From Cytophaga sp. (GTDB lineage: Bacteria > Bacteroidota > Bacteroidia > Cytophagales > Cytophagaceae), in contig NZ_JBQCDF010000135.1 in NCBI RefSeq assembly GCF_051961495.1, positions 1,372 through 65,371 on the forward strand: 64,000 nucleotides of DNA. The letters are read 5' to 3'. Positions within the stretch are counted from its first letter, which is position 1. Each line of letters starts with the position of its first letter. A program made the translations under genes and the position numbers. The notes beneath the pieces were generated by a model. It was given only the letters and a program-made list of their open reading frames with translations. It ran no database searches and was not told where the DNA came from. Below are positions 1 to 64,000 of this stretch, in pieces.

Positions 1-765
1 AACGGAATACGAACCTTCGGCCAGACCAAGTTCTTTTACCAGCAAACGGGTTGTTTCATAACATTGCGCGCGGTAGCAGTATTCATTGCGCGAACCGTAC
101 ACCTGGCAGCAGGTACCCAGCTTGCACTGGTCGCCGACAGAGGCTTTGGTGATCTGTCTTTCAGGAATACCGTGATACGAGAAAATAACATGATCCCAGT
201 TTCTTTGCTCCAGGTATTTGCGGCCAATCTCAGCAAAAGCTTTGATGAACAGCGGGTGATCAAAGAATTTCGAGATTACTTCTATGTGTGGCGTGATCTC
301 CCATTTGCCCAGTACACGCAAGGCTTCTTCCACGGCAGAGCCGGTAGAAGCAGATGCATATTGCGGGAAAAGGGGGATAACAATGACTTTGTTATAACCT
401 TTGCCTTCCAGTTCTTTCGCGGCCGATTCGATGGAAGGATTCTGGTAGCGCATGCCCAGCACAACTTTGTAATTATCGCCCAACGCCTGTTGCAATAAAT
501 CTTTAACAGCTACGCCATGGAACATCAACGGTGAACCCTTTTCGGTCCACAATTTCTTATATTCATGTGCAGATTTTGGCGCGCGGAAAGGAGCTATGAT
601 CATGTTAATCAGCATCCAACGGTTAAACCATGGAATGTCGATCACCCGGCGGTCCATTAAAAACTGGCGCAGGTATTTGCGCACATCCGGTGTATTTGGA
701 CTATCCGGTGTACCCAGATTGATGAGAAAGACTGCTGTTTTGGATTTTTTATTAGGCAATGCCAT
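1..765 (-). CDS. hemH: Ferrochelatase (3' end truncated by window edge)
   Basis: Manual minus-strand translation from ATG at 765: MALPNKKSKTAVFLINLGTPDSPNTPDVRKYLRQFLMDRRVID ... DHVIFSYHGIPERQI ... CYRAQCYETTRLL. NLGTP and SYHGxP are ferrochelatase signatures. No stop inside the window, so absent from the ORF track. Confidence 0.95.
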   Translation of the reverse strand, partial: MALPNKKSKTAVFLINLGTPDSPNTPDVRKYLRQFLMDRRVIDIPWFNRWMLINMIIAPFRAPKSAHEYKKLWTEKGSPLMFHGVAVKDLLQQALGDNYKVVLGMRYQNPSIESAAKELEGKGYNKVIVIPLFPQYASASTGSAVEEALRVLGKWEITPHIEVISKFFDHPLFIKAFAEIGRKYLEQRNWDHVIFSYHGIPERQITKASVGDQCKLGTCCQVYGSRNEYCYRAQCYETTRLLVKELGLAEGSYSV

Positions 766-783
766 AGAAACATATTTAATTTG

Positions 784-791
784 CAAACTTA
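784..791 (-). promoter_or_regulatory. Bacteroidota -7 promoter box (TAnnTTTG) for hemH
   Basis: CAAACTTA on + = TAAGTTTG on minus, about 20 nt upstream of the hemH ATG. Confidence 0.55.
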
Positions 792-905
792 ACAAATAAC
801 TGTTTTAAAGTTGTGATTTGTATCAGCAGAATGATTTAAATTTATCATGATCTGGTCCTGATTAAAAAGTTGAAAACAGGCACTAAATACGTATAAACGA
901 GTATC

Positions 906-2408
906 ATGGAAAATAAAGTAGTTGCCCCGGCCGAAAATGGCCTGATGAAAAAAATCGTTTCGCATGCGAAAGAATATGGTTTTGTTTTTCCTTCATCAGA
1001 AATTTATGACGGGTTGCAGGCAGTATACGATTACGGACAAATGGGTGTTGAATTGAAAAACAACATCAAAACGGTTTGGTATAAAGCAATGACGCAGCTG
1101 AACGACAACATCGTTGGGATTGACGCTGCCATCTTTATGCATCCCTTAACCTGGAAAGCTTCGGGCCACATCGATGGTTTCAGCGATCCGATGATTGACA
1201 ACAAAGATTCAAAGAAAAGATACAGAGCAGATGTGCTTGTTGAGGAGCGCGCGGCACAAATGGAAGCTGCCGGTAAAAAAGACGAGGCTGATGCACTGGT
1301 GAAAAAACTGGCTCGTCTGCTTGAAGCCGATGATCTGAAAGGTGTACAGGATCTGATCACGAATGAAAAAATTACTTGTCCGATTAGCGGTACTGCTAAC
1401 TGGACAGAAGTACGTCAGTTTAACCTGATGTTCTCTACACAGGTAGGTTCTGTTGCAGAAGATGCAAGCACAATTTATTTAAGACCGGAAACGGCACAGG
1501 GTATTTTCGTAAACTTCCTGAACGTACAGAAAACAGGCCGTATGAAAATACCGTTTGGCATTGCGCAGATCGGTAAAGCATTCCGTAACGAAATCGTTGC
1601 AAGACAATTCACGTTCCGTATGCGTGAGTTCGAACAAATGGAAATGCAGTTCTTTATCCGTCCCGGCACAGAAATGGAATGGTATAAGAAATGGAAAGAA
1701 ACACGTTTGAACTGGCACAAAGCGCTTGGTATACCAGCGGAGAAATTAAGATTCCACGATCACGAAAAACTTGCACATTACGCGAATGCTGCTGTAGATA
1801 TTGAATTCGAATTCCCGTTTGGTTTCAAAGAAATGGAAGGCATCCATTCACGTACCGATTTCGATTTGGGCAACCACCAGGAATTATCGAAAAAGAAACA
1901 ACAGTATTTCGATAACGATATCGACGAAGCTACCGGAAAACCTTATGGGAACTATGTTCCTTATGTAGTTGAAACTTCCGTTGGTGCTGACAGATGTTTC
2001 CTTGCCGTATTGTGTAATGCATATACGGAAGAAGTAACAGGCGAAGGCGAAAGCCAGAAAGAGCGTGTGTACTTAAAACTACACCCGACATTGGCGCCGA
2101 TCAAAGCAGCGATCCTTCCGATCACGAAGAAAGACGGCCTGCCTGAGAAAGCAATGGAAATTTACAACGAACTGAAATACGATATCAAGGTAACGTATGA
2201 AGATAAAGATTCGATCGGTAAACGTTACACGCGTAACGACCTGATCGGAACACCATTCTGTATTGCAGTAGATCACCAGACTTTAGAAGATAATACGGTA
2301 ACGATCCGTCACCGAGATTCGATGGAACAGGAAAGAGTTGCGATCAGCGAATTACGCCTGAAGATTCGTAAAGAGACAAGCTGGAGAACGATATTGGAGA
2401 AGGTGTAA
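906..2408 (+). CDS. glyS: Glycine--tRNA ligase, alpha2 (class IIa) type
   Basis: Motifs YDYGQMG, YLRPETAQGIF, FRNEI..RQFTFRMREFEQME, VVETSVGADR; C-terminal anticodon-binding domain (IGKRYTRNDLIGTPF). Confidence 0.97.
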   Translation: MENKVVAPAENGLMKKIVSHAKEYGFVFPSSEIYDGLQAVYDYGQMGVELKNNIKTVWYKAMTQLNDNIVGIDAAIFMHPLTWKASGHIDGFSDPMIDNKDSKKRYRADVLVEERAAQMEAAGKKDEADALVKKLARLLEADDLKGVQDLITNEKITCPISGTANWTEVRQFNLMFSTQVGSVAEDASTIYLRPETAQGIFVNFLNVQKTGRMKIPFGIAQIGKAFRNEIVARQFTFRMREFEQMEMQFFIRPGTEMEWYKKWKETRLNWHKALGIPAEKLRFHDHEKLAHYANAAVDIEFEFPFGFKEMEGIHSRTDFDLGNHQELSKKKQQYFDNDIDEATGKPYGNYVPYVVETSVGADRCFLAVLCNAYTEEVTGEGESQKERVYLKLHPTLAPIKAAILPITKKDGLPEKAMEIYNELKYDIKVTYEDKDSIGKRYTRNDLIGTPFCIAVDHQTLEDNTVTIRHRDSMEQERVAISELRLKIRKETSWRTILEKV

Positions 2409-2428
2409 AGATTAATAAATTATATTTT

Positions 2429-2462
2429 GGAAGGCGCATTTTATATGCGCCTTTCTTATTTT
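2429..2462 (+). terminator. Intrinsic terminator after glyS
   Basis: AAGGCGCA-ttttata-TGCGCCTT hairpin followed by T-rich tract. Confidence 0.75.
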
Positions 2463-2475
2463 AATATATTTTCAA

Positions 2476-3480
2476 ATGGAAAGAATTGACCCAATTAATA
2501 ATGGAAGTAAAATATTTTTTAATTTATTTAAAAATTCAAACAATAATACTATTACAGATTTACCAGCTTTAGATATTTTTTTAAATAAACTTATTACTGA
2601 AACAGAAGGTCTAATTATAGTTGATTTTTTAGATCAAGGGAATTGGGATTGTTTAGGTAGTTATCATATTGATTATTCTACTGGTTATGTATTTCTGCAT
2701 TGGCATCAATATAAAATTGGTCCATTAATTGAAAATTATATTGATGATGCTGGATTTAAACCTAACATTTATACTTTGATGATTCATTTCAAAGAATTAA
2801 GAATGGATAATATTAAAGATTTACCTTTTGTAGGAATTAGAGGTTTTGCTTTAAAAGAAAAGGAGGTATTAAAATATTTAACGTCTATAGGTCAATCAAA
2901 TTCTACTTTGGAAATACGTAATGAAAATTTTTGTTCACTCTATTCAGTTGATAGAGGGAATTATTTTGAAGATTGTTTTTGTCATGATACTCCAATTTAT
3001 TCGATTTTAATCATTCCAAAAGATAAAGAGCAAGGTTCAAGTTTATCTCAAAAAATACTTTTTTTATACAATTATAGTGATTGCTTAGAAAGGTTAGAAA
3101 AAGTGGAAACAACATTGTCAACTAAGAAATTAAGCGAAGACGAAATTTGTGAGAAGGCAAATACAATTAGGAGAATTTTCGAATACGTTTTAAAGATTGA
3201 ATGTTGTTTTCATTCTAAATTTAATTACAGCTTATCTTTGGAAGAAATGTTTAATAAATTTCTTTTTAAAAAACATTACTCAGATTTAAATTTAGGAGAC
3301 TTAATTTCTATTCTAAAATTTGTAAAACAAAAAGATCAAATGGAAAATTTAAATAAAATAGTTAGATTTTCTAATGAACTATCACATGATTCGGGAAAGC
3401 CTATTAGGCAAGAGATGGCGACTGAATTACTTAATTTAACAATAAATTATATTGATGAACTAGTTAAACTAATCAAGTAA
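2476..3480 (+). CDS. AT-rich hypothetical protein with a C-terminal HEPN-like domain
   Basis: 334-aa ORF, visibly much more AT-rich than flanks. The C-terminal ANTIRRIFEYVL ... RFSNELSHD resembles HEPN helix-1 and the Rx6H motif. Confidence 0.55.
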   Translation: MERIDPINNGSKIFFNLFKNSNNNTITDLPALDIFLNKLITETEGLIIVDFLDQGNWDCLGSYHIDYSTGYVFLHWHQYKIGPLIENYIDDAGFKPNIYTLMIHFKELRMDNIKDLPFVGIRGFALKEKEVLKYLTSIGQSNSTLEIRNENFCSLYSVDRGNYFEDCFCHDTPIYSILIIPKDKEQGSSLSQKILFLYNYSDCLERLEKVETTLSTKKLSEDEICEKANTIRRIFEYVLKIECCFHSKFNYSLSLEEMFNKFLFKKHYSDLNLGDLISILKFVKQKDQMENLNKIVRFSNELSHDSGKPIRQEMATELLNLTINYIDELVKLIK

Positions 3481-3506
3481 GTATTTAAAAACGATTCCTG
3501 CTATAA

Positions 3507-3620
3507 ACAAAAAAAGCTCATCAAACGATGAGCCTTTCTGTTTAAACCCGTCGGATTCGACGGGTTTAAAAATATAAGAGAAATTAAAGATTACGAATCC
3601 GTGACCTTTAATTTCTTTAA
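3507..3620. terminator. Three tandem hairpins between convergent genes (bidirectional terminator region)
   Basis: GCTCATC-aaac-GATGAGC (3516-3533); TTTAAACCCGTCG-gatt-CGACGGGTTTAAA (3541-3570); GAAATTAAAG...CTTTAATTTC (about 3580-3615). Confidence 0.7.
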
Positions 3621-3625
3621 TTCAC

Positions 3626-4714
3626 TTACGCGCCATACACTGCAAAATCCGTATAACCATGTTCACCGGGGGTATAGAACAGTTCCATGTTCAAATCATG
3701 TGAAATGGGTTGGTCCTTTTTGAAACGTTCAACCAGATCCGGATTGTTGATGAACGGCCGGCCGAAACCTGTAGCATTTGTCAAGCCGCTCTCTATCGCT
3801 GCTTCAGCGGTTTCTTTTGTAAAGCCGCCGCAAAGAATAATCGTGTTTTTGAAATTGTTACGGATCTTTTGTTTGATCTCAATTGGTACTGCCGGCGCAC
3901 CAATCGCTGAGTGGTCCACCAGGTGAATGTAAGCAATACCCAACTTGTTCAGTTCTTTTGAAAGATAATCATATTCTGCATCGATCTCCGGATAATGCGG
4001 CATGTCACTCGCTACACCATATGGAGAAAGACGGATCCCGGTTTTGTCTTTACCGATCGCAGCAGCTACCGCTTCAGTCACTTCCAGCACAAACTTAGCA
4101 CGCTTCTCAATGCTGCCGCCATACTCGTCGGTACGTACATTGCTTACCGGAGAAAGGAACTGCTCTAACAAGTAACCGTTTGCGCTGTGCAGTTCCACTC
4201 CATCGAAACCAGCTTCGATTGCATTCTTTGCAGCCGTTACAAACTCCGCTTTTGTAGAAACAAGTTCTTCCGCAGTCATGGCGTTTGGTACCGGGAAATC
4301 CTGCATCTGTAAGGAGTCCGTCCACATTTGTCCGGCGGGCTTCACGGCTGAAGGCGCAAGAATCTTTGTACCTGCTGCCATGTTAGCCGGGTGCGAGATG
4401 CGGCCGGTGTGCATTAATTGTATCACGATTTTCCCGCCTTTGTCATGCACGGCTTTCGTTACTTTCTTCCAGCCTTCAACCTGCTCTTTGCTGAAGATGC
4501 CGGGGATGCGTGCGTAACCCAAACCGTTTGGTGAAGGCGATGTTCCTTCGGTAACGATCAGTCCGGCGCCGGCGCGCTGTCCGTAATACGTTGCCATTAA
4601 ATCGTTTGGTATGTTACCGATTGCGCGGCTGCGTGTCATCGGTGCCATTATAATACTGTTTGCCAGGGAAATAGAACCGATCTTTTGAGGTTCAAATAAT
4701 TTAGATGTTGTCAT
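3626..4714 (-). CDS. Alkene reductase / old yellow enzyme (NADH:flavin oxidoreductase, NemA-like)
   Basis: IIMAPMTRSRA, YYGQRAGAGLIVTEGT, QLMHTGR, GFDGVELHSANGYLLEQFL, RTDEYGGS, FGRPFINNPDL. Confidence 0.95.
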   Translation of the reverse strand: MTTSKLFEPQKIGSISLANSIIMAPMTRSRAIGNIPNDLMATYYGQRAGAGLIVTEGTSPSPNGLGYARIPGIFSKEQVEGWKKVTKAVHDKGGKIVIQLMHTGRISHPANMAAGTKILAPSAVKPAGQMWTDSLQMQDFPVPNAMTAEELVSTKAEFVTAAKNAIEAGFDGVELHSANGYLLEQFLSPVSNVRTDEYGGSIEKRAKFVLEVTEAVAAAIGKDKTGIRLSPYGVASDMPHYPEIDAEYDYLSKELNKLGIAYIHLVDHSAIGAPAVPIEIKQKIRNNFKNTIILCGGFTKETAEAAIESGLTNATGFGRPFINNPDLVERFKKDQPISHDLNMELFYTPGEHGYTDFAVYGA

Positions 4715-4791
4715 GGGATAAAAAGATATCGTGGGTAAAAGTGTGTTGAGACAATATAAGTGCTAAGAAGTATTATTAGTTCCTTAAGCGA

Positions 4792-4809
4792 GGTTACTAA
4801 ATGGTAACC
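4792..4809. promoter_or_regulatory. Palindromic operator-like site upstream of the OYE gene
   Basis: GGTTAC-taaatg-GTAACC, about 80 nt upstream of the OYE start. Confidence 0.5.
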
Positions 4810-4862
4810 AAAGTTTTTATTATCGGTTGTTAAGAAATCTGTATGGCATACAGTACGAAATG

Positions 4863-4889
4863 CTGGTCTGTGTGTCACAGACCAGGGTG
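4863..4889. repeat. REP-like palindrome, copy 1
   Basis: CTGGTCTGTG-tgt-CACAGACCAG; 23/25 identical to 40506-40530. Confidence 0.65.
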
Positions 4890-5020
4890 CAGTACTTAAT
4901 TAAGTTTATGCCATTCTAAATTAGAGCAAGGCCTTGGAGGATTCGTTAGCGGAACGAACCAAACCTATAAGATTTTCTTTGTTAATCAACGAACCTTTAT
5001 GAATCAAAACCTTATAGGTT

Positions 5021-6289
5021 TTATTTGTTAAAGGCCCCATCCATTTTTCTCCGGTCGAATTCGTTTTCATTATTTGCCAGAAAAACGGTTGCCACGCTAT
5101 TGCCGATAAAATTGGTGATTGCTCTGGCCTCCGACATGAAGCGGTCAACAGCTAGCAGCAGCGCCAGGCCTTCAACCGGAATAACTTTAACCGCTGTTAA
5201 AGTGGATGCGAGTACAATGAACCCGCTGCCTGTTACGCCGGCCGCGCCTTTAGAGGTGATCAGCAAAATGCCGATGATAGACAGGATCTGTGAGAGAGCC
5301 AGGTGTACATGAAATACCTGCGCCAGAAATAATACCGACATCGAGAGATAGATTGTGGTACCATCGAGGTTGAAGGAGTAACCGGCAGGCACAACCAAAC
5401 CAACAACCGGTTTGGAACAGCCCATGCGTTCAAGCTTTTCCATGAGCGAAGGCAGCGCCGCTTCGGAAGAAGAAGTTCCCAATACGATCAATAGTTCTTC
5501 ACGAATATATTTCAACAACGACAACAAACGGATTTTGTAGTACCACAAGATCAGACCGAGAACGACAAAAATAAAAAGTGCCATGGTGATGTACACGGTC
5601 AGCATGAGTTTGCCTAGTGGCAGCAAGGTTGTAAGTCCGTATTTGGAAATGGTGAATGCCATACCGCCGAAGGCCCCGATGGGTGCAAGCAGCATGACAT
5701 AATGCAGGGCTTTAAAAAGTTTTTTGGAAATGGGTTGCAGCCAGTCAATTAATTGTTGTCGCTTATGATATCTGCTGAGCATGATTCCCGAAACAATGGC
5801 GATCAATACAACCTGCAGCGTTACATTGTCTTTTAAAAAATGGAACCAGCTGAAATCTTCGGCACGCTTGGTGTAGGTACTGATGTCTCCGCCCGCAACG
5901 GAAGATGTTACCACGCCGTCACCCGGACGAATGACCCAGGCTGCGCCAACGCCGATCAGCAAGGCAAAGGTTGTTACAATTTCAAAATACAACAAGGCTT
6001 TCGCACCTACCTTACCTGCCTTTTTCAAATCACTCATGGAAGCAATGCCCAGCGTGATCGTTAAGAAGATGATTGGGTTGATGAATATTTTAACCAGTGA
6101 AATAAACAGACTGCTGAGAAATTCGGTAAAGGTTGTTTTAATTTCTATATCGGTCAGGTAAAGATTTAATTTGAAAGGCTTATCCAATACGGGCATTAAT
6201 GCGGTCTGCGGATAAACATGTCCGAGCCACACACCAAGCACAATAGCTGTCAGCACCCAGAAGGTAAGATTGGAAAAAATTCTTTTCAT
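5021..6289 (-). CDS. dctA: Dicarboxylate/amino acid:cation symporter (DAACS family)
   Basis: LGTSSSEAALP, VVPAGYSFNLDGT, TSKGAAGVTG, DRFMSEARAITNFIGNSVA. Confidence 0.9.
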   Translation of the reverse strand: MKRIFSNLTFWVLTAIVLGVWLGHVYPQTALMPVLDKPFKLNLYLTDIEIKTTFTEFLSSLFISLVKIFINPIIFLTITLGIASMSDLKKAGKVGAKALLYFEIVTTFALLIGVGAAWVIRPGDGVVTSSVAGGDISTYTKRAEDFSWFHFLKDNVTLQVVLIAIVSGIMLSRYHKRQQLIDWLQPISKKLFKALHYVMLLAPIGAFGGMAFTISKYGLTTLLPLGKLMLTVYITMALFIFVVLGLILWYYKIRLLSLLKYIREELLIVLGTSSSEAALPSLMEKLERMGCSKPVVGLVVPAGYSFNLDGTTIYLSMSVLFLAQVFHVHLALSQILSIIGILLITSKGAAGVTGSGFIVLASTLTAVKVIPVEGLALLLAVDRFMSEARAITNFIGNSVATVFLANNENEFDRRKMDGAFNK

Positions 6290-6319
6290 ACGATTGTGAA
6301 AAAGCAGCCTGTTGATGAA

Positions 6320-6508
6320 TCATGATTTCTTCTTCCTGAAACAAAAGTTAGCAAGAACTGCTGCGAATAGTGTAGATAAGATCCAGAGTAATTTCAAATT
6401 TTCTGACTGCTCAATTGCGTCTGTATAAGATGAATTGACGTAATAGCAGAAAACAAACCAAATTGACAAAATACCTATAAAAGCAGCAGTTCTTTTCAAC
6501 AAAGACAT
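6320..6508 (-). CDS. Small two-TM hypothetical membrane protein
   Basis: 62-aa ORF, two hydrophobic segments, fills the gap in a minus-strand gene run. Confidence 0.55.
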   Translation of the reverse strand: MSLLKRTAAFIGILSIWFVFCYYVNSSYTDAIEQSENLKLLWILSTLFAAVLANFCFRKKKS

Positions 6509-6532
6509 AACTATATTGTTTCATTCATTTAT

Positions 6533-7081
6533 TTATTCACCCGCAGTCAGCGCTGCTTCGACTTCCGCCAGTTTCTGTGCTGTATACGCGCCTTTCGTTA
6601 CATGCGTGATCACGCCTTTATCATCCAGTACAAAGAAATAAGGCTCATCATTTTCTACGATGTCCAACGTTTTTTTGTATGAAGCAAATTCACCCACATA
6701 GGTTAACACATAAGGTTGTAATTCTTTTTGTGTTTGGGTTTGTATGGCTTTTATAATATCGCCGGCAGCAACTTTATTTGTTCCGGTAACAACCGCAACG
6801 AAATAGGTGTTTACATTATACACCTCTGCCGCAAATACAGTTTTCTTTTTTTGAATGAACGTTTGATATGCAGGCTGGTACCAGGTCTTCAGGCTTTCTT
6901 CCGCTTTTTTAGAAAAAGCAATACCAACGATGCTGTATTTCCCTTTCACACTGTCGGGAACGGGGAATGATTGTCCGCTTAATTTTTTCGTTGCAATATC
7001 CGGGAATGCCGAACCTGTCTGCGCAACAGCACAAGCTGTTGATACAGCCGTGAATAAAAGGAATACGATGATTTTTTTCAT
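6533..7081 (-). CDS. Exported thioredoxin-like-fold protein, ATP10-like
   Basis: Sec signal MKKIIVFLLFTAVSTACAVA; ...LSGQSFPVPD..GKYSIVGIAF ... EPYFFVLDDKGVI...G pattern resembles the ATP10 family (recognised from memory, not searched). Confidence 0.5.
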   Translation of the reverse strand: MKKIIVFLLFTAVSTACAVAQTGSAFPDIATKKLSGQSFPVPDSVKGKYSIVGIAFSKKAEESLKTWYQPAYQTFIQKKKTVFAAEVYNVNTYFVAVVTGTNKVAAGDIIKAIQTQTQKELQPYVLTYVGEFASYKKTLDIVENDEPYFFVLDDKGVITHVTKGAYTAQKLAEVEAALTAGE

Positions 7082-7091
7082 AGTGGTACGG

Positions 7092-8219
7092 TTACTTGAT
7101 ACTCTTTACTAACGTTTGAATGCAATAATCTATTTCGTCTTTGGTATTATATCTTCCGAAAGAAAAACGCACATAGCCCCAATCGTCTTTGGCGCCAATG
7201 GCTTCCAATACATGCGAACCAATATTCGTGCCGCTGGTGCAGGCGCTGCCGGCAGATGCAGAAATTTTTGCAATGTCCAGGTTCATCACCAGCATCTCGT
7301 TATTTTCTGATGGCGGCAGACTTACGTTCAGCACATGCACCAGGCTTTTATCGATATCAGCAGATTCGCCATTGAATAATAAGCCGGGAATTTTATTCAG
7401 CTCTTCAATCATGTATTTTTTCAGCTCTATGATATGCATGCGATCTTCATCCATGCGCTGGTAGGCAAGTTCCAAAGCTTTGGCCATACCTACGATGGCG
7501 GCCGTGTTTTCTGTTCCGCCGCGCATGTTGCGCTCCTGCGCGCCGCCATGCATATAAGGATAGATCGTTGAGCCGGCTTTTAAGTATAACAAACCAATGC
7601 CTTTTGGTCCGTGGAATTTATGCGCAGAGCCGGCAATGAAATCAACCGGCAGAGATAATAAATGCAAAGGATAATGACCAATGGTCTGTACCGTATCGCT
7701 GTGAAAAAAAGCGCTGTACTGCTGGCAAAGTTCACCGGTCTTTTTCAGATCCAGGATATTGCCGATCTCGTTGTTGCCGTGCATCAGACTGACCAACGCC
7801 GGTGTGTTTGCCCTGAGCAACGATTCAAGATGAGCCAGGCTAATAACACCCTGCTCATTTACATCTACATAGTGGACAGTAACGCGGTTCAGTTTTTCCA
7901 GATACTGCACGGTATGCAGTACCGCATGGTGTTCAAGCCGGCTGGTAATGATGTGTTTGATGTTGTGTTTTTCAACCGCACCGATGATCGCAGTATTATC
8001 TGCTTCGGTTCCGCCGGAGGTAAAAAAGATCTCCGCTGCCGTGGTGTTCAGCAGGTCTGCAATTTTCTTGCGCGCAATCTCAATGGCCGACCGCGTTTCA
8101 CGGCCATGTCCGTGTATGGAAGAAGCATTGCCAAAGCGGTCCGTTAAATAAGGCATCATGGCTTCGAGAACCTGCGGATCTAAAGCCGTTGTTGCTGCAT
8201 TATCTAAGTAAACACGCAT
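7092..8219 (-). CDS. iscS: Cysteine desulfurase (group I, IscS/NifS-like)
   Basis: YLDNAATT, FTSGGTEADN, HKFHGPKG (PLP Lys), SAGSACTSG (catalytic Cys). Likely ATG at 8219, overlapping the glmM stop by 20 nt. Confidence 0.93.
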   Translation of the reverse strand: MRVYLDNAATTALDPQVLEAMMPYLTDRFGNASSIHGHGRETRSAIEIARKKIADLLNTTAAEIFFTSGGTEADNTAIIGAVEKHNIKHIITSRLEHHAVLHTVQYLEKLNRVTVHYVDVNEQGVISLAHLESLLRANTPALVSLMHGNNEIGNILDLKKTGELCQQYSAFFHSDTVQTIGHYPLHLLSLPVDFIAGSAHKFHGPKGIGLLYLKAGSTIYPYMHGGAQERNMRGGTENTAAIVGMAKALELAYQRMDEDRMHIIELKKYMIEELNKIPGLLFNGESADIDKSLVHVLNVSLPPSENNEMLVMNLDIAKISASAGSACTSGTNIGSHVLEAIGAKDDWGYVRFSFGRYNTKDEIDYCIQTLVKSIK

Positions 8220-9603
8220 TGGTTTCAAGCACTTCTTTTATATCGTTGATAATTTTATGAGCCAAATTGTCTGCAGTTGCATGGGTGTCTGCTTCCGCAT
8301 AGATACGAATGATCGGCTCGGTGTTGGATTTACGTAAGTGTACCCAGCCTGCTTCAAAGTCAAAACGTACTCCGTCGACTGTGATCATAGGTGTTTTTGC
8401 GTAATGCTCCTTTATTTTTTCGATCACACAATCCACGTCAATTTCCGGAGTCAATTCAATTTTATTTTTTGAAATAACATAGTTCGGGTAGCTGGCACGC
8501 ATCATGGAAATAGACTTTCCGTATTTCGCCAGATGAGAAAGGAACAAGGCAATACCTACTAAGGCGTCTCTGCCGTAATGCAGTTCAGGATAGATCACAC
8601 CGCCGTTGCCTTCACCGCCGATCACAGCTTTATTCTTCTTCATGGCCGTAACTACGTTCACTTCACCAACGGCAGAAGCGATATAGTTTTTACCATGTTT
8701 CTCCGTTACATCTTTTAATGCCCGTGTTGAGGACAGGTTTGAAACCGTATTGCCCGGTGTATTTTTCAATACATAATCAGCAATGGCAACCAGTGTGTAC
8801 TCTTCGCCGAACATACTTCCGTCTTCGTTCACAAAACACAAACGGTCAACATCCGGATCTACCACGATGCCTAAATCGTAATGACCTTTTTCGATTTCAT
8901 TGGAAATGAATGAAAGGTTTTCCGGCAGCGGTTCCGGGTTGTGCGGGAAGTGTCCGTCGGGTTCGCAGTAGAACGCAGAAACTTTTTTAACGCCCAATGC
9001 TTTCAGCAGTAAGGGTAGTGCAATACCACCCGTAGAATTTACACAGTCAATGGCAACGGAAAAATCCTTTGCCTGGATCGCTGCCACATCTACCAATGGT
9101 AATTTTAAAATAGCGTCAATATGTTTTTGAATGTAGCTGTCGTCTTTGCGGTATGAACCGAAATGTTTTACATCTACAAATTCAATATTTTCTTTTTTAG
9201 CAAGAACCAGAATTTTTTTACCGTCGCGCTCTGAAACAAATTCTCCATTAGCGTTCAGTAACTTCAAGGCATTCCATTGGCCCGGGTTATGACTGGCAGT
9301 AATGATGATACCGCCGGCTGCCTGCTCCCACACAACAGCCATTTCTACGGTTGGTGTCGTTGATAGACCTAAATCCACTACATCAAATCCAAGGCACCGT
9401 AACGTTTCTGTAACGATGGAAGAAATCCATGGTCCCGATAAACGGGCATCACGGCCGATAACGATCTTATTATTATTTGAAGCACTTCTTGCCCACGTTC
9501 CGTATGCTGCAGCAAATTTCGCCACATCGATCGGTGTTAACGAGTCGCCGGGTTTACCGCCGATAGTTCCGCGGATTCCGGAAATAGATTTAATTAAAGT
9601 CAC
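8200..9603 (-). CDS. glmM: Phosphoglucosamine mutase / phosphohexomutase
   Basis: SISGIRG, TASHNP (phospho-Ser), DPDVDR metal loop, GGEGNGG, LRKSNTEP; GTG start. Confidence 0.88.
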   Translation of the reverse strand: MTLIKSISGIRGTIGGKPGDSLTPIDVAKFAAAYGTWARSASNNNKIVIGRDARLSGPWISSIVTETLRCLGFDVVDLGLSTTPTVEMAVVWEQAAGGIIITASHNPGQWNALKLLNANGEFVSERDGKKILVLAKKENIEFVDVKHFGSYRKDDSYIQKHIDAILKLPLVDVAAIQAKDFSVAIDCVNSTGGIALPLLLKALGVKKVSAFYCEPDGHFPHNPEPLPENLSFISNEIEKGHYDLGIVVDPDVDRLCFVNEDGSMFGEEYTLVAIADYVLKNTPGNTVSNLSSTRALKDVTEKHGKNYIASAVGEVNVVTAMKKNKAVIGGEGNGGVIYPELHYGRDALVGIALFLSHLAKYGKSISMMRASYPNYVISKNKIELTPEIDVDCVIEKIKEHYAKTPMITVDGVRFDFEAGWVHLRKSNTEPIIRIYAEADTHATADNLAHKIINDIKEVLETNACLLR

Positions 9604-9627
9604 AGTTAAAAAGATTTATTGTGTAAC

Positions 9628-9635
9628 CAAATTTA
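9628..9635 (-). promoter_or_regulatory. Bacteroidota -7 promoter box for the glmM-iscS run
   Basis: CAAATTTA on + = TAAATTTG on minus, about 25 nt upstream of the GTG. Confidence 0.55.
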
Positions 9636-9775
9636 CAAAACAGAAACCATATACAATCTTTTCTTTTTAAAATTATACAAACAAATATTTTATCAACATC
9701 CGGCTAAAATTTCTTTATGAAAACAAGCATTAGTAAATAGAATATGGTTATTTGTTATATAAACGTCTTTTTGTT

Positions 9776-10570
9776 ATGAATTCAAGAGCAGAGCAATTAA
9801 AAGCATTTGACCGTTTGTTGACGATCATGGATGAATTGCGGGAACAATGTCCGTGGGATAAAAAACAAACCATTGAAAGTTTGCGCTATTTAACCATTGA
9901 AGAAACGTTTGAACTCTCGGATGCCATTGTCGACAAGAACATGGATGAGATCAAAAAGGAGTTGGGCGATATCATGCTACATCTGGTTTTTTATGCCCGG
10001 ATCGCTTCAGAGACTAATGATTTTGATATTGGAGATGTACTGAATGCCCTCTCGGAAAAGATGATCCGCCGCCACCCGCATATCTATGGCGATGTAAAGG
10101 CAGAAGACGAAGAAGCCGTAAAGAAAAACTGGGAGCAGATCAAGATGACGGAAAAGCCGAAGGAAGAATCTATTTTAAGCGGTGTTCCCAAATCACTGCC
10201 GGCTATGATCAAAGCTACCCGTATACAGGAGAAAGCCCGTGGCGCCGGTTTCGACTGGGAAGAAAAAAAACAGGTCTGGGAAAAGGTGGAAGAAGAACTT
10301 GCAGAATTCAAGCGGGAATTTAACATAGAAGACGATAAAAAGATTGACGCATTTAAAGCCGAAGGCGAACTCGGTGATTTATTTTTCTCCCTGATTAATT
10401 ACGCCCGCTTCCTGAACATCAACCCCGAAGATGCACTGGAGCGCACCAATAAAAAATTCATCAAACGTTTTCAGTATCTGGAAAGAGAATCCAGAAAAGA
10501 TGGCAAGCAATTAAACACCATGAGCCTGGCCGAAATGGATGAATACTGGAATGCAGCGAAGAAGGCTTAA
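9776..10570 (+). CDS. mazG: Nucleoside triphosphate pyrophosphohydrolase
   Basis: LREQCPWDKKQT, EETFEL, ELGD, KMIRRHPH, tandem second MazG domain (GFDW...EELAE...ELGDL). Likely start MNSRAEQ at 9776. Confidence 0.95.
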   Translation: MNSRAEQLKAFDRLLTIMDELREQCPWDKKQTIESLRYLTIEETFELSDAIVDKNMDEIKKELGDIMLHLVFYARIASETNDFDIGDVLNALSEKMIRRHPHIYGDVKAEDEEAVKKNWEQIKMTEKPKEESILSGVPKSLPAMIKATRIQEKARGAGFDWEEKKQVWEKVEEELAEFKREFNIEDDKKIDAFKAEGELGDLFFSLINYARFLNINPEDALERTNKKFIKRFQYLERESRKDGKQLNTMSLAEMDEYWNAAKKA

Positions 10571-10595
10571 GGCGGAATGCCTAAGGCTTAATGCT
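10561..10595 (+). repeat. 7-bp periodic array, TAAGGCT family (copy A)
   Basis: gaaggct taaggcg gaatgcc taaggct taatgct; contains the mazG stop codon. Confidence 0.8.
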
Positions 10596-10674
10596 TTTGC
10601 GTTTCATTAATCATTTTAGTTTGTAAATTTTATTCTCATCTTTAAAGTACTGAAGTTAAAAATAAAGAAATGAC

Positions 10675-10710
10675 AAGCCTTAGGCTTTAAGCATTTCGCC
10701 TTAGGTTTAA
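10675..10710 (-). repeat. 7-bp periodic array, TAAGGCT family (copy B, inverted)
   Basis: Reverse complement: taaacc taaggcg aaatgct taaagcc taaggct. Confidence 0.8.
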
Positions 10711-10715
10711 CACCC

Positions 10716-10994
10716 ATGGAAACATTTAAAAAAATATACAAAGCCGCTTTCTATTTGAATATCGTACTGTTTCTTTTTTTCTTTTATTCGTTGTATCAGT
10801 ATGGCGAAACCTATTCAGATATAAAAACTCCGGATAAAACAGAAGCCATTACGAGCCATGGAAAAACGTATTATGTCAGTAAAGCAGATCAGCATAAAAT
10901 GAATATCATCGGCTGGACTTCTTTATCACTGTTTGTTTCCGTGTTAGGTATCGGTTTGTATTATAAGGTTAAATATAAGAAGGATCTTTTGTAG
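10716..10994 (+). CDS. Small two-TM hypothetical membrane protein
   Basis: 92 aa; two hydrophobic helices with a polar loop; bracketed by arrays B and C. Confidence 0.7.
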   Translation: METFKKIYKAAFYLNIVLFLFFFYSLYQYGETYSDIKTPDKTEAITSHGKTYYVSKADQHKMNIIGWTSLSLFVSVLGIGLYYKVKYKKDLL

Positions 10995-10997
10995 ACG

Positions 10998-11032
10998 TAA
11001 AGCATAAGGCGGAACGCCGAAGGCTTAAAGCT
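10998..11032 (+). repeat. 7-bp periodic array, TAAGGCT family (copy C)
   Basis: taaagca taaggcg gaacgcc gaaggct taaagct. Confidence 0.8.
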
Positions 11033-11086
11033 TTTCACATTAAGCTTTTTTCTTTATCTTAGTATTACTATCGTTTTAATCTTCAC

Positions 11087-11239
11087 ATGAAACCTATTAA
11101 TACTCAAAGCAAATCTTCGGCCAATAAGCAGTTAAATGTTTATGAGGAACGTTTTTTGTTATTAATGAAATTAATGAAAATTGATCGAATGCTGCGCAAC
11201 GCAACGATTATCCATTCGGAAAATAAACCAAAGAAATAA
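11087..11239 (+). CDS. Small 50-aa protein translationally coupled to the nucleotidyltransferase (candidate antitoxin)
   Basis: Manual translation MKPINTQSKSSANKQLNVYEERFLLLMKLMKIDRMLRNATIIHSENKPKK*; TAATG stop/start overlap with 11239; below the ORF-track size cutoff. Confidence 0.65.
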   Translation: MKPINTQSKSSANKQLNVYEERFLLLMKLMKIDRMLRNATIIHSENKPKK

Positions 11240-11718
11240 TGGATATTTTTGATGAAGAGGTTTTAAATCTCTGGAAGGCGTTTCACAAAAACAAATTTCA
11301 ATATATTATGGTTGGAGGTTTCGCAACCAATCTGAATGGCTTTTCAAGAACAACTGCAGATATTGATATATGGTTAAAAGATACTCCACAAAATAGAATA
11401 CATCTCAAAGATTCTCTGGCACAAATGGGTCTTGGTGATTTGCCGCAAATGGAGCGGATGGATTTTATTCCCGGCTGGTCTTCCATTAGACTTAACTCAG
11501 GCATGGAACTGGATCTAATGTCTTATATAAAAGGCTTCGAACAGGAAACATTTGATGCATGCTATCAATCAGCATCAACAGCTGTTATTTTTGACATACC
11601 AATAAAGTTCTTGCATATCAATCACCTGATTGAAAGCAAAAAAGCCTGCGACAGGCCAAAGGATAAAATCGATGTGTTGGAATTGGAGCGAATTAAGGCT
11701 GAACGAGAAAGATTGTAA
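11239..11718 (+). CDS. Minimal nucleotidyltransferase (DUF6036/AbiEii-like)
   Basis: YIMVGGFA...RTTADIDIW (GG + DxD Pol-beta-fold motif); C-terminal LIESKKACDRPKDKIDV. Confidence 0.85.
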   Translation: MDIFDEEVLNLWKAFHKNKFQYIMVGGFATNLNGFSRTTADIDIWLKDTPQNRIHLKDSLAQMGLGDLPQMERMDFIPGWSSIRLNSGMELDLMSYIKGFEQETFDACYQSASTAVIFDIPIKFLHINHLIESKKACDRPKDKIDVLELERIKAERERL

Positions 11719-11752
11719 TAAGCTTAAGGCCTTAGCTTTTCGCTTTAAGCTA
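11719..11752 (-). repeat. 7-bp periodic array, TAAGGCT family (copy D, inverted)
   Basis: Reverse complement: tagct taaagcg aaaagct aaggcct taagctt; contains the EamA stop codon. Confidence 0.7.
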
Positions 11753-12566
11753 TAATATTCAGCACCATCCCCAGCATCACCAAACCCACGCCAACCGAGG
11801 ATTTCAGGCTGATGTACTCGCCGAAGAACGTGATGCCGTAGAAAAAAGAAAGTACAATACCCAGATAATACACGTAGGAAATATTTTTCACCTCTTCGTG
11901 TTTATAGGCTTTGGTCAGGAAAAGCTGTCCCACATGTGTGGTAATTCCAATCAACAATAGAAACAACCATTCCCGTGCATCCGGTGTTTTCCATTCTGTA
12001 AAGATAAAGGGCAGCATACAAGGAATGGTAATGAACGGAAAGTAAAACATGATCACGGCGGTATCGTCGGTGTCGCGCAGTGTACGTACAACGAAGTGCG
12101 CTGTGGCCGTAAAGAAGGCTGCACACAAACCAAGGATGATTCCTACGGTTGACAGGTCTTTATCCAACCCTTTCATTAAAAACACACCCAGAAAAGAGAT
12201 GCCGAAAAACAACCATTTCAAATGCGGGATCTTTTCTTTCAGAAATAAGAAAGCCAGAAATAAGGTAAAGAAAGGAACGAGATTGCCGATGGTTACTGCT
12301 GTTCCCAGTGGCAGCAGTTGTATGGAATAAAAGAAACAGATCAGCGAAAACATGCCGACCAAACCACGCAGCACCAGAAATGGTTTGTTGTTTCCCCACA
12401 CCGGAACCCTGGCTTGCCGGATTGCGATGTAGCAGAATATAATGGAAAAGACAGACCGGATAAAAATTGTTTGTACAACGGGAATCTCCGGAATCGCTTT
12501 CACACACAAATGCATGAGTGAAAAGGAGACAATGGAGATAAGCATGTAGCGGATACCGAGCGTCAT
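11745..12566 (-). CDS. DMT/EamA family transporter
   Basis: About 10 TM segments, duplicated EamA pattern (LVLRGLVG, FLKEKI, GQLFLTKAY). Confidence 0.9.
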   Translation of the reverse strand: MTLGIRYMLISIVSFSLMHLCVKAIPEIPVVQTIFIRSVFSIIFCYIAIRQARVPVWGNNKPFLVLRGLVGMFSLICFFYSIQLLPLGTAVTIGNLVPFFTLFLAFLFLKEKIPHLKWLFFGISFLGVFLMKGLDKDLSTVGIILGLCAAFFTATAHFVVRTLRDTDDTAVIMFYFPFITIPCMLPFIFTEWKTPDAREWLFLLLIGITTHVGQLFLTKAYKHEEVKNISYVYYLGIVLSFFYGITFFGEYISLKSSVGVGLVMLGMVLNIIA

Positions 12567-12601
12567 GAGTACAAAGTACTAAGTACGGAGTACAGAGTAT
12601 G
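12567..12601 (+). repeat. 7-bp periodic array, GAGTACA family
   Basis: gagtaca aagtact aagtacg gagtaca gagtatg; abuts the EamA start; inverted partial copy at about 12647-12667 spanning the rluD stop. Confidence 0.8.
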
Positions 12602-12659
12602 AGAAATAAATTATAATAATGGAAAGGGTTTCAAAATAGAATTTTTTGTATACTGTACT

Positions 12660-13706
12660 CTATACTTCTTCGCCCACATAGCGTTCCCATTTATCGAGTA
12701 CGGCCTGCATATCATCCGGCAACTTGCTGTCGAACTGCATAAATTCCTTTGTGGTGGGATGTACGAAGCCCAGCGTTTTGGCATGCAGTGCCTGGCGTGG
12801 TAATAGTTTGAAACAATTCTCAACAAACTGTTTGTACTTACCTGTTACTGTTCCTTTCACCACTGCATCACCTCCATAACTCATGTCATTAAATAACGGG
12901 TGGCCGATCGACCGCATGTGTGCACGGATCTGGTGTGTACGCCCGGTCTCCAGATTACATTGCACCAATGCAACATAATGATAGGCGTTCAGGGTTTTAT
13001 AATGTGTGATGGCCAGCTTGCCATCTTCTTCGTTGTCGTAGGTAGCAACAATCTTGCGGTCTTTCGTACTTCTTCCCAGGTAATTGCGGATGGTTCCGTC
13101 TTTGGGTTGTGGTGTACCCCAGGTGATGGCATAATAAGTGCGTTCTATGGTATGGTCCGCAAACTGTTTTGCCATGAAGGTCATGGCATAATCTGTTTTT
13201 GCAATTACCAATAAGCCTGAAGTATCTTTATCAATGCGGTGTACCAGGCCCGGCCGGATTTCTCCGTTGCGGTGCGTCGGCAGATTTTCAAAATGGTACG
13301 CGAGTGCGTTAACAAGGGTGCCGGTCCAGTTGCCGTGTGCGGGGTGCACCACCATGCCCGGTTTTTTATTTACAATCAGTATCTGATCATCTTCATACAC
13401 AATATCCAGCGGAATGTTTTCCGGGATCAATACATTTTCACGCGGCGGATGCGGTAGCGAAATAGTAATCACGTCACCCGGCTTTACCTTATAACTGGCT
13501 TTGGTTGGCTTATCGTTTACACGAACAGCTTCTGCTTCAATACCATATTGAATACGGGAGCGCGTCGCATTTTGAATACGCGACATCAGAAATTTATCGA
13601 TGCGCAGCAACGTTTGTCCGGGGTCGCAAACCACACGGTGGTGTTCAAACAATTCGTCTTCCGCGAACCCGTCTTCTAATTCTTCCGGTAGTTGATTTTC
13701 TGCCAT
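12660..13706 (-). CDS. rluD: RluA/RluD family 23S rRNA pseudouridine synthase
   Basis: S4 domain (LRIDKFL..RSRIQ), VNKKPGMVVHP, catalytic VHRIDKDTSG, LETGRTHQIRAH, RQALHA. Likely start MAENQ at 13706. Confidence 0.92.
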   Translation of the reverse strand: MAENQLPEELEDGFAEDELFEHHRVVCDPGQTLLRIDKFLMSRIQNATRSRIQYGIEAEAVRVNDKPTKASYKVKPGDVITISLPHPPRENVLIPENIPLDIVYEDDQILIVNKKPGMVVHPAHGNWTGTLVNALAYHFENLPTHRNGEIRPGLVHRIDKDTSGLLVIAKTDYAMTFMAKQFADHTIERTYYAITWGTPQPKDGTIRNYLGRSTKDRKIVATYDNEEDGKLAITHYKTLNAYHYVALVQCNLETGRTHQIRAHMRSIGHPLFNDMSYGGDAVVKGTVTGKYKQFVENCFKLLPRQALHAKTLGFVHPTTKEFMQFDSKLPDDMQAVLDKWERYVGEEV

Positions 13707-13780
13707 AACTGTAAAGGTACGGAAACCTTCGATAAGAAACGACATGTTTGATGATTTGAGCTTTAGGGCATTTATTGGTA

Positions 13781-13920
13781 AAATTCCAAAATTCAAAAAA
13801 CAAATTCCAAACAGCCGTAAAGTTAGTTATTAGCATTTACTTTTCTTGCCAGCAATTTGTTTAAGTTATTTGTGTGGCTTGTTGAGTAGTTTGGAATTTG
13901 TTTTTTGTAATTTGGAATTT
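13781..13920. repeat. 32-bp inverted repeat (AAATTCC 7-bp-periodic family) in divergent intergenic region
   Basis: 13781-13812 AAATTCCAAAATTCAAAAAACAAATTCCAAAC vs reverse complement of 13889-13920 AAATTCCAAATTACAAAAAACAAATTCCAAAC; 76-bp spacer. Confidence 0.85.
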
Positions 13921-13931
13921 CTACACGAATT

Positions 13932-14840
13932 ATGCTATTACATAGTAACCTTGAGCGTATTCAATTACCACTTCTTGAAGCAGCAGACGTTCAATTGTAC
14001 CTGAAACGTGAGGACTTAATCCATCCCTTATATGGTGGAAATAAGATCCGGAAGCTGAAATACAATGTAATGCAATGTGTGAAGGAAAGGAAAAGCGGAT
14101 TGCTTACTTGCGGTGGTGCGTATTCCAACCACATACTTGCAACGGCGGCGTATGCTAAAGAGCAGGGTTTGAAAATCAAAGCATTGATTCGTGGTGAGGA
14201 ACTGCTGATTGAAAACCCGACACTGAAAGATGCCGCTGCTCTTGGCATGGAGTTCGTTTTTGTTTCGAGGGAAGTATATAGAAGCATTCGTGAAAATCCG
14301 AAACTGGCGTTTGAAGCAAGTGATTCAAGCAGTAAAGAATTTTATTTTGTTCCCGAAGGAGGAACAAATGCATTTGCGGTTGAAGGAGTTGCTGAGCTGG
14401 TGCAGGAGATTGATGTGCCATTTGATTATATCACAACCCCTTGCGGCACGGGCGGAACATTCGGCGGTTTGATGAAAGGCATTAAAGATCTTGATTGTAA
14501 GCTGCTTGTTTTTTCAGCCTTGAAGAATGGTGATTATATTATTGATGAAGTTGCTGCTTTATTGAAAGAAGATTTTGACCGCAGCAAGCTAGCGCTGTTC
14601 ACTTCGGATTATGTTTTTGGTGGCTATGGAAAGGTGAAACCGGAACTTGTTGACTTTGTAAAAGATTTTGAACAACAAACAGGTATTTTACTTGATCCGG
14701 TCTACAATGGAAAAATGATGTTCGGCTTGCTGGATAAAATTGCAAACGGGTATTTTAAAAAAGGCTCAGTAATAGTAGCGCTGCATACAGGTGGTGTGCA
14801 GGCATGGAGAGGCTTTGGAAGCATAGAGCTAAAGACTTAA
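13932..14840 (+). CDS. PLP-dependent ACC deaminase / D-cysteine desulfhydrase family protein
   Basis: LKREDL...GGNKIRKL, GGAYSNH, VPEGG, CGTGGT, LDPVYNGKM, HTGG. Confidence 0.9.
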   Translation: MLLHSNLERIQLPLLEAADVQLYLKREDLIHPLYGGNKIRKLKYNVMQCVKERKSGLLTCGGAYSNHILATAAYAKEQGLKIKALIRGEELLIENPTLKDAAALGMEFVFVSREVYRSIRENPKLAFEASDSSSKEFYFVPEGGTNAFAVEGVAELVQEIDVPFDYITTPCGTGGTFGGLMKGIKDLDCKLLVFSALKNGDYIIDEVAALLKEDFDRSKLALFTSDYVFGGYGKVKPELVDFVKDFEQQTGILLDPVYNGKMMFGLLDKIANGYFKKGSVIVALHTGGVQAWRGFGSIELKT

Positions 14841-14849
14841 AGCTGGGGG

Positions 14850-14874
14850 AAATTCCAAAAAACAAATTCCAAAC
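14850..14874 (+). repeat. AAATTCC-family repeat copy
   Basis: AAATTCCAAAAAACAAATTCCAAAC, 9 nt after the ACC-deaminase-like stop. Confidence 0.75.
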
Positions 14875-15080
14875 GGAGACAAATCTAACCAACCCACGAC
14901 TCAACCCGTTGTTGTGCCACCGGCCAACAACCCACTGTTCTGAGATGATAAATTCAGTAAGTGGTTGGCATTCGCAGCGAACAAAACTACTATACAAGTC
15001 AAAGAAAAATCATCAGGCTGAAGACCTGAAACAAATTAACTTGCATCGCCGCAAGGCAAAGTGGGGGTAATATGAAACGA

Positions 15081-15115
15081 TTTACACTTTACACTTTTTA
15101 CTTTACACTTCGCTT
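15081..15115 (+). repeat. 7-bp periodic array, TTTACAC family
   Basis: tttacac tttacac tttttac tttacac ttcgctt, upstream of the dipeptidase start. Confidence 0.8.
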
Positions 15116-15150
15116 TCTATATTTACATACTACACTCATAACCAAATACT

Positions 15151-16530
15151 ATGTCTCAACTTACTGCTGCTGCTGTTTCTGCTTATGTGGAACAAAACAA
15201 AGATCGTTTTATTGGTGAACTGTGCGACTGGCTGAAGATTCCTTCTGTCAGTGCCGACAAGAAATTCAAAGCAGACGTGATCCGTGCAGCAGAATTTGCG
15301 AAAGAACAATTTTTAAAAGCCGGTGCAGATAAAGCAGAGCTTTGTGAAACAGGCGGCAATCCGGTTGTGTATGCAGAGAAAATGGTTGATCCGGCAAAAC
15401 CGACAATTCTGGTTTATGGTCACTATGATGTGCAGCCGGCAGATCCATATGAACTGTGGACTTCACCTCCCTTCGAACCGGTTATTAAAGATGGAAACAT
15501 TTATGCCCGCGGTGCCTGCGACGACAAAGGCCAGGTATACATGCACATCAAAGCGCTGGAGATTTTAACAGCGATGAAGGATGTGCCATGCAACATCAAA
15601 TTCATGATTGAAGGCGAAGAAGAAGTTGGTTCTGATAACCTTGGTCCGTTCCTGGAAAAAAATAAAGAAAAGTTGAAAGCCGATGTGATCCTGGTTTCAG
15701 ACACAGCAATCTTCTCTGTCGATACGCCTTCGATAACGATTGGTTTGAGAGGCTTAAGTTACCTGGAAGTAAAAGTTACCGGTCCCAACCGAGACCTGCA
15801 TTCCGGTGTATATGGCGGTGCGGTTGCCAACCCGATCAATATTTTATGTGAAATGATCGCGGGCATGAAAGATGAAAACAATCACATTGTAATTCCTGGC
15901 TTCTATGATGCTGTGCTTGAGCTGAGTGATGCAGACCGTAAAGCGTTGAACAGTGCACCGTTCAATTTAGATAATTATAAAAAAGCATTGGACATTGCCG
16001 ATGTGGAAGGTGAAAAAGGCTTCACTACCTTAGAAAGAACCTCCATCCGTCCAACGCTGGATGTTAACGGCATCTGGGGCGGTTACATTGGTGAAGGCGC
16101 AAAAACAGTATTGCCATCCATCGCACAGGCGAAGATTTCCATGCGTTTGGTACCGAACCAGACACCGGAAAAGATTACGCAGTTGTTTACGGACTATTTC
16201 AAAAGTATCGCACCGGCATCGGTAAAAGTAGAAGTTACGCCGCATCACGGCGGTGAACCGGCAATTACACCAACCGACAGTGCCGGCTATAAGGCAGCTG
16301 AAGCAGCATTTGCTGAAGCCTGGAACAAAAAACCAATTCCGATGCGTGAAGGCGGCAGTATTCCGATTGTTGCCTTGTTTGAAAAAGTTTTGGGTTTGAA
16401 AACCGTATTGATGGGTTTTGGACTGGATTCAGATGCGATCCACTCACCTAATGAGCACTACAGGGTATTTAATTACCTGAAAGGAATTGAAACGATTGTG
16501 CTGTTCCATAAGTATTTCGCGGGGAAGTAG
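15151..16530 (+). CDS. M20 family dipeptidase (ArgE/DapE/Dug1-like)
   Basis: YGHYDVQP, ARGACDDKG, EGEEEVGS, DLHSG..GG, HSPNE. Confidence 0.93.
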   Translation: MSQLTAAAVSAYVEQNKDRFIGELCDWLKIPSVSADKKFKADVIRAAEFAKEQFLKAGADKAELCETGGNPVVYAEKMVDPAKPTILVYGHYDVQPADPYELWTSPPFEPVIKDGNIYARGACDDKGQVYMHIKALEILTAMKDVPCNIKFMIEGEEEVGSDNLGPFLEKNKEKLKADVILVSDTAIFSVDTPSITIGLRGLSYLEVKVTGPNRDLHSGVYGGAVANPINILCEMIAGMKDENNHIVIPGFYDAVLELSDADRKALNSAPFNLDNYKKALDIADVEGEKGFTTLERTSIRPTLDVNGIWGGYIGEGAKTVLPSIAQAKISMRLVPNQTPEKITQLFTDYFKSIAPASVKVEVTPHHGGEPAITPTDSAGYKAAEAAFAEAWNKKPIPMREGGSIPIVALFEKVLGLKTVLMGFGLDSDAIHSPNEHYRVFNYLKGIETIVLFHKYFAGK

Positions 16531-16800
16531 TCTGAATCAGGATTTACCGGATTTAAAGATTAAACAGGGTTTCAAAGAAATTCAAAGTCGTCATAAATAA
16601 ATGTTTGTGTCAGCGCAGTTTCTACCCGTGGTTCGCCGCGGGGAATTGTCTTGTTAATTGGGGTTTTAATTTTCACTTTCTTCAGTGAAAATTTATTATT
16701 CGTCTTACAACTTGTCTGTCGGAGACTGTCAGGAAATGAATATGCAAACGACTAATTTATCGTTAGAAACTTAATGGTTTCGGATTTTGTATAGTATAAT

Positions 16801-18858
16801 ATGATAAAACAGATTATAGCAGTTGTTTTTTGTTTATTTTCTGCCATGGTGCAGGCAGAGAATAATGATCCTATAAAATGGTCTTTTGCATTGTCTTCCA
16901 AAGAGATACACATTGGCGATACCATTGAAGTCATTGCAACAGCAGCCATTATTCCTGACTGGTATCTCTATTCCAATGATTTTGATCCCAATCTTGGTCC
17001 AACCATAACAACATTTGATTTCGTTGCCGACAAAGGATATTCCTTACTGGGAAAAACGAAGGCGATCAAACCGAAGAAAAAATACAGTGATATCTGGGAA
17101 GGCGATGTTACCTACTTTGTGGAACATGCCGAATTCAGACAGAAAATAGTTGTCCTGTCTGCAGAAATGAAAATAGCAATGTCTGTTAACTTCCAGACAT
17201 GTAATGATGTGATCGGCCGTTGTATTCCGGGCGATGAAGAATTTACATTTAGCGGTTTGATAATTCTGCCGGCAAGAAAAATTGCTAAAGCAACGACTCC
17301 TGTTAATCCTTCAACTGCCGCAGATCCGGCAGTAGTAAGTCCAATTGACAGTAACTCAGCAACAGCCGTTATTTCTGATTCAGCGGAAAAGACCACCGCT
17401 GTTTCAAGTAAACAGATTACAATCAAAGATCGTGGCGGTGTTACACAAAATACTTCTTTGTTGATCTTTGCCTTGCTTGCATTTGCGGCCGGATTTTTAT
17501 CGATTATTACACCTTGTGTTTTTCCAATGGTGCCGATGACGGTTTCATTTTTTACAAACACCTCTGCTTCAAAGAAGCAATCTGTCCGGAAAGCAATTAT
17601 CTATGGCCTGTCAATTGTTTTGATTTATACTTTAATAGGAGTTGTAATTGCATCTACTCTTGGGAAAGATTTCGGACATTTTATTAGCACACATTGGCTT
17701 CCGAATATAGTTTTTACATTGATATTTATTGTCTTTGCACTTTCTTTCTTTGGTCTGTTTGAGATCACATTACCGAGTAATTTCATTAATAAGGTTGATA
17801 AACAATCAGATAAAGGGGGGCATATAGGTATCTTTTTTATGGCTTTTACTATTGTACTCGTATCTTTCTCATGTACGGGCCCAATTGTGAGTACAATTCT
17901 CTTGTCTGCTGCAGGAGGCGAAATTATTAAACCTGTTATTGGTATGATTGCTTATTCATCCGCCTTTGCATTACCTTTTACTTTATTTGCATTATTTCCA
18001 AGTTGGTTAAAATCATTACCTAAATCCGGAGGATGGCTCAATACTGTAAAAGTGAGCCTCGGCTTTATCGAATTAGGTCTCGCACTAAAGTTCCTGAGCA
18101 TGGCTGATCTGGTAGAACACTGGAATATATTGAACAGAAACACATATTTATTATTATGGATTCTAATTTTGTTTTCTTTAGGTCTATATTTGTTAGGTGT
18201 GATTAAATTAAGTGAACACGATAAAGGACCGATTGGCCGAATAAGAAAATCACTTGCAATTCTGAGTTTCGTTTTTGCAACTTATTTAAGTGTAGGGATT
18301 GCTGGAAATCCTTTAAAACCGCTATCAGGTTATTTGCCGCCGCTTGAAGATTATACAACAGAAACAGACAAAATTTGTGGTACACCTAAATACAACAATT
18401 TTTTACATTTGCCATTGGGCTTGCAGGGTTACTTTGATTACAAAGAAGCATTGGCTTGTGCCAAACAGCAAGGTAAACCATTGTTCATCGATTTCACCGG
18501 GCATGGTTGTGTAAACTGTAGAGAAATGGAGCGAAATGTTTGGGCTGATTCATCTGTTCTTAAACGTCTTAAAGAAGACTTTGTAATTGTTGCTTTGTAT
18601 ACTGATGATAGAACAATGCTTCCTGAAAATGAATGGTATACATCTAAATTGGACAATAAAGTTAAAAAAAATATTGGGGCTCAAAATAATGACTTTCAGG
18701 AGAGTCGATTTAATTATATAGGCCAACCACTTTATGTAATTTTAGACCCTCATACTGAAAAGGAGCTTACTCAACATATAAATTTTGAAAGAAGTGTTGA
18801 TGCATACATTGATTTTCTGGAAGAAGGAAAAATGAATTACAGAAAGCTGTATAAATGA
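16801..18858 (+). CDS. dsbD: Thiol:disulfide interchange protein (three-domain DsbD)
   Basis: N-domain FQTCNDVIGRCIP; TM domain TPCVFPMVP and SFSCTGP; thioredoxin domain FTGHGCVNCREME. Confidence 0.92.
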   Translation: MIKQIIAVVFCLFSAMVQAENNDPIKWSFALSSKEIHIGDTIEVIATAAIIPDWYLYSNDFDPNLGPTITTFDFVADKGYSLLGKTKAIKPKKKYSDIWEGDVTYFVEHAEFRQKIVVLSAEMKIAMSVNFQTCNDVIGRCIPGDEEFTFSGLIILPARKIAKATTPVNPSTAADPAVVSPIDSNSATAVISDSAEKTTAVSSKQITIKDRGGVTQNTSLLIFALLAFAAGFLSIITPCVFPMVPMTVSFFTNTSASKKQSVRKAIIYGLSIVLIYTLIGVVIASTLGKDFGHFISTHWLPNIVFTLIFIVFALSFFGLFEITLPSNFINKVDKQSDKGGHIGIFFMAFTIVLVSFSCTGPIVSTILLSAAGGEIIKPVIGMIAYSSAFALPFTLFALFPSWLKSLPKSGGWLNTVKVSLGFIELGLALKFLSMADLVEHWNILNRNTYLLLWILILFSLGLYLLGVIKLSEHDKGPIGRIRKSLAILSFVFATYLSVGIAGNPLKPLSGYLPPLEDYTTETDKICGTPKYNNFLHLPLGLQGYFDYKEALACAKQQGKPLFIDFTGHGCVNCREMERNVWADSSVLKRLKEDFVIVALYTDDRTMLPENEWYTSKLDNKVKKNIGAQNNDFQESRFNYIGQPLYVILDPHTEKELTQHINFERSVDAYIDFLEEGKMNYRKLYK

Positions 18859-19286
18859 GCAGGCTTGAAAACGATATAAAAACAATAAACCTGATTATCT
18901 CGAACCTTGATAACTTTTCAAGCAGAGCAGAACGTTTGCTTAAAGAAAAAAGGAATGGCTATCCTGATTTTTTTGATCAATACTGCGATTATCTCTGTTA
19001 TTTAAAAGAGCTGCATTTTGAAACAAAAGAAATTAAGGAACATATTCAGAAAGCACCAAAAATTCCAACCTCAGAATTTCCATTTTGGAAGCTTATGATC
19101 ATTTTACCACTTTTTTTATATCTCTATATATTTCAGTTCTATTTAATATTCTTCATATGGGTATTCATTATTGGAGGCATTGCCTTATATTTTTTTATAA
19201 ATGAAAGGAGAAGACGTAAAATGAATCAAATTATGGTTTTCAATTCGCGGTTGATAGACCTTCTTGAGAAAAGCTCAATTGTTTAA
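18855..19286 (+). CDS. Hypothetical membrane protein
   Basis: 143 aa; ATGA overlap with the dsbD stop; hydrophobic hairpin near the C-terminus. Confidence 0.65.
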   Translation: MSRLENDIKTINLIISNLDNFSSRAERLLKEKRNGYPDFFDQYCDYLCYLKELHFETKEIKEHIQKAPKIPTSEFPFWKLMIILPLFLYLYIFQFYLIFFIWVFIIGGIALYFFINERRRRKMNQIMVFNSRLIDLLEKSSIV

Positions 19287-19432
19287 TTATGTTTTTGTCA
19301 GCCAAGTAACTCTGGGCTAGACAAAACAAGTATTTGCATTTTTTATTATAAAAATCACACCTACGTTTTCCGGTAAATATATATATTGCACTAGATTCTG
19401 ATTATTAAATCATTCAGGCAAATATATTTACT

Positions 19433-20995
19433 ATGTCCAGGGTTAAATCCAAGAGCTTATTTGATCTTATTCATTCACTGAGTCCGAATGAAAAAAGGCA
19501 CTTTAAAATCAATCATTCTGCCAGCGGCGACCCGGATGATAAGAAAATGCTCCTCTTGTTTGATTATCTGAACAAGCAAAAATCATTTAATGAAGAACGT
19601 GTGTCGGAAGTAATTCCGGCCATTAAATCTTCCCAGCTTTCAAACCTGAAGGCATATTTATATGAAAAAATTCTGCTTTCCCTGCGCCAATATAATTTGC
19701 CTAAAATTCTGGATCTGCAGATCCGGGAGCAGATCGATTTTGCCCAGCTTTTATTTGAGCGCCGATTATACCCGCAGGGGAAATCCTGCCTGAAAAAAGC
19801 CCGTCGGCTTTCACAGGTACATGAGAACCTGGAACTGACCCTGGAGATTATCAAGCTGGAAAAAAGCATCCTGATGCTGACCATCGACGAGGATATCGAA
19901 GAAACCGTTGATACCATCATTGAAGATGTACGGAAAATCAATTCCCAGATCCATAACATCAATATGTTTTCCAATTTGAGCATTAAATTGAACTCCTATT
20001 ATACCCGGATCGGGTTTATTCGTGATGAAGAAGACTCCATACGGGTAAAAGAATATTTTATAAGCAATTTGCCTGATTATAAGGAGGAAGAACTTTCTTT
20101 GGGAGAAAAAATCACATTGTATCTTTTATATATTGGTTATTACTATTTTTTGCAGGATTTTTCCAATGGTTACCTGTATGCCAACAGGTTAGTACATTTG
20201 TACGAAGAAAACCCTGACCGAATCAAATTTTCTCCGGAAAATTATGTTAAGGCATTGAACAACTTAATGATAGCACAATTTAAGTTGAATTATTTTGAAG
20301 AGTTTGTTTTACATAAACATAAGCTGATTAACTTTACAAATGATAGTACTGTTTATTTTAATGAACGACTTAAAATCAGCTTATTAAAATATTATTTTAT
20401 TCATGAATTGAACCTTTTTTTCCTCACGGGCGAGTTTAATGCAGGTGTAAAGAAGTTATTTATTGACCGGAAAGAGGATATCGATGACTTGCTGAAAAAA
20501 CTCGATTCGCACTCTGCATTGATCCTGATGTATAAGATAGCCTGTTTGTATTTCGGAGCAGGTTTATACAACCATTGTTTGAGATGGCTTAACCGGATCA
20601 TCAATATTCCAAACGTGGATATCCGGGAAGATATCCATTGCTTTGCCCGGATCATTAACCTGATCTGTCACTATGAACTGGGTAATTTTGATGTGATCAA
20701 ATACTATATTATTTCAACCTATCGCTTTTTATGGAAGCGGGACGATTTACGGATGTTCCAGAAATATATCCTGAAATTCCTGAAGGATCTGAATAATGAT
20801 GTGGATGTAGCAGAGCTTGTCAGCCGGTTCAGCAACCTGAAAAATCAGCTGGTGCCTATTGAAAACAGTGATTATGAAAAACGGGCCTTTATTTATTTTG
20901 ATATCATCTCCTGGCTGGAAAGTAAAATCGAAGGCAAATCGGTGCAGGAAGTGATTATGAGTAAGGCAAAAGCCAAAGGCTTTTATCTGGAATAA
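19433..20995 (+). CDS. Conserved hypothetical all-helical (TPR-like) protein
   Basis: 520-aa ORF; N-terminal LFDLIHSLSPNEKRHFK pattern typical of a Bacteroidota paralogous family (from recall); Y/L/K-rich helical repeats. Confidence 0.65.
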   Translation: MSRVKSKSLFDLIHSLSPNEKRHFKINHSASGDPDDKKMLLLFDYLNKQKSFNEERVSEVIPAIKSSQLSNLKAYLYEKILLSLRQYNLPKILDLQIREQIDFAQLLFERRLYPQGKSCLKKARRLSQVHENLELTLEIIKLEKSILMLTIDEDIEETVDTIIEDVRKINSQIHNINMFSNLSIKLNSYYTRIGFIRDEEDSIRVKEYFISNLPDYKEEELSLGEKITLYLLYIGYYYFLQDFSNGYLYANRLVHLYEENPDRIKFSPENYVKALNNLMIAQFKLNYFEEFVLHKHKLINFTNDSTVYFNERLKISLLKYYFIHELNLFFLTGEFNAGVKKLFIDRKEDIDDLLKKLDSHSALILMYKIACLYFGAGLYNHCLRWLNRIINIPNVDIREDIHCFARIINLICHYELGNFDVIKYYIISTYRFLWKRDDLRMFQKYILKFLKDLNNDVDVAELVSRFSNLKNQLVPIENSDYEKRAFIYFDIISWLESKIEGKSVQEVIMSKAKAKGFYLE

Positions 20996-21003
20996 GACAA
21001 GAA

Positions 21004-21414
21004 TTACAATTGATCAAAGAATGATTCCTGATCTTCGCTCAAAGGAAGGGAAGTATCTTTTGTTGCTTGAACCTGGGTTGTAGTTTTGGTTAGGACTAAC
21101 TCACGGCCAAAAGTATCCAAAGCATGCAAGGCAGGGATCAACCCCTGGGCTTTATCAGTTAATTTGTAATCAATTTTTGGTGGATTTCCTTCAGTAACAA
21201 CACGTTCAACAAAACTTTCTTCTTCCAATTCCTTCAACTGGAGAGAAAGCATACGATCGGTAATTGATGGAATATTTTTTCTTAAATCAGAGAACCTGAG
21301 CGGTTTATCAATCAAATTCCAAATAATAATAAACTTCCATTTGCCATATAGAACTTCATTCAGTATTTCCAGTCCTGATTTAAACCATTTGTTATTATAT
21401 TTTATATCACTCAT
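21004..21414 (-). CDS. HxlR family winged-helix transcriptional regulator
   Basis: GKWK.IIIWNL, RFSDL...I..ITDRMLSLQLKELEE, V.R.....PPKIDYKLT. Confidence 0.9.
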   Translation of the reverse strand: MSDIKYNNKWFKSGLEILNEVLYGKWKFIIIWNLIDKPLRFSDLRKNIPSITDRMLSLQLKELEEESFVERVVTEGNPPKIDYKLTDKAQGLIPALHALDTFGRELVLTKTTTQVQATKDTSLPLSEDQESFFDQL

Positions 21415-21488
21415 ATTAATAGAATTTTATTATAATTATGATAAATATAAAAAGAATAGTTATTTAATAAAAGCGGAATAAGTAAAGG

Positions 21489-21530
21489 CAAAAAAAAACC
21501 TGTCCCGAAGCTATCAGGACAGGTTTAAGA
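21489..21530 (-). terminator. Terminator hairpin downstream of the 72-aa gene
   Basis: A-tract + AAACCTGTCC-cgaagctatca-GGACAGGTTT. Confidence 0.7.
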
Positions 21531-21550
21531 AAATGTTTTTTGAGCCCAGA

Positions 21551-21769
21551 TCAATAAGGGTGAGCGTAGCTGTTTGGAGCAACCACGATGTATTGACCTA
21601 CGAGGATCATTATTGCAGAAAATGCAATAACAAGTGCGTATAAAGTTTCTTTTGATTTTATAACATTGCCGCTGGCATCTTTCATCACATTCCCATTTGA
21701 AAGCATGTATCCGCTGAAATTACCAACAATAAAACCAACAACGATTAAGATAGTACCTAGTGCACCCAT
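21551..21769 (-). CDS. Small two-TM hypothetical membrane protein
   Basis: 72 aa, two hydrophobic helices, own terminator. Confidence 0.6.
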   Translation of the reverse strand: MGALGTILIVVGFIVGNFSGYMLSNGNVMKDASGNVIKSKETLYALVIAFSAIMILVGQYIVVAPNSYAHPY

Positions 21770-22012
21770 AGAATTATATAAGTTAAGATGATATGTCTTA
21801 TTGAAGATTGAAACGAAACCTGTGAATGTTTTTATTTCAACTCAAACAAAAATAGGATATACAAATCAATTCCGCCACAAAATGTTAAAATTTATATTTT
21901 TAAAATTTATATTTAAGACATAAATGAAGCAACAATAGCCCCATATCTGGTTATCCGGCTGGCATTACTGCAATTATTAAGTAAATTTACCCCAAACATT
22001 AACATATAATTT

Positions 22013-22960
22013 GTGAAAAAGCTTCTTGTAGTCCTTTCGTTATTCCTAATCACTGCAACGGTTTCATTTGGTCAATTTAAAAGACAGAGAGAATATTCCG
22101 GTTTTTTTGATACGTACTATTATAGAGGTCCCCTGACATTTACATTAGGTGCGGGTATGACTACTTACAGGGGAGATCTTACAGAAGGCTTTGGTACAAA
22201 CGGGTTAAGTTTTGGAATGTCAGTGGGTGCAAATTACAAGCTTTGGCCACACCTTGTGTTTGGCGCCGAACTGTCTTACCTGAATTTTCAGTCTAATGAT
22301 TTCAAGCCCGAACGGAATGCTTCTTTTGTTGCCCATGGCTATGAGTTGCAGGCATATGGCAGATTATATCTCATTGATGAAATTGTGCGCATTGCTCCTG
22401 ACAGAAAAAAGGAATCTCATTATACATTCTGTAAACCATACATTCATTTGGGTGTGGGTGCAATGATGTTTAATTCAACAACAACCATTAATAATGCAGC
22501 GGTTTCCAATGTGGAATTAAAAAGCCCTTCTACAATAGCGCTGGCAATTCCGGCAGGTTTCGGTTTACAGTTTACCATTACGCAAAGAAGTTCATTATGC
22601 GTGGAATATGTATACCGTTTTACAACAACAGACTATCTGGATAATCTGACTTACAGTGGTTCGCGTAACGATGGTTATGGCACGTTCCAATGCAAATTTC
22701 AGTTTGCACCTTCAGCACCTAAGCGTAAGAAAAAACTTTCTCTGCCACCACCGGCCCAGTATGATGGCCCGAAAGGAACAGATACATGGAAGACAAAGAA
22801 AAAAGAGGAACAGCAAAATAACGCTCGTCCGCAGGAAGAATATGTTCCTGAAAATACAGATGGTGATGGCGAGAATACGGATGAAAATATTGACGGAGAG
22901 CAGACAGAAGAAGAACAAGTTCCTGAAGAACCCGTAGAAGAAGAAGTAGCACCTGAATAA
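22013..22960 (+). CDS. Outer-membrane beta-barrel protein (PorT/DUF6089-like) with acidic C-terminal tail
   Basis: Signal peptide; alternating amphipathic strands (KPYIHLGVGAM, YVYRFTTTDYLD, CKFQF); E/D-rich tail; GTG start. Confidence 0.7.
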   Translation: MKKLLVVLSLFLITATVSFGQFKRQREYSGFFDTYYYRGPLTFTLGAGMTTYRGDLTEGFGTNGLSFGMSVGANYKLWPHLVFGAELSYLNFQSNDFKPERNASFVAHGYELQAYGRLYLIDEIVRIAPDRKKESHYTFCKPYIHLGVGAMMFNSTTTINNAAVSNVELKSPSTIALAIPAGFGLQFTITQRSSLCVEYVYRFTTTDYLDNLTYSGSRNDGYGTFQCKFQFAPSAPKRKKKLSLPPPAQYDGPKGTDTWKTKKKEEQQNNARPQEEYVPENTDGDGENTDENIDGEQTEEEQVPEEPVEEEVAPE

Positions 22961-23004
22961 AACAGGCGCAGCAAATTTAAAAATACCTAAAACTATTTAT
23001 AGAA

Positions 23005-24579
23005 ATGAAGGAGATACTGGAAGCTGTTGCATTGATCCCGTGGTGGGCTTATTTCATATTATTTTTAGGTTTTGTAGCGGTTAGAGATATATTCTTTAAC
23101 AGAAGACATACAATCAAGCACAACTTCCCGATTGTTGGTCATTTCCGCTACCTGCTGGAAAAGATTGGTCCTGAACTGCGTCAATATATTGTTGCGAACA
23201 ACAGAGAGGAACTGCCGTTCAACCGCAGACAACGTTCCTGGATCTATGCTTCTTCCAAGCAGCAAAACAATTACCAGGGCTTTGGTACCGATCAGGATCA
23301 GAATAGTCCGGGTTTTGTTTTTATAAAACCTTCCATGTTTTCTTATGCTGTAAAGGAAGGCCATCCGAATAAAGCGAAACCTGATTTTGTTCCCTGTGCA
23401 AAGATCATGGGTGAATATAATAAAAGAAGAAAACCTTACAGGCCCTACTCCATCGTCAATATCTCCGGTATGAGCTACGGCTCGCTGTCTGCCCGTGCTG
23501 TTGAATCATTGAACAAAGGTGCGTTAAAAGCAGGCTGTTACCAGAATACAGGTGAAGGTTCGCTGGCACCTCATCACAAACATGGTGCAGATATCATGTT
23601 CCATTTCGGTACAGGTTATTTTGGTGTACGTGATGAACATGGAAATTTCTCCATGTCTAAATTAAAGGAATTGGTTGAGGCCAACCCATGCATCCGTGCC
23701 ATTGATTTGAAATTGTCGCAGGGAGCGAAACCAGGGAAAGGCGGGGTTTTACCGGCATCCAAGATCACACAGGAAATTGCGGACATCCGCGGCTTGCCTA
23801 TGGGTAAAGATGTAATCTCCCCTGCATACCACAGCGCATTTTCAAATGTGCCTGAGATGATGGATTTTATAGAAAGCATTGCCCAGGAAACAGGCTTACC
23901 GGTTGGTTTTAAATCCGCTGTAGGTAAGATGGAAATGTGGGTGGAACTTGCCGACCTGATGGTGAAAAAAGGCTATGGTCCCGATTTCATTACCATTGAC
24001 GGAGGTGAAGGAGGAACAGGTGCTGCGCCGCCGGCATTTGCCGATCACGTATCACTGCCATTTGTATATGCATTCAGTAACGTATATAAAATTTTTGCTG
24101 AAAGAGGGTTAACCGATCGCATTGTGTTTGCAGCATCGGGTAAATTAGGCTTTCCGGAAAGCACATTAATGGCATTTGCCATGGGCGCCGACGTTATTCA
24201 CGTTGCACGTGAAGCCATGATGTCTATTGGCTGTATTCAGGCGCAGGTATGCCACAATAATACATGTCCATCGGGTGTTGCCACACAAAACAAATGGCTG
24301 CAATCCGGCATAGACGTGCCATTGAAGGCAGACCGCCTGTACAATTACATTAAGAACCTGCGCAAAGAAGTATTGGAAATTACACATGCCTGCGGTTATG
24401 AGCACCCTGCTCAAATGACCATGACTGATATTGATATCAGCATGGGAGACAACAACCTAACCATGCCGCTTGTTGATGCGTATAAGTACAACAAGGTACC
24501 TGTGCGCTTCGAATCCATGCATAAACTTGCTGCATGTCAGTACCTGGGCAAATCAGATCCAACGATAAAATATAACTAA
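23005..24579 (+). CDS. FMN-binding glutamate synthase family protein
   Basis: NISGMSYGSLS, NTGEG, KLSQGAKPGKGG, IDGGEGGTGAAP, Fe-S motif GCIQAQVCHNNTCP. Confidence 0.92.
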   Translation: MKEILEAVALIPWWAYFILFLGFVAVRDIFFNRRHTIKHNFPIVGHFRYLLEKIGPELRQYIVANNREELPFNRRQRSWIYASSKQQNNYQGFGTDQDQNSPGFVFIKPSMFSYAVKEGHPNKAKPDFVPCAKIMGEYNKRRKPYRPYSIVNISGMSYGSLSARAVESLNKGALKAGCYQNTGEGSLAPHHKHGADIMFHFGTGYFGVRDEHGNFSMSKLKELVEANPCIRAIDLKLSQGAKPGKGGVLPASKITQEIADIRGLPMGKDVISPAYHSAFSNVPEMMDFIESIAQETGLPVGFKSAVGKMEMWVELADLMVKKGYGPDFITIDGGEGGTGAAPPAFADHVSLPFVYAFSNVYKIFAERGLTDRIVFAASGKLGFPESTLMAFAMGADVIHVAREAMMSIGCIQAQVCHNNTCPSGVATQNKWLQSGIDVPLKADRLYNYIKNLRKEVLEITHACGYEHPAQMTMTDIDISMGDNNLTMPLVDAYKYNKVPVRFESMHKLAACQYLGKSDPTIKYN

Positions 24580-24614
24580 CCAACGGGTAGGCCTCATCTA
24601 CTCGTAATGACTAG

Positions 24615-26588
24615 ATGAACCAATTTCTCAGGAATCTTATAGGAAGTATACTGCTGTTATTTGCTTACAGCGCTTTGGGCGCAGGAGCAGAACCTGATCC
24701 AGTGCTTTTAAAAGATTCAACAGAACGTTTTGTCTGGCGCGCTGGTTACTATTCGGTTTATTTTGATTCCATCCATTCAAAATCCTTTGATGAAATCCGG
24801 GCCATTCAACGTAAAGGATTATTTACAAGAACCATAACGGATGATCAGCGGCTTTTTTCCCACCACCATGAAATGTGGGCATACATTGATGTCCAGCACG
24901 TAGCCAGAAGCACCAGAAAATACCTGATCGAATTATATGACTTTCATATTGATGAATATGATATTTATGTGCTGAACGGTGACTCGCTTTATTATCATTT
25001 TCAGGGCGGGGATTCGTTTGCGTTTGAACACCGGAAAATAGCACACAAGAATTTTCTGAATGAGGTTGTGTTTAACCCCAACACGCAGTATACGATTTTC
25101 ATTCGTGTACAAAGCAAAGAATCCGTTGCGGCATTCGGCGCCATACGTACTCACCAGGATCTGCTCGAGTATTCCAATAAGGAGTATCTGATACTATCCA
25201 TTTATTACGGCTTCCTGTTATTGATGTTCGTTTATTGTGTAAGTCTCTTTGCGGCTACATTCGAAATAACTTATTTCTATTTCGCGCTTAATGTCGTTAG
25301 CGTTGTATTGTACAGCTTATCAAATGATGGATTAGGCTTCCAGTATTTCTGGCCGCATCAGATGGTATTGAACGGGTATCTTCAATGCTTTTCTGTGGTA
25401 TTGTTTTCTGTAACATCACTGCTCTATACCTCGGCTTTCCTTCAAATCAAAAAAATATCCCGAGCCTATATCATCATACTGCGCTCACTCATGATCGCAC
25501 GTGTATTGTTGTTTGTAACCGGACTTCTCTTTTATGAACCATTGTTACGCATGTACCAGATTGATATCGCTGTGCTGGTATTCATTTTTTATGTTGCCAT
25601 TGATATTTATTTCAAAGATTATATTGCGGCCCGTTTTTTCATATTGGCTTATGCTGCTTTATTCATAGGCTTCACAACTCATATCCTGATGGTACTGGGC
25701 ATTGCCAGAAATAATATGTTCACTGTTTATGCCATGAATTTTGGCACGTTCTTTCAATTGTTTCTGTTCTCATTCGCGCTTGCCGACCGCGTGCGCATTG
25801 TAAATAACCAGACCCGCGATGCACAGTTGAAACTGATTAACCAGTTGAAAGAAAATGAAGCACTGAAAGATAAGGTTACACAGGAACTGGAAGAAAAAGT
25901 TAAAGAAAGAACAAAAGAACTGGAATATAAGAACCAGCAACTGGACGCCTTTGTTTACAAGGCATCGCACGATATCAAAGGTCCGTTGAAATCAATTATC
26001 GGTTTAGCGAAGCTTGGGTTAATTGATATAAATGATGAAGGAGCAAAAGAATATTTCAGGCACATTGAGAAAAGCACTTCCCGTCTCGACGCGCTGTTGC
26101 AGGATTTGCTGCAGGTTTCAAAAATTAAAAATGTTGTCATAGAATCTACGCTGATTGATTTCAATAAAATCATCAACGAAATAAAAGAAGGCTTTACAAA
26201 CATTGAATCTTTTTCGGATTTCTATATTGATGTAGAAATCAAACAGGACAGAGATTTTTATTCCGATGAACAAATGATCTATTCTATTTTTCAGAATTTA
26301 ATAGAGAACGCGTTCAACTACCGCGATAATAATAAGCGCAAGTCATCTTTATATATCCGCATAGAAGTAGATAAACAGAAATCGCTGATCGAGTTTATTG
26401 ACAACGGATTGGGTATAGATAAAGGTTTAAAAGATAAAGTATTTGACATGTTTTTCAGAGCCAGCGAAATTGCGGGTGGCACCGGCCTTGGTTTATACCT
26501 GGTTAAAACAGCAGTTAACAAAATCGGCGGCAGAATTCAGGTTGAAACAGAGATAAATAAAGGCACTACTTTTAGGATAGTTATCTGA
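24615..26588 (+). CDS. 7TM-DISM sensor histidine kinase
   Basis: Periplasmic DISMED2-like domain, 7 TM segments, H-box SHDIKGPL, NLIENA, DNGLGI, GTGLGL. Confidence 0.88.
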   Translation: MNQFLRNLIGSILLLFAYSALGAGAEPDPVLLKDSTERFVWRAGYYSVYFDSIHSKSFDEIRAIQRKGLFTRTITDDQRLFSHHHEMWAYIDVQHVARSTRKYLIELYDFHIDEYDIYVLNGDSLYYHFQGGDSFAFEHRKIAHKNFLNEVVFNPNTQYTIFIRVQSKESVAAFGAIRTHQDLLEYSNKEYLILSIYYGFLLLMFVYCVSLFAATFEITYFYFALNVVSVVLYSLSNDGLGFQYFWPHQMVLNGYLQCFSVVLFSVTSLLYTSAFLQIKKISRAYIIILRSLMIARVLLFVTGLLFYEPLLRMYQIDIAVLVFIFYVAIDIYFKDYIAARFFILAYAALFIGFTTHILMVLGIARNNMFTVYAMNFGTFFQLFLFSFALADRVRIVNNQTRDAQLKLINQLKENEALKDKVTQELEEKVKERTKELEYKNQQLDAFVYKASHDIKGPLKSIIGLAKLGLIDINDEGAKEYFRHIEKSTSRLDALLQDLLQVSKIKNVVIESTLIDFNKIINEIKEGFTNIESFSDFYIDVEIKQDRDFYSDEQMIYSIFQNLIENAFNYRDNNKRKSSLYIRIEVDKQKSLIEFIDNGLGIDKGLKDKVFDMFFRASEIAGGTGLGLYLVKTAVNKIGGRIQVETEINKGTTFRIVI

Positions 26589-26651
26589 AGAATCCCTTTT
26601 TTCTTTATTAAATATTCACGAATATTGACAGTAAAATAAATAATTACTACT

Positions 26652-27290
26652 GTGAATCAACGTATTTCTCTAATTTTAAACGGTGTGCTGGCTATTGCCG
26701 TTATCGTTCTTTATGTATTGCATTTTAAAGGTCAGAAAGCTAGTCCGGATGTTGAAGCTACTGATTCTACACAAACAGCAGAAGCTCCATTAATCATTGA
26801 CAGCCTGCCGAACATCGTTTCCGGTAATGGTGCCATTGCCTATATAGACTATGAGCAATTAACAACCAAGTATCAGTTTTATAAAGATGGCGTTGCTAAT
26901 CTTGAGAGCGATTATAAAAAGAAGCAGCAGGACCTGATGAAAAGACAGGAAACATTAGAGCAGAATGCAGCCAACTACCAACAGGTAGCCGGAGGTTTAA
27001 CGCCTGATGTAAGAGAAAAAAGAGAACGCATGCTGATGGAGGAAGATCAGAAGTTAAGAGAATATGCAGACAAACTGGATAAAGAATGGTCTGACAAACA
27101 ACAGACTTTTGCAAAAAACCTGTTAACCAAACTGGATGAATACCTGAAAGTATTAAGCAAGGAAAAAAACTATGCCTATGTATTCACTTATACCAAAGGT
27201 GGTCCGGCAAATATTGTTTATGCGAAAGATTCATTGAATATTTCTACGCAGGTGATTAATGGATTGAATGCCCAATACAAGAAGAAATAA
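26652..27290 (+). CDS. skp: OmpH/Skp family periplasmic chaperone
   Basis: IAYIDYEQL, coiled-coil core, NYAYVF..., IVYAKDSLNISTQVINGLN. Confidence 0.8.
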   Translation: MNQRISLILNGVLAIAVIVLYVLHFKGQKASPDVEATDSTQTAEAPLIIDSLPNIVSGNGAIAYIDYEQLTTKYQFYKDGVANLESDYKKKQQDLMKRQETLEQNAANYQQVAGGLTPDVREKRERMLMEEDQKLREYADKLDKEWSDKQQTFAKNLLTKLDEYLKVLSKEKNYAYVFTYTKGGPANIVYAKDSLNISTQVINGLNAQYKKK

Positions 27291-27319
27291 ATTTGTTGAT
27301 ATAAAAAACCAAACAACAC

Positions 27320-28363
27320 ATGGTCTTCGCCGATTATTTGCATGAAGGGTACATACCTTTTTTAATAATATTGGGAAGCAGTTTGTTGTTTGGTTTTATT
27401 TTAGACCGTTTCGTATTACGGATTTTTTTAAACCGGTTTAAAGAGAAGGATTCAATAGCGCAGGTTGTTCTCTGTGTATTGAGAGGCAAGGTAACATTCA
27501 TTGTATTTTTTATCGGTCTGTATATCGCCTTAGAAATATCCCCCCTCAGTCCGATTGCTATTAAATATACTGCATCCGTATGTGTGATTATTTTGATCAT
27601 GCTGTTCACGCGGGTGTTTTCGCAAATTGTGATCAACGCCATCAAAAATGCGAATGAAGACACCACGGGTGCTGTAAAAACGTATTCCATCATCATCAAC
27701 CTGGTGCGGATCGTTTTCTTTTGCATCGGTTTGCTGATCATATTGCGCACGCTGGATATATCCATTACGCCTATGCTCACGGCTTTGGGTGTAGCTTCCC
27801 TGGCGGTCGCGCTGGCCTTGCAGGATACACTGGGCAATTTGTTTTCCGGCATCAGCGTGATTGCGGGTAAAAGATTAAAACCGGGCAGCTATGTAAAACT
27901 GGAATCAGGACAGGAAGGCATCATAGAAGATATAAGCTGGAGAAGTACGGTGTTAAGAGAATCAAATGCCAACCGCATTATTGTTCCCAACCAGAAAATA
28001 GCCTCGGCTATTATTACCAACTATTCGTTAACAGAAGAGCATATTTTAGTGAAGCTGCCTGTGGGAATCGCTTATGGTTCGGATCTGGAACTGGTAACAC
28101 GGGCGGTGCTTGAAGAAGCGGTAAAAGTGCAGGACGAAGTGTTGGGTGAAAAAGAATATTTTGAACCCGTCTTCCGGTATACGGCCTTCAACCCAAGCAG
28201 CATCAACTTTGTGATCATTGCCAAAGCGCCGGATTACAACCGCCAGTTTGTTTTAACAGACAAACTGATTCGTGCGATTCATAAACGGTTTATACTTGAA
28301 AAAATAGACATTCCTTTTCCTGTTCAAACTGTTATCCTGAAAAAAGAAGATCAGAATAATTAA
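27320..28363 (+). CDS. mscS: Small-conductance mechanosensitive channel
   Basis: ALGVASLAVALALQDTLGNLFSG, G.IEDISWRST, IVPN, IDIPFP. Confidence 0.9.
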   Translation: MVFADYLHEGYIPFLIILGSSLLFGFILDRFVLRIFLNRFKEKDSIAQVVLCVLRGKVTFIVFFIGLYIALEISPLSPIAIKYTASVCVIILIMLFTRVFSQIVINAIKNANEDTTGAVKTYSIIINLVRIVFFCIGLLIILRTLDISITPMLTALGVASLAVALALQDTLGNLFSGISVIAGKRLKPGSYVKLESGQEGIIEDISWRSTVLRESNANRIIVPNQKIASAIITNYSLTEEHILVKLPVGIAYGSDLELVTRAVLEEAVKVQDEVLGEKEYFEPVFRYTAFNPSSINFVIIAKAPDYNRQFVLTDKLIRAIHKRFILEKIDIPFPVQTVILKKEDQNN

Positions 28364-28380
28364 GTTAAATAGCGACGCTC

Positions 28381-28436
28381 TTCTAAAATGAAAGAGTCGC
28401 CCTGATAGCTATCGGGGCGACTCTTTCATTTTAGAA
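28381..28436. terminator. 56-bp near-perfect palindrome, bidirectional terminator between mscS and the peroxiredoxin gene
   Basis: TTCTAAAATGAAAGAGTCGCCCTGATAG / CTATCGGGGCGACTCTTTCATTTTAGAA (one T.G pair). Confidence 0.8.
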
Positions 28437-28447
28437 TAAGTAAATAA

Positions 28448-29083
28448 TTACTTATTCGGTTGTGGCGTAGTTCTCAAATAAGGTTTCACACGGGTATAAC
28501 CTTTAGGAAATTTCGCTGCGATTTCTTCGTCTTTGATGGCAGGAGTAATCACAACATCTTCACCGTCTTTCCAGTTTGCAGGTGTTGCAACGCTGTAGTT
28601 GGCTGTTAACTGAAGAGAATCAATTACACGCAGGATCTCTGTAAAATTACGGCCTGTAGAAGCAGGGTATGTAATGATCAGTTTTATTTTTTTATCGTTA
28701 CCGATAATGAATAAAGAACGTACAGTGAATTTTTCACTTGCGTTTGGGTGGATCATATCATACAGCTCAGCAACTTTTCTGTTTTCATCTGCAATGATCG
28801 GAAAGTTGACCGTTGTGTTTTGTGTTTCGTTGATGTCTTTGATCCAGCCTTTGTGTGATTCTAAACCATCAACACTTAAAGCAGCAACTTTAACATTACG
28901 TTTTTCAAACTCTTCTTTCAGTTTTGCAGTTGCACCTAATTCTGTCGTACAAACCGGTGTATAATCTGCCGGGTGTGAAAATAAAACACCCCATTTATCG
29001 CCCAGCCATTGGTGGAAAGAAATTGGCCCTTCGGTAGTTTCTGCTGTAAAATCCGGAGCAATATCGCCTAATCGTAAACTCAT
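28448..29083 (-). CDS. 1-Cys peroxiredoxin (Prx6 family)
   Basis: FSHPADYTPVCTTELG, YPASTGRN, VATPANWK.G. Confidence 0.95.
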   Translation of the reverse strand: MSLRLGDIAPDFTAETTEGPISFHQWLGDKWGVLFSHPADYTPVCTTELGATAKLKEEFEKRNVKVAALSVDGLESHKGWIKDINETQNTTVNFPIIADENRKVAELYDMIHPNASEKFTVRSLFIIGNDKKIKLIITYPASTGRNFTEILRVIDSLQLTANYSVATPANWKDGEDVVITPAIKDEEIAAKFPKGYTRVKPYLRTTPQPNK

Positions 29084-29225
29084 GATCGTAAGTGTTTAAT
29101 GGTTAATTTTTCAACAAATAAAAGAATAATATTCTGATTTTTAAATTAGAATTTGACAATTCAAAATAATGTTCTGTTTCCAAAACTAATAAAAGGCTTA
29201 TTAAGTTCCAATGAAACGATCATTT

Positions 29226-29441
29226 TTAAGGTTTATCCTGCCTGTTTTTTTTCTTAAAATGCACGTAAAGCCGGTAGCTGGTATAAAGGAAAGCCATAAC
29301 AATCAGTACATCAATTAAAAAGGCAAAGCTCCTTTGGAAAGATGCGTATGCGGCATTATTAACCAGCTGTAATTTTATAAAAAAGAGTGTAAATATAAAT
29401 AAGGTTATGAGCCCGATGTTATTAAAGAAATCTTTTATCAT
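29226..29441 (-). CDS. Small two-TM hypothetical membrane protein
   Basis: 71 aa, two hydrophobic helices, basic C-terminus. Confidence 0.55.
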   Translation of the reverse strand: MIKDFFNNIGLITLFIFTLFFIKLQLVNNAAYASFQRSFAFLIDVLIVMAFLYTSYRLYVHFKKKNRQDKP

Positions 29442-29450
29442 GAGGTAGCA

Positions 29451-29729
29451 TTAATTCTTGCCTTGAATGATCAGGGCGTTGATTTCTTCAGATTGTTTTT
29501 TTGTAAACCCATTTACCTGAACAGAAGTGCTGTTAGTAAAGAATGTAAGTGTGCTGAAACCAACCAGCGGGTTATCAATGCTTACAGATACAATATCTAC
29601 ATAGCTTATGAACGTTGACCGGCTGTTGAATACGCCCGGCTCTTTGATCTTTATTCCATTTGGTTCAATATGTATTTCGGTCGGGAATAATTTATTACCC
29701 GAAGAAAGTCTGGAAGAGACGTACTTCAT
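29451..29729 (-). CDS. Small bacterial PH-domain-like protein
   Basis: 92 aa; LFPTEIHI..NGI.IK.PG.F...S..ISY.DI.SV beta-rich pattern. Confidence 0.6.
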   Translation of the reverse strand: MKYVSSRLSSGNKLFPTEIHIEPNGIKIKEPGVFNSRSTFISYVDIVSVSIDNPLVGFSTLTFFTNSTSVQVNGFTKKQSEEINALIIQGKN

Positions 29730-29736
29730 AAGCCGT

Positions 29737-31227
29737 TTACTTTAAGTAAATGATATCGCTGCTGCAGCCGTTTTCATCACAGGACTTGCAGGAAAGCATG
29801 CCCTTGAAGAATTCAGGCTTCAGTACTGATTTGCCAAGCAGCATACGGATACATTCCTGGATTCCTTCAATAATAGATGGGTGCGGATGAATCATGTCTG
29901 CCAGTTCTTCAACGCCTTTATCCATGGAAATCAAAAGCGCAACCGCCTGGATGGCGCTGGATGCATGCACGCCAACGGCACGCATGCCCAGGATCTTCAT
30001 TTCCGAGTCGTTGGTCACAAGGATTTTAAAGAACCCGTCGTTGTTGCGCATGGCAATGGCACGCGGTATCATGTCGTAACGGATTTTTACAACTTTGTAG
30101 GAAATTTTATTTTCAAGCGCACGCTGTTCATTCATGCCCACACCTGCAACTTCAGGCTGCACAAACATAATTGTTGATACGTTGTTGTAGGTAATAGCAT
30201 CGTGGCTCAGGCCAAACATTTTTTCAATCACATGCCTGCCTTCAAGCTCAGCTACATTTACCAATGCTACATCAGAAGAGATATCACCGGCAACATAAAT
30301 GTTGGAGATATTTGTTTGTCCGTCACTATTTTCAATATGCCCGTTTGGTAATACATTTACACCAACCTGCTCAAGGCCCAGGTTCTGTGTATTCGGCACA
30401 CGTCCTACAGATACCAGAACTTTTTCAACGCGGTGCATTTCTTTTCTGCCGTCGGTATATTCGATGATGTATTCAACTTCACCATCGACAATACGCATGC
30501 TCAGCAGGTTTGATTTTTTATGTACGGTGATGCCCTGCTTTTTCATGTTGGCTTCCACCACATCGGTCACGTCATCATCTTCAAACGGAAGAATGCGGGC
30601 AGCTTTATCAATGATATTTACAGAAGTATAACCAAAGTTGGAGAAGATGGTTGCCCATTCACAACCAATAACGCCGGCACCAAGGATTACGAGGCTTTTG
30701 GGGAAGTTCTCAAAATTTTCAACGCCATCGCTGGTAACAATAATCTTTTCATCGATAGGTATGTTTGGCAGTTTGCGCGGCTTGCTACCGGTAGCGATAA
30801 CAAAATTCTCTGCTTCAAAAACCTCCTCCTGCGTACCGGTAAGTACTTCAACCGTGTGCTGGCTCAGCAACCTTGCAGTACCTTTAATATATCTGAAACG
30901 GTTTGTCTGTTGCTTGGCAAGTGATTCGATCTGTCCTTCCAGGTGGAAGCGGCGATTAGCGATCCCTTCACGTACCTGGCGCAACACCTGCTGATAGGTT
31001 ACTGCGAAATGTTGGTCAGGACTGTATTGGGCTAAACGTTTGCGGGCTGTCTGGATATCCTTTGCAAGTTCCCAAAAGGTCTTGGATGATATGGCACCAT
31101 TGTATAGGCCGGCGCCGCCTACTTTATCTTTTTCAATTAAAATAACAGATTTGTCTAAATCCAGAGCCCTTATTGCTGCAGCATATCCTGCTGGTCCAGC
31201 ACCTATAATACAAACATCATACTTCAT
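29737..31227 (-). CDS. Class-I pyridine nucleotide-disulfide oxidoreductase family protein (Lpd/SthA-like) lacking the redox Cys pair
   Basis: GAGPAG FAD motif, ATGSKP, GAGVIGCE NAD motif, YVAGD, HPHPSIIEG; active-site loop GGAGLYNGAISSK. Confidence 0.88.
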   Translation of the reverse strand: MKYDVCIIGAGPAGYAAAIRALDLDKSVILIEKDKVGGAGLYNGAISSKTFWELAKDIQTARKRLAQYSPDQHFAVTYQQVLRQVREGIANRRFHLEGQIESLAKQQTNRFRYIKGTARLLSQHTVEVLTGTQEEVFEAENFVIATGSKPRKLPNIPIDEKIIVTSDGVENFENFPKSLVILGAGVIGCEWATIFSNFGYTSVNIIDKAARILPFEDDDVTDVVEANMKKQGITVHKKSNLLSMRIVDGEVEYIIEYTDGRKEMHRVEKVLVSVGRVPNTQNLGLEQVGVNVLPNGHIENSDGQTNISNIYVAGDISSDVALVNVAELEGRHVIEKMFGLSHDAITYNNVSTIMFVQPEVAGVGMNEQRALENKISYKVVKIRYDMIPRAIAMRNNDGFFKILVTNDSEMKILGMRAVGVHASSAIQAVALLISMDKGVEELADMIHPHPSIIEGIQECIRMLLGKSVLKPEFFKGMLSCKSCDENGCSSDIIYLK

Positions 31228-31681
31228 GCATCATCTCGTTTACATCACAAATTGCAAAAAAAATGAACAGTTGCCAATCTTTCTTTTCAAGGGGTTTAAT
31301 TTTGTACTTTTTTAATAAGTTAAAAATCACAGGTAATTTTTATGTTTTTGACATTAAAAAAACAATATCGATTAAAAAATGACCTCATATAGGCATTAAA
31401 TATACATAGATTACAATTTTAAGTTAAAAAATGAACCAATTTGTAATAAAATTGATATTTCTCATATACTTTTTATATAAAAACCTAATTTGTCACGATT
31501 TATATTAGATTAATTATATTATTTGAGTTGTGACACAATGTTAGAATCTGGGTAAAATAACCAGTTAAAAATGCTATATACGTTCTAAAATAAATATATA
31601 TAGTAAATATTTTGCGAATACAGAATATACCTATATATTGGCTAATATAAATTTAATTATATAAATAGAAAGGGCAATCTT

Positions 31682-33148
31682 ATGACATTTCAGAGCGGAA
31701 TATTTAATTCTTACAAGATAGACCCTGCCCATTTTGATGAGGCATGGACTCCGTCGGGAGATGTTCGAACACATTACAGGCATTTAATGGAAGCCTTTAA
31801 ACGTCTGGAATACGAAGAATATCTTAAAGTTGACCAGATTGCAAAAAGTAATTTATTCAACCAGGGTGTTACGTTCAATGTATATTCTGAAAAGGCTGAA
31901 GGCGTAGAACGATTGTTTCCTTTTGATCTTTTTCCCAGAATGATACCTGCTGAAGAATGGCAAACCATTGAACAGGGAATCAAGCAACGCAATAAAGCGA
32001 TTAATTTATTTCTTTGGGATATTTATCATGAGCAAAAAATTCTGAAAGATAAAATCGTACCTAAAGAATTACTTTTCAGTTCGCAGTTCTATAAAAAGGA
32101 AATGATAGGTATTGATCCTCCGGGTGGCATTTATATACACATTACCGGTACAGATATCATCAAGCACAGTGATGGTAAATACTATGTACTGGAAGATAAC
32201 CTTCGTTGTCCGTCGGGTGTAAGTTATGTCTTATCAAACAGGGAGACGATGAAGAAGATTTTTTCCAATCTTTTCAGCAGGTACCATGTAAAGCCGGTGA
32301 TGCAGTATACAGAGAAGCTTCTTTCAACGATCCGCTCTGTGGCCCCCGACCGCATTGATAACCCGATATGTGTTGTACTTACACCGGGTACCTATAACTC
32401 CGCTTATTTCGAACATTCTTTTCTTGCCCATCAAATGGGTATACAACTGGTGGAAGGCCGTGATTTATTTGTAGAAAAGAATTTTGTTTATATGAAAACG
32501 ATCCATGGGCCGAAGCGTGTAGATGTGATCTACCGCCGTGTAGACGATGACTTTATTGATCCCCTGGTATTTAATCCAAAATCAGTATTGGGCGTTCCGG
32601 GTTTAATGGCCGCTTACCAGGCCGGCAACGTTAATATCATCAATGCGCCTGGCACAGGTGTGGCCGATGATAAGGCTGTGTATACGTATGTACCAGACAT
32701 CATTAAATATTACCTGGATGAAGAACCGATTCTGAACAACGTACCGACTTATCGGTGCGAACGTCCGGATGAACTGAAGTATGTGCTGGAGAACATGCAT
32801 AACCTGGTTGTAAAACCGGTAGACGAATCCGGCGGATATGGTGTATTCATCGGGAACAGAAAAACAAAAGAAGAGATCGAAGAATACAAACAGCTGATTC
32901 ATGCGAACCCGCGTAAATACATTGCCCAGCCGATCATGTCACTCTCGGTTTTATCAACATTCATTGAAGAAACCAAAGAGTCTGAACAACGCCACATAGA
33001 CCTGCGGGCATTTGCGTTGATGGGCAAAGAAGAAACTTACGTACTGGACGGCGGCCTGACCCGGGTTGCGTTACAGAAAGGTAATCTTATTGTTAACTCT
33101 TCGCAGGGCGGAGGATCAAAAGATACGTGGGTTATAGAAAATTATTAA
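31682..33148 (+). CDS. Circularly permuted type 2 ATP-grasp protein
   Basis: LFPFDLFPR, VLEDNLRCPSGVSY, NSAYFEHSFLA, IYRRVDDDFIDP, NAPGTGVADDK, VKPVDESGGYG, HIDLRAF, VNSSQGGGSKDTW. Confidence 0.93.
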   Translation: MTFQSGIFNSYKIDPAHFDEAWTPSGDVRTHYRHLMEAFKRLEYEEYLKVDQIAKSNLFNQGVTFNVYSEKAEGVERLFPFDLFPRMIPAEEWQTIEQGIKQRNKAINLFLWDIYHEQKILKDKIVPKELLFSSQFYKKEMIGIDPPGGIYIHITGTDIIKHSDGKYYVLEDNLRCPSGVSYVLSNRETMKKIFSNLFSRYHVKPVMQYTEKLLSTIRSVAPDRIDNPICVVLTPGTYNSAYFEHSFLAHQMGIQLVEGRDLFVEKNFVYMKTIHGPKRVDVIYRRVDDDFIDPLVFNPKSVLGVPGLMAAYQAGNVNIINAPGTGVADDKAVYTYVPDIIKYYLDEEPILNNVPTYRCERPDELKYVLENMHNLVVKPVDESGGYGVFIGNRKTKEEIEEYKQLIHANPRKYIAQPIMSLSVLSTFIEETKESEQRHIDLRAFALMGKEETYVLDGGLTRVALQKGNLIVNSSQGGGSKDTWVIENY

Positions 33149-33160
33149 ATTGAATTGAGT

Positions 33161-34108
33161 ATGTTATCGAGAATCGCAGGAAATCTGTTCTGGATGGGTC
33201 GTTACCTTGAGCGGACAGAACATATCAGCCGATATGCGCAGACACATTATTTCTTCAGCATTGATGCACCGAAGTCAGTAGAAAAAGATCACATACTTGA
33301 ATCTGTTCTGAATATGGCCGGATCCTATGTAGAATATCTTGATGGCCATGGCAAGATGGAAACGCTTGAAGTAGCCCATTTTATTGGCCTGAATGAGTTT
33401 AACGCAGGGTCAATCAAACACTCTGTCATGAAAGCGCGCGAAAATGCCAGAGGTGCGAAAGATTCTATATCCAGTGAATTGTGGCAATCTGTAAATACCT
33501 ATTACCACTATGTGAACTCCATGGATAAGGCAACCTTCGCACAGATCGGTATTTATGAATTTTCTAAAAAGGTTTTGGAAGACATCTCTGTAATCAAAGC
33601 TAATATTGATAATTCATTGCTGCATGATGAAGTTTGGTCCATCATTCATCTGGGTCAGCACATTGAGCGCGCCACACAGGTGATCCGCATGATCGTTACC
33701 AAGATCAATGATATCAACCGTATTCCTAAAAAGGAATACTACAACATGCTTGAACTTTTTGAAAATATAAATTTATTGAAAAGTACACAGGCATATGATA
33801 TGTGCAAGATCTATTACCGGGAAGTACCGAGTATAAGCCATAGCCTTGAGTTTCTAACGTTGAACAGAAACTTCCCGAATTCCATCGTATACAATTTACG
33901 TCATATAGAAAATTGTCTGATGCGTATCACAAATGTATCGCGGCACCAGACAGACTCACTGGAGTTTTATGCAAGTAAACTGCTGGCCATGATACAATAT
34001 ACCTCTCTGCAGGAAATCGAGAAAGAGCCACTGGCGTTTTATCATGATCTGCTGAACAGGGTGGCCAAACTTGCTGATATGCTGGAGAAGAAATATCTCC
34101 AGTATTGA
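33161..34108 (+). CDS. Alpha-E domain-containing protein
   Basis: MLSRIAGNLFWMGRYLERTE and second GQHIERA motif; likely start at ATG 33161. Confidence 0.92.
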   Translation: MLSRIAGNLFWMGRYLERTEHISRYAQTHYFFSIDAPKSVEKDHILESVLNMAGSYVEYLDGHGKMETLEVAHFIGLNEFNAGSIKHSVMKARENARGAKDSISSELWQSVNTYYHYVNSMDKATFAQIGIYEFSKKVLEDISVIKANIDNSLLHDEVWSIIHLGQHIERATQVIRMIVTKINDINRIPKKEYYNMLELFENINLLKSTQAYDMCKIYYREVPSISHSLEFLTLNRNFPNSIVYNLRHIENCLMRITNVSRHQTDSLEFYASKLLAMIQYTSLQEIEKEPLAFYHDLLNRVAKLADMLEKKYLQY

Positions 34109-34198
34109 TACAATATCCGTAAGCAGGGTTCCGGAAAGTATTTTAGCTCTGATAAAATACGTATATTTCGACTCGAATTTCTATAATGCAAATTAAAT

Positions 34199-34924
34199 AT
34201 GACGTATTGTTTAGGCGTAAAATTAAAAGATGGCTTAGTTGCCATCGCCGACACACGAATTACCTCAGGTACCGATACTACAACAGCAAAGAAATTGTTC
34301 GTACACCAAAACGAGCAAGGCTGTTTATTTTTAATGACAAGCGGCTTACGTTCTGTACGCGATAAAGCAGTTACGTATTTTAATGAAGTTCTTAAAGATG
34401 AACATGTTGTTTACAACCAGCTGTATGAAGCAGTAAATGCTTTTGGTATGCAGCTGCGTAAAGTCGCAGAAGAGGACCGGGCTGCATTAAACATGGCCGG
34501 CTTTGCATTCAACCTGCATACAATTGTAGGCGGCCAATTAAAACATGATTCCGAACCGAAATTATTTTTATTATATCCGGAAGGAAACTGGATTGAAATG
34601 ACCCAGACTTCACCATTTATGATCATCGGTAACAGCGGCTACGGCAAGCCTATTCTAAACAGAACCGTTAAATATGAATCTACTTTACAGGAGGTATTGA
34701 AAGCTGGATTCTTATCTTTTGACTCAACCCGTGTTTCAGCAAACGACGTTGATTTTCCGCTGGATGTAGTTGTATATAATAGCGGTTCTTTCAAAATGAT
34801 TGAACATCGGTTTGAGAAAAAAGACATGGAAATTATTTCGAGCACCTGGGATACACAATTGAAAAAAGCATTGGATAGCGTACCAGAAGATTGGATGAAT
34901 GTCGTTTTTGATGGTAAAAAATAA
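34199..34924 (+). CDS. Proteasome-type protease (Anbu, Ntn hydrolase)
   Basis: N-terminal MTYCLG (Thr1 nucleophile), ADTRITSG, GYGKPILNR, SFDSTRVS...V.FPLD. Confidence 0.92.
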   Translation: MTYCLGVKLKDGLVAIADTRITSGTDTTTAKKLFVHQNEQGCLFLMTSGLRSVRDKAVTYFNEVLKDEHVVYNQLYEAVNAFGMQLRKVAEEDRAALNMAGFAFNLHTIVGGQLKHDSEPKLFLLYPEGNWIEMTQTSPFMIIGNSGYGKPILNRTVKYESTLQEVLKAGFLSFDSTRVSANDVDFPLDVVVYNSGSFKMIEHRFEKKDMEIISSTWDTQLKKALDSVPEDWMNVVFDGKK

Positions 34925-35026
34925 GATAAAAATTTAAAGCCTTTCTTTATTATCTGAGAATATTTCCTAACTTTATTAAATACTATAACTATAACCATTA
35001 TACTTTTAAATTAACCAACAACTATT

Positions 35027-35944
35027 ATGGCACAAGAAGAAACAAAAAAGAACAATAATCTGATTTTTATCATTATCATCCTGGCGTTGTTAGGGGTGAT
35101 CGGATACTTATTGTTCAATAACAATCAGAAGTCTGAGAAAATTGTTGAGCAGGAAAAAGAAATCGTATTGACAAACGATTCTTTAAAAATGAAAGTTGAA
35201 GAACTTGAAGGCTTACAATTACAGTACCACAGCTTACAGGCTCAGGCTGCTCAGTTAGGTCAGTCAAACGATTCATTGAATGCTAAAATTGCTGAATTGG
35301 ATAATGCCATTGCAAACCTGAAAAAAGGAAATGCTGTTAACATCAACAAATTGAATGCACAGATCGCTTCTTACAAAAAGGATCTGGAAGAGAAAGAAGC
35401 AGAGATTATCAAACTGCGTGAAGAAAACAAGAACTTAAGCTCTTCTATTGATACATTGAAACAGGATAAAGCAGTAATGAATGATTCAATCAACAACCTT
35501 CGTTCTGTACGTTCTGATCTTCAGCAGAAATATGAACTGGCTTCAATCCTGAAAGCTGAGAACATCAAAGTTACCGTGATCAATGCTAAAGCAAAAGAAT
35601 TGACAAGTGATGAATACAAAGCAAAAACGATTGATAAAATCAAGCTTACATTCAACCTTGCTGATAACAAAGTGGCTCCTAAAAATACGAAGACTCTTTA
35701 CCTTCAGGTAATCGAACCAAGTGGTGCTCCGTTGTTCGATAGCTCATTAGGTGGTGGTTTCTTCAAAACTTCTGAAGGAAAAGAAATTCCTTACACTGAA
35801 AAACAAAACATCGATTTCAACAATACAAACCAGTCAGTTACATTTGTGTATGCTAAAGGATCTGAATACAAGATTGGTACATATACATTAAAAATCTGGC
35901 AGGATGGCAACCTGATCGGTACAACGACATTGGTTGTTAAGTAA
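35027..35944 (+). CDS. Membrane-anchored coiled-coil hypothetical protein
   Basis: N-terminal TM helix, long heptad region, C-terminal beta-sandwich (G.YTLKIW.DG.LIG). Confidence 0.75.
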   Translation: MAQEETKKNNNLIFIIIILALLGVIGYLLFNNNQKSEKIVEQEKEIVLTNDSLKMKVEELEGLQLQYHSLQAQAAQLGQSNDSLNAKIAELDNAIANLKKGNAVNINKLNAQIASYKKDLEEKEAEIIKLREENKNLSSSIDTLKQDKAVMNDSINNLRSVRSDLQQKYELASILKAENIKVTVINAKAKELTSDEYKAKTIDKIKLTFNLADNKVAPKNTKTLYLQVIEPSGAPLFDSSLGGGFFKTSEGKEIPYTEKQNIDFNNTNQSVTFVYAKGSEYKIGTYTLKIWQDGNLIGTTTLVVK

Positions 35945-35953
35945 TCAGAAGCT

Positions 35954-35984
35954 GAATGCGAAATGCTTAAAGCCTAAGGCTTAA
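35954..35984 (+). repeat. 7-bp periodic array, TAAGGCT family (copy E)
   Basis: gaatgcg aaatgct taaagcc taaggct; 35958-35982 is identical to the reverse complement of 10675-10699. Confidence 0.8.
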
Positions 35985-35987
35985 TAT

Positions 35988-36027
35988 AAAAGAGTCCTGT
36001 TGATTCATTTCAGCGGGACTCTTTTTT
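35988..36027 (+). terminator. Intrinsic terminator
   Basis: AAAAGAGTCCTGTTGA...TCAGCGGGACTCTTTTTT. Confidence 0.8.
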
Positions 36028-36162
36028 ATACATACCTGGACACGATTAAATGATTTCAGGAAAACAGGATTTCGATTTGTAGAAATGGCAGGAAGTTGAA
36101 CAGTAAGAAGTAACGCTACTCCTGCCATAGTTGTACCTTTTCGGCCAACCACCCAATGAATA

Positions 36163-36208
36163 ATAATAAAAAAACCCGAAGAGATATCTCTTTGGGTTTT
36201 TTTATTAT
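36163..36208. terminator. Intrinsic terminator (ABC-F side, bidirectional)
   Basis: ATAATAAAAAAACCCGAAGAG-atat-CTCTTTGGGTTTTTTTATTAT. Confidence 0.8.
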
Positions 36209-36224
36209 AGGTAATTTCTTTAGT

Positions 36225-36312
36225 CTCTGTACTCTATACTCCGTACTTTATACTTGTACTCTCCGTACTCTATACTCTCGTCTGGAAACCAGTAACTAGA
36301 ACCTGGCAACTA
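36225..36312 (-). repeat. GAGTACA-family 7-bp array followed by a second heptamer array
   Basis: Reverse complement reads agttgcc aggttct agttact ggtttcc ... gagtata gagtacg ga gagtaca agtata aagtacg gagtata gagtaca, starting just after the ABC-F stop. Confidence 0.75.
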
Positions 36313-36313
36313 A

Positions 36314-37936
<1,623 letters not shown>

Positions 37937-37951
37937 TCATTTATTGAGGTA

Positions 37952-37959
37952 CAAAGGTA
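37952..37959 (-). promoter_or_regulatory. Bacteroidota -7 promoter box for the ABC-F gene
   Basis: CAAAGGTA on + = TACCTTTG on minus, about 22 nt upstream of the ATG. Confidence 0.55.
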
Positions 37960-38053
37960 CAAAAAAGCCAACAATCAAGTAAGCAGAACCTTAAAAAATG
38001 AATAATCCCTGAAACTGGCCTCCCCATGCTCTCTCCTTGTATTCAGGTCTTTA

Positions 38054-38962
38054 CTATTGATTATGAATGAATGCTGTAAATATGATCCCATAAATTTTAT
38101 ACCGCAGCTTTTTAGGCAACACAATAAAAATATTGTAATGATCTAACAGGTGCAGCCAGAAGGGATATTTAAAAATGGTATAAACCAGCTTTTGCAGTAG
38201 GCTGTTTTTATGATTCAGGATAGGATCATTTTCATACAAGTCTGGTTTTAACTGCGCGGCATACTTTCTGTTCTTCAGATAGGAACGGGATCGTGCGGCA
38301 TATTTCTGAAAAGTAAACGGATCTTTGTGTACACTCTCGGCATCATGGAGGTAATAAATCTTTGTGCCGTGCTGCTTTACGCGCAGCGCAAAATCATAAT
38401 CTTCAATATCCTTTAATAGTTCATCAAAACCATTCAGTGTATCAAAGTCTGATCGGGCTATGGAAAAATTTGCCGCAGATAAAATGGCCCACTCCGCGGG
38501 AAGGGCTTGCTGTTTGTAGGGTTCCAGGCTTTGGTTCCAGTTCTTATTCAGAAAATCTTTATACTGCACAATCTCTTTGTCACCCACAAGGGCAGGCTCA
38601 ATGATCTTGCCCATGGCAATGCACGAAGAGTGTTGTTGGTGAAATTGTATATGCTTCTCTATACATACAGGATCAAGAAGCATGTCGTCATCAAAAAAAA
38701 TCAACAGGGGTGTTTTTGCTTCGCGTGCTCCGGTATTACGGGCTCCGGCCCGACCCTTGTTTGTTTGCTCAATAAGCCGGAGCTCATTCAGCTTCCACCC
38801 AAACGATTGAATGTACTGCAGACTTCCATCCGTAGAACCATCAATCACAATAATGATTTCAAAGGCGGAGACCGTTTGTTTTTCCAGCGATTTCAATAAC
38901 TGTATTACTTTATCTTTACCATTAAAGGTGGGAATGATAACAGAAGCAAGTACATGTGTCAT
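38054..38962 (-). CDS. Glycosyltransferase family 2
   Basis: SVIIPTFN, VIDGSTDG, GARNTG, FFDDD (DxD), IEDYDF. Confidence 0.92.
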   Translation of the reverse strand: MTHVLASVIIPTFNGKDKVIQLLKSLEKQTVSAFEIIIVIDGSTDGSLQYIQSFGWKLNELRLIEQTNKGRAGARNTGAREAKTPLLIFFDDDMLLDPVCIEKHIQFHQQHSSCIAMGKIIEPALVGDKEIVQYKDFLNKNWNQSLEPYKQQALPAEWAILSAANFSIARSDFDTLNGFDELLKDIEDYDFALRVKQHGTKIYYLHDAESVHKDPFTFQKYAARSRSYLKNRKYAAQLKPDLYENDPILNHKNSLLQKLVYTIFKYPFWLHLLDHYNIFIVLPKKLRYKIYGIIFTAFIHNQ

Positions 38963-39117
38963 GAGAAAACCAGTAACATATTGATTTGCAAATACACAAA
39001 AAATAAATACTGAAACAAATTAATTCAATAAACTATATAAGTGCTTTTTTCAATTTGAGTTTGTCTGTGCATTGACGTACCTTGTACAATCATTTACAGA
39101 GAGAAATAACCGCCTTG

Positions 39118-40461
39118 AAAAAGTTTCTAAAATGGATGTTGGGTATTGTGATTGCCTTGTGTGTATTGGCGCTTTGTGTCTTTACAACGGTTGACCGCAC
39201 ACCTTATAAGGAAATGCCTTACTATACTTCCATGATGCAGCAAATAGATTCGTTCCATGTTTCAGCGGAAGAAAAAAAAGGAGATTCGCTGAAAGCGGCA
39301 TGGTCGAGGGTTGCATTAACACCGGCATCTTTTCCGCATCCGCTGGCAGGTTATGGCCTGCGCAAACCGGCCGTCTCTGTTAAGGATACCACCTATGTAC
39401 GTACATTCGTTTTTGACAATCGCAAAACACGTGTTGCCTATATCTGTCTTGATCTGTTAATTTTTCCACCGGATCTTAAAGATCAGGTGAGAGAACAACT
39501 GGAAAAAAAATATGCTCTGCATGTTTTCTTAACAGCTACACACACGCACAGCGCACCGGGCGGCTGGGAGCCCAAACTCGCAGGCAAAGTTCTTGCAGGT
39601 TCTTATTCGGAAGAGTATGTAGCAGTACTTTTTAATGCCATTGAAAAATCAATTGCTCAGGCATTGCCCAATCTGCAGCCGGTAGAACAGGCCTACATCC
39701 GCATATCGGCGCCTGAAGCGGTACACAACAGACTTAAAGGACCGACTGGTCCGGAAGATCCTTTTATTCGTGGTTTGAAATTCCGCAATGCACGTGGTGA
39801 AGAAGCTTGTCTGTTTACGTTTGCGGCACATGCCAATTGCCTGGAATCGGATATTGATTATATCTCAGGTGATTACCCGGCAAGGATTTCAAAAATACTG
39901 GAGAAAAAGGGATGGGCTTCTTTTGTTAGTTATGCAGCGGGCGCGGTAGGCAGCCATGGCCCTGCGTTTGCTGAAGTGAATAATGGTGAGAAAGAAGCCG
40001 ATAGCATGGCGGTTGTACTTTCGGAAAAACTGGCGCATGCAACGATTACCTATACAGCAGCAAATAATTTGTATTACCATCGTTTTCCCTTGTACCTGCG
40101 GGAACCGCACCTGCGTCTTGAAAAAAATATTCGTATCCGGCCATGGGTTTTCAGAGCATTGATTGGTGCTGACCAGCCCGATATACAATTGCTGCAATTA
40201 GGTGAAACGATCATCCTGGGCATGCCCTGTGATTATTCGGGCGAGCTGATGCCCCCGCTTGAACAGCTGTGTGAAAAGCAACACATGAATTTTATGCTGA
40301 GTGGTTTTAACGGCGGCTATATAGGTTACATTACAGATGACGCCTGTTACGACTGGCCGCGCGGCGAAACCATGGATATGAACTGGCATGGTCCGTATAA
40401 TGCGGCTTATCTTACGGAAGTGAATACGGCTATTTTAAAGAAGGTGGTTCATAGCCGGTAA
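39118..40461 (+). CDS. Neutral/alkaline ceramidase-superfamily amidohydrolase with N-terminal membrane anchor
   Basis: PLAGYG, ATHTHSAPG, FAAHA, SGDYP, PCDYSGE, GYIGY motifs; start uncertain (TTG 39082/39118 or ATG 39136). Confidence 0.75.
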   Translation, partial: KKFLKWMLGIVIALCVLALCVFTTVDRTPYKEMPYYTSMMQQIDSFHVSAEEKKGDSLKAAWSRVALTPASFPHPLAGYGLRKPAVSVKDTTYVRTFVFDNRKTRVAYICLDLLIFPPDLKDQVREQLEKKYALHVFLTATHTHSAPGGWEPKLAGKVLAGSYSEEYVAVLFNAIEKSIAQALPNLQPVEQAYIRISAPEAVHNRLKGPTGPEDPFIRGLKFRNARGEEACLFTFAAHANCLESDIDYISGDYPARISKILEKKGWASFVSYAAGAVGSHGPAFAEVNNGEKEADSMAVVLSEKLAHATITYTAANNLYYHRFPLYLREPHLRLEKNIRIRPWVFRALIGADQPDIQLLQLGETIILGMPCDYSGELMPPLEQLCEKQHMNFMLSGFNGGYIGYITDDACYDWPRGETMDMNWHGPYNAAYLTEVNTAILKKVVHSR

Positions 40462-40505
40462 TTTTTCCGGGCCCCGGTGAGAGTGACGACCGAACTTCTT
40501 TCCGC

Positions 40506-40530
40506 GGTCTGTGTGCCACAGACCACGGTG
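40506..40530. repeat. REP-like palindrome, copy 2
   Basis: GGTCTGTG-tgc-CACAGACCACGGTG. Confidence 0.65.
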
Positions 40531-40541
40531 AGAAATTTTTT

Positions 40542-40565
40542 TTTGGAATTTGTTATTTGATTTTT
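40542..40565 (-). repeat. AAATTCC-family repeat copy
   Basis: Reverse complement AAAATCAAATAACAAATTCCAAA. Confidence 0.55.
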
Positions 40566-40620
40566 TCCAATGGCCTGTATCTTTTTTTCTTTTCTGCATT
40601 ATGTCAGAAAAAGAACATTC

Positions 40621-41403
40621 ATGAAAAACTTTTTCGTGCTGCTGGTACTATGCATAAGCTGCAATGCTCCGGCCCAAACAGACCATACAGCTGCGCATAA
40701 AGCAGCAGATACACTGGCAGCTAAGCCAATCGCTTATGCGCCGATACTGAAGCAGAATATTCCGGATTCGTCTGACAGTAATTTTTTAATTTTATATCAG
40801 AAATTAAAAACGAAAATTACATCAAAGCGGACACAGCTCTATCAATGCTATCTCTCCGCTGCTTCACAAACCGCCAGGAAACAGGCGCTTGACTCTGCAC
40901 GGATATTTTTACATGCCGCCCTCGTAAATAATGTTTTTCCATTCTGGTATGGCACCGCCTGGGATTTTAATGGTACCAGCAATGAGCCGCAACGCGGACA
41001 AATAGCCTGCGGATATTTTGTTTCAACTACCTTAAAACATGCAGGCTGTAACCTGAACCGGTATAAAGTCGCCCAGCAATATTCGCATTCGATTGTTAAA
41101 ACGCTTTGTTCGGATGTAAAGCGGATCACATCGGTTGATGAGCTCATTGCTTACGTTTCAGGCATGCCTGATCAGCTCTACGTTGTAGGACTTGATAATC
41201 ACGTAGGTTTTATTTCAAAAAAGGATAATGAAGTAACGTTTATCCATTCAACGTTTGTGGGAGATGTGTGTGTAATTTCTGAACGAGCAGAGACATCTCC
41301 GGTATTAAAAAATTCGAACGTATATGTGACGGGAAGTTTAACGGCGAATGATACCCTGGTGCTGAACTGGCTGACGAACGCTTCGATAGCGGTTATTTAT
41401 TAA
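40621..41403 (+). CDS. Putative lipoprotein with papain/NlpC-P60-like Cys-His domain
   Basis: Signal MKNFFVLLVLCIS-C; WYGTAWDFNG, IACGYFV (Cys), DNHVGF (His), FIHS. Confidence 0.55.
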   Translation: MKNFFVLLVLCISCNAPAQTDHTAAHKAADTLAAKPIAYAPILKQNIPDSSDSNFLILYQKLKTKITSKRTQLYQCYLSAASQTARKQALDSARIFLHAALVNNVFPFWYGTAWDFNGTSNEPQRGQIACGYFVSTTLKHAGCNLNRYKVAQQYSHSIVKTLCSDVKRITSVDELIAYVSGMPDQLYVVGLDNHVGFISKKDNEVTFIHSTFVGDVCVISERAETSPVLKNSNVYVTGSLTANDTLVLNWLTNASIAVIY

Positions 41404-42713
41404 TCAAGCGGACTGTCGGCGGCAAGCGGGAATTCTTTGGAATCTTTCAGATCCGGAATGACAATGGTAAAAATAGAACCGACCCCTTTTTCAGACCAAA
41501 CGGTGATAGAACCTTTGATTTTACTAATGGCTTCTTTGGTAATGTACAAGCCAAGTCCGCTGCCTTTGGTCTTTTCATCAGTCTTAAAGAACATGTCAAA
41601 AATCTTTTCCATGTATTCTTTATTGATACCCACGCCGTTATCGGTAATGGATACTTCTATGGAAGGGTAGTTATTTTTTACACGAATATGAATCGTTTTA
41701 TCCAGTATGTTCGGCTTGGCATAACGGAAGGCATTTGAAATAATGTTATTCAGGATCATGCGTAAGCGATTCTTATCCGTATAGATTTCGCCATCGTATT
41801 CGCACTCTACAACAACTTTAACATTCTCATTGTAGATGGAATTCATTTCAATGGAATTGTAGATCTCGTCTTTGATGGAAAGGGGTGAGATTTCTACGCC
41901 TAATCGGTTGTTCTTTAAATAATTCAGAATATCATAAATAAAGTTGTCAAGCCTGCGCAGGCAGGCTTCTTTCAATATTTCATAATACCTTAATTTTTCC
42001 TGGTCCGTTTCCAGTTTACTGATCTCAATGAGCCCCAGGGCTGAAGCGATCGGTGCACGCAAGTCGTGACTGATGCTGTACACCAGATGATCCATTTCAC
42101 TATTTGTTTTCAGCAACTCAGCGTTTTTATTTTCAATTTTTGATTTTGAAATCAAAATCAGTTTTTGAGAGATCGAATGATCGCGGATGATGAACCATGC
42201 AAAGAAACCGCATTGTGATAAAGCACATAAAAAATTGATCTTGCCATTGGTGTTTGTAAAGCCTTCGGCCAATTGCCTGGTGGCTTCAGTTGCAGGCTGG
42301 TTTACAAAAAGCAAATAAGAGCAGAGTGTAATAGGCAGGAACATATGAAACAGAATAAGCACAATATTTCTGTTATCGATAATAAAAGGAATACCAATCA
42401 GCAGGGGCATATAAAAGCAAAATACCAATGAAGACAAGCCCGTCTGAATGCACTGCACGAATACAAGAAAAGAAACCGTCAGGACGATTAGATTAGCAGC
42501 TATGTTGGTATGTCCTTTTTTATTTAAAAAAAAGCAAAAAGCAAAAATGACAAGAATAAGCGATACCATTAATAAAGTATCAGTAACCCAATAAATAATT
42601 TCAGGAATGGTTGCAACAAAAACAATGAATGAAGCCCCTTTAATCAGATAATCCAAAAGCCGTTGACGCTTTTTGTAACTCTCTATTATCGGGTCTTTGA
42701 AAGTTGTTTCCAA
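41400..42713 (-). CDS. Membrane sensor histidine kinase
   Basis: About 6 TM helices; SHDLRAP H-box, NIISNA, DNGVGI, GSGLGL. Confidence 0.9.
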   Translation of the reverse strand: METTFKDPIIESYKKRQRLLDYLIKGASFIVFVATIPEIIYWVTDTLLMVSLILVIFAFCFFLNKKGHTNIAANLIVLTVSFLVFVQCIQTGLSSLVFCFYMPLLIGIPFIIDNRNIVLILFHMFLPITLCSYLLFVNQPATEATRQLAEGFTNTNGKINFLCALSQCGFFAWFIIRDHSISQKLILISKSKIENKNAELLKTNSEMDHLVYSISHDLRAPIASALGLIEISKLETDQEKLRYYEILKEACLRRLDNFIYDILNYLKNNRLGVEISPLSIKDEIYNSIEMNSIYNENVKVVVECEYDGEIYTDKNRLRMILNNIISNAFRYAKPNILDKTIHIRVKNNYPSIEVSITDNGVGINKEYMEKIFDMFFKTDEKTKGSGLGLYITKEAISKIKGSITVWSEKGVGSIFTIVIPDLKDSKEFPLAADSPLD

Positions 42714-42775
42714 GGTAGATCAGATTAAAAATTATGTTCTCTAAGTTCAACAAACTTTTTTACATCTCCAACCTT

Positions 42776-45700
42776 TTACCGTGATACAATTGCGGGGATT
42801 TGCATTTCCTTCAGCAAATGCAAAGCTTTTTCAATAGATTTAATATCAGAGATAATAAGAATTAACTTTTTGTTGATCTCTTTCATTTTACAAATGTTAT
42901 GGTGTGACTGAACATATGTTAAGATATTACCAAATACATCTGAAGTATAATAGCTTGTGCGCTCTGATGGTACAAACTGACAACGCATCACATCACTTTT
43001 GATGGTTAGTTTTTCAAAGCCTAATTCCTGTGCGAGCCAACGTAGCCTGATGGTTTCTGTAAGGTCAATTACTTCTTTAGGCAACGGTCCGAACCGGTCT
43101 TTTAATGAACTTACGAAGCCTGCCAGTTCATCTTCATTTTTAATATTATCAATGGTAGAATATAATGAAAGTCTTTCAGAAATATTGTTCACATAATTTT
43201 CAGGAATGAGAATCGACAGATCGGTTTCGATCACACAATCCTGAACAAGATTTTTTAAACGCTGCTGATCCAGTTCATCTTTGAACAAATCAGCAAATTC
43301 AGTTTCCTTTAACTCCTGAATGGCTTCATCTAAAATTTTATGATACATGTCAAAACCCAGGTCGGTTATAAAGCCGCTTTGTTCAGCGCCCAGCATGTTA
43401 CCGGCACCGCGGATATCCAGGTCGCGCATGGCAACCTTAAAGCCGTCGCCCAGGTCTGAGAATTCTTCCAGCACACTCAGGCGTTTTCTGGAATCACCTG
43501 TTAAAGCGGATACTGAAGGTGTCAGCAGATAGCAGAACGCTTTTTTATTGCTTCGCCCTACCCGGCCGCGCATCTGGTGCAAGTCAGACAAACCAAACAT
43601 ATGTGCGCCGTTGATAATGATGGTGTTGGCATTTGGTATATCCAAACCAGACTCGATAATATTTGTTGATACAAGAACATCGTACTCGCCTTCCACAAAT
43701 TTCAGCATCACTTCTTCCAGCTTATCACCTTCCATTTGTCCGTGGGCAAATGTAACACGCGCATCCGGTACAAGTTTCTTGATCAGGAATGCCATGCCTT
43801 CAATGTCCTTCACGCGGTTGTATACAAAGAATACCTGTCCGCCACGTTTTAATTCAAATGAAACAGCATCACGGATAAAGGCTTCATCAAATACATGAAT
43901 CTCTGTGGTAACGGGCTGTCTGTTTGGTGGTGGTGTAGCGATGATTGAAAGGTCACGAGCACCCATCAGCGAAAAATGCAGTGTTCTTGGTATTGGTGTT
44001 GCGGTAAGCGTAAGTGTATCAATATTGATTTTAAATTCCCGTAGCTTTTCCTTTACCTTCACGCCAAACTTCTGTTCTTCGTCTATGATCAGTAAACCTA
44101 CGTTTTGGAATTCAACATCTTTGCTGATCGCGCGTTGTGTACCGATCAGGATATTGGTCTTACCTTCTTTTACCCGTTTCAGTGTTTCCTTTACCTGGCC
44201 GGCAGTCTTAAAGCGGTTGATGTATTCAACCACACAAGGGAAGCGCGACAAGCGGTCTCTGAAGGTTTTGTAATGCTGCATGGCCAGAATGGTTGTTGGT
44301 ACCAGAACAGCAACCTGTTTACCATCACACACCGCTTTGAAGGCCGCACGTACAGCAATTTCTGTTTTACCAAAGCCAACATCTCCGCACACCAGTCTGT
44401 CCATAGGGTGTGGAGACTCCATGTCTTTTTTTACATCCGCAGTAGCCTTGGTCTGGTCGGGTGTATCTTCATACATGAAAGAAGATTCCAGCTCTACCTG
44501 CAGGAAAGAATCAGGAGAGTAAGCAAAGCCCGGTGCCGCTTTACGCTTGGCGTACAGCTGGATCAATTCTTTGGCAATGTCTTTTACCTGGCGCTTGACT
44601 TTTCCTTTTTTGTTTTCCCAGTCACCTGAACCAAGCTTGGACATAACAGGCATTTGTCCGTCTTTACCGCTATACCTCGAAATTTTGTGTAAGGCGTGAA
44701 TGGATACAACCATCAGGTCATCATCGCGGAATACCAGTCGGATGGCTTCCTGCACATGGCCATTGTTTTCAATCCGTTCCAGGCCCGCAAAGCGTGCAAT
44801 ACCAAAATCCGCATGGGCAACAAAATCGCCCGGCTGCAGGGTACGCAATTCTTTTAAGGTAATGGATTTTGATTTTGAATACCGTTCTTTCGTTTTGTAT
44901 TTATGAAAACGGTCGAAGATCTGGTGATCGGTATAGCAGAGTATGTTGCGTTGCAGATCTATAAATCCTTCACGCAGCGAAATATTCAGTTCATCGAAAC
45001 GGATATACGGATCAAGCTCTTCTAATATAGAATGGATACGCTGGATCTGCTGATGCGATTCGGACGCAATGATGATCTTGTAGCCCTGGTTTACACGCAG
45101 GCGCAAATCATCTAACAATAGGTTGAATTCTTTATTGAAGGATGGTTGCGGTTTTGCCTCGAATTCAAAACGTTCGTTATTGGGTAAGTAGGTTTGTGAA
45201 CCAAATTCTATGATTGAAAACGCGGCGATACTTTTTTCAAAAGATGTTTTATCTTCAAACAAGGCGTCGGGAGATGTGATCAGCGCGCTGCTGCCGCTTG
45301 ACGCAAGTATCGTGTCAAATTGAACTTCAACTTTTGAAAATGATTCTTCAATGATCTCACAGGTAAGTGCGTAATCTTTTATCCAGATCGCCGCGTCGGA
45401 AGGAAGAAAGGTAAAGAGTGCTTCACGTTCTTCTTTCAGCAGGCGTGTCTGTACGTTAGGTGTTATAGATAAAACAGGGATTGTATCTACGGAGAGCTGC
45501 GATTCGGGGTTGAATGTTCGGATGCTTTCGATTTCATCCCCAAACAATTCGATGCGGTAAGGAAGCTCGTTCGAATAAGAAAAGATATCGATGATCCCGC
45601 CGCGGATGGCATACTGCCCGGCTTCATAGGCAAAGTCGTTGCGCTCAAAGGAATAGCTTTGTAAAAACTCTTCCATGAATTCGCGATTAAGCTTTTCGCC

Positions 45701-46144
45701 AACTTTTGCAATGAAAGTATTTTCAACCAGCGAGCGTTTGTTGATTACTTTTTCAGAAAGTGCCAGGGGATAGGTAACAATGAAACAAGGCTTGTCCTGG
45801 TTGTTGACAATATAGTTGAGTGTTTCGGCACGTTGTAAAATATTTGCATTTTCAACCTGCTCATAGTGATATGGCTTTTTATAAGAGGCCGGAAAAACAA
45901 AAACCGGCTGTCCTAATAATTGCTGCAGATCGTTTTGGAAAAAATAAGCTTCGTCTTTATCATTTAAAATAAAGAGATGCGACCGCTTGTCTGTTTTGGA
46001 AATCGCAGCAGCAGTAACAGCATCCAGACTGCCGGATAGTCCTTTTAAAAAGAGATTGTTAATACCCCTTTCCTGAAGCTTTTGCTTCAGTAGCTGGAAA
46101 TGAGAGTCGTTCTCATAAACACTCAACAGCTCAGTAACCTTCAA
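42776..46144 (-). CDS. mfd: Transcription-repair coupling factor
   Basis: UvrB-like N-terminus (RGGIIDIF), RID, CGDVGFGKT, IDEEQKFG, TATPIPRT, QMRGRVGR, TRG RDLDIRGAGN. Likely TTG start at 46144. Confidence 0.97.
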   Translation of the reverse strand: MKVTELLSVYENDSHFQLLKQKLQERGINNLFLKGLSGSLDAVTAAAISKTDKRSHLFILNDKDEAYFFQNDLQQLLGQPVFVFPASYKKPYHYEQVENANILQRAETLNYIVNNQDKPCFIVTYPLALSEKVINKRSLVENTFIAKVGEKLNREFMEEFLQSYSFERNDFAYEAGQYAIRGGIIDIFSYSNELPYRIELFGDEIESIRTFNPESQLSVDTIPVLSITPNVQTRLLKEEREALFTFLPSDAAIWIKDYALTCEIIEESFSKVEVQFDTILASSGSSALITSPDALFEDKTSFEKSIAAFSIIEFGSQTYLPNNERFEFEAKPQPSFNKEFNLLLDDLRLRVNQGYKIIIASESHQQIQRIHSILEELDPYIRFDELNISLREGFIDLQRNILCYTDHQIFDRFHKYKTKERYSKSKSITLKELRTLQPGDFVAHADFGIARFAGLERIENNGHVQEAIRLVFRDDDLMVVSIHALHKISRYSGKDGQMPVMSKLGSGDWENKKGKVKRQVKDIAKELIQLYAKRKAAPGFAYSPDSFLQVELESSFMYEDTPDQTKATADVKKDMESPHPMDRLVCGDVGFGKTEIAVRAAFKAVCDGKQVAVLVPTTILAMQHYKTFRDRLSRFPCVVEYINRFKTAGQVKETLKRVKEGKTNILIGTQRAISKDVEFQNVGLLIIDEEQKFGVKVKEKLREFKINIDTLTLTATPIPRTLHFSLMGARDLSIIATPPPNRQPVTTEIHVFDEAFIRDAVSFELKRGGQVFFVYNRVKDIEGMAFLIKKLVPDARVTFAHGQMEGDKLEEVMLKFVEGEYDVLVSTNIIESGLDIPNANTIIINGAHMFGLSDLHQMRGRVGRSNKKAFCYLLTPSVSALTGDSRKRLSVLEEFSDLGDGFKVAMRDLDIRGAGNMLGAEQSGFITDLGFDMYHKILDEAIQELKETEFADLFKDELDQQRLKNLVQDCVIETDLSILIPENYVNNISERLSLYSTIDNIKNEDELAGFVSSLKDRFGPLPKEVIDLTETIRLRWLAQELGFEKLTIKSDVMRCQFVPSERTSYYTSDVFGNILTYVQSHHNICKMKEINKKLILIISDIKSIEKALHLLKEMQIPAIVSR

Positions 46145-46166
46145 AACGGGAATGCTAGTTTGAACA

Positions 46167-46174
46167 CAAAAATA
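46167..46174 (-). promoter_or_regulatory. Bacteroidota -7 promoter box for mfd
   Basis: CAAAAATA on + = TATTTTTG on minus, about 23 nt upstream of TTG 46144; supports the shorter start. Confidence 0.55.
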
Positions 46175-46655
46175 CAATAAATAAGGGCTAAACGGAAGAT
46201 GTTTTTGCAAGGAAAAGTTCAAAAAGCTATACCTCTTCGCCGCCGGGAACTAAGCACCGGATGGGTTAATCTATGAAAAGTGGGAAGCGATAAATTAATA
46301 AGAAGGAATGATATTATGATGAAACCGCGAAAGAATTTTTAATTGTTTAAATAGGATTTTATAAAGAACACTTTGATCGAACTTCATATAAAGTGAAAAT
46401 AGCATGTTCAAACTTACATGTATCATGAAAATATGTTATTAGGTTATAAGCATACTTAGAAATAGGTGCTTTAGAAATAAATAACTGTTAAATAACTAAT
46501 TATAATTTATTACATAAAGAGGCATGGTATTTTTCAACATATTTTGTTCATAGATCTAAAAAAATTGGGTATAATATCATACATTTGTATTTAATTCATA
46601 AACTATAATTTTAATACAGGCCTTCGAACGTGCCTTATTTTAATCAAAAACACGA

Positions 46656-49600
46656 ATGAATTTTACTACTGGTTCAATGCTGTTATTGCGTTTTTTTACT
46701 TTTGATAATAAAGCGGAATATATTCTCAAAGTTGCAATAATCTTATTTGTTTGTTTTTCATCAAACATCTCCTCAGCCCAGATAAATGCATTAGCAAAAA
46801 CGCAGCGCACGCTTTCTTCTGCGCAGACTGTAGTAAGTAAGGCCCAGGATTATGTTGGTATCATCGATGGCGCTGTTCAGAAAGTAAAAGACAATAATCT
46901 TTATAAAGCATTAGTCGACGGTAAAGAATTTACTTTTCCAATAGCGATTATTCCGCCTTCGGGAGATAAGAACTATGCGATCGTGATCAACAAAGTTTTT
47001 ATGGATCCGGATGGCATGTATGCGGAAGTATTTTTGAAAGTTCCTGTTTCATCAGATAAACAATTATATTTTTTAGCGGACCGTGTGCCGTATAGCCGTA
47101 CAGGAGGTTTTGCGGGTGACCTGAAATTGTATTTATTAAAAACAGATTCCTTTCAGGTTGGTAAGGGATATAATGTACAGTTTGACGGATTAGAGAAAGC
47201 TGGCGAAGACAAAAGCTGTTCAGTAACATTTAACTGTAAGGGATTTAAAGAAGCTACACTGGCAGGTGCAATCAACTTTGATCAGAGAACCATTGTAACA
47301 GATCAGGATACCAAAGGGAAATTGTCTGTCTTGTATTATGTAAACGTAGACAAGTTTTCAAACTTAATTATTCAGGTAGATCAGATACCGACATTTGAGT
47401 TTACAAACCTGCCGGGTTTTAAATGCTCTGTGCCCAAATTTACACTTGATCACAGTGATCTGAAAAATGCTCCGTCCTTTACATTACCAACCTGGTACAA
47501 AGATTCAGTAACAGCGATCATTAATAAAAACAGCGGCGGCGCTGCTGCAGACTTATCTACGAGTAATGCCGTTGATGGTCCGCAGTGGCAGGGCATCTAT
47601 ATACCCAGTATTACCATTGACATACCGAAGGCCTTTAAGGAAAAAAGTCCGAATGAGGTTGTAGTCATTGATTCAAGAGATCTTATCATTGATGGGAACG
47701 GGTTTACCGCGCTTACAAGTGCGAAAGGAAAAAACAACACACCTTTTTATGACGGAACAATCAAGAGCTGGGAATACCGGATTGATTCACTGCGCCTGAA
47801 TTTAATTGCGAGCAGCCTTTCTTCAGCGGGTTTTTATGGAGGTATAACATTGCCGATCAGTAAAAAAGAAACGCAGGTAGACTTCGGACTTTTACTGACA
47901 AAGAATATTGCCGACAGCGACATCCGTTATTCCGGTTATGTGGGAGTTGGTACGATTGACGCGCAGGCATTCGGCGTCGCTAAAATACGACTGGATCATA
48001 CACTAATAAATTTTAATTACTACCAGAAACAATTTACACCTACTGTAACCATAACAGGTAACCTGCGGCTTACTCCTAAGAAAAAAGGTGAATCCGATGG
48101 TGCCAAACCTACGGCAGGCTTTGGATTGGATTTTGCAAACTTAGTGATTGGTTCCAAAGCTCCTTATATAAGCATTGATACAGCCAATGGCGGTTATTGC
48201 CAGATGTCTTCCTCCGGACAGGCTTTGTCTAATTTCCCTGTTAAGATTACCGCTGCAAAACTTATTACCGAACCGGGTGGTCAACGTTTGGGCTTGAGAA
48301 TAACGCTGGTTGTTCAGTTCCAGAAATCCGGCAGCGGAGACTCGGCACCACCTGCAGCTACAGCCAGTACAGGAACAGCTCCTAGCTCACCTCCGCCTGC
48401 GGCTCCTGCAGCACAGTCAAGTGAAACCGGCGGTGATGGTTTTGGCGGTACTGCAACATTTACCATATGGACAAAACGGAATGCTTCTACAGGTAAGTGG
48501 GAATATGATGATTTTTCTCTGGACAAGATCGTTATCAAAGTTGACAACGATGCCTTTAAACTATATGGAGAGCTAACAAACTTCAAAAACGCTAAAGTAT
48601 ATGGAACAGGTTTCTGCGGATATATAAGCCTGACCATCATGAAAGGTAAACTGAAAGTAGAAGTGGCCGCTATCTTTGGAAGAACAGGAAATGAAGCCGT
48701 ACCGGATATTAATACAAACATAAATCCTGCGGCATTGACTGATGCCACCGACAGTTACCGATACTGGTTTGTAGATGCGGGTGTTACACTGCCGGTGATT
48801 CCGGTAGGGCCGTTTGTCGGGATCAACGGCTTTACAGGGGGATTGTATCACCACATGGCTATGCAGACACCAACGAGTCCGGCTCCGGATACGGACGTAG
48901 AATGTAAAACAACTTCGGGATTATACTACCTTCCGGATGATGGTGTCCATCTAGGTTTACTTGCTGGTATTGGTCTGCAGTCTGTGCCTACTGATGCAGT
49001 ATTTAATGGTAAGATCAACCTTGGTATGGAATTTAACAACAGTGGTGGTTTGCTTACATTCTCATTCTTCGGGGAAGTTACTATTTTAACACCTCCGGTA
49101 CAGGCCCCTGCAGTAGCGGATATGAAAGGGAAAATGCAGCCTGATAAACTGAGTGGTCTGTCAACACCAGCGAACCAGAAAGCAATTAAAGATGAAAAGC
49201 CATCAGAGTCGACCGGTTCTGTAAGAGTAAAATGGTTTACACAATATGATTTCAGAACAGAGACCTTCATCGGGGATTTTGATGTTTTTGTAGATGTAGC
49301 AAGTGTTGTTAAAGGTGGAGGCCCTGATAACAGGGCGGCACATATTGCTGTCTTATTCTCTCCTCAAGGAAAGTATGTATACATGGGAACTCCGTCAGAT
49401 CCTGCTTCCATTGAAGTAATTGATCTGTTCGAATGCCAGGCATATTTCTGTGCGGGGAACGTATTGCCAAAACCACCGATCATGCCGTTGCCAGACGAGT
49501 TTGGTCCGGCACCAATCGATTACAATGCGATGGAAACCGGAGCAGGTCTTTCTTTTGGAGCGCGTGTAAGCATTGATGGTAAATTTGGTGGTAGTGCTGA

Positions 49601-51293
49601 CTTTTTGGGCTGTTCGGTAGAACCTTATGCTGAACTATGGTTAAAGGCCGGCTTTGATATTCTGTTGACACAAACATCAAACCCGGTTCAATGCCAGGAT
49701 GGTCCGAGAGGGGTAAACAATTGGTATGCGACCGGACAGGCATTCATCATGGGTGGAATCAATGTAGGTTGTAAATATGACTGTACGATTAAGTCCGGTG
49801 ATTTCACATTGGTTTCGGCTTCTCTTTCTGCATATGTATTTGCGCAATTACCAAAACCAAGTTATATGGTTGGTTCTGTTACAATCGAATTTGAATTATT
49901 GGATATCGTTGGCGGTAGTGCAACATTCAAAGTTAAGTTTGGTGACGAATGCACCAAACCTGAAAATGATAAAAACATTGTATTCATAGAATCGATAACC
50001 CCAACCAGCGGCTCATCCAATATTGCGGTTACAGATAATGTAGTGGTAAATTTTGTCAAACCGATTGAGAACTTCAAGTTCTCGTTGCCTGATGAAAATG
50101 ACGGATCCAAAATGGTACAGTACAGAGGCTTCGTTGGGCCGAATAATGTAACCCTGAAATCAAATGGAATACCCGTTCCATTCACATTTAAATGGAACAG
50201 TTCAAAAACAAACCTTACGATTGTTCCTTCCAAAACTTATGCTGAAAATGCTACGGTTGAAGTAATCGTAAAAGTGGACCTGCAATACTATGCGAACGGA
50301 CAGTGGACTCCATCAACTAAAGTGGAGGTAGATACTTCAATCTTTAAAACGAAGTTTGAACCGTATAAGATTGAAGTAGCCAATGTGGAATATGCCTATC
50401 CAATGGTGGGCATGGAGAACTATTACAAAAGCGAAAGTAATAATGGATATATAAAATTATTGTCTGTGCCGAACAAGCCGATGCGCCTTGCTCCGAATTT
50501 TTCATACAAGATTGTATTCCTTGAAAGTGGCAAGGAAGTCGCATCCGTAGCAAATGTCACGATGGATAAGACGCCCGGGAGTGATAACTTTACTTACATG
50601 ATTCCGAACGGTGTTTTCCAGAACAGCAAATCATACACGTTCCAGCTGAAAAAAATATGGAACACCGAACAAACCAGGGATACCGGAGTGGAAGGTGACG
50701 ATACGAAAACAATAGGTACTTATGCGCAGACTCCGGAAGATACTATTATTCTGGAGTATGACTTCACAACAAGTAAATTCAGTTCATTCGCACAAAAGAT
50801 TGCTTACTACAACCAGCCATTGATAGAAGCATCCGGATTAAATGTTGTGCATACACTTGCCCCGAATCAGAAAGATGTTGATGCAGGCAGCGCGGAAGGG
50901 CTTTCGACGCTGGAAACAAACGGTAAAAAGGTTTTAAACGTAACCTACTCGCGTGAATTGGTGCGGGGCATTGGTGCTGACTTATCACAAGGCTTTTTAA
51001 GCGGCCAGCAATTACCGGATAGTATTGACTACAGTTATTTCTCAAACAAACTTCGCGTGCAGTACGATGTGTTCAGTGAGCTTAAACGCCTTAATGATCA
51101 AAACAGAGCTGCGGGTATCGTTTGTACCGTGCAGCAAAGCCAGGCAAATTGCAGTGCCGGCGGCGGCTCTTCAACATTCCCTAAAGGATCAACTTATTAT
51201 TACAGGTTAGGATATTTCTTACCAGGGAAAGATATTAAAACGTCTGAAGTAGTTCTTAGCTTCACATTACCAAATGATGTTACGGTTCAATAA
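46656..51293 (+). CDS. Large exported beta-rich hypothetical protein (1545 aa) with a C-terminal Ig-like region
   Basis: Hydrophobic signal-like segment (ILKVAIILFVCFSSNISSA); long Gly/aromatic beta-strand stretches; Ala/Pro linker; ESITPTSGSSNIAVTDNVVVNF resembles an Ig-like (Big_5/SbsA) domain start. Confidence 0.8.
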   Translation: MNFTTGSMLLLRFFTFDNKAEYILKVAIILFVCFSSNISSAQINALAKTQRTLSSAQTVVSKAQDYVGIIDGAVQKVKDNNLYKALVDGKEFTFPIAIIPPSGDKNYAIVINKVFMDPDGMYAEVFLKVPVSSDKQLYFLADRVPYSRTGGFAGDLKLYLLKTDSFQVGKGYNVQFDGLEKAGEDKSCSVTFNCKGFKEATLAGAINFDQRTIVTDQDTKGKLSVLYYVNVDKFSNLIIQVDQIPTFEFTNLPGFKCSVPKFTLDHSDLKNAPSFTLPTWYKDSVTAIINKNSGGAAADLSTSNAVDGPQWQGIYIPSITIDIPKAFKEKSPNEVVVIDSRDLIIDGNGFTALTSAKGKNNTPFYDGTIKSWEYRIDSLRLNLIASSLSSAGFYGGITLPISKKETQVDFGLLLTKNIADSDIRYSGYVGVGTIDAQAFGVAKIRLDHTLINFNYYQKQFTPTVTITGNLRLTPKKKGESDGAKPTAGFGLDFANLVIGSKAPYISIDTANGGYCQMSSSGQALSNFPVKITAAKLITEPGGQRLGLRITLVVQFQKSGSGDSAPPAATASTGTAPSSPPPAAPAAQSSETGGDGFGGTATFTIWTKRNASTGKWEYDDFSLDKIVIKVDNDAFKLYGELTNFKNAKVYGTGFCGYISLTIMKGKLKVEVAAIFGRTGNEAVPDINTNINPAALTDATDSYRYWFVDAGVTLPVIPVGPFVGINGFTGGLYHHMAMQTPTSPAPDTDVECKTTSGLYYLPDDGVHLGLLAGIGLQSVPTDAVFNGKINLGMEFNNSGGLLTFSFFGEVTILTPPVQAPAVADMKGKMQPDKLSGLSTPANQKAIKDEKPSESTGSVRVKWFTQYDFRTETFIGDFDVFVDVASVVKGGGPDNRAAHIAVLFSPQGKYVYMGTPSDPASIEVIDLFECQAYFCAGNVLPKPPIMPLPDEFGPAPIDYNAMETGAGLSFGARVSIDGKFGGSADFLGCSVEPYAELWLKAGFDILLTQTSNPVQCQDGPRGVNNWYATGQAFIMGGINVGCKYDCTIKSGDFTLVSASLSAYVFAQLPKPSYMVGSVTIEFELLDIVGGSATFKVKFGDECTKPENDKNIVFIESITPTSGSSNIAVTDNVVVNFVKPIENFKFSLPDENDGSKMVQYRGFVGPNNVTLKSNGIPVPFTFKWNSSKTNLTIVPSKTYAENATVEVIVKVDLQYYANGQWTPSTKVEVDTSIFKTKFEPYKIEVANVEYAYPMVGMENYYKSESNNGYIKLLSVPNKPMRLAPNFSYKIVFLESGKEVASVANVTMDKTPGSDNFTYMIPNGVFQNSKSYTFQLKKIWNTEQTRDTGVEGDDTKTIGTYAQTPEDTIILEYDFTTSKFSSFAQKIAYYNQPLIEASGLNVVHTLAPNQKDVDAGSAEGLSTLETNGKKVLNVTYSRELVRGIGADLSQGFLSGQQLPDSIDYSYFSNKLRVQYDVFSELKRLNDQNRAAGIVCTVQQSQANCSAGGGSSTFPKGSTYYYRLGYFLPGKDIKTSEVVLSFTLPNDVTVQ

Positions 51294-51299
51294 ATAGAA

Positions 51300-53366
51300 A
51301 TGAAAAAATTAATAGGAGTACTTTTATTACTTGTCTTTGCTTCCGCTTCATTTGCGCAGGGTTTGGACAGTATTGGTTTGATCTCAAATGTTTCAGCTGA
51401 TAAAGTTCAATTAAAATGGCTGCCTTCAAATTATAAAACCTGGGTAGAAGGTATTAATAACGGATATATGATTGAGCGTACGGAGGTAAAGGCAGTAAAC
51501 GGTAAGTGGGTAATTGTACAGAAAGAAACGCTTACTGCAGAACCATTGAAACCATGGTCGTCTGAAAGAATAACGGAAGAAGCAAAAACCAATCGGGATG
51601 TGGAGAATGCAAAGATTGTGATTGCCACACGCATCATGGAAGAAAATGCAAAACCTGCAACATCTCTCTCTGCTACATCTGAGCTGCAGTCTCAAAAGGA
51701 TTACCTGCACGTAATATCCTTGCTGGGGAGTTTGCTTAAAAATAAATCTTCTGAAGCAATGGGTTTATACTATGAAGATAAAACAGCCATAACAGGTAAA
51801 ATTTATTTTTATGAAGTAACATTAAACAATGCAAAAAAAATAAAAGCTCGAACCGTAGTAAATACAGGTGTACCGGAAGTATTACCCAAGGTACTGGGTT
51901 TTGATTATAAGAATACAGACAAGTCTGTTGAATTGTACTGGATACAGCCGAAGTACTCCGGTTATTTTGCTTACAACATTTACCGTTCAACAAGTAAGGG
52001 GGGAACGTTTGAGAAAGTAAACAAAGACCCATACATAGGTGAGGTTGCTATTACAGCAGATGAAAAACGCATACGGTATATTGATTCATTTCCGGAAATG
52101 AATAAAACATACTACTACAAAGTACAAGCTATTAACGGGTTTGAAAAACTGAGTCCGTTTACAGAAGTGCTAACGGTGAAGTCATACGCCTTTCTTTCGG
52201 CAGCGCCTACGATTACCAGCTCGTTCTCTCCGGATAATTCTGCGATTGAACTGGAATGGATTGTGCCGCCGGCAGATGTGGAAAGTATTACTTCATTTTC
52301 CGTGTGGACCGCAAACGAACCGCTTGGACCGATGACTAAAGTGAACACGAAGCCGATAGACGGAAAGATATATAAATATGTTGACCAGACACCGGGCAAA
52401 GCAGTGTTCAATTACTATAGAGTATGTTCGTACGGCTACTTTAAAGATTCCATCTGTTCGTTGGTTAAAGAAGGATTCCTGGTCGATTCCATTCCACCGG
52501 CACCGCCAACAATTGTTACCGGTATTTGTGATACCAACGGAGTGGTAACGTTGCATTGGAAAAAATCCAAAGAAAAGGATATCTACGGTTACCGCGTGTA
52601 CCGCACATTCTACAAGCATCATGAGCCGATCCGGAGAACCGATACAACCATCTTTGATACAACGTTTGTAGAAACCGTTGACTTGAAAGCCGGCTGGAAA
52701 AAAATGTATTATGCAGTAGTTGCCGTAGATCAGGTATATAATGCATCTTATATCTCACCTTACTTTGAAGTACCGCTGCCGGATAAAATTCCACCGATCA
52801 ACGGAATCTTCACCAATTATGAAGCAACGTATTCAGGTATTTTGCTGGAGTGGAAACCAAGCCCTTCAAAAGATGTGAAGTATACCTATATCTATAAAAA
52901 ATCCGAATTTGATTTTCAGTGGGTGCCGGTTGCAAAGCTTACAGGCACAGATGCACTGCAGCGGACAAAATTGCGTGATACGCTTACACAATCCAACGTA
53001 TGGTATGAATATCGCCTGGTCGTGGAAGATTCTTCAGGCCTGCAGTCAAAAGATGAACAGCGCCTGCGTATACAGCAGCCGGAGAAAGATCCCTTTCCTG
53101 TGGTGACCAATCTGCGCGCGGTGATGAGCAGGGAAAATAAAATGGTTAAGCTTTCATGGGACTTTAATAAACCAGCGAAAGGATTTAAGATCATGCGTTC
53201 TCAAAACGGAGCGCAGGTTGAAACCTATGAATTTGTTGCAGGTACGAAGAGAGAATACTACGATACCTGGCTAACTACCAATACAGAATATTCCTATGCG
53301 ATTATTGCAGAACTGCCTGATGGCAGAATCTCTGTAATGAGTACAGTCATTAAAGTAAAATACTAA
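51300..53366 (+). CDS. Exported fibronectin type III repeat protein
   Basis: Signal peptide; repeated V.L.W...Y.IYR...Y.D...YYY.V motifs (VELYW..YNIYRS, IELEW, VTLHW..GYRVYR, ILLEW, VKLSW). Confidence 0.88.
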   Translation: MKKLIGVLLLLVFASASFAQGLDSIGLISNVSADKVQLKWLPSNYKTWVEGINNGYMIERTEVKAVNGKWVIVQKETLTAEPLKPWSSERITEEAKTNRDVENAKIVIATRIMEENAKPATSLSATSELQSQKDYLHVISLLGSLLKNKSSEAMGLYYEDKTAITGKIYFYEVTLNNAKKIKARTVVNTGVPEVLPKVLGFDYKNTDKSVELYWIQPKYSGYFAYNIYRSTSKGGTFEKVNKDPYIGEVAITADEKRIRYIDSFPEMNKTYYYKVQAINGFEKLSPFTEVLTVKSYAFLSAAPTITSSFSPDNSAIELEWIVPPADVESITSFSVWTANEPLGPMTKVNTKPIDGKIYKYVDQTPGKAVFNYYRVCSYGYFKDSICSLVKEGFLVDSIPPAPPTIVTGICDTNGVVTLHWKKSKEKDIYGYRVYRTFYKHHEPIRRTDTTIFDTTFVETVDLKAGWKKMYYAVVAVDQVYNASYISPYFEVPLPDKIPPINGIFTNYEATYSGILLEWKPSPSKDVKYTYIYKKSEFDFQWVPVAKLTGTDALQRTKLRDTLTQSNVWYEYRLVVEDSSGLQSKDEQRLRIQQPEKDPFPVVTNLRAVMSRENKMVKLSWDFNKPAKGFKIMRSQNGAQVETYEFVAGTKREYYDTWLTTNTEYSYAIIAELPDGRISVMSTVIKVKY

Positions 53367-53431
53367 CCGGCAATACCTAAGCGCAGTTTAGCTATGCGTT
53401 TAAGCGAATGAAAAATTTAACACACAGAAAA

Positions 53432-56400
53432 ATGAGACACTTCATTTCAACCGTTATTTTGTTTTTAGCATTGATTTTTTCAAATACACTTTTGGCTAAA
53501 GTGTATTATGTCAATGCAAATTATACCGGCTCAACACAAAACGGTAACAGCTGGACTACGCCATTCAAAACCATTGAAAAGGCCCTTACCGTAACGGTAG
53601 ATGGTGACCAGATCTGGGTAGCGAAGGGAACGTATACTACTCCTAACTACAAAAGTGCTTCCGGTTACTTCATTAATAATGGCATTACCATTTATGGCGG
53701 TTTTGCAGGAACAGAAACCAGTGTTTTTGCCAGAGATCTTGCTTTAAATAAGTCGATTATTCAGACATCAAATACTTCAAACATCTTTAATATAAAACAG
53801 AATAAAGATTTTATTATTGATGGGGTAGACCTGACAAGTTTTGGTACTGCTCTTTTTATCCAGTACGATACAATTGCAACTGCTTATAATATTCAGTCGG
53901 GAGACCGGTTTAAGGTAACACTTAATAATTGTAATATCTATAATGGCCAGGCCCCTGCATCTTTTTATCACCACGTAGACCTGAAAATTACTAATAGCCA
54001 GATTTACAATTGCCAATCCAACTTTTATATCTCGGAAGACAATTCATTGAACGATTTTTATGCACCTTCTACGGTTACATTTGAAAACACAATAGTTCAG
54101 GGAACAAACACGCTGATGTATTCTGTGAATGCGCAGTTGAATATGATCAATTGTAGATTTTCGAATTTTAATTCAACAATGTTCCCCAGCTCGAGCGGCA
54201 GGGATGTGATATTTAAAGGCTGCGAATTTAAAAATATTTCAAGCCAGATTCTTACAAACGATAACACTTCGGTAACGATTGACAACTGTACGTTTGAGAA
54301 TCTTAATAATGGCCCGATATTTTATAGTTCAAATACTAACATATTCAATATTTCAAACACAACTTTTAAAAATTCTACCTGCAGTCAGATTTTTATTTTA
54401 AAGACTTTATCATTAGATAATGTCACATTTTCAAACATCAATTTTAATTACCAGGGAATAATGGCGAACGGACCGTTGAAAATAAAAAACTCAACAATGG
54501 AAAATGTCCATACGCTAAATTATTACTTCATGGACGCGTATTCTGATGTTGAGCTGGACAATGTAACGATACAAAATTGTGTTGGCCCATTGTTGATGGA
54601 AAATAAAGATACCAGTGATGTACTGATTAAAAATGTAATCTTTCAAAACAATTCACAGGACTTTAATGAGCAAAAAGGAATGTTTTTTAACCTGGCAGGA
54701 AATGTAGTTATTGATCAATCGCAATTTTTAAACAATGAAATCAGAAGATCAAACCTGGGATACAGTATGGGTTTGTTTACTGTAAGCACATCTTTAGAAG
54801 TAACAAACAGTACTTTCAAAGATAATGTAAGCAATAATGTTGCGGGTGTATTTTATTCATCAGCGAATAATTTGCAAATCGATAATTGTGTATTTGAAAA
54901 TAATGTTTCAGAATATCAGTTCGGTTATTCAACGGTTGGTACGGGTGTTCTGTATTCAACAGGATATAATAACGAGGATGCAAAGATTAGCAACACAAAA
55001 TTCATTAATAATTCAGCCTACAATTTTGGTGTGATCAACTGGGTCGGAAGAGATCTTATTATTGAAAATTGTATTTTCCAAAAGAATAAATCAATCGCAA
55101 CGGCCCGGGGATATATGGGCGGCGGTTTTAATAGTGGTGTGATAGGAACGTTCGGTATTGCTTACCCATATGTGGGAAGCATTACGACAATAAAGAAATG
55201 TTCGTTCAGTGAAAATGAATCGATATTTGATGCTCCAGTCATTTATGCTAGTAACATGTCGGCGTTGTACGTTGATCAATCTTCTTTCAATAATAACAAA
55301 TGTCGGGATGGAAGCGGTGCAATAACTACTGTAAATGTAGTGTTTAAAGTCAGCAACTCACTTTTTGAAAATAACCAAACACAAAATGCAACATTTGGTG
55401 TAATAAATAACTCAGCAAACAACACACAGTATGGTCCGTATCCTGCAGAAATATACAACAGCACATTTGTAAAAAATACTACTACCGGCGGTCCGGGTGT
55501 ATTATCTGTGAGTGTACCTACAACCATTGCCAATTCGATCTTCTGGGGCAACGGAACAAATGCACCTATCATCGCGGGTAGTGTAACTCCGGTAATTTCC
55601 AATACATCTGTACAGGGAGGGTTTTCAGACGGTACAAAAATTTATGATGCAAACCCTAAGTTCATTGATTTCATCGGCGGCAACTATCGCTTGTCGTGCC
55701 AGTCACCATTGATCAATAAAGGAAATAATGCATTAGGTGTTTCTTTATTTGACCTGGATGGAACAGCCCGTATTTTTGCCGATACTATAGATTTAGGCGC
55801 TTACGAGACGCACATAGATCCGGCTCTTGCAAATGTGATTCCCGCACCAACGTTTATCGTCCCATCAACCGTTTGTAAAGACGAGGTAATTAACCTGGTA
55901 AATACTACAGCAAACCTTTCTAACTATACGTATCAATGGACATATGGCAACGACCAGAAGTCTACGTTGATCAATCCAAGCTATGCTTATGCGCAGGCAG
56001 GTACATATACGATTACATTAACTGCATCAAACTTTTGCGGTCAGTCAAATTCTTTATCCAAACAGATAATAGTAAAAACGGTTAACACACCAATTATTGA
56101 AACTGTTTCTGTTGTTTGTCCGGGAACAGAGCAAACCTATACAACGAATGCAACATGTCAGAATATTTTATGGACAGTTGCAGGAGGTACAATTCAAAGC
56201 GGACAGGGAACAACGTCTGTTCGTATTCTTTGGGGTGATGGCACAACGGGAAATGGAAAAATTACATTGCTGGCAACCGGCTGCGGCACGGGCGCGTGTG
56301 AAATTCCTGTAAGTGTTGAAGTGCCGATTGTTCCGGCAAACTTTACGTTGACAGGACCGGATAAAGTTTGTCAGGGTGGTTTCTCTCATTATGAAACAGT

Positions 56401-59400
56401 AGTTAAAGATAAATCACCGGCATCTCTTTATACTTGGTCTGTTAAAGGCGGATCAATCAGCTCGGCTATAAACAAAGGGTATAACCTTACAGATATTGAT
56501 ATTACCTGGAGTACTTCTCTTACTGAAGGAACAGTATATTTAACAACATATAATGAATTATTGAAATGCGGTAAAACAGATTCCTTTAAGGTAGCGCTTA
56601 GACCAACCTTTAAAATATCCGGAGCAACAGAAGTTTGTACAAATGCATCTACCGTATACCAGACAGTACCTTCTATCGGTACTGTACGATGGCAGGTAGC
56701 TGGTGCAGGAAATACGATAAACAGTACAACAGGTACTGCAACCTGGGGAAATGCAGACGGTGTTTACAAGCTTACGGCCGGTCCTGCGGACCCGACAACT
56801 GCGTGTAATGCACAGGATACATTTGTGGTACACGTAAACGCGAAACCGGTTGTAACGGCTATTGCCGGTGAAACGGAGCTGGCAGTAAATTCAATAGATG
56901 TATATACCGGCCTGGTAAATACAGATATCAATAATGTTGATTTTTATTGGTCGTCTCCGGGTGGCACGATCGCTTCTGCATACCTGAACACCGTTACCAT
57001 TCAGCGAAATAGTTTTTCACCGGATTATATTGCATTGAGTGTTGCAACAAAAAAAGGCGCTTGTACTTCAGCTGAGCTGCAGATACATGTAAAAAAATTA
57101 TTTGATTATACAATTACCGGTCCGGATACAGTTTGTATAACAACCAGCGCAACCTATACAGCAAATGTAAACCCGGGTCAAACGTCAGACTATTCCTGGA
57201 TACTGAATCAGCAGGGTACTCCTGTTAACGGAATAACTTTTAACCCATTGTTTAACTATACCGGATATCAGCAGATCGAACTGAAGGTTCACAGCAACGG
57301 TAAAGAATTTATTGTGCGTAAAAATGTATATGTAAAATCTTCTCCATCCAGTATCACGGTTGAAGGTCCGGTTGTTATTGATCCTGCGGGATTACAGACT
57401 GCTGTATATACAGTTAAAAACTTTGCAAATTCGAATTACATTGTAACGGTTACCGGAGGTGTTTTACAATCAAACATCAGTAACCAGCTTACAGTTAAAT
57501 GGGGTGGTACAGAACCCTTCTCTATTCAGGTACAGGATAAATTTGCATCTCCTGCTTGTAATGGTGTACCGATGACCCTGCAGGTTAAGAAAGCTGCGGA
57601 TATCGGTAAAAATATTATTGCCAGCGCGCCTGCCTGTTTAAACGCAAGGGTTGATTATTCTTTCCAGCCGGATGATCTGACTAAAAATTTATCATGGAGC
57701 ATTGATGGCGGCGGCAGTATTACAAGCAGCGCTCAGAATTCTGTTACGATAGAGTGGAATCAAACAGGCACACATACATTAACATTAACCTATGACCGTT
57801 TTGGTACACAAACGATCCAGGTTCCAATTGTTGTAAATGTATTGCCTTCACCGGTTATTAACCCGGGAACAATTTGCGGAAGCAACAGCCTGAATATATC
57901 TACGACACAGGCATACAATGCGTATGAATGGTATCTGAATGATGCGAAAACCGCATTCTCCGCACTACCAACACCGGCGGTTAATACAGAAGGTTTGTAT
58001 ACAGTAAAGGTAACTGATAATAATGGCTGTATAAACTCTTCCACCAGATACATCAAACAATTACCGCTGCCAAAGGCATCTATCTTTACATTAGACGAAG
58101 TTGTGGTTTGTACGCAGGCTACAGCAGCACTTACAAATATTAAGTTATCTACTTTCGAAGGGCAGGATTATGTTTATCAATGGTATGAAAATAATGTGCC
58201 GGTATCAGCTCCTCTTGCTACACCATTCAGTCTTCCGGTACAGAAACCATTAAATCAGGAAGCCATATATGCGTATAAAGTTAAGGTTTCTTTAGAAAGC
58301 TGTGTACAGTATGCTGATGTTAAGAATGTAATTGTAAAATCCTGCGCGGGCGGCGGCGGCGGTATTGGCGGTGGCTGCAGCGATCCCGGGGTTTCATTTA
58401 CAGTGGATCAGAATTCATTATGTCAGCCGTTTAAGTTTAATGCTGATCCGTCTATTGCCGGTTTATCAGGACTTGGCTGGGATTTCGGAGATGGATCAAC
58501 AGCAACAGGTCCTGCACCGACATATAAATACCAGGATGCTGGTATTTATAATGTGCAATTGACAAGAGGCTGCAGGTATGATAGACAACCTGTAAAAGTA
58601 CTGGCTCGTGCGATCTTTAAGCTTGACCAACCGGGGTGTGTTGGAGATACATTGGTATTTAATGATCTGTCAGTTAACATTCCTTCCAATAAAATCATCA
58701 GCTGGAAATGGAACTTTGGTGACGGTTCGCCGGAAGAAACCTATTCAGGCAGCGGAGACCGCAACGGGAAACATAAATACACGACCGCTAACTCATACAC
58801 CGTAACATTAACGGTGTATTCGCAAAGCGATAATGCTGCACTACCAGTTTGTGCCTTTACGACACAAAATACATATGTAATTACACCACCTCCAACAGCA
58901 GACTACATTATTACAGCTCCTGCATGTGTTGGCAATACATATAAATTTGTTGAGAAAGGTGCTTATGGCAAATATGGAAAGGCCCCGGTTAAATGGACAT
59001 TCAGCAACGGACAAACATCAGTACGTGACACTACCTTGCAACAGTTTAATCCTGGTAACCAAAACGTATTGCTTAAAGTTACGGATGGCCTGGGCTGTTC
59101 AAGCACAAAATCATCAACGATAACAGTTACTGCTCCTGCAGTACTTGGAAAAATTACGGTTACCTCAAAAGATACGCTTCTATGTAACGGCAGAAAGGTA
59201 TCGTTGAGTTCCCCTGTAACAGCGAAACTGGCATACCAATGGTATAAAGACGGAGCAGCGATTGCATCAGCTACAAATCAAACCTATGATGTTTCAACAC
59301 CAGGTAACTATAGCGTTGCCTATTGGGTTACAGCAACCTGTAATGCAACGACAGCTGCAGTTAAAGTTAATAGTTACACAGTGCCTAATTTAATTTCCGG

Positions 59401-62400
59401 AAATAAATTGAATTGTTCCGGCGGTACGTTGATGTTAAGCAGCAACCTGAGCCCATCTGAATATTCATTCATATGGAAACAGAATGGCACGAAGCTAAAC
59501 AATAACGGTTCAGACCTGGTATTGAATAATATCACAACAGCTGCTGGCGGCAATTATCAATTGACAGTTACCCAGAATACGACCGGTTGCTTTGCTACCT
59601 TGCCGGATTATACGGTAAGCGTTAGTAACCCTCCTGCCAAACCGGTTGTAAATGCTGCAGCAGTAAACATCTGTTACAATACAGCTGCTGTTTTAAATAC
59701 ACCTGTTGTTAAATCCGGGAAAACATTTACCTGGTATGAAAACGGCAGTAAGCTGGCTTTTGCGGATACAGTGATTACTACAGCACTTTTGAAAAATGAT
59801 GCGAGTTATTCTGTTACTGTAAAAGAAACGGCTACAGGCTGCTCCACGCCTTCAGATAACATAGCAATAAAAGTTGCTCCTGCTATAAGCGTTGTAATAT
59901 CAGGAGATACATCTCTTTGTGAGCAGGTATCGTCAGAACTAAAATCAAATCTCGACACCAAAGACTTTACATTCAAATGGTACAAGAATAACCAGCCATA
60001 TGGCGGTGATGTAGCCAAGCTTACATTCTCAAACATTGCGAAAGCAGATTCAGGTCAATATCAATTGCAGGTAATAAGCAAAGGAACTACAAACCTGACA
60101 GGATGTACGGCTGTTTCGAATATTAAAACAATTAAAGTTAAACCAACAGCTGCAACACCTGTTATTACAGGTGTAAGCGAATTCTGTAGTGGTAATTCAA
60201 TTGTTCTTTCTACAAACCTTACGTCTGATTTTGTTTGGAATACTGGTGCTGTTACACCTGTAATAACGGTTACTTCCGGTGGTACATACTCCGTGACATC
60301 AACGAATGTGGCCTCAAAATGTATTGTTACAGCAACTAAAACGGTTACTCAGAATCCGGTTCCGGATCTGAGCTTTGTACCTACAGGTGATTACTCAAGA
60401 TGTGGTACCAATAAAATAGCCTTTGATGGTTTGAATAATTATCCGTTACAGAGCTGGTACGTGAATGGAGTATTTTTCAGCGATAAAAAAGAAATTTATC
60501 CAACGAAATCAGGAAAATACACGCTGAAGGTTACAACAAACAAAGGATGTATAAGCATATCCGATACGATGAATATTGAGTCGCTTGAATGTCCGTGTTA
60601 TGTAACCAATGTAAATGACAGCGGCGACGGTTCATTGAGAGAAGCGATAAACTGTTCAAATAACAAACCTGGAAAAGATGTAATAAAATTCTCTATCGTT
60701 GGCACAGGTCCATTCACGATTAAACCGATTACACAGTTGCCAACATTAACAGACTCAGTTGTAATTGACGGCTTCACGCAATCGGGTGTCAACGTGTTTG
60801 ATGTGATTATTGATGGCACAAACATCTCTACGTTAAACGGTCTTGTAGTTGGAAGTGATCTGGCTAACGTAAAAATTTCAGGACTTAAGTTTTCAAACTT
60901 TACGAAAGCAATTGTTTTATCAACGAATACGCAGAACATACTTGTTGAACGTTCACAATTTACAAATAACTCAAATACGGCAGTTGAGCTTAATTATGGT
61001 TCAACTAAAAATATTGTCCGCAATAACTTCATTGATAAAGGTGCTGCAGGTATACATTTCGTAACAGGGTCCAAATACAATATCATACAACAGAACACGA
61101 TCACGAATGCTAAAAATGGTATTGCGCTGGATGGTGCAAGTTATAATAAACTGCAATCGAATTTAATTTTCACTTCATCCGGTGATGGTATTCTTATTAA
61201 CTCACAATCGACATTCAACTCGATTGTAGCCAATACGGTTGGTTCTTCCAATAATAACGGGATTCTGATTGCTCAGAACTGTAATTCAAACTCCCTGGAT
61301 TCAAATTATATTGGTATTAATGTTTCCGGAAACGTTGTATCAAATCTTGAGAGCGGAATTTATATTTCTCCAAACACCAGATATACATCAATAACAGCCA
61401 ATACAATTGGCGCAAATACACTACACGGAATTTTTGTAGAAGGTAAAAATAACCTGATCAGGAATAATTATATAGGTACAAATGTCGCAGGTAATGCAAA
61501 ACCAAATGGTGTGCATGGTATTTATTCAACAGCTGATAGTTTAAAAATAACCGGAAATACCATTAAGGCAAACAGTCAATACGGTGTTTATATTAAGGCC
61601 TCATCTGCAACGATTCTTGCAAACACTGTTACGAACAATATCAGTGGTGGTATATATATTGATGGAAGTAAAGACCGGATCTCTAAAAACATCATCACAA
61701 ATACCAATGCTACAGTTAAAGCCATTAATCTACATTTAACGGCAAGTGCAGGTAATGCTGGCAAACTTCCGGCTGTATTTAATAATTACAGAAGAGCAAA
61801 ATCCGGCGGTATTGTGTTAAGCGGTACAACAGCTGCAGGAGACACCGTTGAAATATTCGCCAACAATAACATTGCACAGCAGGCTTTATTGTTTGCCGGT
61901 GCAACAACGGCAGATGCAACAGGCTATTGGGAAATTGAAATTCCACAGGGAGCAGCATTCGATCCGAATCAGAAAAACTTCTATGTAAACACCGCAAGTA
62001 CTGGTGCGAATAATACTTCAGAATTGTCTGTACCATTCTTAACAGGTTGTTTCAATTGTGTTTGTTATGTAAAAAATACGAATGATTCCGGTATCGAGTC
62101 GTTACGTGCAACGATTGATGAATCTAATTTAGGAAACTGTCTGACGATCAAGTTTTCGATGACATCTCCTGATACCATCAAACTTCTTAGTGCCGTGAGT
62201 CCGTTGCAGGTTCCTGTATCGATTGTAGGTCCTGTTTCTGCAGGTCCGGATCCAATGATCTTTGTAAAAGGAACCGGAACATTCAATGGTCTTGTTGCTT
62301 CTAAAGACGGTGTTTCAATCAGCGATTTAGGATTTACAAATTTCAAACAGGCAATTGCACTGAATTCAAATTCGAATGCTATAACTGACGTTACAGTTAT

Positions 62401-64000
62401 AAACAGCACCAGACCAATTACCATTACAGGTAATAACTCTACAGTTGTTTCAAGTGCCATTAACACAACATGGGGAACGTCTGTCAGTACGTTTAAGGCA
62501 GACACATTGGTTTACATCACAGGTAAAGGCAACCAGGTTGGCGGAACAGACACGGGTAATAAAATTACCAATGGAAATATTGCCGGTGTGCTGGTGAATA
62601 CAGGTGCTGCAAACAGCATCTTAAACAATCAGATCACCAACAGTACGCTGGCGATCAAATTAACGAATAACGGAAATACCAATTACAGTAAACCTGCTAA
62701 CCTGATTGGTGCAATCAATGGTACGGTAGCTACTGTACAGGGAACGGCAAGTCCGGGTGCTAAAATTCAATTGTTCTCCAGTACATACGTTGCAGAGCAG
62801 GCGGTTGATTTTGTTATTGAAGTTGTTGCAGACGCATCCGGAAACTGGACCGCAGTAATTCCTTCAGCAAAAATTGACATTACCAAAAACAATTATTTTG
62901 TAGCAACTGCAACAAGTCCTACAGGCAGTACATCACAATTATCTCAGGTAGTACGTGTAGGTAATTTTGTTCAGGTCTGTTATGTGACCAATACAAATAA
63001 CGCCGGAGACGGTTCGTTAAGAGAGGCTGTTAATTGCGCCAACCAGGCAGGAATTGGTAGTAATGGTGTAGCGGCAAGAATAGAATTCCTGTTGCCGCAA
63101 ACAAACAATGAAATTTCATTGCTTTCAGGTTTGGTTGTTACAAACAATTTTGGTGTAGAAGTAAATGCACGTACAATACCTGTAACGGTTAAAACAGCCA
63201 ATACAGCGTTGAATTGCTTTAACTGGGCAACAAACAATTTCAAAGTTAAAAACCTGTCGTTTGAAAATTTTGCAAATGCATTGTACTGTACAGGAACAAA
63301 TGCAGTCATTGACTCTAACAGCTTTGTTAATAATAAGAATGCAATCTATGTAAATGCTGCAGATACAATCATCCAGCAGACAATCTCAAACAATTACTTC
63401 ACCGGCGGCACGAGCGGTATTACCAGTGTGAAAGGTTCGTTGGTTGTTGCGAAAAATGCGTTTGGTATTTCAAAAGCAGGTGTTGCCGGACAAATCTCTG
63501 GTTTTGGCGTTGCAGCCAATCACGCGCATTCTATACAATTAACGGATAATACATTTGCAAATATTACGAATAGCCCATCTGCAACAAATCCGGCAACTGC
63601 CAATGGATATGTTGTTTCCCTGGAAAATGCATCGTCAGTTGTTTCAGCGAATATCATCACAGGTACTCCTTTAACAAATTTGCCGGCAGTGAGATTGTTC
63701 GCGAATTCGAAATCAACTGTCACGTTGAATAAAATAACTTCAGCTGCAGAAGGTATCCTGTTTGATCATTGCAGTGAGGTAAACGTATATCAAAATCAAT
63801 TGGCGGCAGTTACGAACAGAGGCTTGAATCTGTTCAGAAGTCAAGGTATCAAGATCTCACAAAATACCATCACAGGACTTTTGGCAACAAAAAAACCAAT
63901 TGAACTGAATCTGTCCACAGCAAATGTTTCAAACTTCAGCAAACAGACACCGGTGATCCTTACATCTACTTACCACGATGGAAAACTTTTCCTTATCGGT
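53432..64000 (+). CDS. Giant modular secreted/surface protein (beta-helix, choice-of-anchor-Q-like, PKD and Ig-like repeats); C-terminus beyond the window
   Basis: Frame spot-checked at 53432, 55622, 60542, 62042, 62942 and 63962, all consistent. No in-frame ORF with a stop in the track. Signal MRHFISTVILFLALIFSNTLLA; KVYYVN..GNSWTTPFKTIEKAL; NPKF..NYRL..SPLINKG..DLDG..R..IDLGAYE; WDFGDG PKD motifs. Alternative ATG at 53408. Confidence 0.9.
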   Translation, partial: MRHFISTVILFLALIFSNTLLAKVYYVNANYTGSTQNGNSWTTPFKTIEKALTVTVDGDQIWVAKGTYTTPNYKSASGYFINNGITIYGGFAGTETSVFARDLALNKSIIQTSNTSNIFNIKQNKDFIIDGVDLTSFGTALFIQYDTIATAYNIQSGDRFKVTLNNCNIYNGQAPASFYHHVDLKITNSQIYNCQSNFYISEDNSLNDFYAPSTVTFENTIVQGTNTLMYSVNAQLNMINCRFSNFNSTMFPSSSGRDVIFKGCEFKNISSQILTNDNTSVTIDNCTFENLNNGPIFYSSNTNIFNISNTTFKNSTCSQIFILKTLSLDNVTFSNINFNYQGIMANGPLKIKNSTMENVHTLNYYFMDAYSDVELDNVTIQNCVGPLLMENKDTSDVLIKNVIFQNNSQDFNEQKGMFFNLAGNVVIDQSQFLNNEIRRSNLGYSMGLFTVSTSLEVTNSTFKDNVSNNVAGVFYSSANNLQIDNCVFENNVSEYQFGYSTVGTGVLYSTGYNNEDAKISNTKFINNSAYNFGVINWVGRDLIIENCIFQKNKSIATARGYMGGGFNSGVIGTFGIAYPYVGSITTIKKCSFSENESIFDAPVIYASNMSALYVDQSSFNNNKCRDGSGAITTVNVVFKVSNSLFENNQTQNATFGVINNSANNTQYGPYPAEIYNSTFVKNTTTGGPGVLSVSVPTTIANSIFWGNGTNAPIIAGSVTPVISNTSVQGGFSDGTKIYDANPKFIDFIGGNYRLSCQSPLINKGNNALGVSLFDLDGTARIFADTIDLGAYETHIDPALANVIPAPTFIVPSTVCKDEVINLVNTTANLSNYTYQWTYGNDQKSTLINPSYAYAQAGTYTITLTASNFCGQSNSLSKQIIVKTVNTPIIETVSVVCPGTEQTYTTNATCQNILWTVAGGTIQSGQGTTSVRILWGDGTTGNGKITLLATGCGTGACEIPVSVEVPIVPANFTLTGPDKVCQGGFSHYETVVKDKSPASLYTWSVKGGSISSAINKGYNLTDIDITWSTSLTEGTVYLTTYNELLKCGKTDSFKVALRPTFKISGATEVCTNASTVYQTVPSIGTVRWQVAGAGNTINSTTGTATWGNADGVYKLTAGPADPTTACNAQDTFVVHVNAKPVVTAIAGETELAVNSIDVYTGLVNTDINNVDFYWSSPGGTIASAYLNTVTIQRNSFSPDYIALSVATKKGACTSAELQIHVKKLFDYTITGPDTVCITTSATYTANVNPGQTSDYSWILNQQGTPVNGITFNPLFNYTGYQQIELKVHSNGKEFIVRKNVYVKSSPSSITVEGPVVIDPAGLQTAVYTVKNFANSNYIVTVTGGVLQSNISNQLTVKWGGTEPFSIQVQDKFASPACNGVPMTLQVKKAADIGKNIIASAPACLNARVDYSFQPDDLTKNLSWSIDGGGSITSSAQNSVTIEWNQTGTHTLTLTYDRFGTQTIQVPIVVNVLPSPVINPGTICGSNSLNISTTQAYNAYEWYLNDAKTAFSALPTPAVNTEGLYTVKVTDNNGCINSSTRYIKQLPLPKASIFTLDEVVVCTQATAALTNIKLSTFEGQDYVYQWYENNVPVSAPLATPFSLPVQKPLNQEAIYAYKVKVSLESCVQYADVKNVIVKSCAGGGGGIGGGCSDPGVSFTVDQNSLCQPFKFNADPSIAGLSGLGWDFGDGSTATGPAPTYKYQDAGIYNVQLTRGCRYDRQPVKVLARAIFKLDQPGCVGDTLVFNDLSVNIPSNKIISWKWNFGDGSPEETYSGSGDRNGKHKYTTANSYTVTLTVYSQSDNAALPVCAFTTQNTYVITPPPTADYIITAPACVGNTYKFVEKGAYGKYGKAPVKWTFSNGQTSVRDTTLQQFNPGNQNVLLKVTDGLGCSSTKSSTITVTAPAVLGKITVTSKDTLLCNGRKVSLSSPVTAKLAYQWYKDGAAIASATNQTYDVSTPGNYSVAYWVTATCNATTAAVKVNSYTVPNLISGNKLNCSGGTLMLSSNLSPSEYSFIWKQNGTKLNNNGSDLVLNNITTAAGGNYQLTVTQNTTGCFATLPDYTVSVSNPPAKPVVNAAAVNICYNTAAVLNTPVVKSGKTFTWYENGSKLAFADTVITTALLKNDASYSVTVKETATGCSTPSDNIAIKVAPAISVVISGDTSLCEQVSSELKSNLDTKDFTFKWYKNNQPYGGDVAKLTFSNIAKADSGQYQLQVISKGTTNLTGCTAVSNIKTIKVKPTAATPVITGVSEFCSGNSIVLSTNLTSDFVWNTGAVTPVITVTSGGTYSVTSTNVASKCIVTATKTVTQNPVPDLSFVPTGDYSRCGTNKIAFDGLNNYPLQSWYVNGVFFSDKKEIYPTKSGKYTLKVTTNKGCISISDTMNIESLECPCYVTNVNDSGDGSLREAINCSNNKPGKDVIKFSIVGTGPFTIKPITQLPTLTDSVVIDGFTQSGVNVFDVIIDGTNISTLNGLVVGSDLANVKISGLKFSNFTKAIVLSTNTQNILVERSQFTNNSNTAVELNYGSTKNIVRNNFIDKGAAGIHFVTGSKYNIIQQNTITNAKNGIALDGASYNKLQSNLIFTSSGDGILINSQSTFNSIVANTVGSSNNNGILIAQNCNSNSLDSNYIGINVSGNVVSNLESGIYISPNTRYTSITANTIGANTLHGIFVEGKNNLIRNNYIGTNVAGNAKPNGVHGIYSTADSLKITGNTIKANSQYGVYIKASSATILANTVTNNISGGIYIDGSKDRISKNIITNTNATVKAINLHLTASAGNAGKLPAVFNNYRRAKSGGIVLSGTTAAGDTVEIFANNNIAQQALLFAGATTADATGYWEIEIPQGAAFDPNQKNFYVNTASTGANNTSELSVPFLTGCFNCVCYVKNTNDSGIESLRATIDESNLGNCLTIKFSMTSPDTIKLLSAVSPLQVPVSIVGPVSAGPDPMIFVKGTGTFNGLVASKDGVSISDLGFTNFKQAIALNSNSNAITDVTVINSTRPITITGNNSTVVSSAINTTWGTSVSTFKADTLVYITGKGNQVGGTDTGNKITNGNIAGVLVNTGAANSILNNQITNSTLAIKLTNNGNTNYSKPANLIGAINGTVATVQGTASPGAKIQLFSSTYVAEQAVDFVIEVVADASGNWTAVIPSAKIDITKNNYFVATATSPTGSTSQLSQVVRVGNFVQVCYVTNTNNAGDGSLREAVNCANQAGIGSNGVAARIEFLLPQTNNEISLLSGLVVTNNFGVEVNARTIPVTVKTANTALNCFNWATNNFKVKNLSFENFANALYCTGTNAVIDSNSFVNNKNAIYVNAADTIIQQTISNNYFTGGTSGITSVKGSLVVAKNAFGISKAGVAGQISGFGVAANHAHSIQLTDNTFANITNSPSATNPATANGYVVSLENASSVVSANIITGTPLTNLPAVRLFANSKSTVTLNKITSAAEGILFDHCSEVNVYQNQLAAVTNRGLNLFRSQGIKISQNTITGLLATKKPIELNLSTANVSNFSKQTPVILTSTYHDGKLFLIG

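Follow-up and report, generated by a model that had tools for sequence, protein, structure and literature searches.

Heptamer arrays at the mazG–EamA junction of Cytophaga sp. belong to a genus-wide class of intergenic hairpin repeats and are probable substrates for deletion

The four arrays of degenerate heptamers that lie between mazG and EamA in Cytophaga sp. are local copies of a genus-wide intergenic heptamer hairpin class. We consider it probable that these STRR-like junction repeats play a passive part, as sequences between which genes are deleted or exchanged by repeat-mediated events, and are not the ends of mobile cassettes. The region was studied within a 64,000 nt stretch of one contig (the window), and relatives were compared over the same 64 kb.

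Results

Four arrays with unequal architecture

The first-pass annotation had placed arrays at 10561 (+), 10675 (-), 10998 (+) and 11719 (-), had described ORFs of 92, 50 and 159 aa between them, and had located the stop codons of the flanking housekeeping genes in the outer arrays. All of these positions and orientations were confirmed, as were the ORFs and the stop codons. The features are as follows.

10561..10598, + strand: array 1, an AARGCNN (family F5) arm of five degenerate heptamers, kept in G005
10599..10674, no strand: loop of hairpin 1, ~76 nt, without an ORF and single-copy in the genome
10675..10711, - strand: array 2, the arm that pairs with array 1
10716..10994, + strand: orf92, an orphan ORF with hydrophobic stretches
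10998..11048, + strand: array 3, a (+) arm (10998-11035) with a short (-) partner of its own behind it (11030-11048)
11087..11239, + strand: orf50, a small ORF directly upstream of the NTase gene
11239..11718, + strand: NTase gene, DUF6036 family, 159 aa
11719..11753, - strand: array 4, a lone (-) arm filling the 26 nt gap between the NTase stop and the EamA stop
12567..12667, no strand: hairpin of another family (AGTACNG) at the EamA–rluD junction
35955..35982, + strand: a further F5-family arm, 24 kb away, with a 25 nt exact match to array 2

The window was searched for the pattern AARGCNNAADGCNNAARGC with at most one mismatch, and 100 shuffles served as the null. Eleven matches were found, against 0.08 ± 0.37 in the shuffled sequences. 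They included 10562-10587 (+), 10677-10702 (-), 10999-11031 (+) and 11735-11753 (-), with further matches at 11030-11048 (-), right behind array 3, and at 35955-35980. The excess over the 0.08 expected matches, together with the period-specific excess described below, led us to reject chance or low complexity as the origin of the arrays.

Arrays 1 and 2 are 83% complementary across 29 nt and form a 150 nt hairpin behind mazG, the stop codon of which (TAA, 10568-10570) lies inside array 1. G005 has an orthologous hairpin, in which the loop is conserved. Arrays 1 and 3 share 86% identity across 37 nt, and the F5 heptamer is itself nearly palindromic (AAGGCTT versus AAGCCTT). Array 3 forms a mini-hairpin behind orf92, with an AT-rich stem of 7 bp followed by a T-run (T6), while the EamA stop codon lies inside array 4. 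Because array 3 has its own inverted partner, the layout comprises a full hairpin made by arrays 1 and 2, a mini-hairpin at array 3 and array 4 as a lone arm, and the four arrays are not four equivalent boundaries. The AGTACNG hairpin at the adjacent EamA–rluD junction shows that hairpins of this kind are not confined to the insert. In G005 there is no AGTACNG array at this junction, where inverted arms of CGCAAAG-like units were seen by eye.

A genome-wide class of period-7 hairpins

A genome-wide scan for heptamer periodicity identified 317 period-7 segments, 281 of them mostly non-coding, against a coding share of ~90% for the genome as a whole. The same threshold returned 23 segments at period 8, 20 at period 10 and 23 at period 13, and TRF reported 442 period-7 arrays with many unit families. 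At least six families coexist in the genome, with units that include AARGCNN, AATTATG, AAAGTGT, AGTACNG and AAATTCC, and perfect runs of at least 12 units are present. The arrays sit at 220 junctions on many contigs and flank core genes too: they are found between thiD and thiE, between thiG, thiH and thiF of the core thiamine operon, and around dcd.

Arrays were associated with the ends of genes. A stop codon lay within 5 nt for 128 of 323 stop-side neighbours, and 16% of convergent junctions were occupied, compared to 6-7% of other junction types. An inverted partner was found for 133 of the 281 arrays, but for only 1 of 281 shuffled queries. Seventy-one inverted pairs form hairpins, with loops of 11-146 nt and a median minimum free energy of -44 kcal/mol, which typically start no more than 5 nt from a stop codon. 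The typical class member has two inverted arms, each of ~4-6 degenerate 7 nt units, and in many cases extends all the way to the next gene. Across genes, same-family pairs were direct in 30 cases and inverted in 30, and a preference for alternating orientation was therefore rejected.

Occupied junctions cluster along the genome (40 adjacent pairs versus 16 expected); family sharing at adjacent junctions (7 of 40 versus 3.9 expected, p = 0.08) was not significant. Whole-hairpin copies were found at neighbouring junctions only, and elsewhere in the genome the arms of the array 1–array 2 element match while its loop does not. All six genomes of the genus contain families F5 and AATTATR, which are found in few other genomes, and individual junctions exchange families between genomes that are ~92% identical.

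Variation of the mazG–EamA interval across the genus

The content of the interval varies across relatives, in line with the expectation of the first-pass annotation. Within the genus the interval holds an empty hairpin, orf50 and the NTase gene, orf92 with orf50 and the NTase gene, a 5.4 kb unrelated operon, or GC-rich hairpins only. Two of the differences in gene presence or absence have their breakpoints inside arrays. In one, G005 retains only array 1, the loop and a single (-) array, which is a chimera with a left part like array 2 and a right part like array 4, the crossover falling in TTTCGCCTTA; the right half of array 4 is collinear with it. In the other, orf50 and the NTase gene of G004 are flanked by two copies of a 170 nt AAATTCC hairpin that are 93% identical, and G002 has one AAATTCC hairpin and lacks the genes. 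The insertion at the same junction in G001 had no arrays at its ends.

The full insert is present in relatives of ~92-94% identity (runs X5 and X6), and is absent from G005 at a similar distance. In all genomes with the NTase pair, an array is found at every module boundary of this locus, a higher density than the genome-wide junction occupancy of 7%. The organism is also present in rhizosphere samples (runs X1-X4). No excision joints were found in the public runs holding the region. These were represented by assembler contigs, which drop rare variants, and the absence of joints is therefore weak evidence.

Genes between the arrays

The hydrophobic stretches of orf92 suggest that it encodes a membrane protein. 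It had no match in Pfam, NCBIfam or PADLOC, and a single homologue (88% identity) was found among 5.8 billion proteins, on a contig that also has the order mazG–orf92–orf50–NTase–EamA. The NTase had a weak, sub-cut-off match to Pfam PF19502 (E = 3e-4), and many of its 577 homologues carry PF19502 or are named DUF6036 NTase. No solved relative of the NTase was found by sequence, and no PADLOC or NCBIfam match. Reading of the sequences revealed an orf50-like ORF of related sequence in the same position upstream of NTase homologues in 17 Bacteroidota loci. As judged from these loci, orf50 and the NTase gene are a conserved two-gene module, possibly a toxin–antitoxin-like pair.

For orf50, tblastn matches were obtained in G004 and L061. 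The nucleotide identity of the NTase gene was 77% in G004, versus 79-81% for the flanking core genes, and 83% in L061, versus 78-85%. The divergence of the NTase gene thus tracks that of its core neighbours, indicating that the pair was inherited and not recently inserted. Within the genus the pair has kept its place between mazG and EamA; other Bacteroidota also carry it, mostly without heptamer arrays. On this comparison, the pair looks to have been vertically inherited and repeatedly lost.

Discussion

A model of junction repeats as deletion substrates

We propose that the junction repeats turn over fast, and that similar copies in the same orientation come to flank dispensable genes, between which homologous recombination or replication slippage could delete, probably assisted by the hairpins. 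The presence of similar, same-orientation copies on both sides of dispensable genes is what argues for passive substrates of deletion and exchange. The orf50–NTase pair would be an old resident of the mazG–EamA junction, and in some species deletion between the flanking arrays may have removed it and left a chimeric array. What we observed is the architecture of the arrays, their distribution across the genome, chimeric junctions, and an NTase gene that diverges in step with its host; we infer the deletion mechanism, a direction of loss rather than gain, and that no dedicated enzyme takes part. The difference between G000 and G005 could be a loss or a gain. Arrays 2 and 4 are today ~70% alike, with short exact runs in common, so that classical RecA recombination is not obviously sufficient, and a site-specific event would produce an identical chimeric junction. 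The high density of arrays at the module boundaries of this locus also weighs against the model, and the persistence of families across the genus and the sharing of arms without loops point to some copying mechanism that lies outside the deletion explanation.

Alternative explanations

The first-pass annotation had suggested a repeat-delimited, integron-like cassette system. The part of this proposal that places breakpoints in the arrays stands, and the dedicated system does not find support. Such arrays would be att-like sites of a capture and excision machinery, either integron-like or hairpin-recognising in the manner of IS200/IS605 and REPIN–RAYT, with orf92 and the orf50–NTase pair as cargo. 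Chimeric arrays, the copying of whole hairpins to neighbouring junctions, and the position of the G004 genes between two whole-hairpin copies, as a cassette lies between two attC sites, would all be explained, and so would the finding that genes for S23p, a small four-helix-bundle protein, nearly always lie within heptamer hairpin loops in this bacterial order. We nevertheless regard the dedicated system as highly improbable, since core genes are flanked by arrays as well, same-family pairs across genes are as often direct as inverted, the divergence of the NTase gene fits vertical descent, the orf50–NTase module mostly lacks arrays outside the genus, and the G001 insertion lacks them altogether; the missing excision joints count weakly in the same direction. 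No tyrosine recombinase was found in the window, in agreement with the earlier statement that it holds no integrase. The genome has five tyrosine recombinases (PF00589 matches, none on the window's contig) and four Y1 transposases (PF01797 matches), all of them outside the window, and no 7-periodic array was found within 900 nt of any of the latter. An integron was rejected for want of a recombinase in the window, an integron-like system is unlikely, and a RAYT/REPIN system was rejected because none of the Y1 transposase genes present is array-flanked. The S23p association also allows a related reading, in which heptamer-arm hairpins would be a self-propagating class of junction elements with S23p as candidate machinery and the arms as recombination sites, so that S23p, orf50–NTase and orf92 would be captured, exchanged and lost. 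If true, this would amount to an integrase-free cassette system, and the link between S23p and hairpin loops supplies a concrete protein candidate. We consider this reading very doubtful. A correspondence of one S23p gene per repeat family was rejected, there being 3 S23p genes for at least six families, and no S23p gene with F5 arms was found in this genome. Two S23p proteins are hairpin-enclosed.

Two further explanations dispense with cassettes. The hairpins could act in RNA as selected 3'-end structures, that is, as terminators, as processing or stabilizing stems, or as insulators that halt ribosomes reading through in any frame. The apparent division into cassettes would in that case result simply from each gene having one transcript-end element. 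Consistent with this, arrays start at stop codons and are over-represented between convergent genes, array 3 ends in its stem and T-run, folding is strong across the class, and the majority of Xanthomonas heptamer repeats are transcribed (PMC4692102). The RNA-pairing idea of the first-pass annotation is physically plausible as far as folding goes (-51 kcal/mol, z = -6.1 for arrays 1 and 2 on the + strand; -34 kcal/mol on the - strand), but genome-wide the transcribed strand has no advantage in stability: of the 42 hairpins that lie between co-directional genes, 18 were more stable on the sense strand and 19 on the antisense strand, and RNA-level selection on the sense strand was rejected on this basis. 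Furthermore, hairpins are found within the thiamine operon, in which a terminator would do harm, and the replacement of families between genomes that are ~92% identical speaks against locus-specific regulatory roles. A consensus terminator scan returned two sites versus 1.1 expected. The sole site within an array was a weak 5 bp stem in array 2 on the - strand, no more than shuffled sequences give, and on the strand of the gene ending at an array the scan found no terminator-like site there. No credible Rfam match was found across 9500-16000. Overall, an RNA-level function appears rather unlikely. The arrays could instead be functionless by-products of replication and repair, with slippage and template switching making 7 nt runs and palindromes in unconstrained spacer DNA and local copying as the only means of dispersal. 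The long perfect runs, the numerous unrelated unit families, rapid turnover, the lack of strand bias in stability, the clustering of array junctions and the local duplication of whole hairpins would all fit. We give this possibility very little credence, as enrichment occurs at period 7 (and its multiple 14) and not at 5, 6, 8 or 9, all six species of the genus have retained the same two unit families despite changes of locus, and same-family arms recur at many distant junctions with unrelated loops.

Significance

Knowledge of heptameric repeats in intergenic DNA goes back to the cyanobacterial STRRs. With at least six coexisting families, replacement at ~8% divergence and two clean breakpoint cases, this soil genus represents an unusually clear comparative system. 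The repeats probably influence which genes a junction carries, if only by promoting deletions, and the case cautions against taking heptamer arrays as integron-like cassette boundaries.

Comparison with known systems

The resemblance to integron cassettes lies in imperfect palindromes of 60-150 nt between ORFs, in small orphan ORFs and toxin–antitoxin-like pairs between the sites, and in gene loss that leaves one chimeric site. In contrast to integrons, no IntI, attI or Pc was recognized here, sites also occur between core genes and inside operons, the arms are without evident R/L boxes, and the cargo diverges with its host and, within the genus, keeps to one junction.

REPINs are REP doublets that form hairpins and are mobilized by RAYT transposases. 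They share with the present class the form of extragenic hairpins of ~100-150 nt, in which two inverted short repeats surround a spacer, in tens to hundreds of copies behind genes; 71 such inverted-pair extragenic hairpins were found here. The class differs in its tandem 7-mer arms, in loops that are not conserved between copies, and in having no array-flanked Y1/RAYT gene. MITEs were rejected as well, as the loop is not conserved between dispersed copies and no target-site duplications were recognized.

TAACTGA direct repeats, described from marine Beggiatoaceae, cyanobacteria and five Bacteroidetes (MacGregor 2015, PMC4679880), are likewise intergenic heptamer arrays that adjoin gene boundaries, with a patchy phylogenetic distribution that includes Bacteroidetes. 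They are mostly direct, lie a few nucleotides upstream of start codons and were inverted in 1 of 170 sets (PMC4679880), whereas the arrays reported here are inverted pairs that start at stop codons.

The GGGAATC repeats of Xanthomonas and GGGGAYT repeats of Nostoc are also dispersed heptamer arrays, under-represented in coding DNA and between divergent ORFs. They often lie no more than 50 bp from a stop codon, and 70-75 convergent (inverted) pairs occur per Xanthomonas genome (Rehm et al. 2015, PMC4692102). Their units are G-rich, have been read as G-quadruplex formers and belong to one family per genome (PMC4692102), whereas the units here are AT-rich, near-palindromic, unable to form G4 and of many families. 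Increased stability of neighbouring loci is reported for those repeats (PMC4692102); here, in contrast, the junctions are hot spots of change.

Heptameric simple-sequence repeats, among them the STRRs of heterocystous cyanobacteria, are in general excess in bacterial intergenic DNA (PMC4692102, PMC4679880). The arrays of Cytophaga sp. share the hallmarks of this class: exact 7 nt units in excess, a preference for non-coding DNA and dispersal. To our knowledge, the units of cyanobacterial STRR1-3 differ from those found here, and STRR1-3 in the strict sense were rejected on both unit sequence and host lineage. The Cytophaga sp. arrays further depart from the STRRs in having inverted arms around a unique loop, at least six families, and arms that abut stop codons. 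The STRR analogy drawn by the first-pass annotation nonetheless holds for a period-7, intergenic, genome-wide repeat class, with 7 nt units that are tandem, degenerate and present in tens to hundreds of copies, and with several units per genome.

Four heptamer arrays between mazG and EamA

The first-pass annotation had placed four short arrays of alternating orientation between mazG and EamA, and these arrays are real, with the positions and orientations reported. The degenerate pattern AARGCNNAADGCNNAARGC (≤1 mismatch) gave 11 matches in the 64 kb window against 0.08 expected, and nine of the 11 fall at this locus, one of them a short (-) partner directly after array 3 (11030-11048). The remaining two matches lie at 35955-35980. 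The arrays consist of AARGCNN heptamers (family F5).

Features of the mazG-EamA interval (genes from the ORF listing)
9752-10570, + strand, mazG (Pfam MazG); 145 nt gap to orf92
10561, +, array 1
10675, -, array 2
10716-10994, +, orf92, a 92-aa ORF; 92 nt gap to orf50
10998, +, array 3
11087-11239, +, orf50, a 50-aa ORF; one-base overlap with the 159-aa ORF
11239-11718, +, 159-aa ORF, nucleotidyltransferase (NTase; sub-threshold Pfam DUF6036 match); 26 nt gap to EamA
11719, -, array 4
11745-12566, -, EamA (Pfam EamA)

The DUF6036 domain or name is frequent among 577 homologues of the 159-aa protein. The putative gene orf92 is an orphan, with a single homologue in 5.8 billion proteins (88% identity), carried on a metagenome contig whose gene order is identical to that of the window.

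Array 1 shares 86% identity with array 3 over 37 nt and is 83% complementary to array 2. Together with a 76 nt loop, arrays 1 and 2 are predicted to form a long hairpin (-51 kcal/mol, z = -6.1 on the + strand; -34 kcal/mol on the - strand), the arms of which recur elsewhere in the genome while the loop does not. Other heptamer families (AGTACNG, AAATTCC and AAAGTGT) occupy neighbouring junctions of the window at 12567-12667, 13781-13923, 14850-14874, 15075-15116 and 36221-36278, and at 14830-14880 a short AARGC array runs directly into an AAATTCC arm, so that different families are juxtaposed.

A genome-wide class of intergenic arrays

The four arrays are one family within a genome-wide class. 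In the 4.07 Mb genome (327 contigs, 40% GC), TRF reported 442 period-7 arrays, far above any neighbouring period and spread over many unit families, among them AATTATG (92), AAAGTGT (39), ACAGAGT (28), AAATAAC/AAATTCC (about 40) and AAGCCTT-like (about 17) units. Self-similar segments, defined as 35 nt windows with ≥19 matches among the 28 pairs of bases spaced 7 nt apart, numbered 317 at period 7 against 23, 20 and 23 at periods 8, 10 and 13; 281 of the 317 are mostly non-coding, in a genome that is ~90% coding by a crude ORF call. A non-coding excess was also seen at period 11 (55 segments, 42 of them non-coding, compared with about 20 segments at periods 8, 10 and 13).

Arrays lie close to stop codons (within 5 nt for 128 of 323 stop-codon-side neighbours) and occupy 16% of convergent junctions and 6-7% of other junction types. 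An inverted partner was found within 2.5 kb (≥21/28 matches) for 133 of the 281 arrays, against one of 281 shuffled queries. The 71 inverted pairs with loops of 11-146 nt have a median minimum free energy of -44 kcal/mol, and usually occupy the entire intergenic gap. Occupied junctions are clustered, with 40 adjacent pairs against about 16 expected; the excess of the same family at adjacent junctions was not significant (seven against 3.9 expected, p = 0.08).

Whole genes, one or two at a time, are enclosed by about 30 inverted pairs and by 30 direct pairs; those for dCTP deaminase and an Smr-domain protein are among them. Enclosure therefore follows from the presence of same-family hairpins at neighbouring junctions, and does not indicate a gene-bracketing rule. 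The thiamine operon (contig C271, 3750-8798) carries AAATTCC-family hairpins at three junctions, in the order thiC-[hairpin]-thiD-thiE-[hairpin]-thiG-thiH-[hairpin]-thiF. Near-identity between the second and third of these (5475-5678 and 7578-7760) extends to their loops, so hairpins sit in core operons and can be duplicated intact at an adjacent junction. The arrays are not specific to accessory cassettes.

Two of the three genes in this genome for S23p (PF05635, 23S-rRNA-intervening-sequence protein, a small four-helix bundle) lie in heptamer-hairpin loops:
C178, 18388-18863, S23p gene, AGTACNG arms
C102, 12732-13241, S23p gene, AAATTCC arms

The bracket of arrays 3 and 4 around the orf50-NTase module likewise takes this 'gene in a loop' form. 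In a survey of 14 genomes of the order (the best S23p locus per genome), 12 had period-7 arrays ≤350 nt from the gene on one or both sides, drawn from at least eight unit families, and the best-scoring copies within the genus had different families. A code of one S23p protein per family is not supported here: families outnumber S23p genes, and no S23p gene of this genome is bordered by F5 arms.

Turnover and persistence of families

Comparison with G005, a congener with about 92% nucleotide identity in the genes flanking the interval, covered four array-bearing junctions. At two of them, EamA|rluD and rluD|PLP-enzyme gene, the two genomes carry different array families. At EamA|rluD, G005 has a different sequence with inverted arms of CGCAAAG-like units, as read by eye. 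Both genomes retain the arms at a third junction, with a difference of about 1 kb in what they enclose. Array limits are exact: one end falls at a stop codon, the other at a conserved stretch (tatatttacatacta...) that immediately precedes the following start codon.

All six genomes of the genus were positive for F5 (34-109 matches) and for (AATTATR)3 (27-217 matches). Among 35 further genomes of the order, most have few or no copies of either; F5 is abundant in just four (26-122 matches), and the highest AATTATR count is 34. The families are old despite the turnover at junctions, and some copying mechanism must maintain them. The control for the F5 scan, the pattern read backwards (CGRAA-type heptamers), was strongly enriched in some other genera (212, 61 and 12 matches in genomes G027, G011 and G034), which suggests other heptamer families there. 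G027 is also the genome with the highest number of S23p copies (15).

The mazG-EamA interval across relatives

As the first-pass annotation had predicted, the interval is variable among relatives (five congeneric genomes, G001-G005, and three metagenome contigs), and for two content differences the breakpoints lie inside arrays. In G005, it holds only array 1, the same loop and a single (-) array. In alignment with the window's genome, the left part of this (-) array corresponds to array 2 and the right part to array 4, the changeover falling within TTTCGCCTTA. G004 has the orf50-NTase module flanked by two copies of a 170 nt AAATTCC hairpin (93% mutual identity), and G002 has one such hairpin alone, which looks like a recombinant of the two G004 copies on the basis of a few diagnostic positions. 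The G003 interval lacks heptamer arrays and consists of two GC-rich hairpins within 58 nt. G001 (L006/L058) carries an unrelated 5.4 kb operon that encodes two short-chain dehydrogenases and a TauD-like dioxygenase and includes two unknown ORFs; neither end bears a heptamer array.

Arrangement in the metagenome contigs
L061: mazG - AAATTCC hairpin - orf50-NTase - AARGC hairpin - EamA
L069: NTase - AARGC hairpin - EamA
L070: NTase - AAATTCC hairpin - EamA

In L061 and L069, the AARGC hairpin has its arms and stem-proximal loop ends in common with the array 1-array 2 hairpin, but lies on the opposite side of the NTase pair from it.

Cassette system or deletion

The proposal that the arrays delimit an integron-like gene-cassette system is improbable in our judgement. 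NTase nucleotide identity to the window's genome (77% for G004, 83% for L061) matches that of the flanking mazG, EamA and glmM genes (79-81% and 78-85%), so the orf50-NTase pair appears to be an old resident of the junction that some species have lost, rather than a recent arrival. The module occurs widely across Bacteroidota (Pedobacter, Mucilaginibacter, other Chitinophagaceae), and at no locus outside the genus does a period-7 array abut it. The array-free insertion in G001 shows that the convergent junction accepts foreign DNA without arrays. The window contains no tyrosine recombinase, and the genome's five are on other contigs. No arrays flank the four Y1 transposase genes of the genome. 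Across the 64 kb synteny comparison, several junctions of variable gene content lack arrays, and one array-bearing junction is of constant length. Public runs containing the region showed a relative (about 92-94% identity) with this same arrangement; they yielded no joints, in assembler contigs where rare variants would be missed.

Loss by deletion would account for the single chimeric arrays where genes are missing, the residue expected from deletion between direct repeats. Inverted repeats lying between direct repeats are known to stimulate such deletions. In G004 the direct repeats (170 nt, 93% identity) would suffice for homologous recombination; those of the window's genome are only about 70% alike, and one would have to assume slippage at microhomology or a formerly closer resemblance between them. 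In Pedobacter sp. ok626 (L037), copies of a local sequence (tagtatagtgttaaaactttt ... gggctgcag) stand on both sides of orf50-NTase, another instance of this module between direct repeats, here without heptamers; in Pedobacter L039, this sequence recurs downstream in part only.

It is conceivable that the hairpins act at the RNA level, as they are predicted to be strong RNA structures if transcribed, but nothing tested supported this. Among 42 hairpins between co-directional genes, the sense strand was the more stable in 18 and the antisense strand in 19, and no Rfam family matched credibly in 9500-16000. A consensus terminator scan found no array site on the strand of the gene ending there, its only in-array match being a weak 5 bp stem in array 2 on the - strand, and the hairpins inside the thiamine operon argue against obligatory termination.

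Comparison with known heptamer repeats

Heptameric repeats are over-represented in bacterial intergenic DNA (PMC4692102, PMC4679880), with cases described in Calothrix and Nostoc. Xanthomonas has 70-75 inverted pairs per genome, and its repeats tend to lie close to stop codons (PMC4692102), and TAACTGA arrays occur in Beggiatoaceae, cyanobacteria and five Bacteroidetes (PMC4679880). The arrays described here belong to this known, unexplained kind. Unlike those cases, the Cytophaga genome has many coexisting AT-rich, near-palindromic families, their standard form is a hairpin with a unique loop, and they have a documented role as breakpoints of gene presence and absence.

Follow-up and report, generated by a model that had tools for sequence, protein, structure and literature searches.

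Which gene occupies the end of this stretch of Cytophaga DNA, and what might its product do at the cell? The window, meaning the whole 64,000-nucleotide stretch analysed (C135:1372-65371, from an assembly of 327 contigs), closes with a frame that never reaches a stop codon. When open ends are admitted to the ORF listing, a single stop-free ORF of 3,531 aa appears at 53408..64000 (+); it is absent from the default list only because it exits the window. Given the stop-codon frequency of 0.065 implied by the base composition of the window, a run of 3,531 codons without a stop would arise by chance with a probability of about 1e-102. A preliminary description had claimed an uninterrupted frame of more than 3,500 codons here, and this is real and understated: an in-frame stop or frameshift within 53432-64000 was looked for and is absent, and translation end to end from the ATG at 53432 gives 3,523 residues with 0 stops up to 64000. 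An alternative ATG lies upstream at 53408, and 53432 is the likely start because the starts of the orthologues align to its residue (MRHFIST...). Taken together, the analyses make it probable that this frame opens an intact gene of ~5,420 codons, orthologous to CHU_3450 of Cytophaga hutchinsonii, that its product is a non-enzymatic, rod-like cell-surface protein, and that the gene fills a lineage-specific cargo slot in a conserved gene cluster.

Past the window the frame stays open as far as the end of contig C135 (69735), which makes 4,977 aa counted from 53432. A profile of the C-terminal modules found one other place in the genome, C136:3-1313, open at the contig start and running 437 aa to a stop. 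In an 84%-identical orthologue (P0003), the C135 piece aligns to residues 1-4995 and the C136 piece to residues 5002-5438; therefore ~6 residues (~14 nt) should fall in the gap between the contigs, giving a full length of ~5,420 aa with a predicted join placed from orthologues. The window frame is the first two-thirds of an intact gene, and ~1,900 further codons lie beyond it. Its features are as follows.

53432..64000, on to C135:69735 and then C136:3-1316, + strand: giant gene, of which the window holds the first 3,523 of ~5,420 codons (translation, orthologue alignment)
53432..53497, + strand: signal peptide, aa 1-22, MRHFISTVILFLALIFSNTLLA followed by KV (read from the sequence; conserved in orthologues)
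53498..55681, + strand: head, a long Pmp-like right-handed beta-helix, aa 23-750 (AF2, repeats)
55682..55831, + strand: choice-of-anchor Q cap, aa 751-800 (NF041518)
55832..60571, + strand: stalk of ~19 PKD/Ig-like domains of ~80 aa, aa 801-2380 (self-profile iteration, Pfam)
60572..62071, + strand: module 1, aa 2381-2880, a GSLREAI cap, a NosD/Beta_helix-type helix and a 90-aa beta-sandwich (AF2, Pfam, Foldseek)
62072..62986, + strand: module 2, aa 2881-3185, a shorter helix and a beta-sandwich (motif and profile matches; 1:1 orthologue in five relatives)
62987..64000, + strand: module 3, aa 3186-3601 in full, cut by the window end (motif and profile matches)

By inspection, the N-terminus reads as a Sec-type signal peptide, as expected of a type IX secretion system (T9SS) cargo. 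The head that follows was modelled by AF2 from a 20-sequence alignment as a single continuous helix (pLDDT 83.3, pTM 0.82) with the repeat consensus NCxFxxN...GGAxY, and Foldseek returned generic beta-helices only. At the end of these FxxN/GGA repeats, the choice_anch_Q model NF041518 matches aa 752-793 (55685-55810) with 30.9 bits against a cut-off of 25; no curated Pmp-repeat model matched at E<=0.01 in the NCBIfam scan of the giant. The head thus resembles Pmp-type beta-helix passengers with choice-of-anchor Q in its coil repeats and its above-cut-off cap. Unlike theirs, however, it does not stand directly before an anchor, being followed by ~4,600 stalk residues up to the T9SS C-terminal sorting domain (CTD).

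In the stalk, Pfam recognises PKD_4, PKD, PKD_6, Ig_7, Ig_2 and Ig_3, and self-profile iteration resolves 19 stalk domains together with six sandwich caps. The first PKD lies at 55832-56062, a PKD run at 58376-59119 and an Ig run at 59138-60571, with the modules beginning at 60572. Many stalk domains carry conserved cysteines, and 38 Cys are invariant among 17 orthologues. Every module opens with a C-x-V-T-N...G-S-L-R-E-A-I cap. The AF2 model of module 1 (pLDDT 93.3, pTM 0.91) has right-handed beta-helices as its Foldseek neighbours (HK620 tailspike, AlgE4/6, AlgG, GH87, PfbA; TM 0.4-0.6), and the right-handed parallel beta-helix assignment (PF13229, NosD PF05048) is given alike by this fold and by profiles above cut-off: in the window part Beta_helix scores 129.7 bits (1e-37) over 7 stretches and NosD 57.7 bits (1.5e-15), and in the C-terminal part of the gene the two models score 127 and 117 bits. 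Modules 1-6 match NosD/CASH-type proteins with 'CSLREA'-type N-caps strongly and share their fold. However, they match solved NosD weakly (E 0.0017), they stand six in series, each closing in a conserved beta-sandwich, and they have no copper-site or ABC-transporter context. Beyond the window, C135 and C136 hold modules 4-6, two Ig-like domains and a T9SS type A CTD.

Much of this layout had been anticipated from the letters alone: a signal peptide, a right-handed beta-helix (~53500-55500), a choice-of-anchor-Q-like cap (~55500-55810), a PKD (~55850-56090), Cys-containing Ig/PKD-like modules, PKD pairs (~58400-59140), Ig-like modules (~59160-60570) and repeated beta-helix modules of a second type. 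Reading of the sequence, Pfam and NCBIfam scans and AF2 models bear out every structural call, and the segment coordinates agree with the domain boundaries to within a few tens of bases.

Stop-free orthologous frames of 5,271-5,460 aa were found in five related genomes and in a complete genome of 4,433,218 bp, and collinear orthologues are present in Cytophaga and allied genera. The orthologue in the complete genome is CHU_3450 of C. hutchinsonii ATCC 33406 (ABG60684.1 / WP_011586791.1; 5,453 aa; 'CHU large protein; uncharacterized'). Although that species differs from the present Cytophaga, its protein is 59% identical over a 700-aa test stretch and has equal domain order and length, and the flanking genes, CHU_3452 to CHU_3448, are also equal. 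No mention of CHU_3447 to CHU_3452 was found in the literature searched, and the proteomics supplements were likewise blank. Because nothing on CHU_3450 is published in that literature, the protein can be named after it but gains no function from it. Variability is greatest in the head. Here mid-distance orthologues share 31-42% identity and differ by indels, whereas most other segments reach 50-79%, and among 17 orthologues 6% of the head columns are invariant, compared with 42% in the choice-of-anchor Q cap. Each beta-helix module has a 1:1 orthologue in five relatives (30-91% identity), and the module array is therefore ancient and fixed.

The sorting signal for which the preliminary description had proposed extending the contig is found on C136, where a type A CTD (C136:1047-1313) matches TIGR04183 with 27 bits in the protein scan and 31.6 bits in the genome scan (cut-off 23); Pfam PF18962 gives 18.9 bits against a cut-off of 27. 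Genome-wide, there are 79 TIGR04183 and 14 PorP/SprF matches. C. hutchinsonii has a working T9SS, and outer-membrane anchoring of its type A cargos requires the CTD and WaaL/LPS (PMC12860637). From the sequence and from these other cargos, the following course can be proposed. The Sec signal peptide would take the protein to the periplasm, the type A CTD would hand it to the T9SS, and after cleavage of the CTD the new C-terminus would be fixed to lipopolysaccharide on the outer membrane, so that the C-terminal end would be cell-proximal. The six beta-helix and beta-sandwich modules together with the 19 PKD/Ig domains would form a stiff stalk, clearly more than 100 nm long if extended, presenting the N-terminal Pmp-like head. 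The head evolves fastest and would probably be the tip that contacts a ligand, either a glycan or the surface of a substrate or of another cell. The T9SS anchoring signal, the variable distal head and the absence of conserved catalytic residues all fit the earlier guess that the protein is a multivalent adhesin or binds glycans. As such, the giant would be an ordinary kind of T9SS surface protein, and its putative link to a gene cluster is the interesting part.

Two genes of this cluster lie within the window upstream of the giant.

46656..51293, + strand: frame gene 1, a 1,545-aa secreted beta-rich protein, CHU_3452 orthologue (ORF)
51300..53366, + strand: frame gene 2, a 688-aa secreted protein with the look of Fn3-like repeats, in the position of CHU_3451 (translation)

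In order, the frame runs from the 1,545-aa beta-rich protein through the 688-aa Fn3-like protein to the cargo, which is followed first by a 574-aa barrel-like protein and then by an Fn3/pretoxin-HINT giant of 2,607 aa with a polymorphic C-terminus. For frame gene 1, Pfam gave a weak Big_5 match only and NCBIfam nothing. It is syntenic 5' of the giant in loci L005-L010, L013 and L014 (31-86% identity) and occurs in five other Bacteroidota loci with different cargos. Frame gene 2 starts 6 nt past gene 1 and has a signal peptide and repeated YYY(K/R)V-type strands; neither Pfam nor NCBIfam assigned it to a family. It is syntenic in all orthologous loci (35-90% identity) and is also present in L087, L102-L108 and L113. 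Every orthologous locus tested keeps the synteny 5' and 3' of the giant. Elsewhere, in other lineages, the cargo position of this frame is taken by different type A cargos of 1,700-2,516 aa (L087, L102-L107), which have in common with the giant only Ig repeats and the tail before the CTD; a profile of giant aa 5131-5331 matches 7 of 7 alternative cargos at the pre-CTD position. In two loci (L108, L113) the frame has no cargo at all. The intergenic gaps of the cluster measure 6, 65, 106 and 29 nt and contain no terminator-like sites, which suggests that the genes may be co-transcribed. The giant would accordingly be the lineage-specific occupant of a cargo slot in a conserved envelope gene frame, the synteny being observed and the functional link proposed. 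This cluster is conserved and previously undescribed, and it ends in a polymorphic-toxin-like gene.

That last gene raises a further possibility, which extends the cargo-slot reading and is not exclusive of it. Within a contact-dependent antagonism module, the giant may serve as the arm for adhesion or targeting, a proposal that we put forward tentatively and consider rather doubtful. The T9SS-anchored rod would bind a neighbouring cell via its variable head, the 574-aa barrel-like protein would export or display the 2,607-aa giant, the polymorphic C-terminus of the latter would be the toxin and the 225-aa ORF after it the immunity gene. The 574-aa protein has a signal peptide, no hydrophobic helix, ~26 amphipathic strands and the C-terminal sequence ...SYSYNF, as in a putative outer-membrane barrel-like protein; it has no Pfam family match and belongs to a large family, which comprises 2,237 clusters at 50% identity and occurs in 32 of 251 Bacteroidota genomes. 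The 2,607-aa protein combines a signal peptide, fn3 (Pfam, 95.5 bits) and, ~270 aa before its end, the pretoxin domain PT-HINT (PF07591, 75.6 bits against a cut-off of 27.7), and no T9SS CTD was found in it. Conservation extends over its first 1,473 aa in every orthologous locus (identity from 85 down to 32%); its last ~1,130 aa show no similarity even in the relative with the 84%-identical giant. The small downstream ORF of 225 aa, the candidate immunity gene, lacks a signal peptide and is without homologues at the other loci. The specific pre-CTD tail common to the cargos in the frame also speaks for this reading.

Published parallels exist. Next to TANFOR polymorphic toxins, T9SS substrates with SprB, PKD, Fn3 and CTD are overrepresented (Jana, Salomon and Bosis 2020, PMC7073777), and the supplement of that paper contains toxins with a signal peptide, Fn3 and PT-HINT that are preceded by a domain-less ~550-aa protein and followed by a small ORF. 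The domains of the 2,607-aa protein and its place beside a T9SS cargo with PKD and CTD repeat this neighbourhood pattern. On the other hand, the paper has neither the 1,545-aa, 688-aa and barrel-like frame genes nor a 5,400-aa cargo, and the TANFOR model itself (TIGR02542) was not detected here: it has no match in the 2,607-aa protein at E<=1 or in the genome at E<=0.1. The same search was blank in 14 named control genomes too, and the blank in this genome therefore does not by itself show absence. In three other genomes TIGR02542 scores 25-36 bits, all below its 67-bit cut-off, and a region that reaches 33 bits with this model (cut-off 67) in another protein shares homology (9e-15) with the N-terminus of the 2,607-aa protein.

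As a functional analogy only, the arrangement recalls CdiB/CdiA/CdiI two-partner secretion, in which a barrel gene likewise stands beside a pretoxin giant with a variable toxin tip and an immunity gene, and a beta-helical filament carries a variable binding region. However, the sequences are unrelated: the barrel-like protein matches no Pfam family, so that a ShlB/POTRA-type barrel was not detected, and no TPS domain matched in the giant or in the scanned 1,607 N-terminal residues of the 2,607-aa protein. Here, moreover, filament and toxin-like protein are separate, and the filament would be T9SS-exported. Several further points weigh against antagonism. The barrel fold is putative. The toxicity of the 2,607-aa protein is only a candidate property because no relative of its 272-aa C-terminal tail turned up in Pfam, the PDB or the databases. 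PT-HINT is present only in the copy of the present genome, and no recognised toxin domain occurs in the variable ends of five relatives or of C. hutchinsonii. Some frames are cargo-less, and adjacency of genes is no proof that adhesin and toxin work jointly.

The predicted rod could alternatively be a gliding-motility adhesin moved along the cell surface in the way of the Flavobacterium johnsoniae proteins SprB and RemA, the latter likewise with a type A CTD. Like both proteins, the giant is very large, repetitive and equipped with a signal peptide, and it is predicted to be T9SS-exported and surface-held; its genus glides, and cargos of other lineages in the same frame have SprB repeats. Nevertheless, this reading is unlikely. 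In the Pfam and NCBIfam scans the giant showed no SprB repeat (PF13573), type B CTD (TIGR04131) or lectin domain, and its beta-helix head, Ig stalk and six beta-helix modules form an unrelated architecture. Nor is there an adjacent PorP/SprF partner, the 574-aa neighbour being unlike the PorP/SprF set of the genome (hhalign probability 3%), and the gene occurs in only 15 of 41 genomes and 7 of 16 genera of the gliding family.

Whether the putative surface rod binds or catalyses is a separate matter. The six modules, the head, or both might be stalk-displayed polysaccharide-active enzymes (lyase, hydrolase or epimerase), since their structural neighbours include the HK620 and CBA120 tailspike glycanases, AlgE/AlgG epimerases, GH87 and PL6 lyases, and the host genus is cellulolytic. 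We consider this improbable. The structural matches are modest (Foldseek TM 0.2-0.6, 8-17% identity), neither Foldseek nor PDB searches assign the helices to an enzyme family, no catalytic or CAZy-type Pfam family matches beyond the generic Beta_helix and NosD models, and the stand-alone relatives bear no enzyme names. Among 17 orthologues the invariant helix residues are mostly N, G and I, and invariant charged residues are confined to R2403, D2416 and K2778 in module 1, R3197 in module 3 and four in the head; helices so poor in invariant charged residues argue, indirectly, for a rod that binds or gives structure and against an enzyme. Modules 5 and 6, however, keep 8 and 13 invariant Asp/Arg/Lys, so a catalytic or metal site there is possible.

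Finally, the fragmented assembly and the split of the gene over two contigs might suggest that the long frame arose by chimeric assembly or belongs to a pseudogene in decay. This is barely conceivable, since from one end to the other the gene is collinear with its orthologues in a complete genome and in several independent assemblies, all stop-free, and shows purifying conservation over its whole length.

On the forward strand, positions 53408 to 64000 form one stop-free frame of 3,531 codons when open ends are allowed in the ORF listing, and translation from the ATG at 53432 gives 3,523 residues up to the window end, without an in-frame stop or frameshift. With a stop-codon frequency of 0.065 expected from the window composition, a run this long has a probability of ~1e-102. 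The preliminary description had proposed a long frame hidden from the ORF track, and this is borne out, the sole cause being that the frame runs off the window end. The assembly behind the window comprises 327 contigs (4.07 Mb), and the window corresponds to C135:1372-65371. Beyond the window, 1,454 more open codons lead to the end of contig C135 (NZ_JBQCDF010000135.1), making 4,977 aa counted from 53432. By tblastn against the assembly the module region matched only itself, because the modules are too diverged for this method to see other copies and a profile is needed. A profile search of the genome gave a single further match, confined to the first 1,313 bases of another contig, C136, and open at the contig start. 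This piece (437 aa) completes a module and continues into two Ig-like domains with cysteines, followed by a type A T9SS sorting domain, so that extension of the contig recovers a C-terminal sorting signal above the TIGR04183 cut-off. The C135 piece aligns with residues 1-4995 of P0003, the closest orthologue, and the C136 piece with residues 5002-5438. This collinearity implies that about six residues are missing and that the gene has ~5,420 codons, the junction being placed by orthologue alignment. The assembly break (C135:69735 / C136:1) falls inside module 6, with ~14 nt missing; abutted directly, the two contigs are out of frame (2 + 2 leftover bases).

The domain organization of this giant protein is as follows.

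Domains of the giant protein (forward strand; residues counted from the ATG at 53432)
Residues 1-22: signal peptide, read from the translation
Residues 23-750: head, a long right-handed beta-helix with NCxFxxN...GGAxY coils (AF2 pLDDT 83, pTM 0.82)
Residues 751-800: choice-of-anchor Q cap (NF041518, 30.9 bits; cut-off 25)
Residues 801-2380: ~19 beta-sandwich domains of ~80 aa each (PKD_4, PKD, PKD_6, Ig_7, Ig_2/3), with 38 invariant cysteines
Residues 2381-5130: six modules, each a cap, a NosD/Beta_helix-type helix and a 90-aa sandwich (profile and domain matches)
Residues 5131-5331: two Ig-like domains (domain and repeat searches)
Residues 5332-5420: T9SS type A CTD (TIGR04183, 27 bits in the protein and 31.6 bits in the genome search; cut-off 23)

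The modules start with the motif C-(Y/L)-V-T-N...G-S-L-R-E-A-I, at residues 2400, 2889, 3194, 3610, 4163, and 4623, and module 1 was modeled by AF2 with a pLDDT of 93.3 and a pTM of 0.91. A signal peptide, a beta-helix head, a choice-of-anchor Q element, a PKD/Ig stalk, and further beta-helix modules had been read from the translation beforehand; all were identified here, and the segment coordinates assigned to them within the window lie within tens of bases of the domain boundaries.

Full-length relatives found by database search have 5,286-5,453 aa and are 37-84% identical, the closest named records being Cytophagaceae MAGs and Cytophaga aurantiaca DSM 3654. The 5,453-aa orthologue, from the same genus and on a single contig of 4,433,218 bp, matches ABG60684.1 / WP_011586791.1 exactly, which is CHU_3450 of C. 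hutchinsonii ATCC 33406, labelled "CHU large protein; uncharacterized". In the searchable literature, no mention was found of CHU_3447 to CHU_3452 or of choice-of-anchor Q, and no paper combining Cytophaga, type IX secretion, and beta-helix; a proteomics supplement searched for the protein gave no match. By its sequence, the giant appears to be a T9SS type A surface protein of a kind already known, orthologous to the annotated but unstudied CHU_3450. Within the family, the gene occurs in 15 of 41 species genomes and 7 of 16 genera; the open frames of complete copies there span 5,333-5,920 aa, and most complete copies overall have 5,271-5,460 aa. The sole clear exception to this otherwise fixed length is the 5,920-aa frame at G006:C1:457467-461435 (same family, other genus), ~500 aa above all others. 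On a contig labelled 'uncultured Bifidobacteriaceae bacterium' (CAZNHL010000029.1), the complete Cytophagaceae-type cluster is present, its frame genes 45-49% identical and its giant 5,328 aa long; this bin label is almost certainly wrong for the contig.

Module by module, all six have 1:1 orthologues in five relatives (30-91% identity), which indicates that the array is old and fixed rather than a recent tandem expansion. Fixed domain order and length with individually orthologous modules are unusual among repetitive adhesins, and suggest that the dimensions of the rod matter. No other region varies nearly as much as the head: its identity to mid-distance orthologues is 31-42%, with indels, against 50-79% for most other windows, and the best-conserved parts are the sandwich caps and module junctions. 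This sharp split, with the head evolving fast and the stalk conserved, provides a defined fragment, residues 23-880, for ligand hunting.

The invariant residues of the helices are chiefly Asn, Gly, and Ile, that is, structural ladder residues; invariant charged residues number three in module 1, one in module 3, four in the head, eight in module 5, and 13 in module 6. Foldseek searches with the models of the head and module 1 returned generic right-handed beta-helices (tailspikes, AlgE/AlgG, GH87, PL6, and the adhesin PfbA) at TM-scores of 0.2-0.6 and 8-17% identity. Against PDB sequences, module 1 gave a weak NosD match only and the head only weak matches to unrelated proteins (E 0.03 or worse), and functional names are absent from the records of stand-alone module relatives. 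Taken together, the structural type of the invariant residues, the generic fold matches, the weak PDB matches, and the nameless stand-alone relatives favor reading the giant as a structural and binding rod rather than an enzyme array, although modules 5 and 6 may differ. This reading agrees with the multivalent adhesin or polysaccharide-binding protein suggested in the preliminary description. The genome contains 79 T9SS CTD matches, among which the giant is by far the largest, and many PorP/SprF genes. Outer-membrane fixation of C. hutchinsonii type A cargos depends on the CTD and on WaaL/LPS (PMC12860637). The C-terminus of the giant would lie proximal to the cell, the modules and Ig domains would build up a stalk of well over 100 nm, and the distal, ligand-binding tip would be the variable head.

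Two same-strand genes stand upstream, 6 nt apart and 65 nt from the giant: one for a beta-rich secreted protein of 1,545 aa, the other for an Fn3-like secreted protein of 688 aa. At all orthologous loci examined, this pair precedes the giant, including those where the head of the giant is only ~30% identical; the divergent mfd gene is retained in the closest relatives only. Downstream, on C136, genes for a 574-aa protein and a 2,607-aa Fn3 protein keep their synteny in C. hutchinsonii and in each of the five relatives tested. A terminator scan found no terminator-like site in the intergenic gaps of this frame of genes; promoter and terminator scan counts were at chance level and were used solely for the absence of such sites in the gaps. 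Searches of Pfam and NCBIfam gave no family for the 688-aa, 574-aa, or CHU_3447 proteins, and a weak Big_5 match only for the 1,545-aa protein. Homology between the 1,545-aa and 2,607-aa proteins was rejected (probability 0.3%). The 574-aa protein carries a signal peptide and ends in ...SYSYNF; it contains ~26 amphipathic strands but lacks a hydrophobic helix, and this combination fits a large outer-membrane barrel. That it is a distant PorP/SprF barrel was rejected (hhalign probability 3%), and comparison with solved structures, singly or as a profile, gave no match. Its family is large, with 2,237 clusters at 50% identity, and has members in 32 of the 251 Bacteroidota genomes sampled.

The gene order recurs, with another central gene, at the loci of distant 574-aa family members: a ~1,550-aa protein, a ~690-aa protein, a type A T9SS cargo, the barrel-like protein, and an Fn3 giant. 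A JGI metagenome contig (L087) has a SprB-repeat protein of 1,990 aa as its cargo. Cargos of 1,700-2,516 aa occur in six of the 20 surveyed loci, and the cargo is absent from two further loci. These other-lineage cargos have in common with the giant only generic Ig repeats and a ~200-aa tail preceding the CTD. The profile of residues 5131-5331 matches seven of seven cargos at exactly this position (1e-10 to 7e-17), and in the Cytophaga sp. genome the full tail is found in the giant only. The shared tail and the different cargos in the same frame suggest that the giant is a Cytophagaceae-type payload in the cargo slot of a wider module. Judging from these comparisons, the frame predates the giant; it is conserved in ~13% of the Bacteroidota genomes sampled. 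At one of the loci without a cargo (G093:C6:89051-95032, minus strand), the N-terminus of a 1,994-aa protein is TANFOR-like (33 bits, below cut-off) and homologous to that of the 2,607-aa protein, and the body of the same protein is homologous to the 1,545-aa frame protein; its gene directly adjoins Fn3-like and barrel-like genes, with no T9SS cargo in between. This arrangement hints at an exchange of parts between frame proteins and TANFOR-type proteins.

The last gene of the frame looks like a polymorphic toxin gene. Its 2,607-aa product has a pretoxin-HINT domain (PF07591, 75.6 bits; cut-off 27.7) ~270 aa before the C-terminus, and no T9SS CTD. Conservation across all orthologous loci covers the first 1,473 aa (85 to 32% identity), and the last ~1,130 aa have no similarity, even in the relative with the 84%-identical giant. 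The next ORF, an immunity candidate of 225 aa, has neither a signal peptide nor a homologue in the orthologous loci. It is followed by a second small ORF of 183 aa (C136:11746-12294, plus strand), and the first plus-strand terminator-like site beyond both lies at C136 12459-12475; the 183-aa ORF could be a second immunity-type or an orphan gene of the toxin cassette. TANFOR polymorphic toxins neighbor T9SS substrates with SprB, PKD, Fn3, and CTD domains (Jana, Salomon and Bosis; PMC7073777), and the supplement of that study includes SP + Fn3 + PT-HINT toxins preceded by a domain-less ~550-aa protein. The TANFOR model gave no match in the 2,607-aa protein or in the Cytophaga sp. genome, and its scores in related modules were sub-threshold only. 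For the 272-aa C-terminal tail, no solved structure was matched and database search returned only itself; the variable C-termini of six orthologues contain no toxin domain known to Pfam.

The giant rod may serve as the adhesion arm in a contact-dependent toxin module, a reading that we consider rather unlikely. Similarly unlikely is the broader proposal that the rod and its four constant neighbors form an undescribed Bacteroidota contact-dependent weapon with interchangeable adhesins, a barrel exporter, and a polymorphic toxin. The cargo slot would then hold interchangeable T9SS-anchored adhesins, the 5,420-aa rod here and ~2,000-aa SprB-repeat proteins elsewhere, and the ~200-aa tail common to all cargos would serve to attach them to the module. 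Export of the CTD-less Fn3 giant would be the task of the barrel-like protein, and pretoxin-HINT would free the polymorphic toxin into the cell caught by the adhesin. If true, this would supply the export route of TANFOR-class toxins, a question since 2020. The cluster is the part worth following: its cargo slot, marked by the shared tail, lies among constant envelope genes, and the frame couples a tail-bearing T9SS cargo to a barrel-like protein and to a giant that resembles polymorphic toxins. In the genetically tractable C. hutchinsonii ATCC 33406, joint action of T9SS adhesins and TANFOR-class toxins is directly testable.

Two further genes lie near the cluster or within the window. Like the giant, an ORF of at least 1,461 aa (C136:13573-17955, outside the window) is interrupted by the assembly, here at the end of C136. 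It contains DUF11 repeats, matches GH8 glycoside hydrolase (45.5 bits), and probably encodes a surface cellulase-type protein. In the window, a 459-aa ORF at 39082-40461 (plus strand) matches the N-terminal part of neutral/alkaline ceramidase (PF04734, 67.6 bits), a family uncommon in soil Cytophaga.
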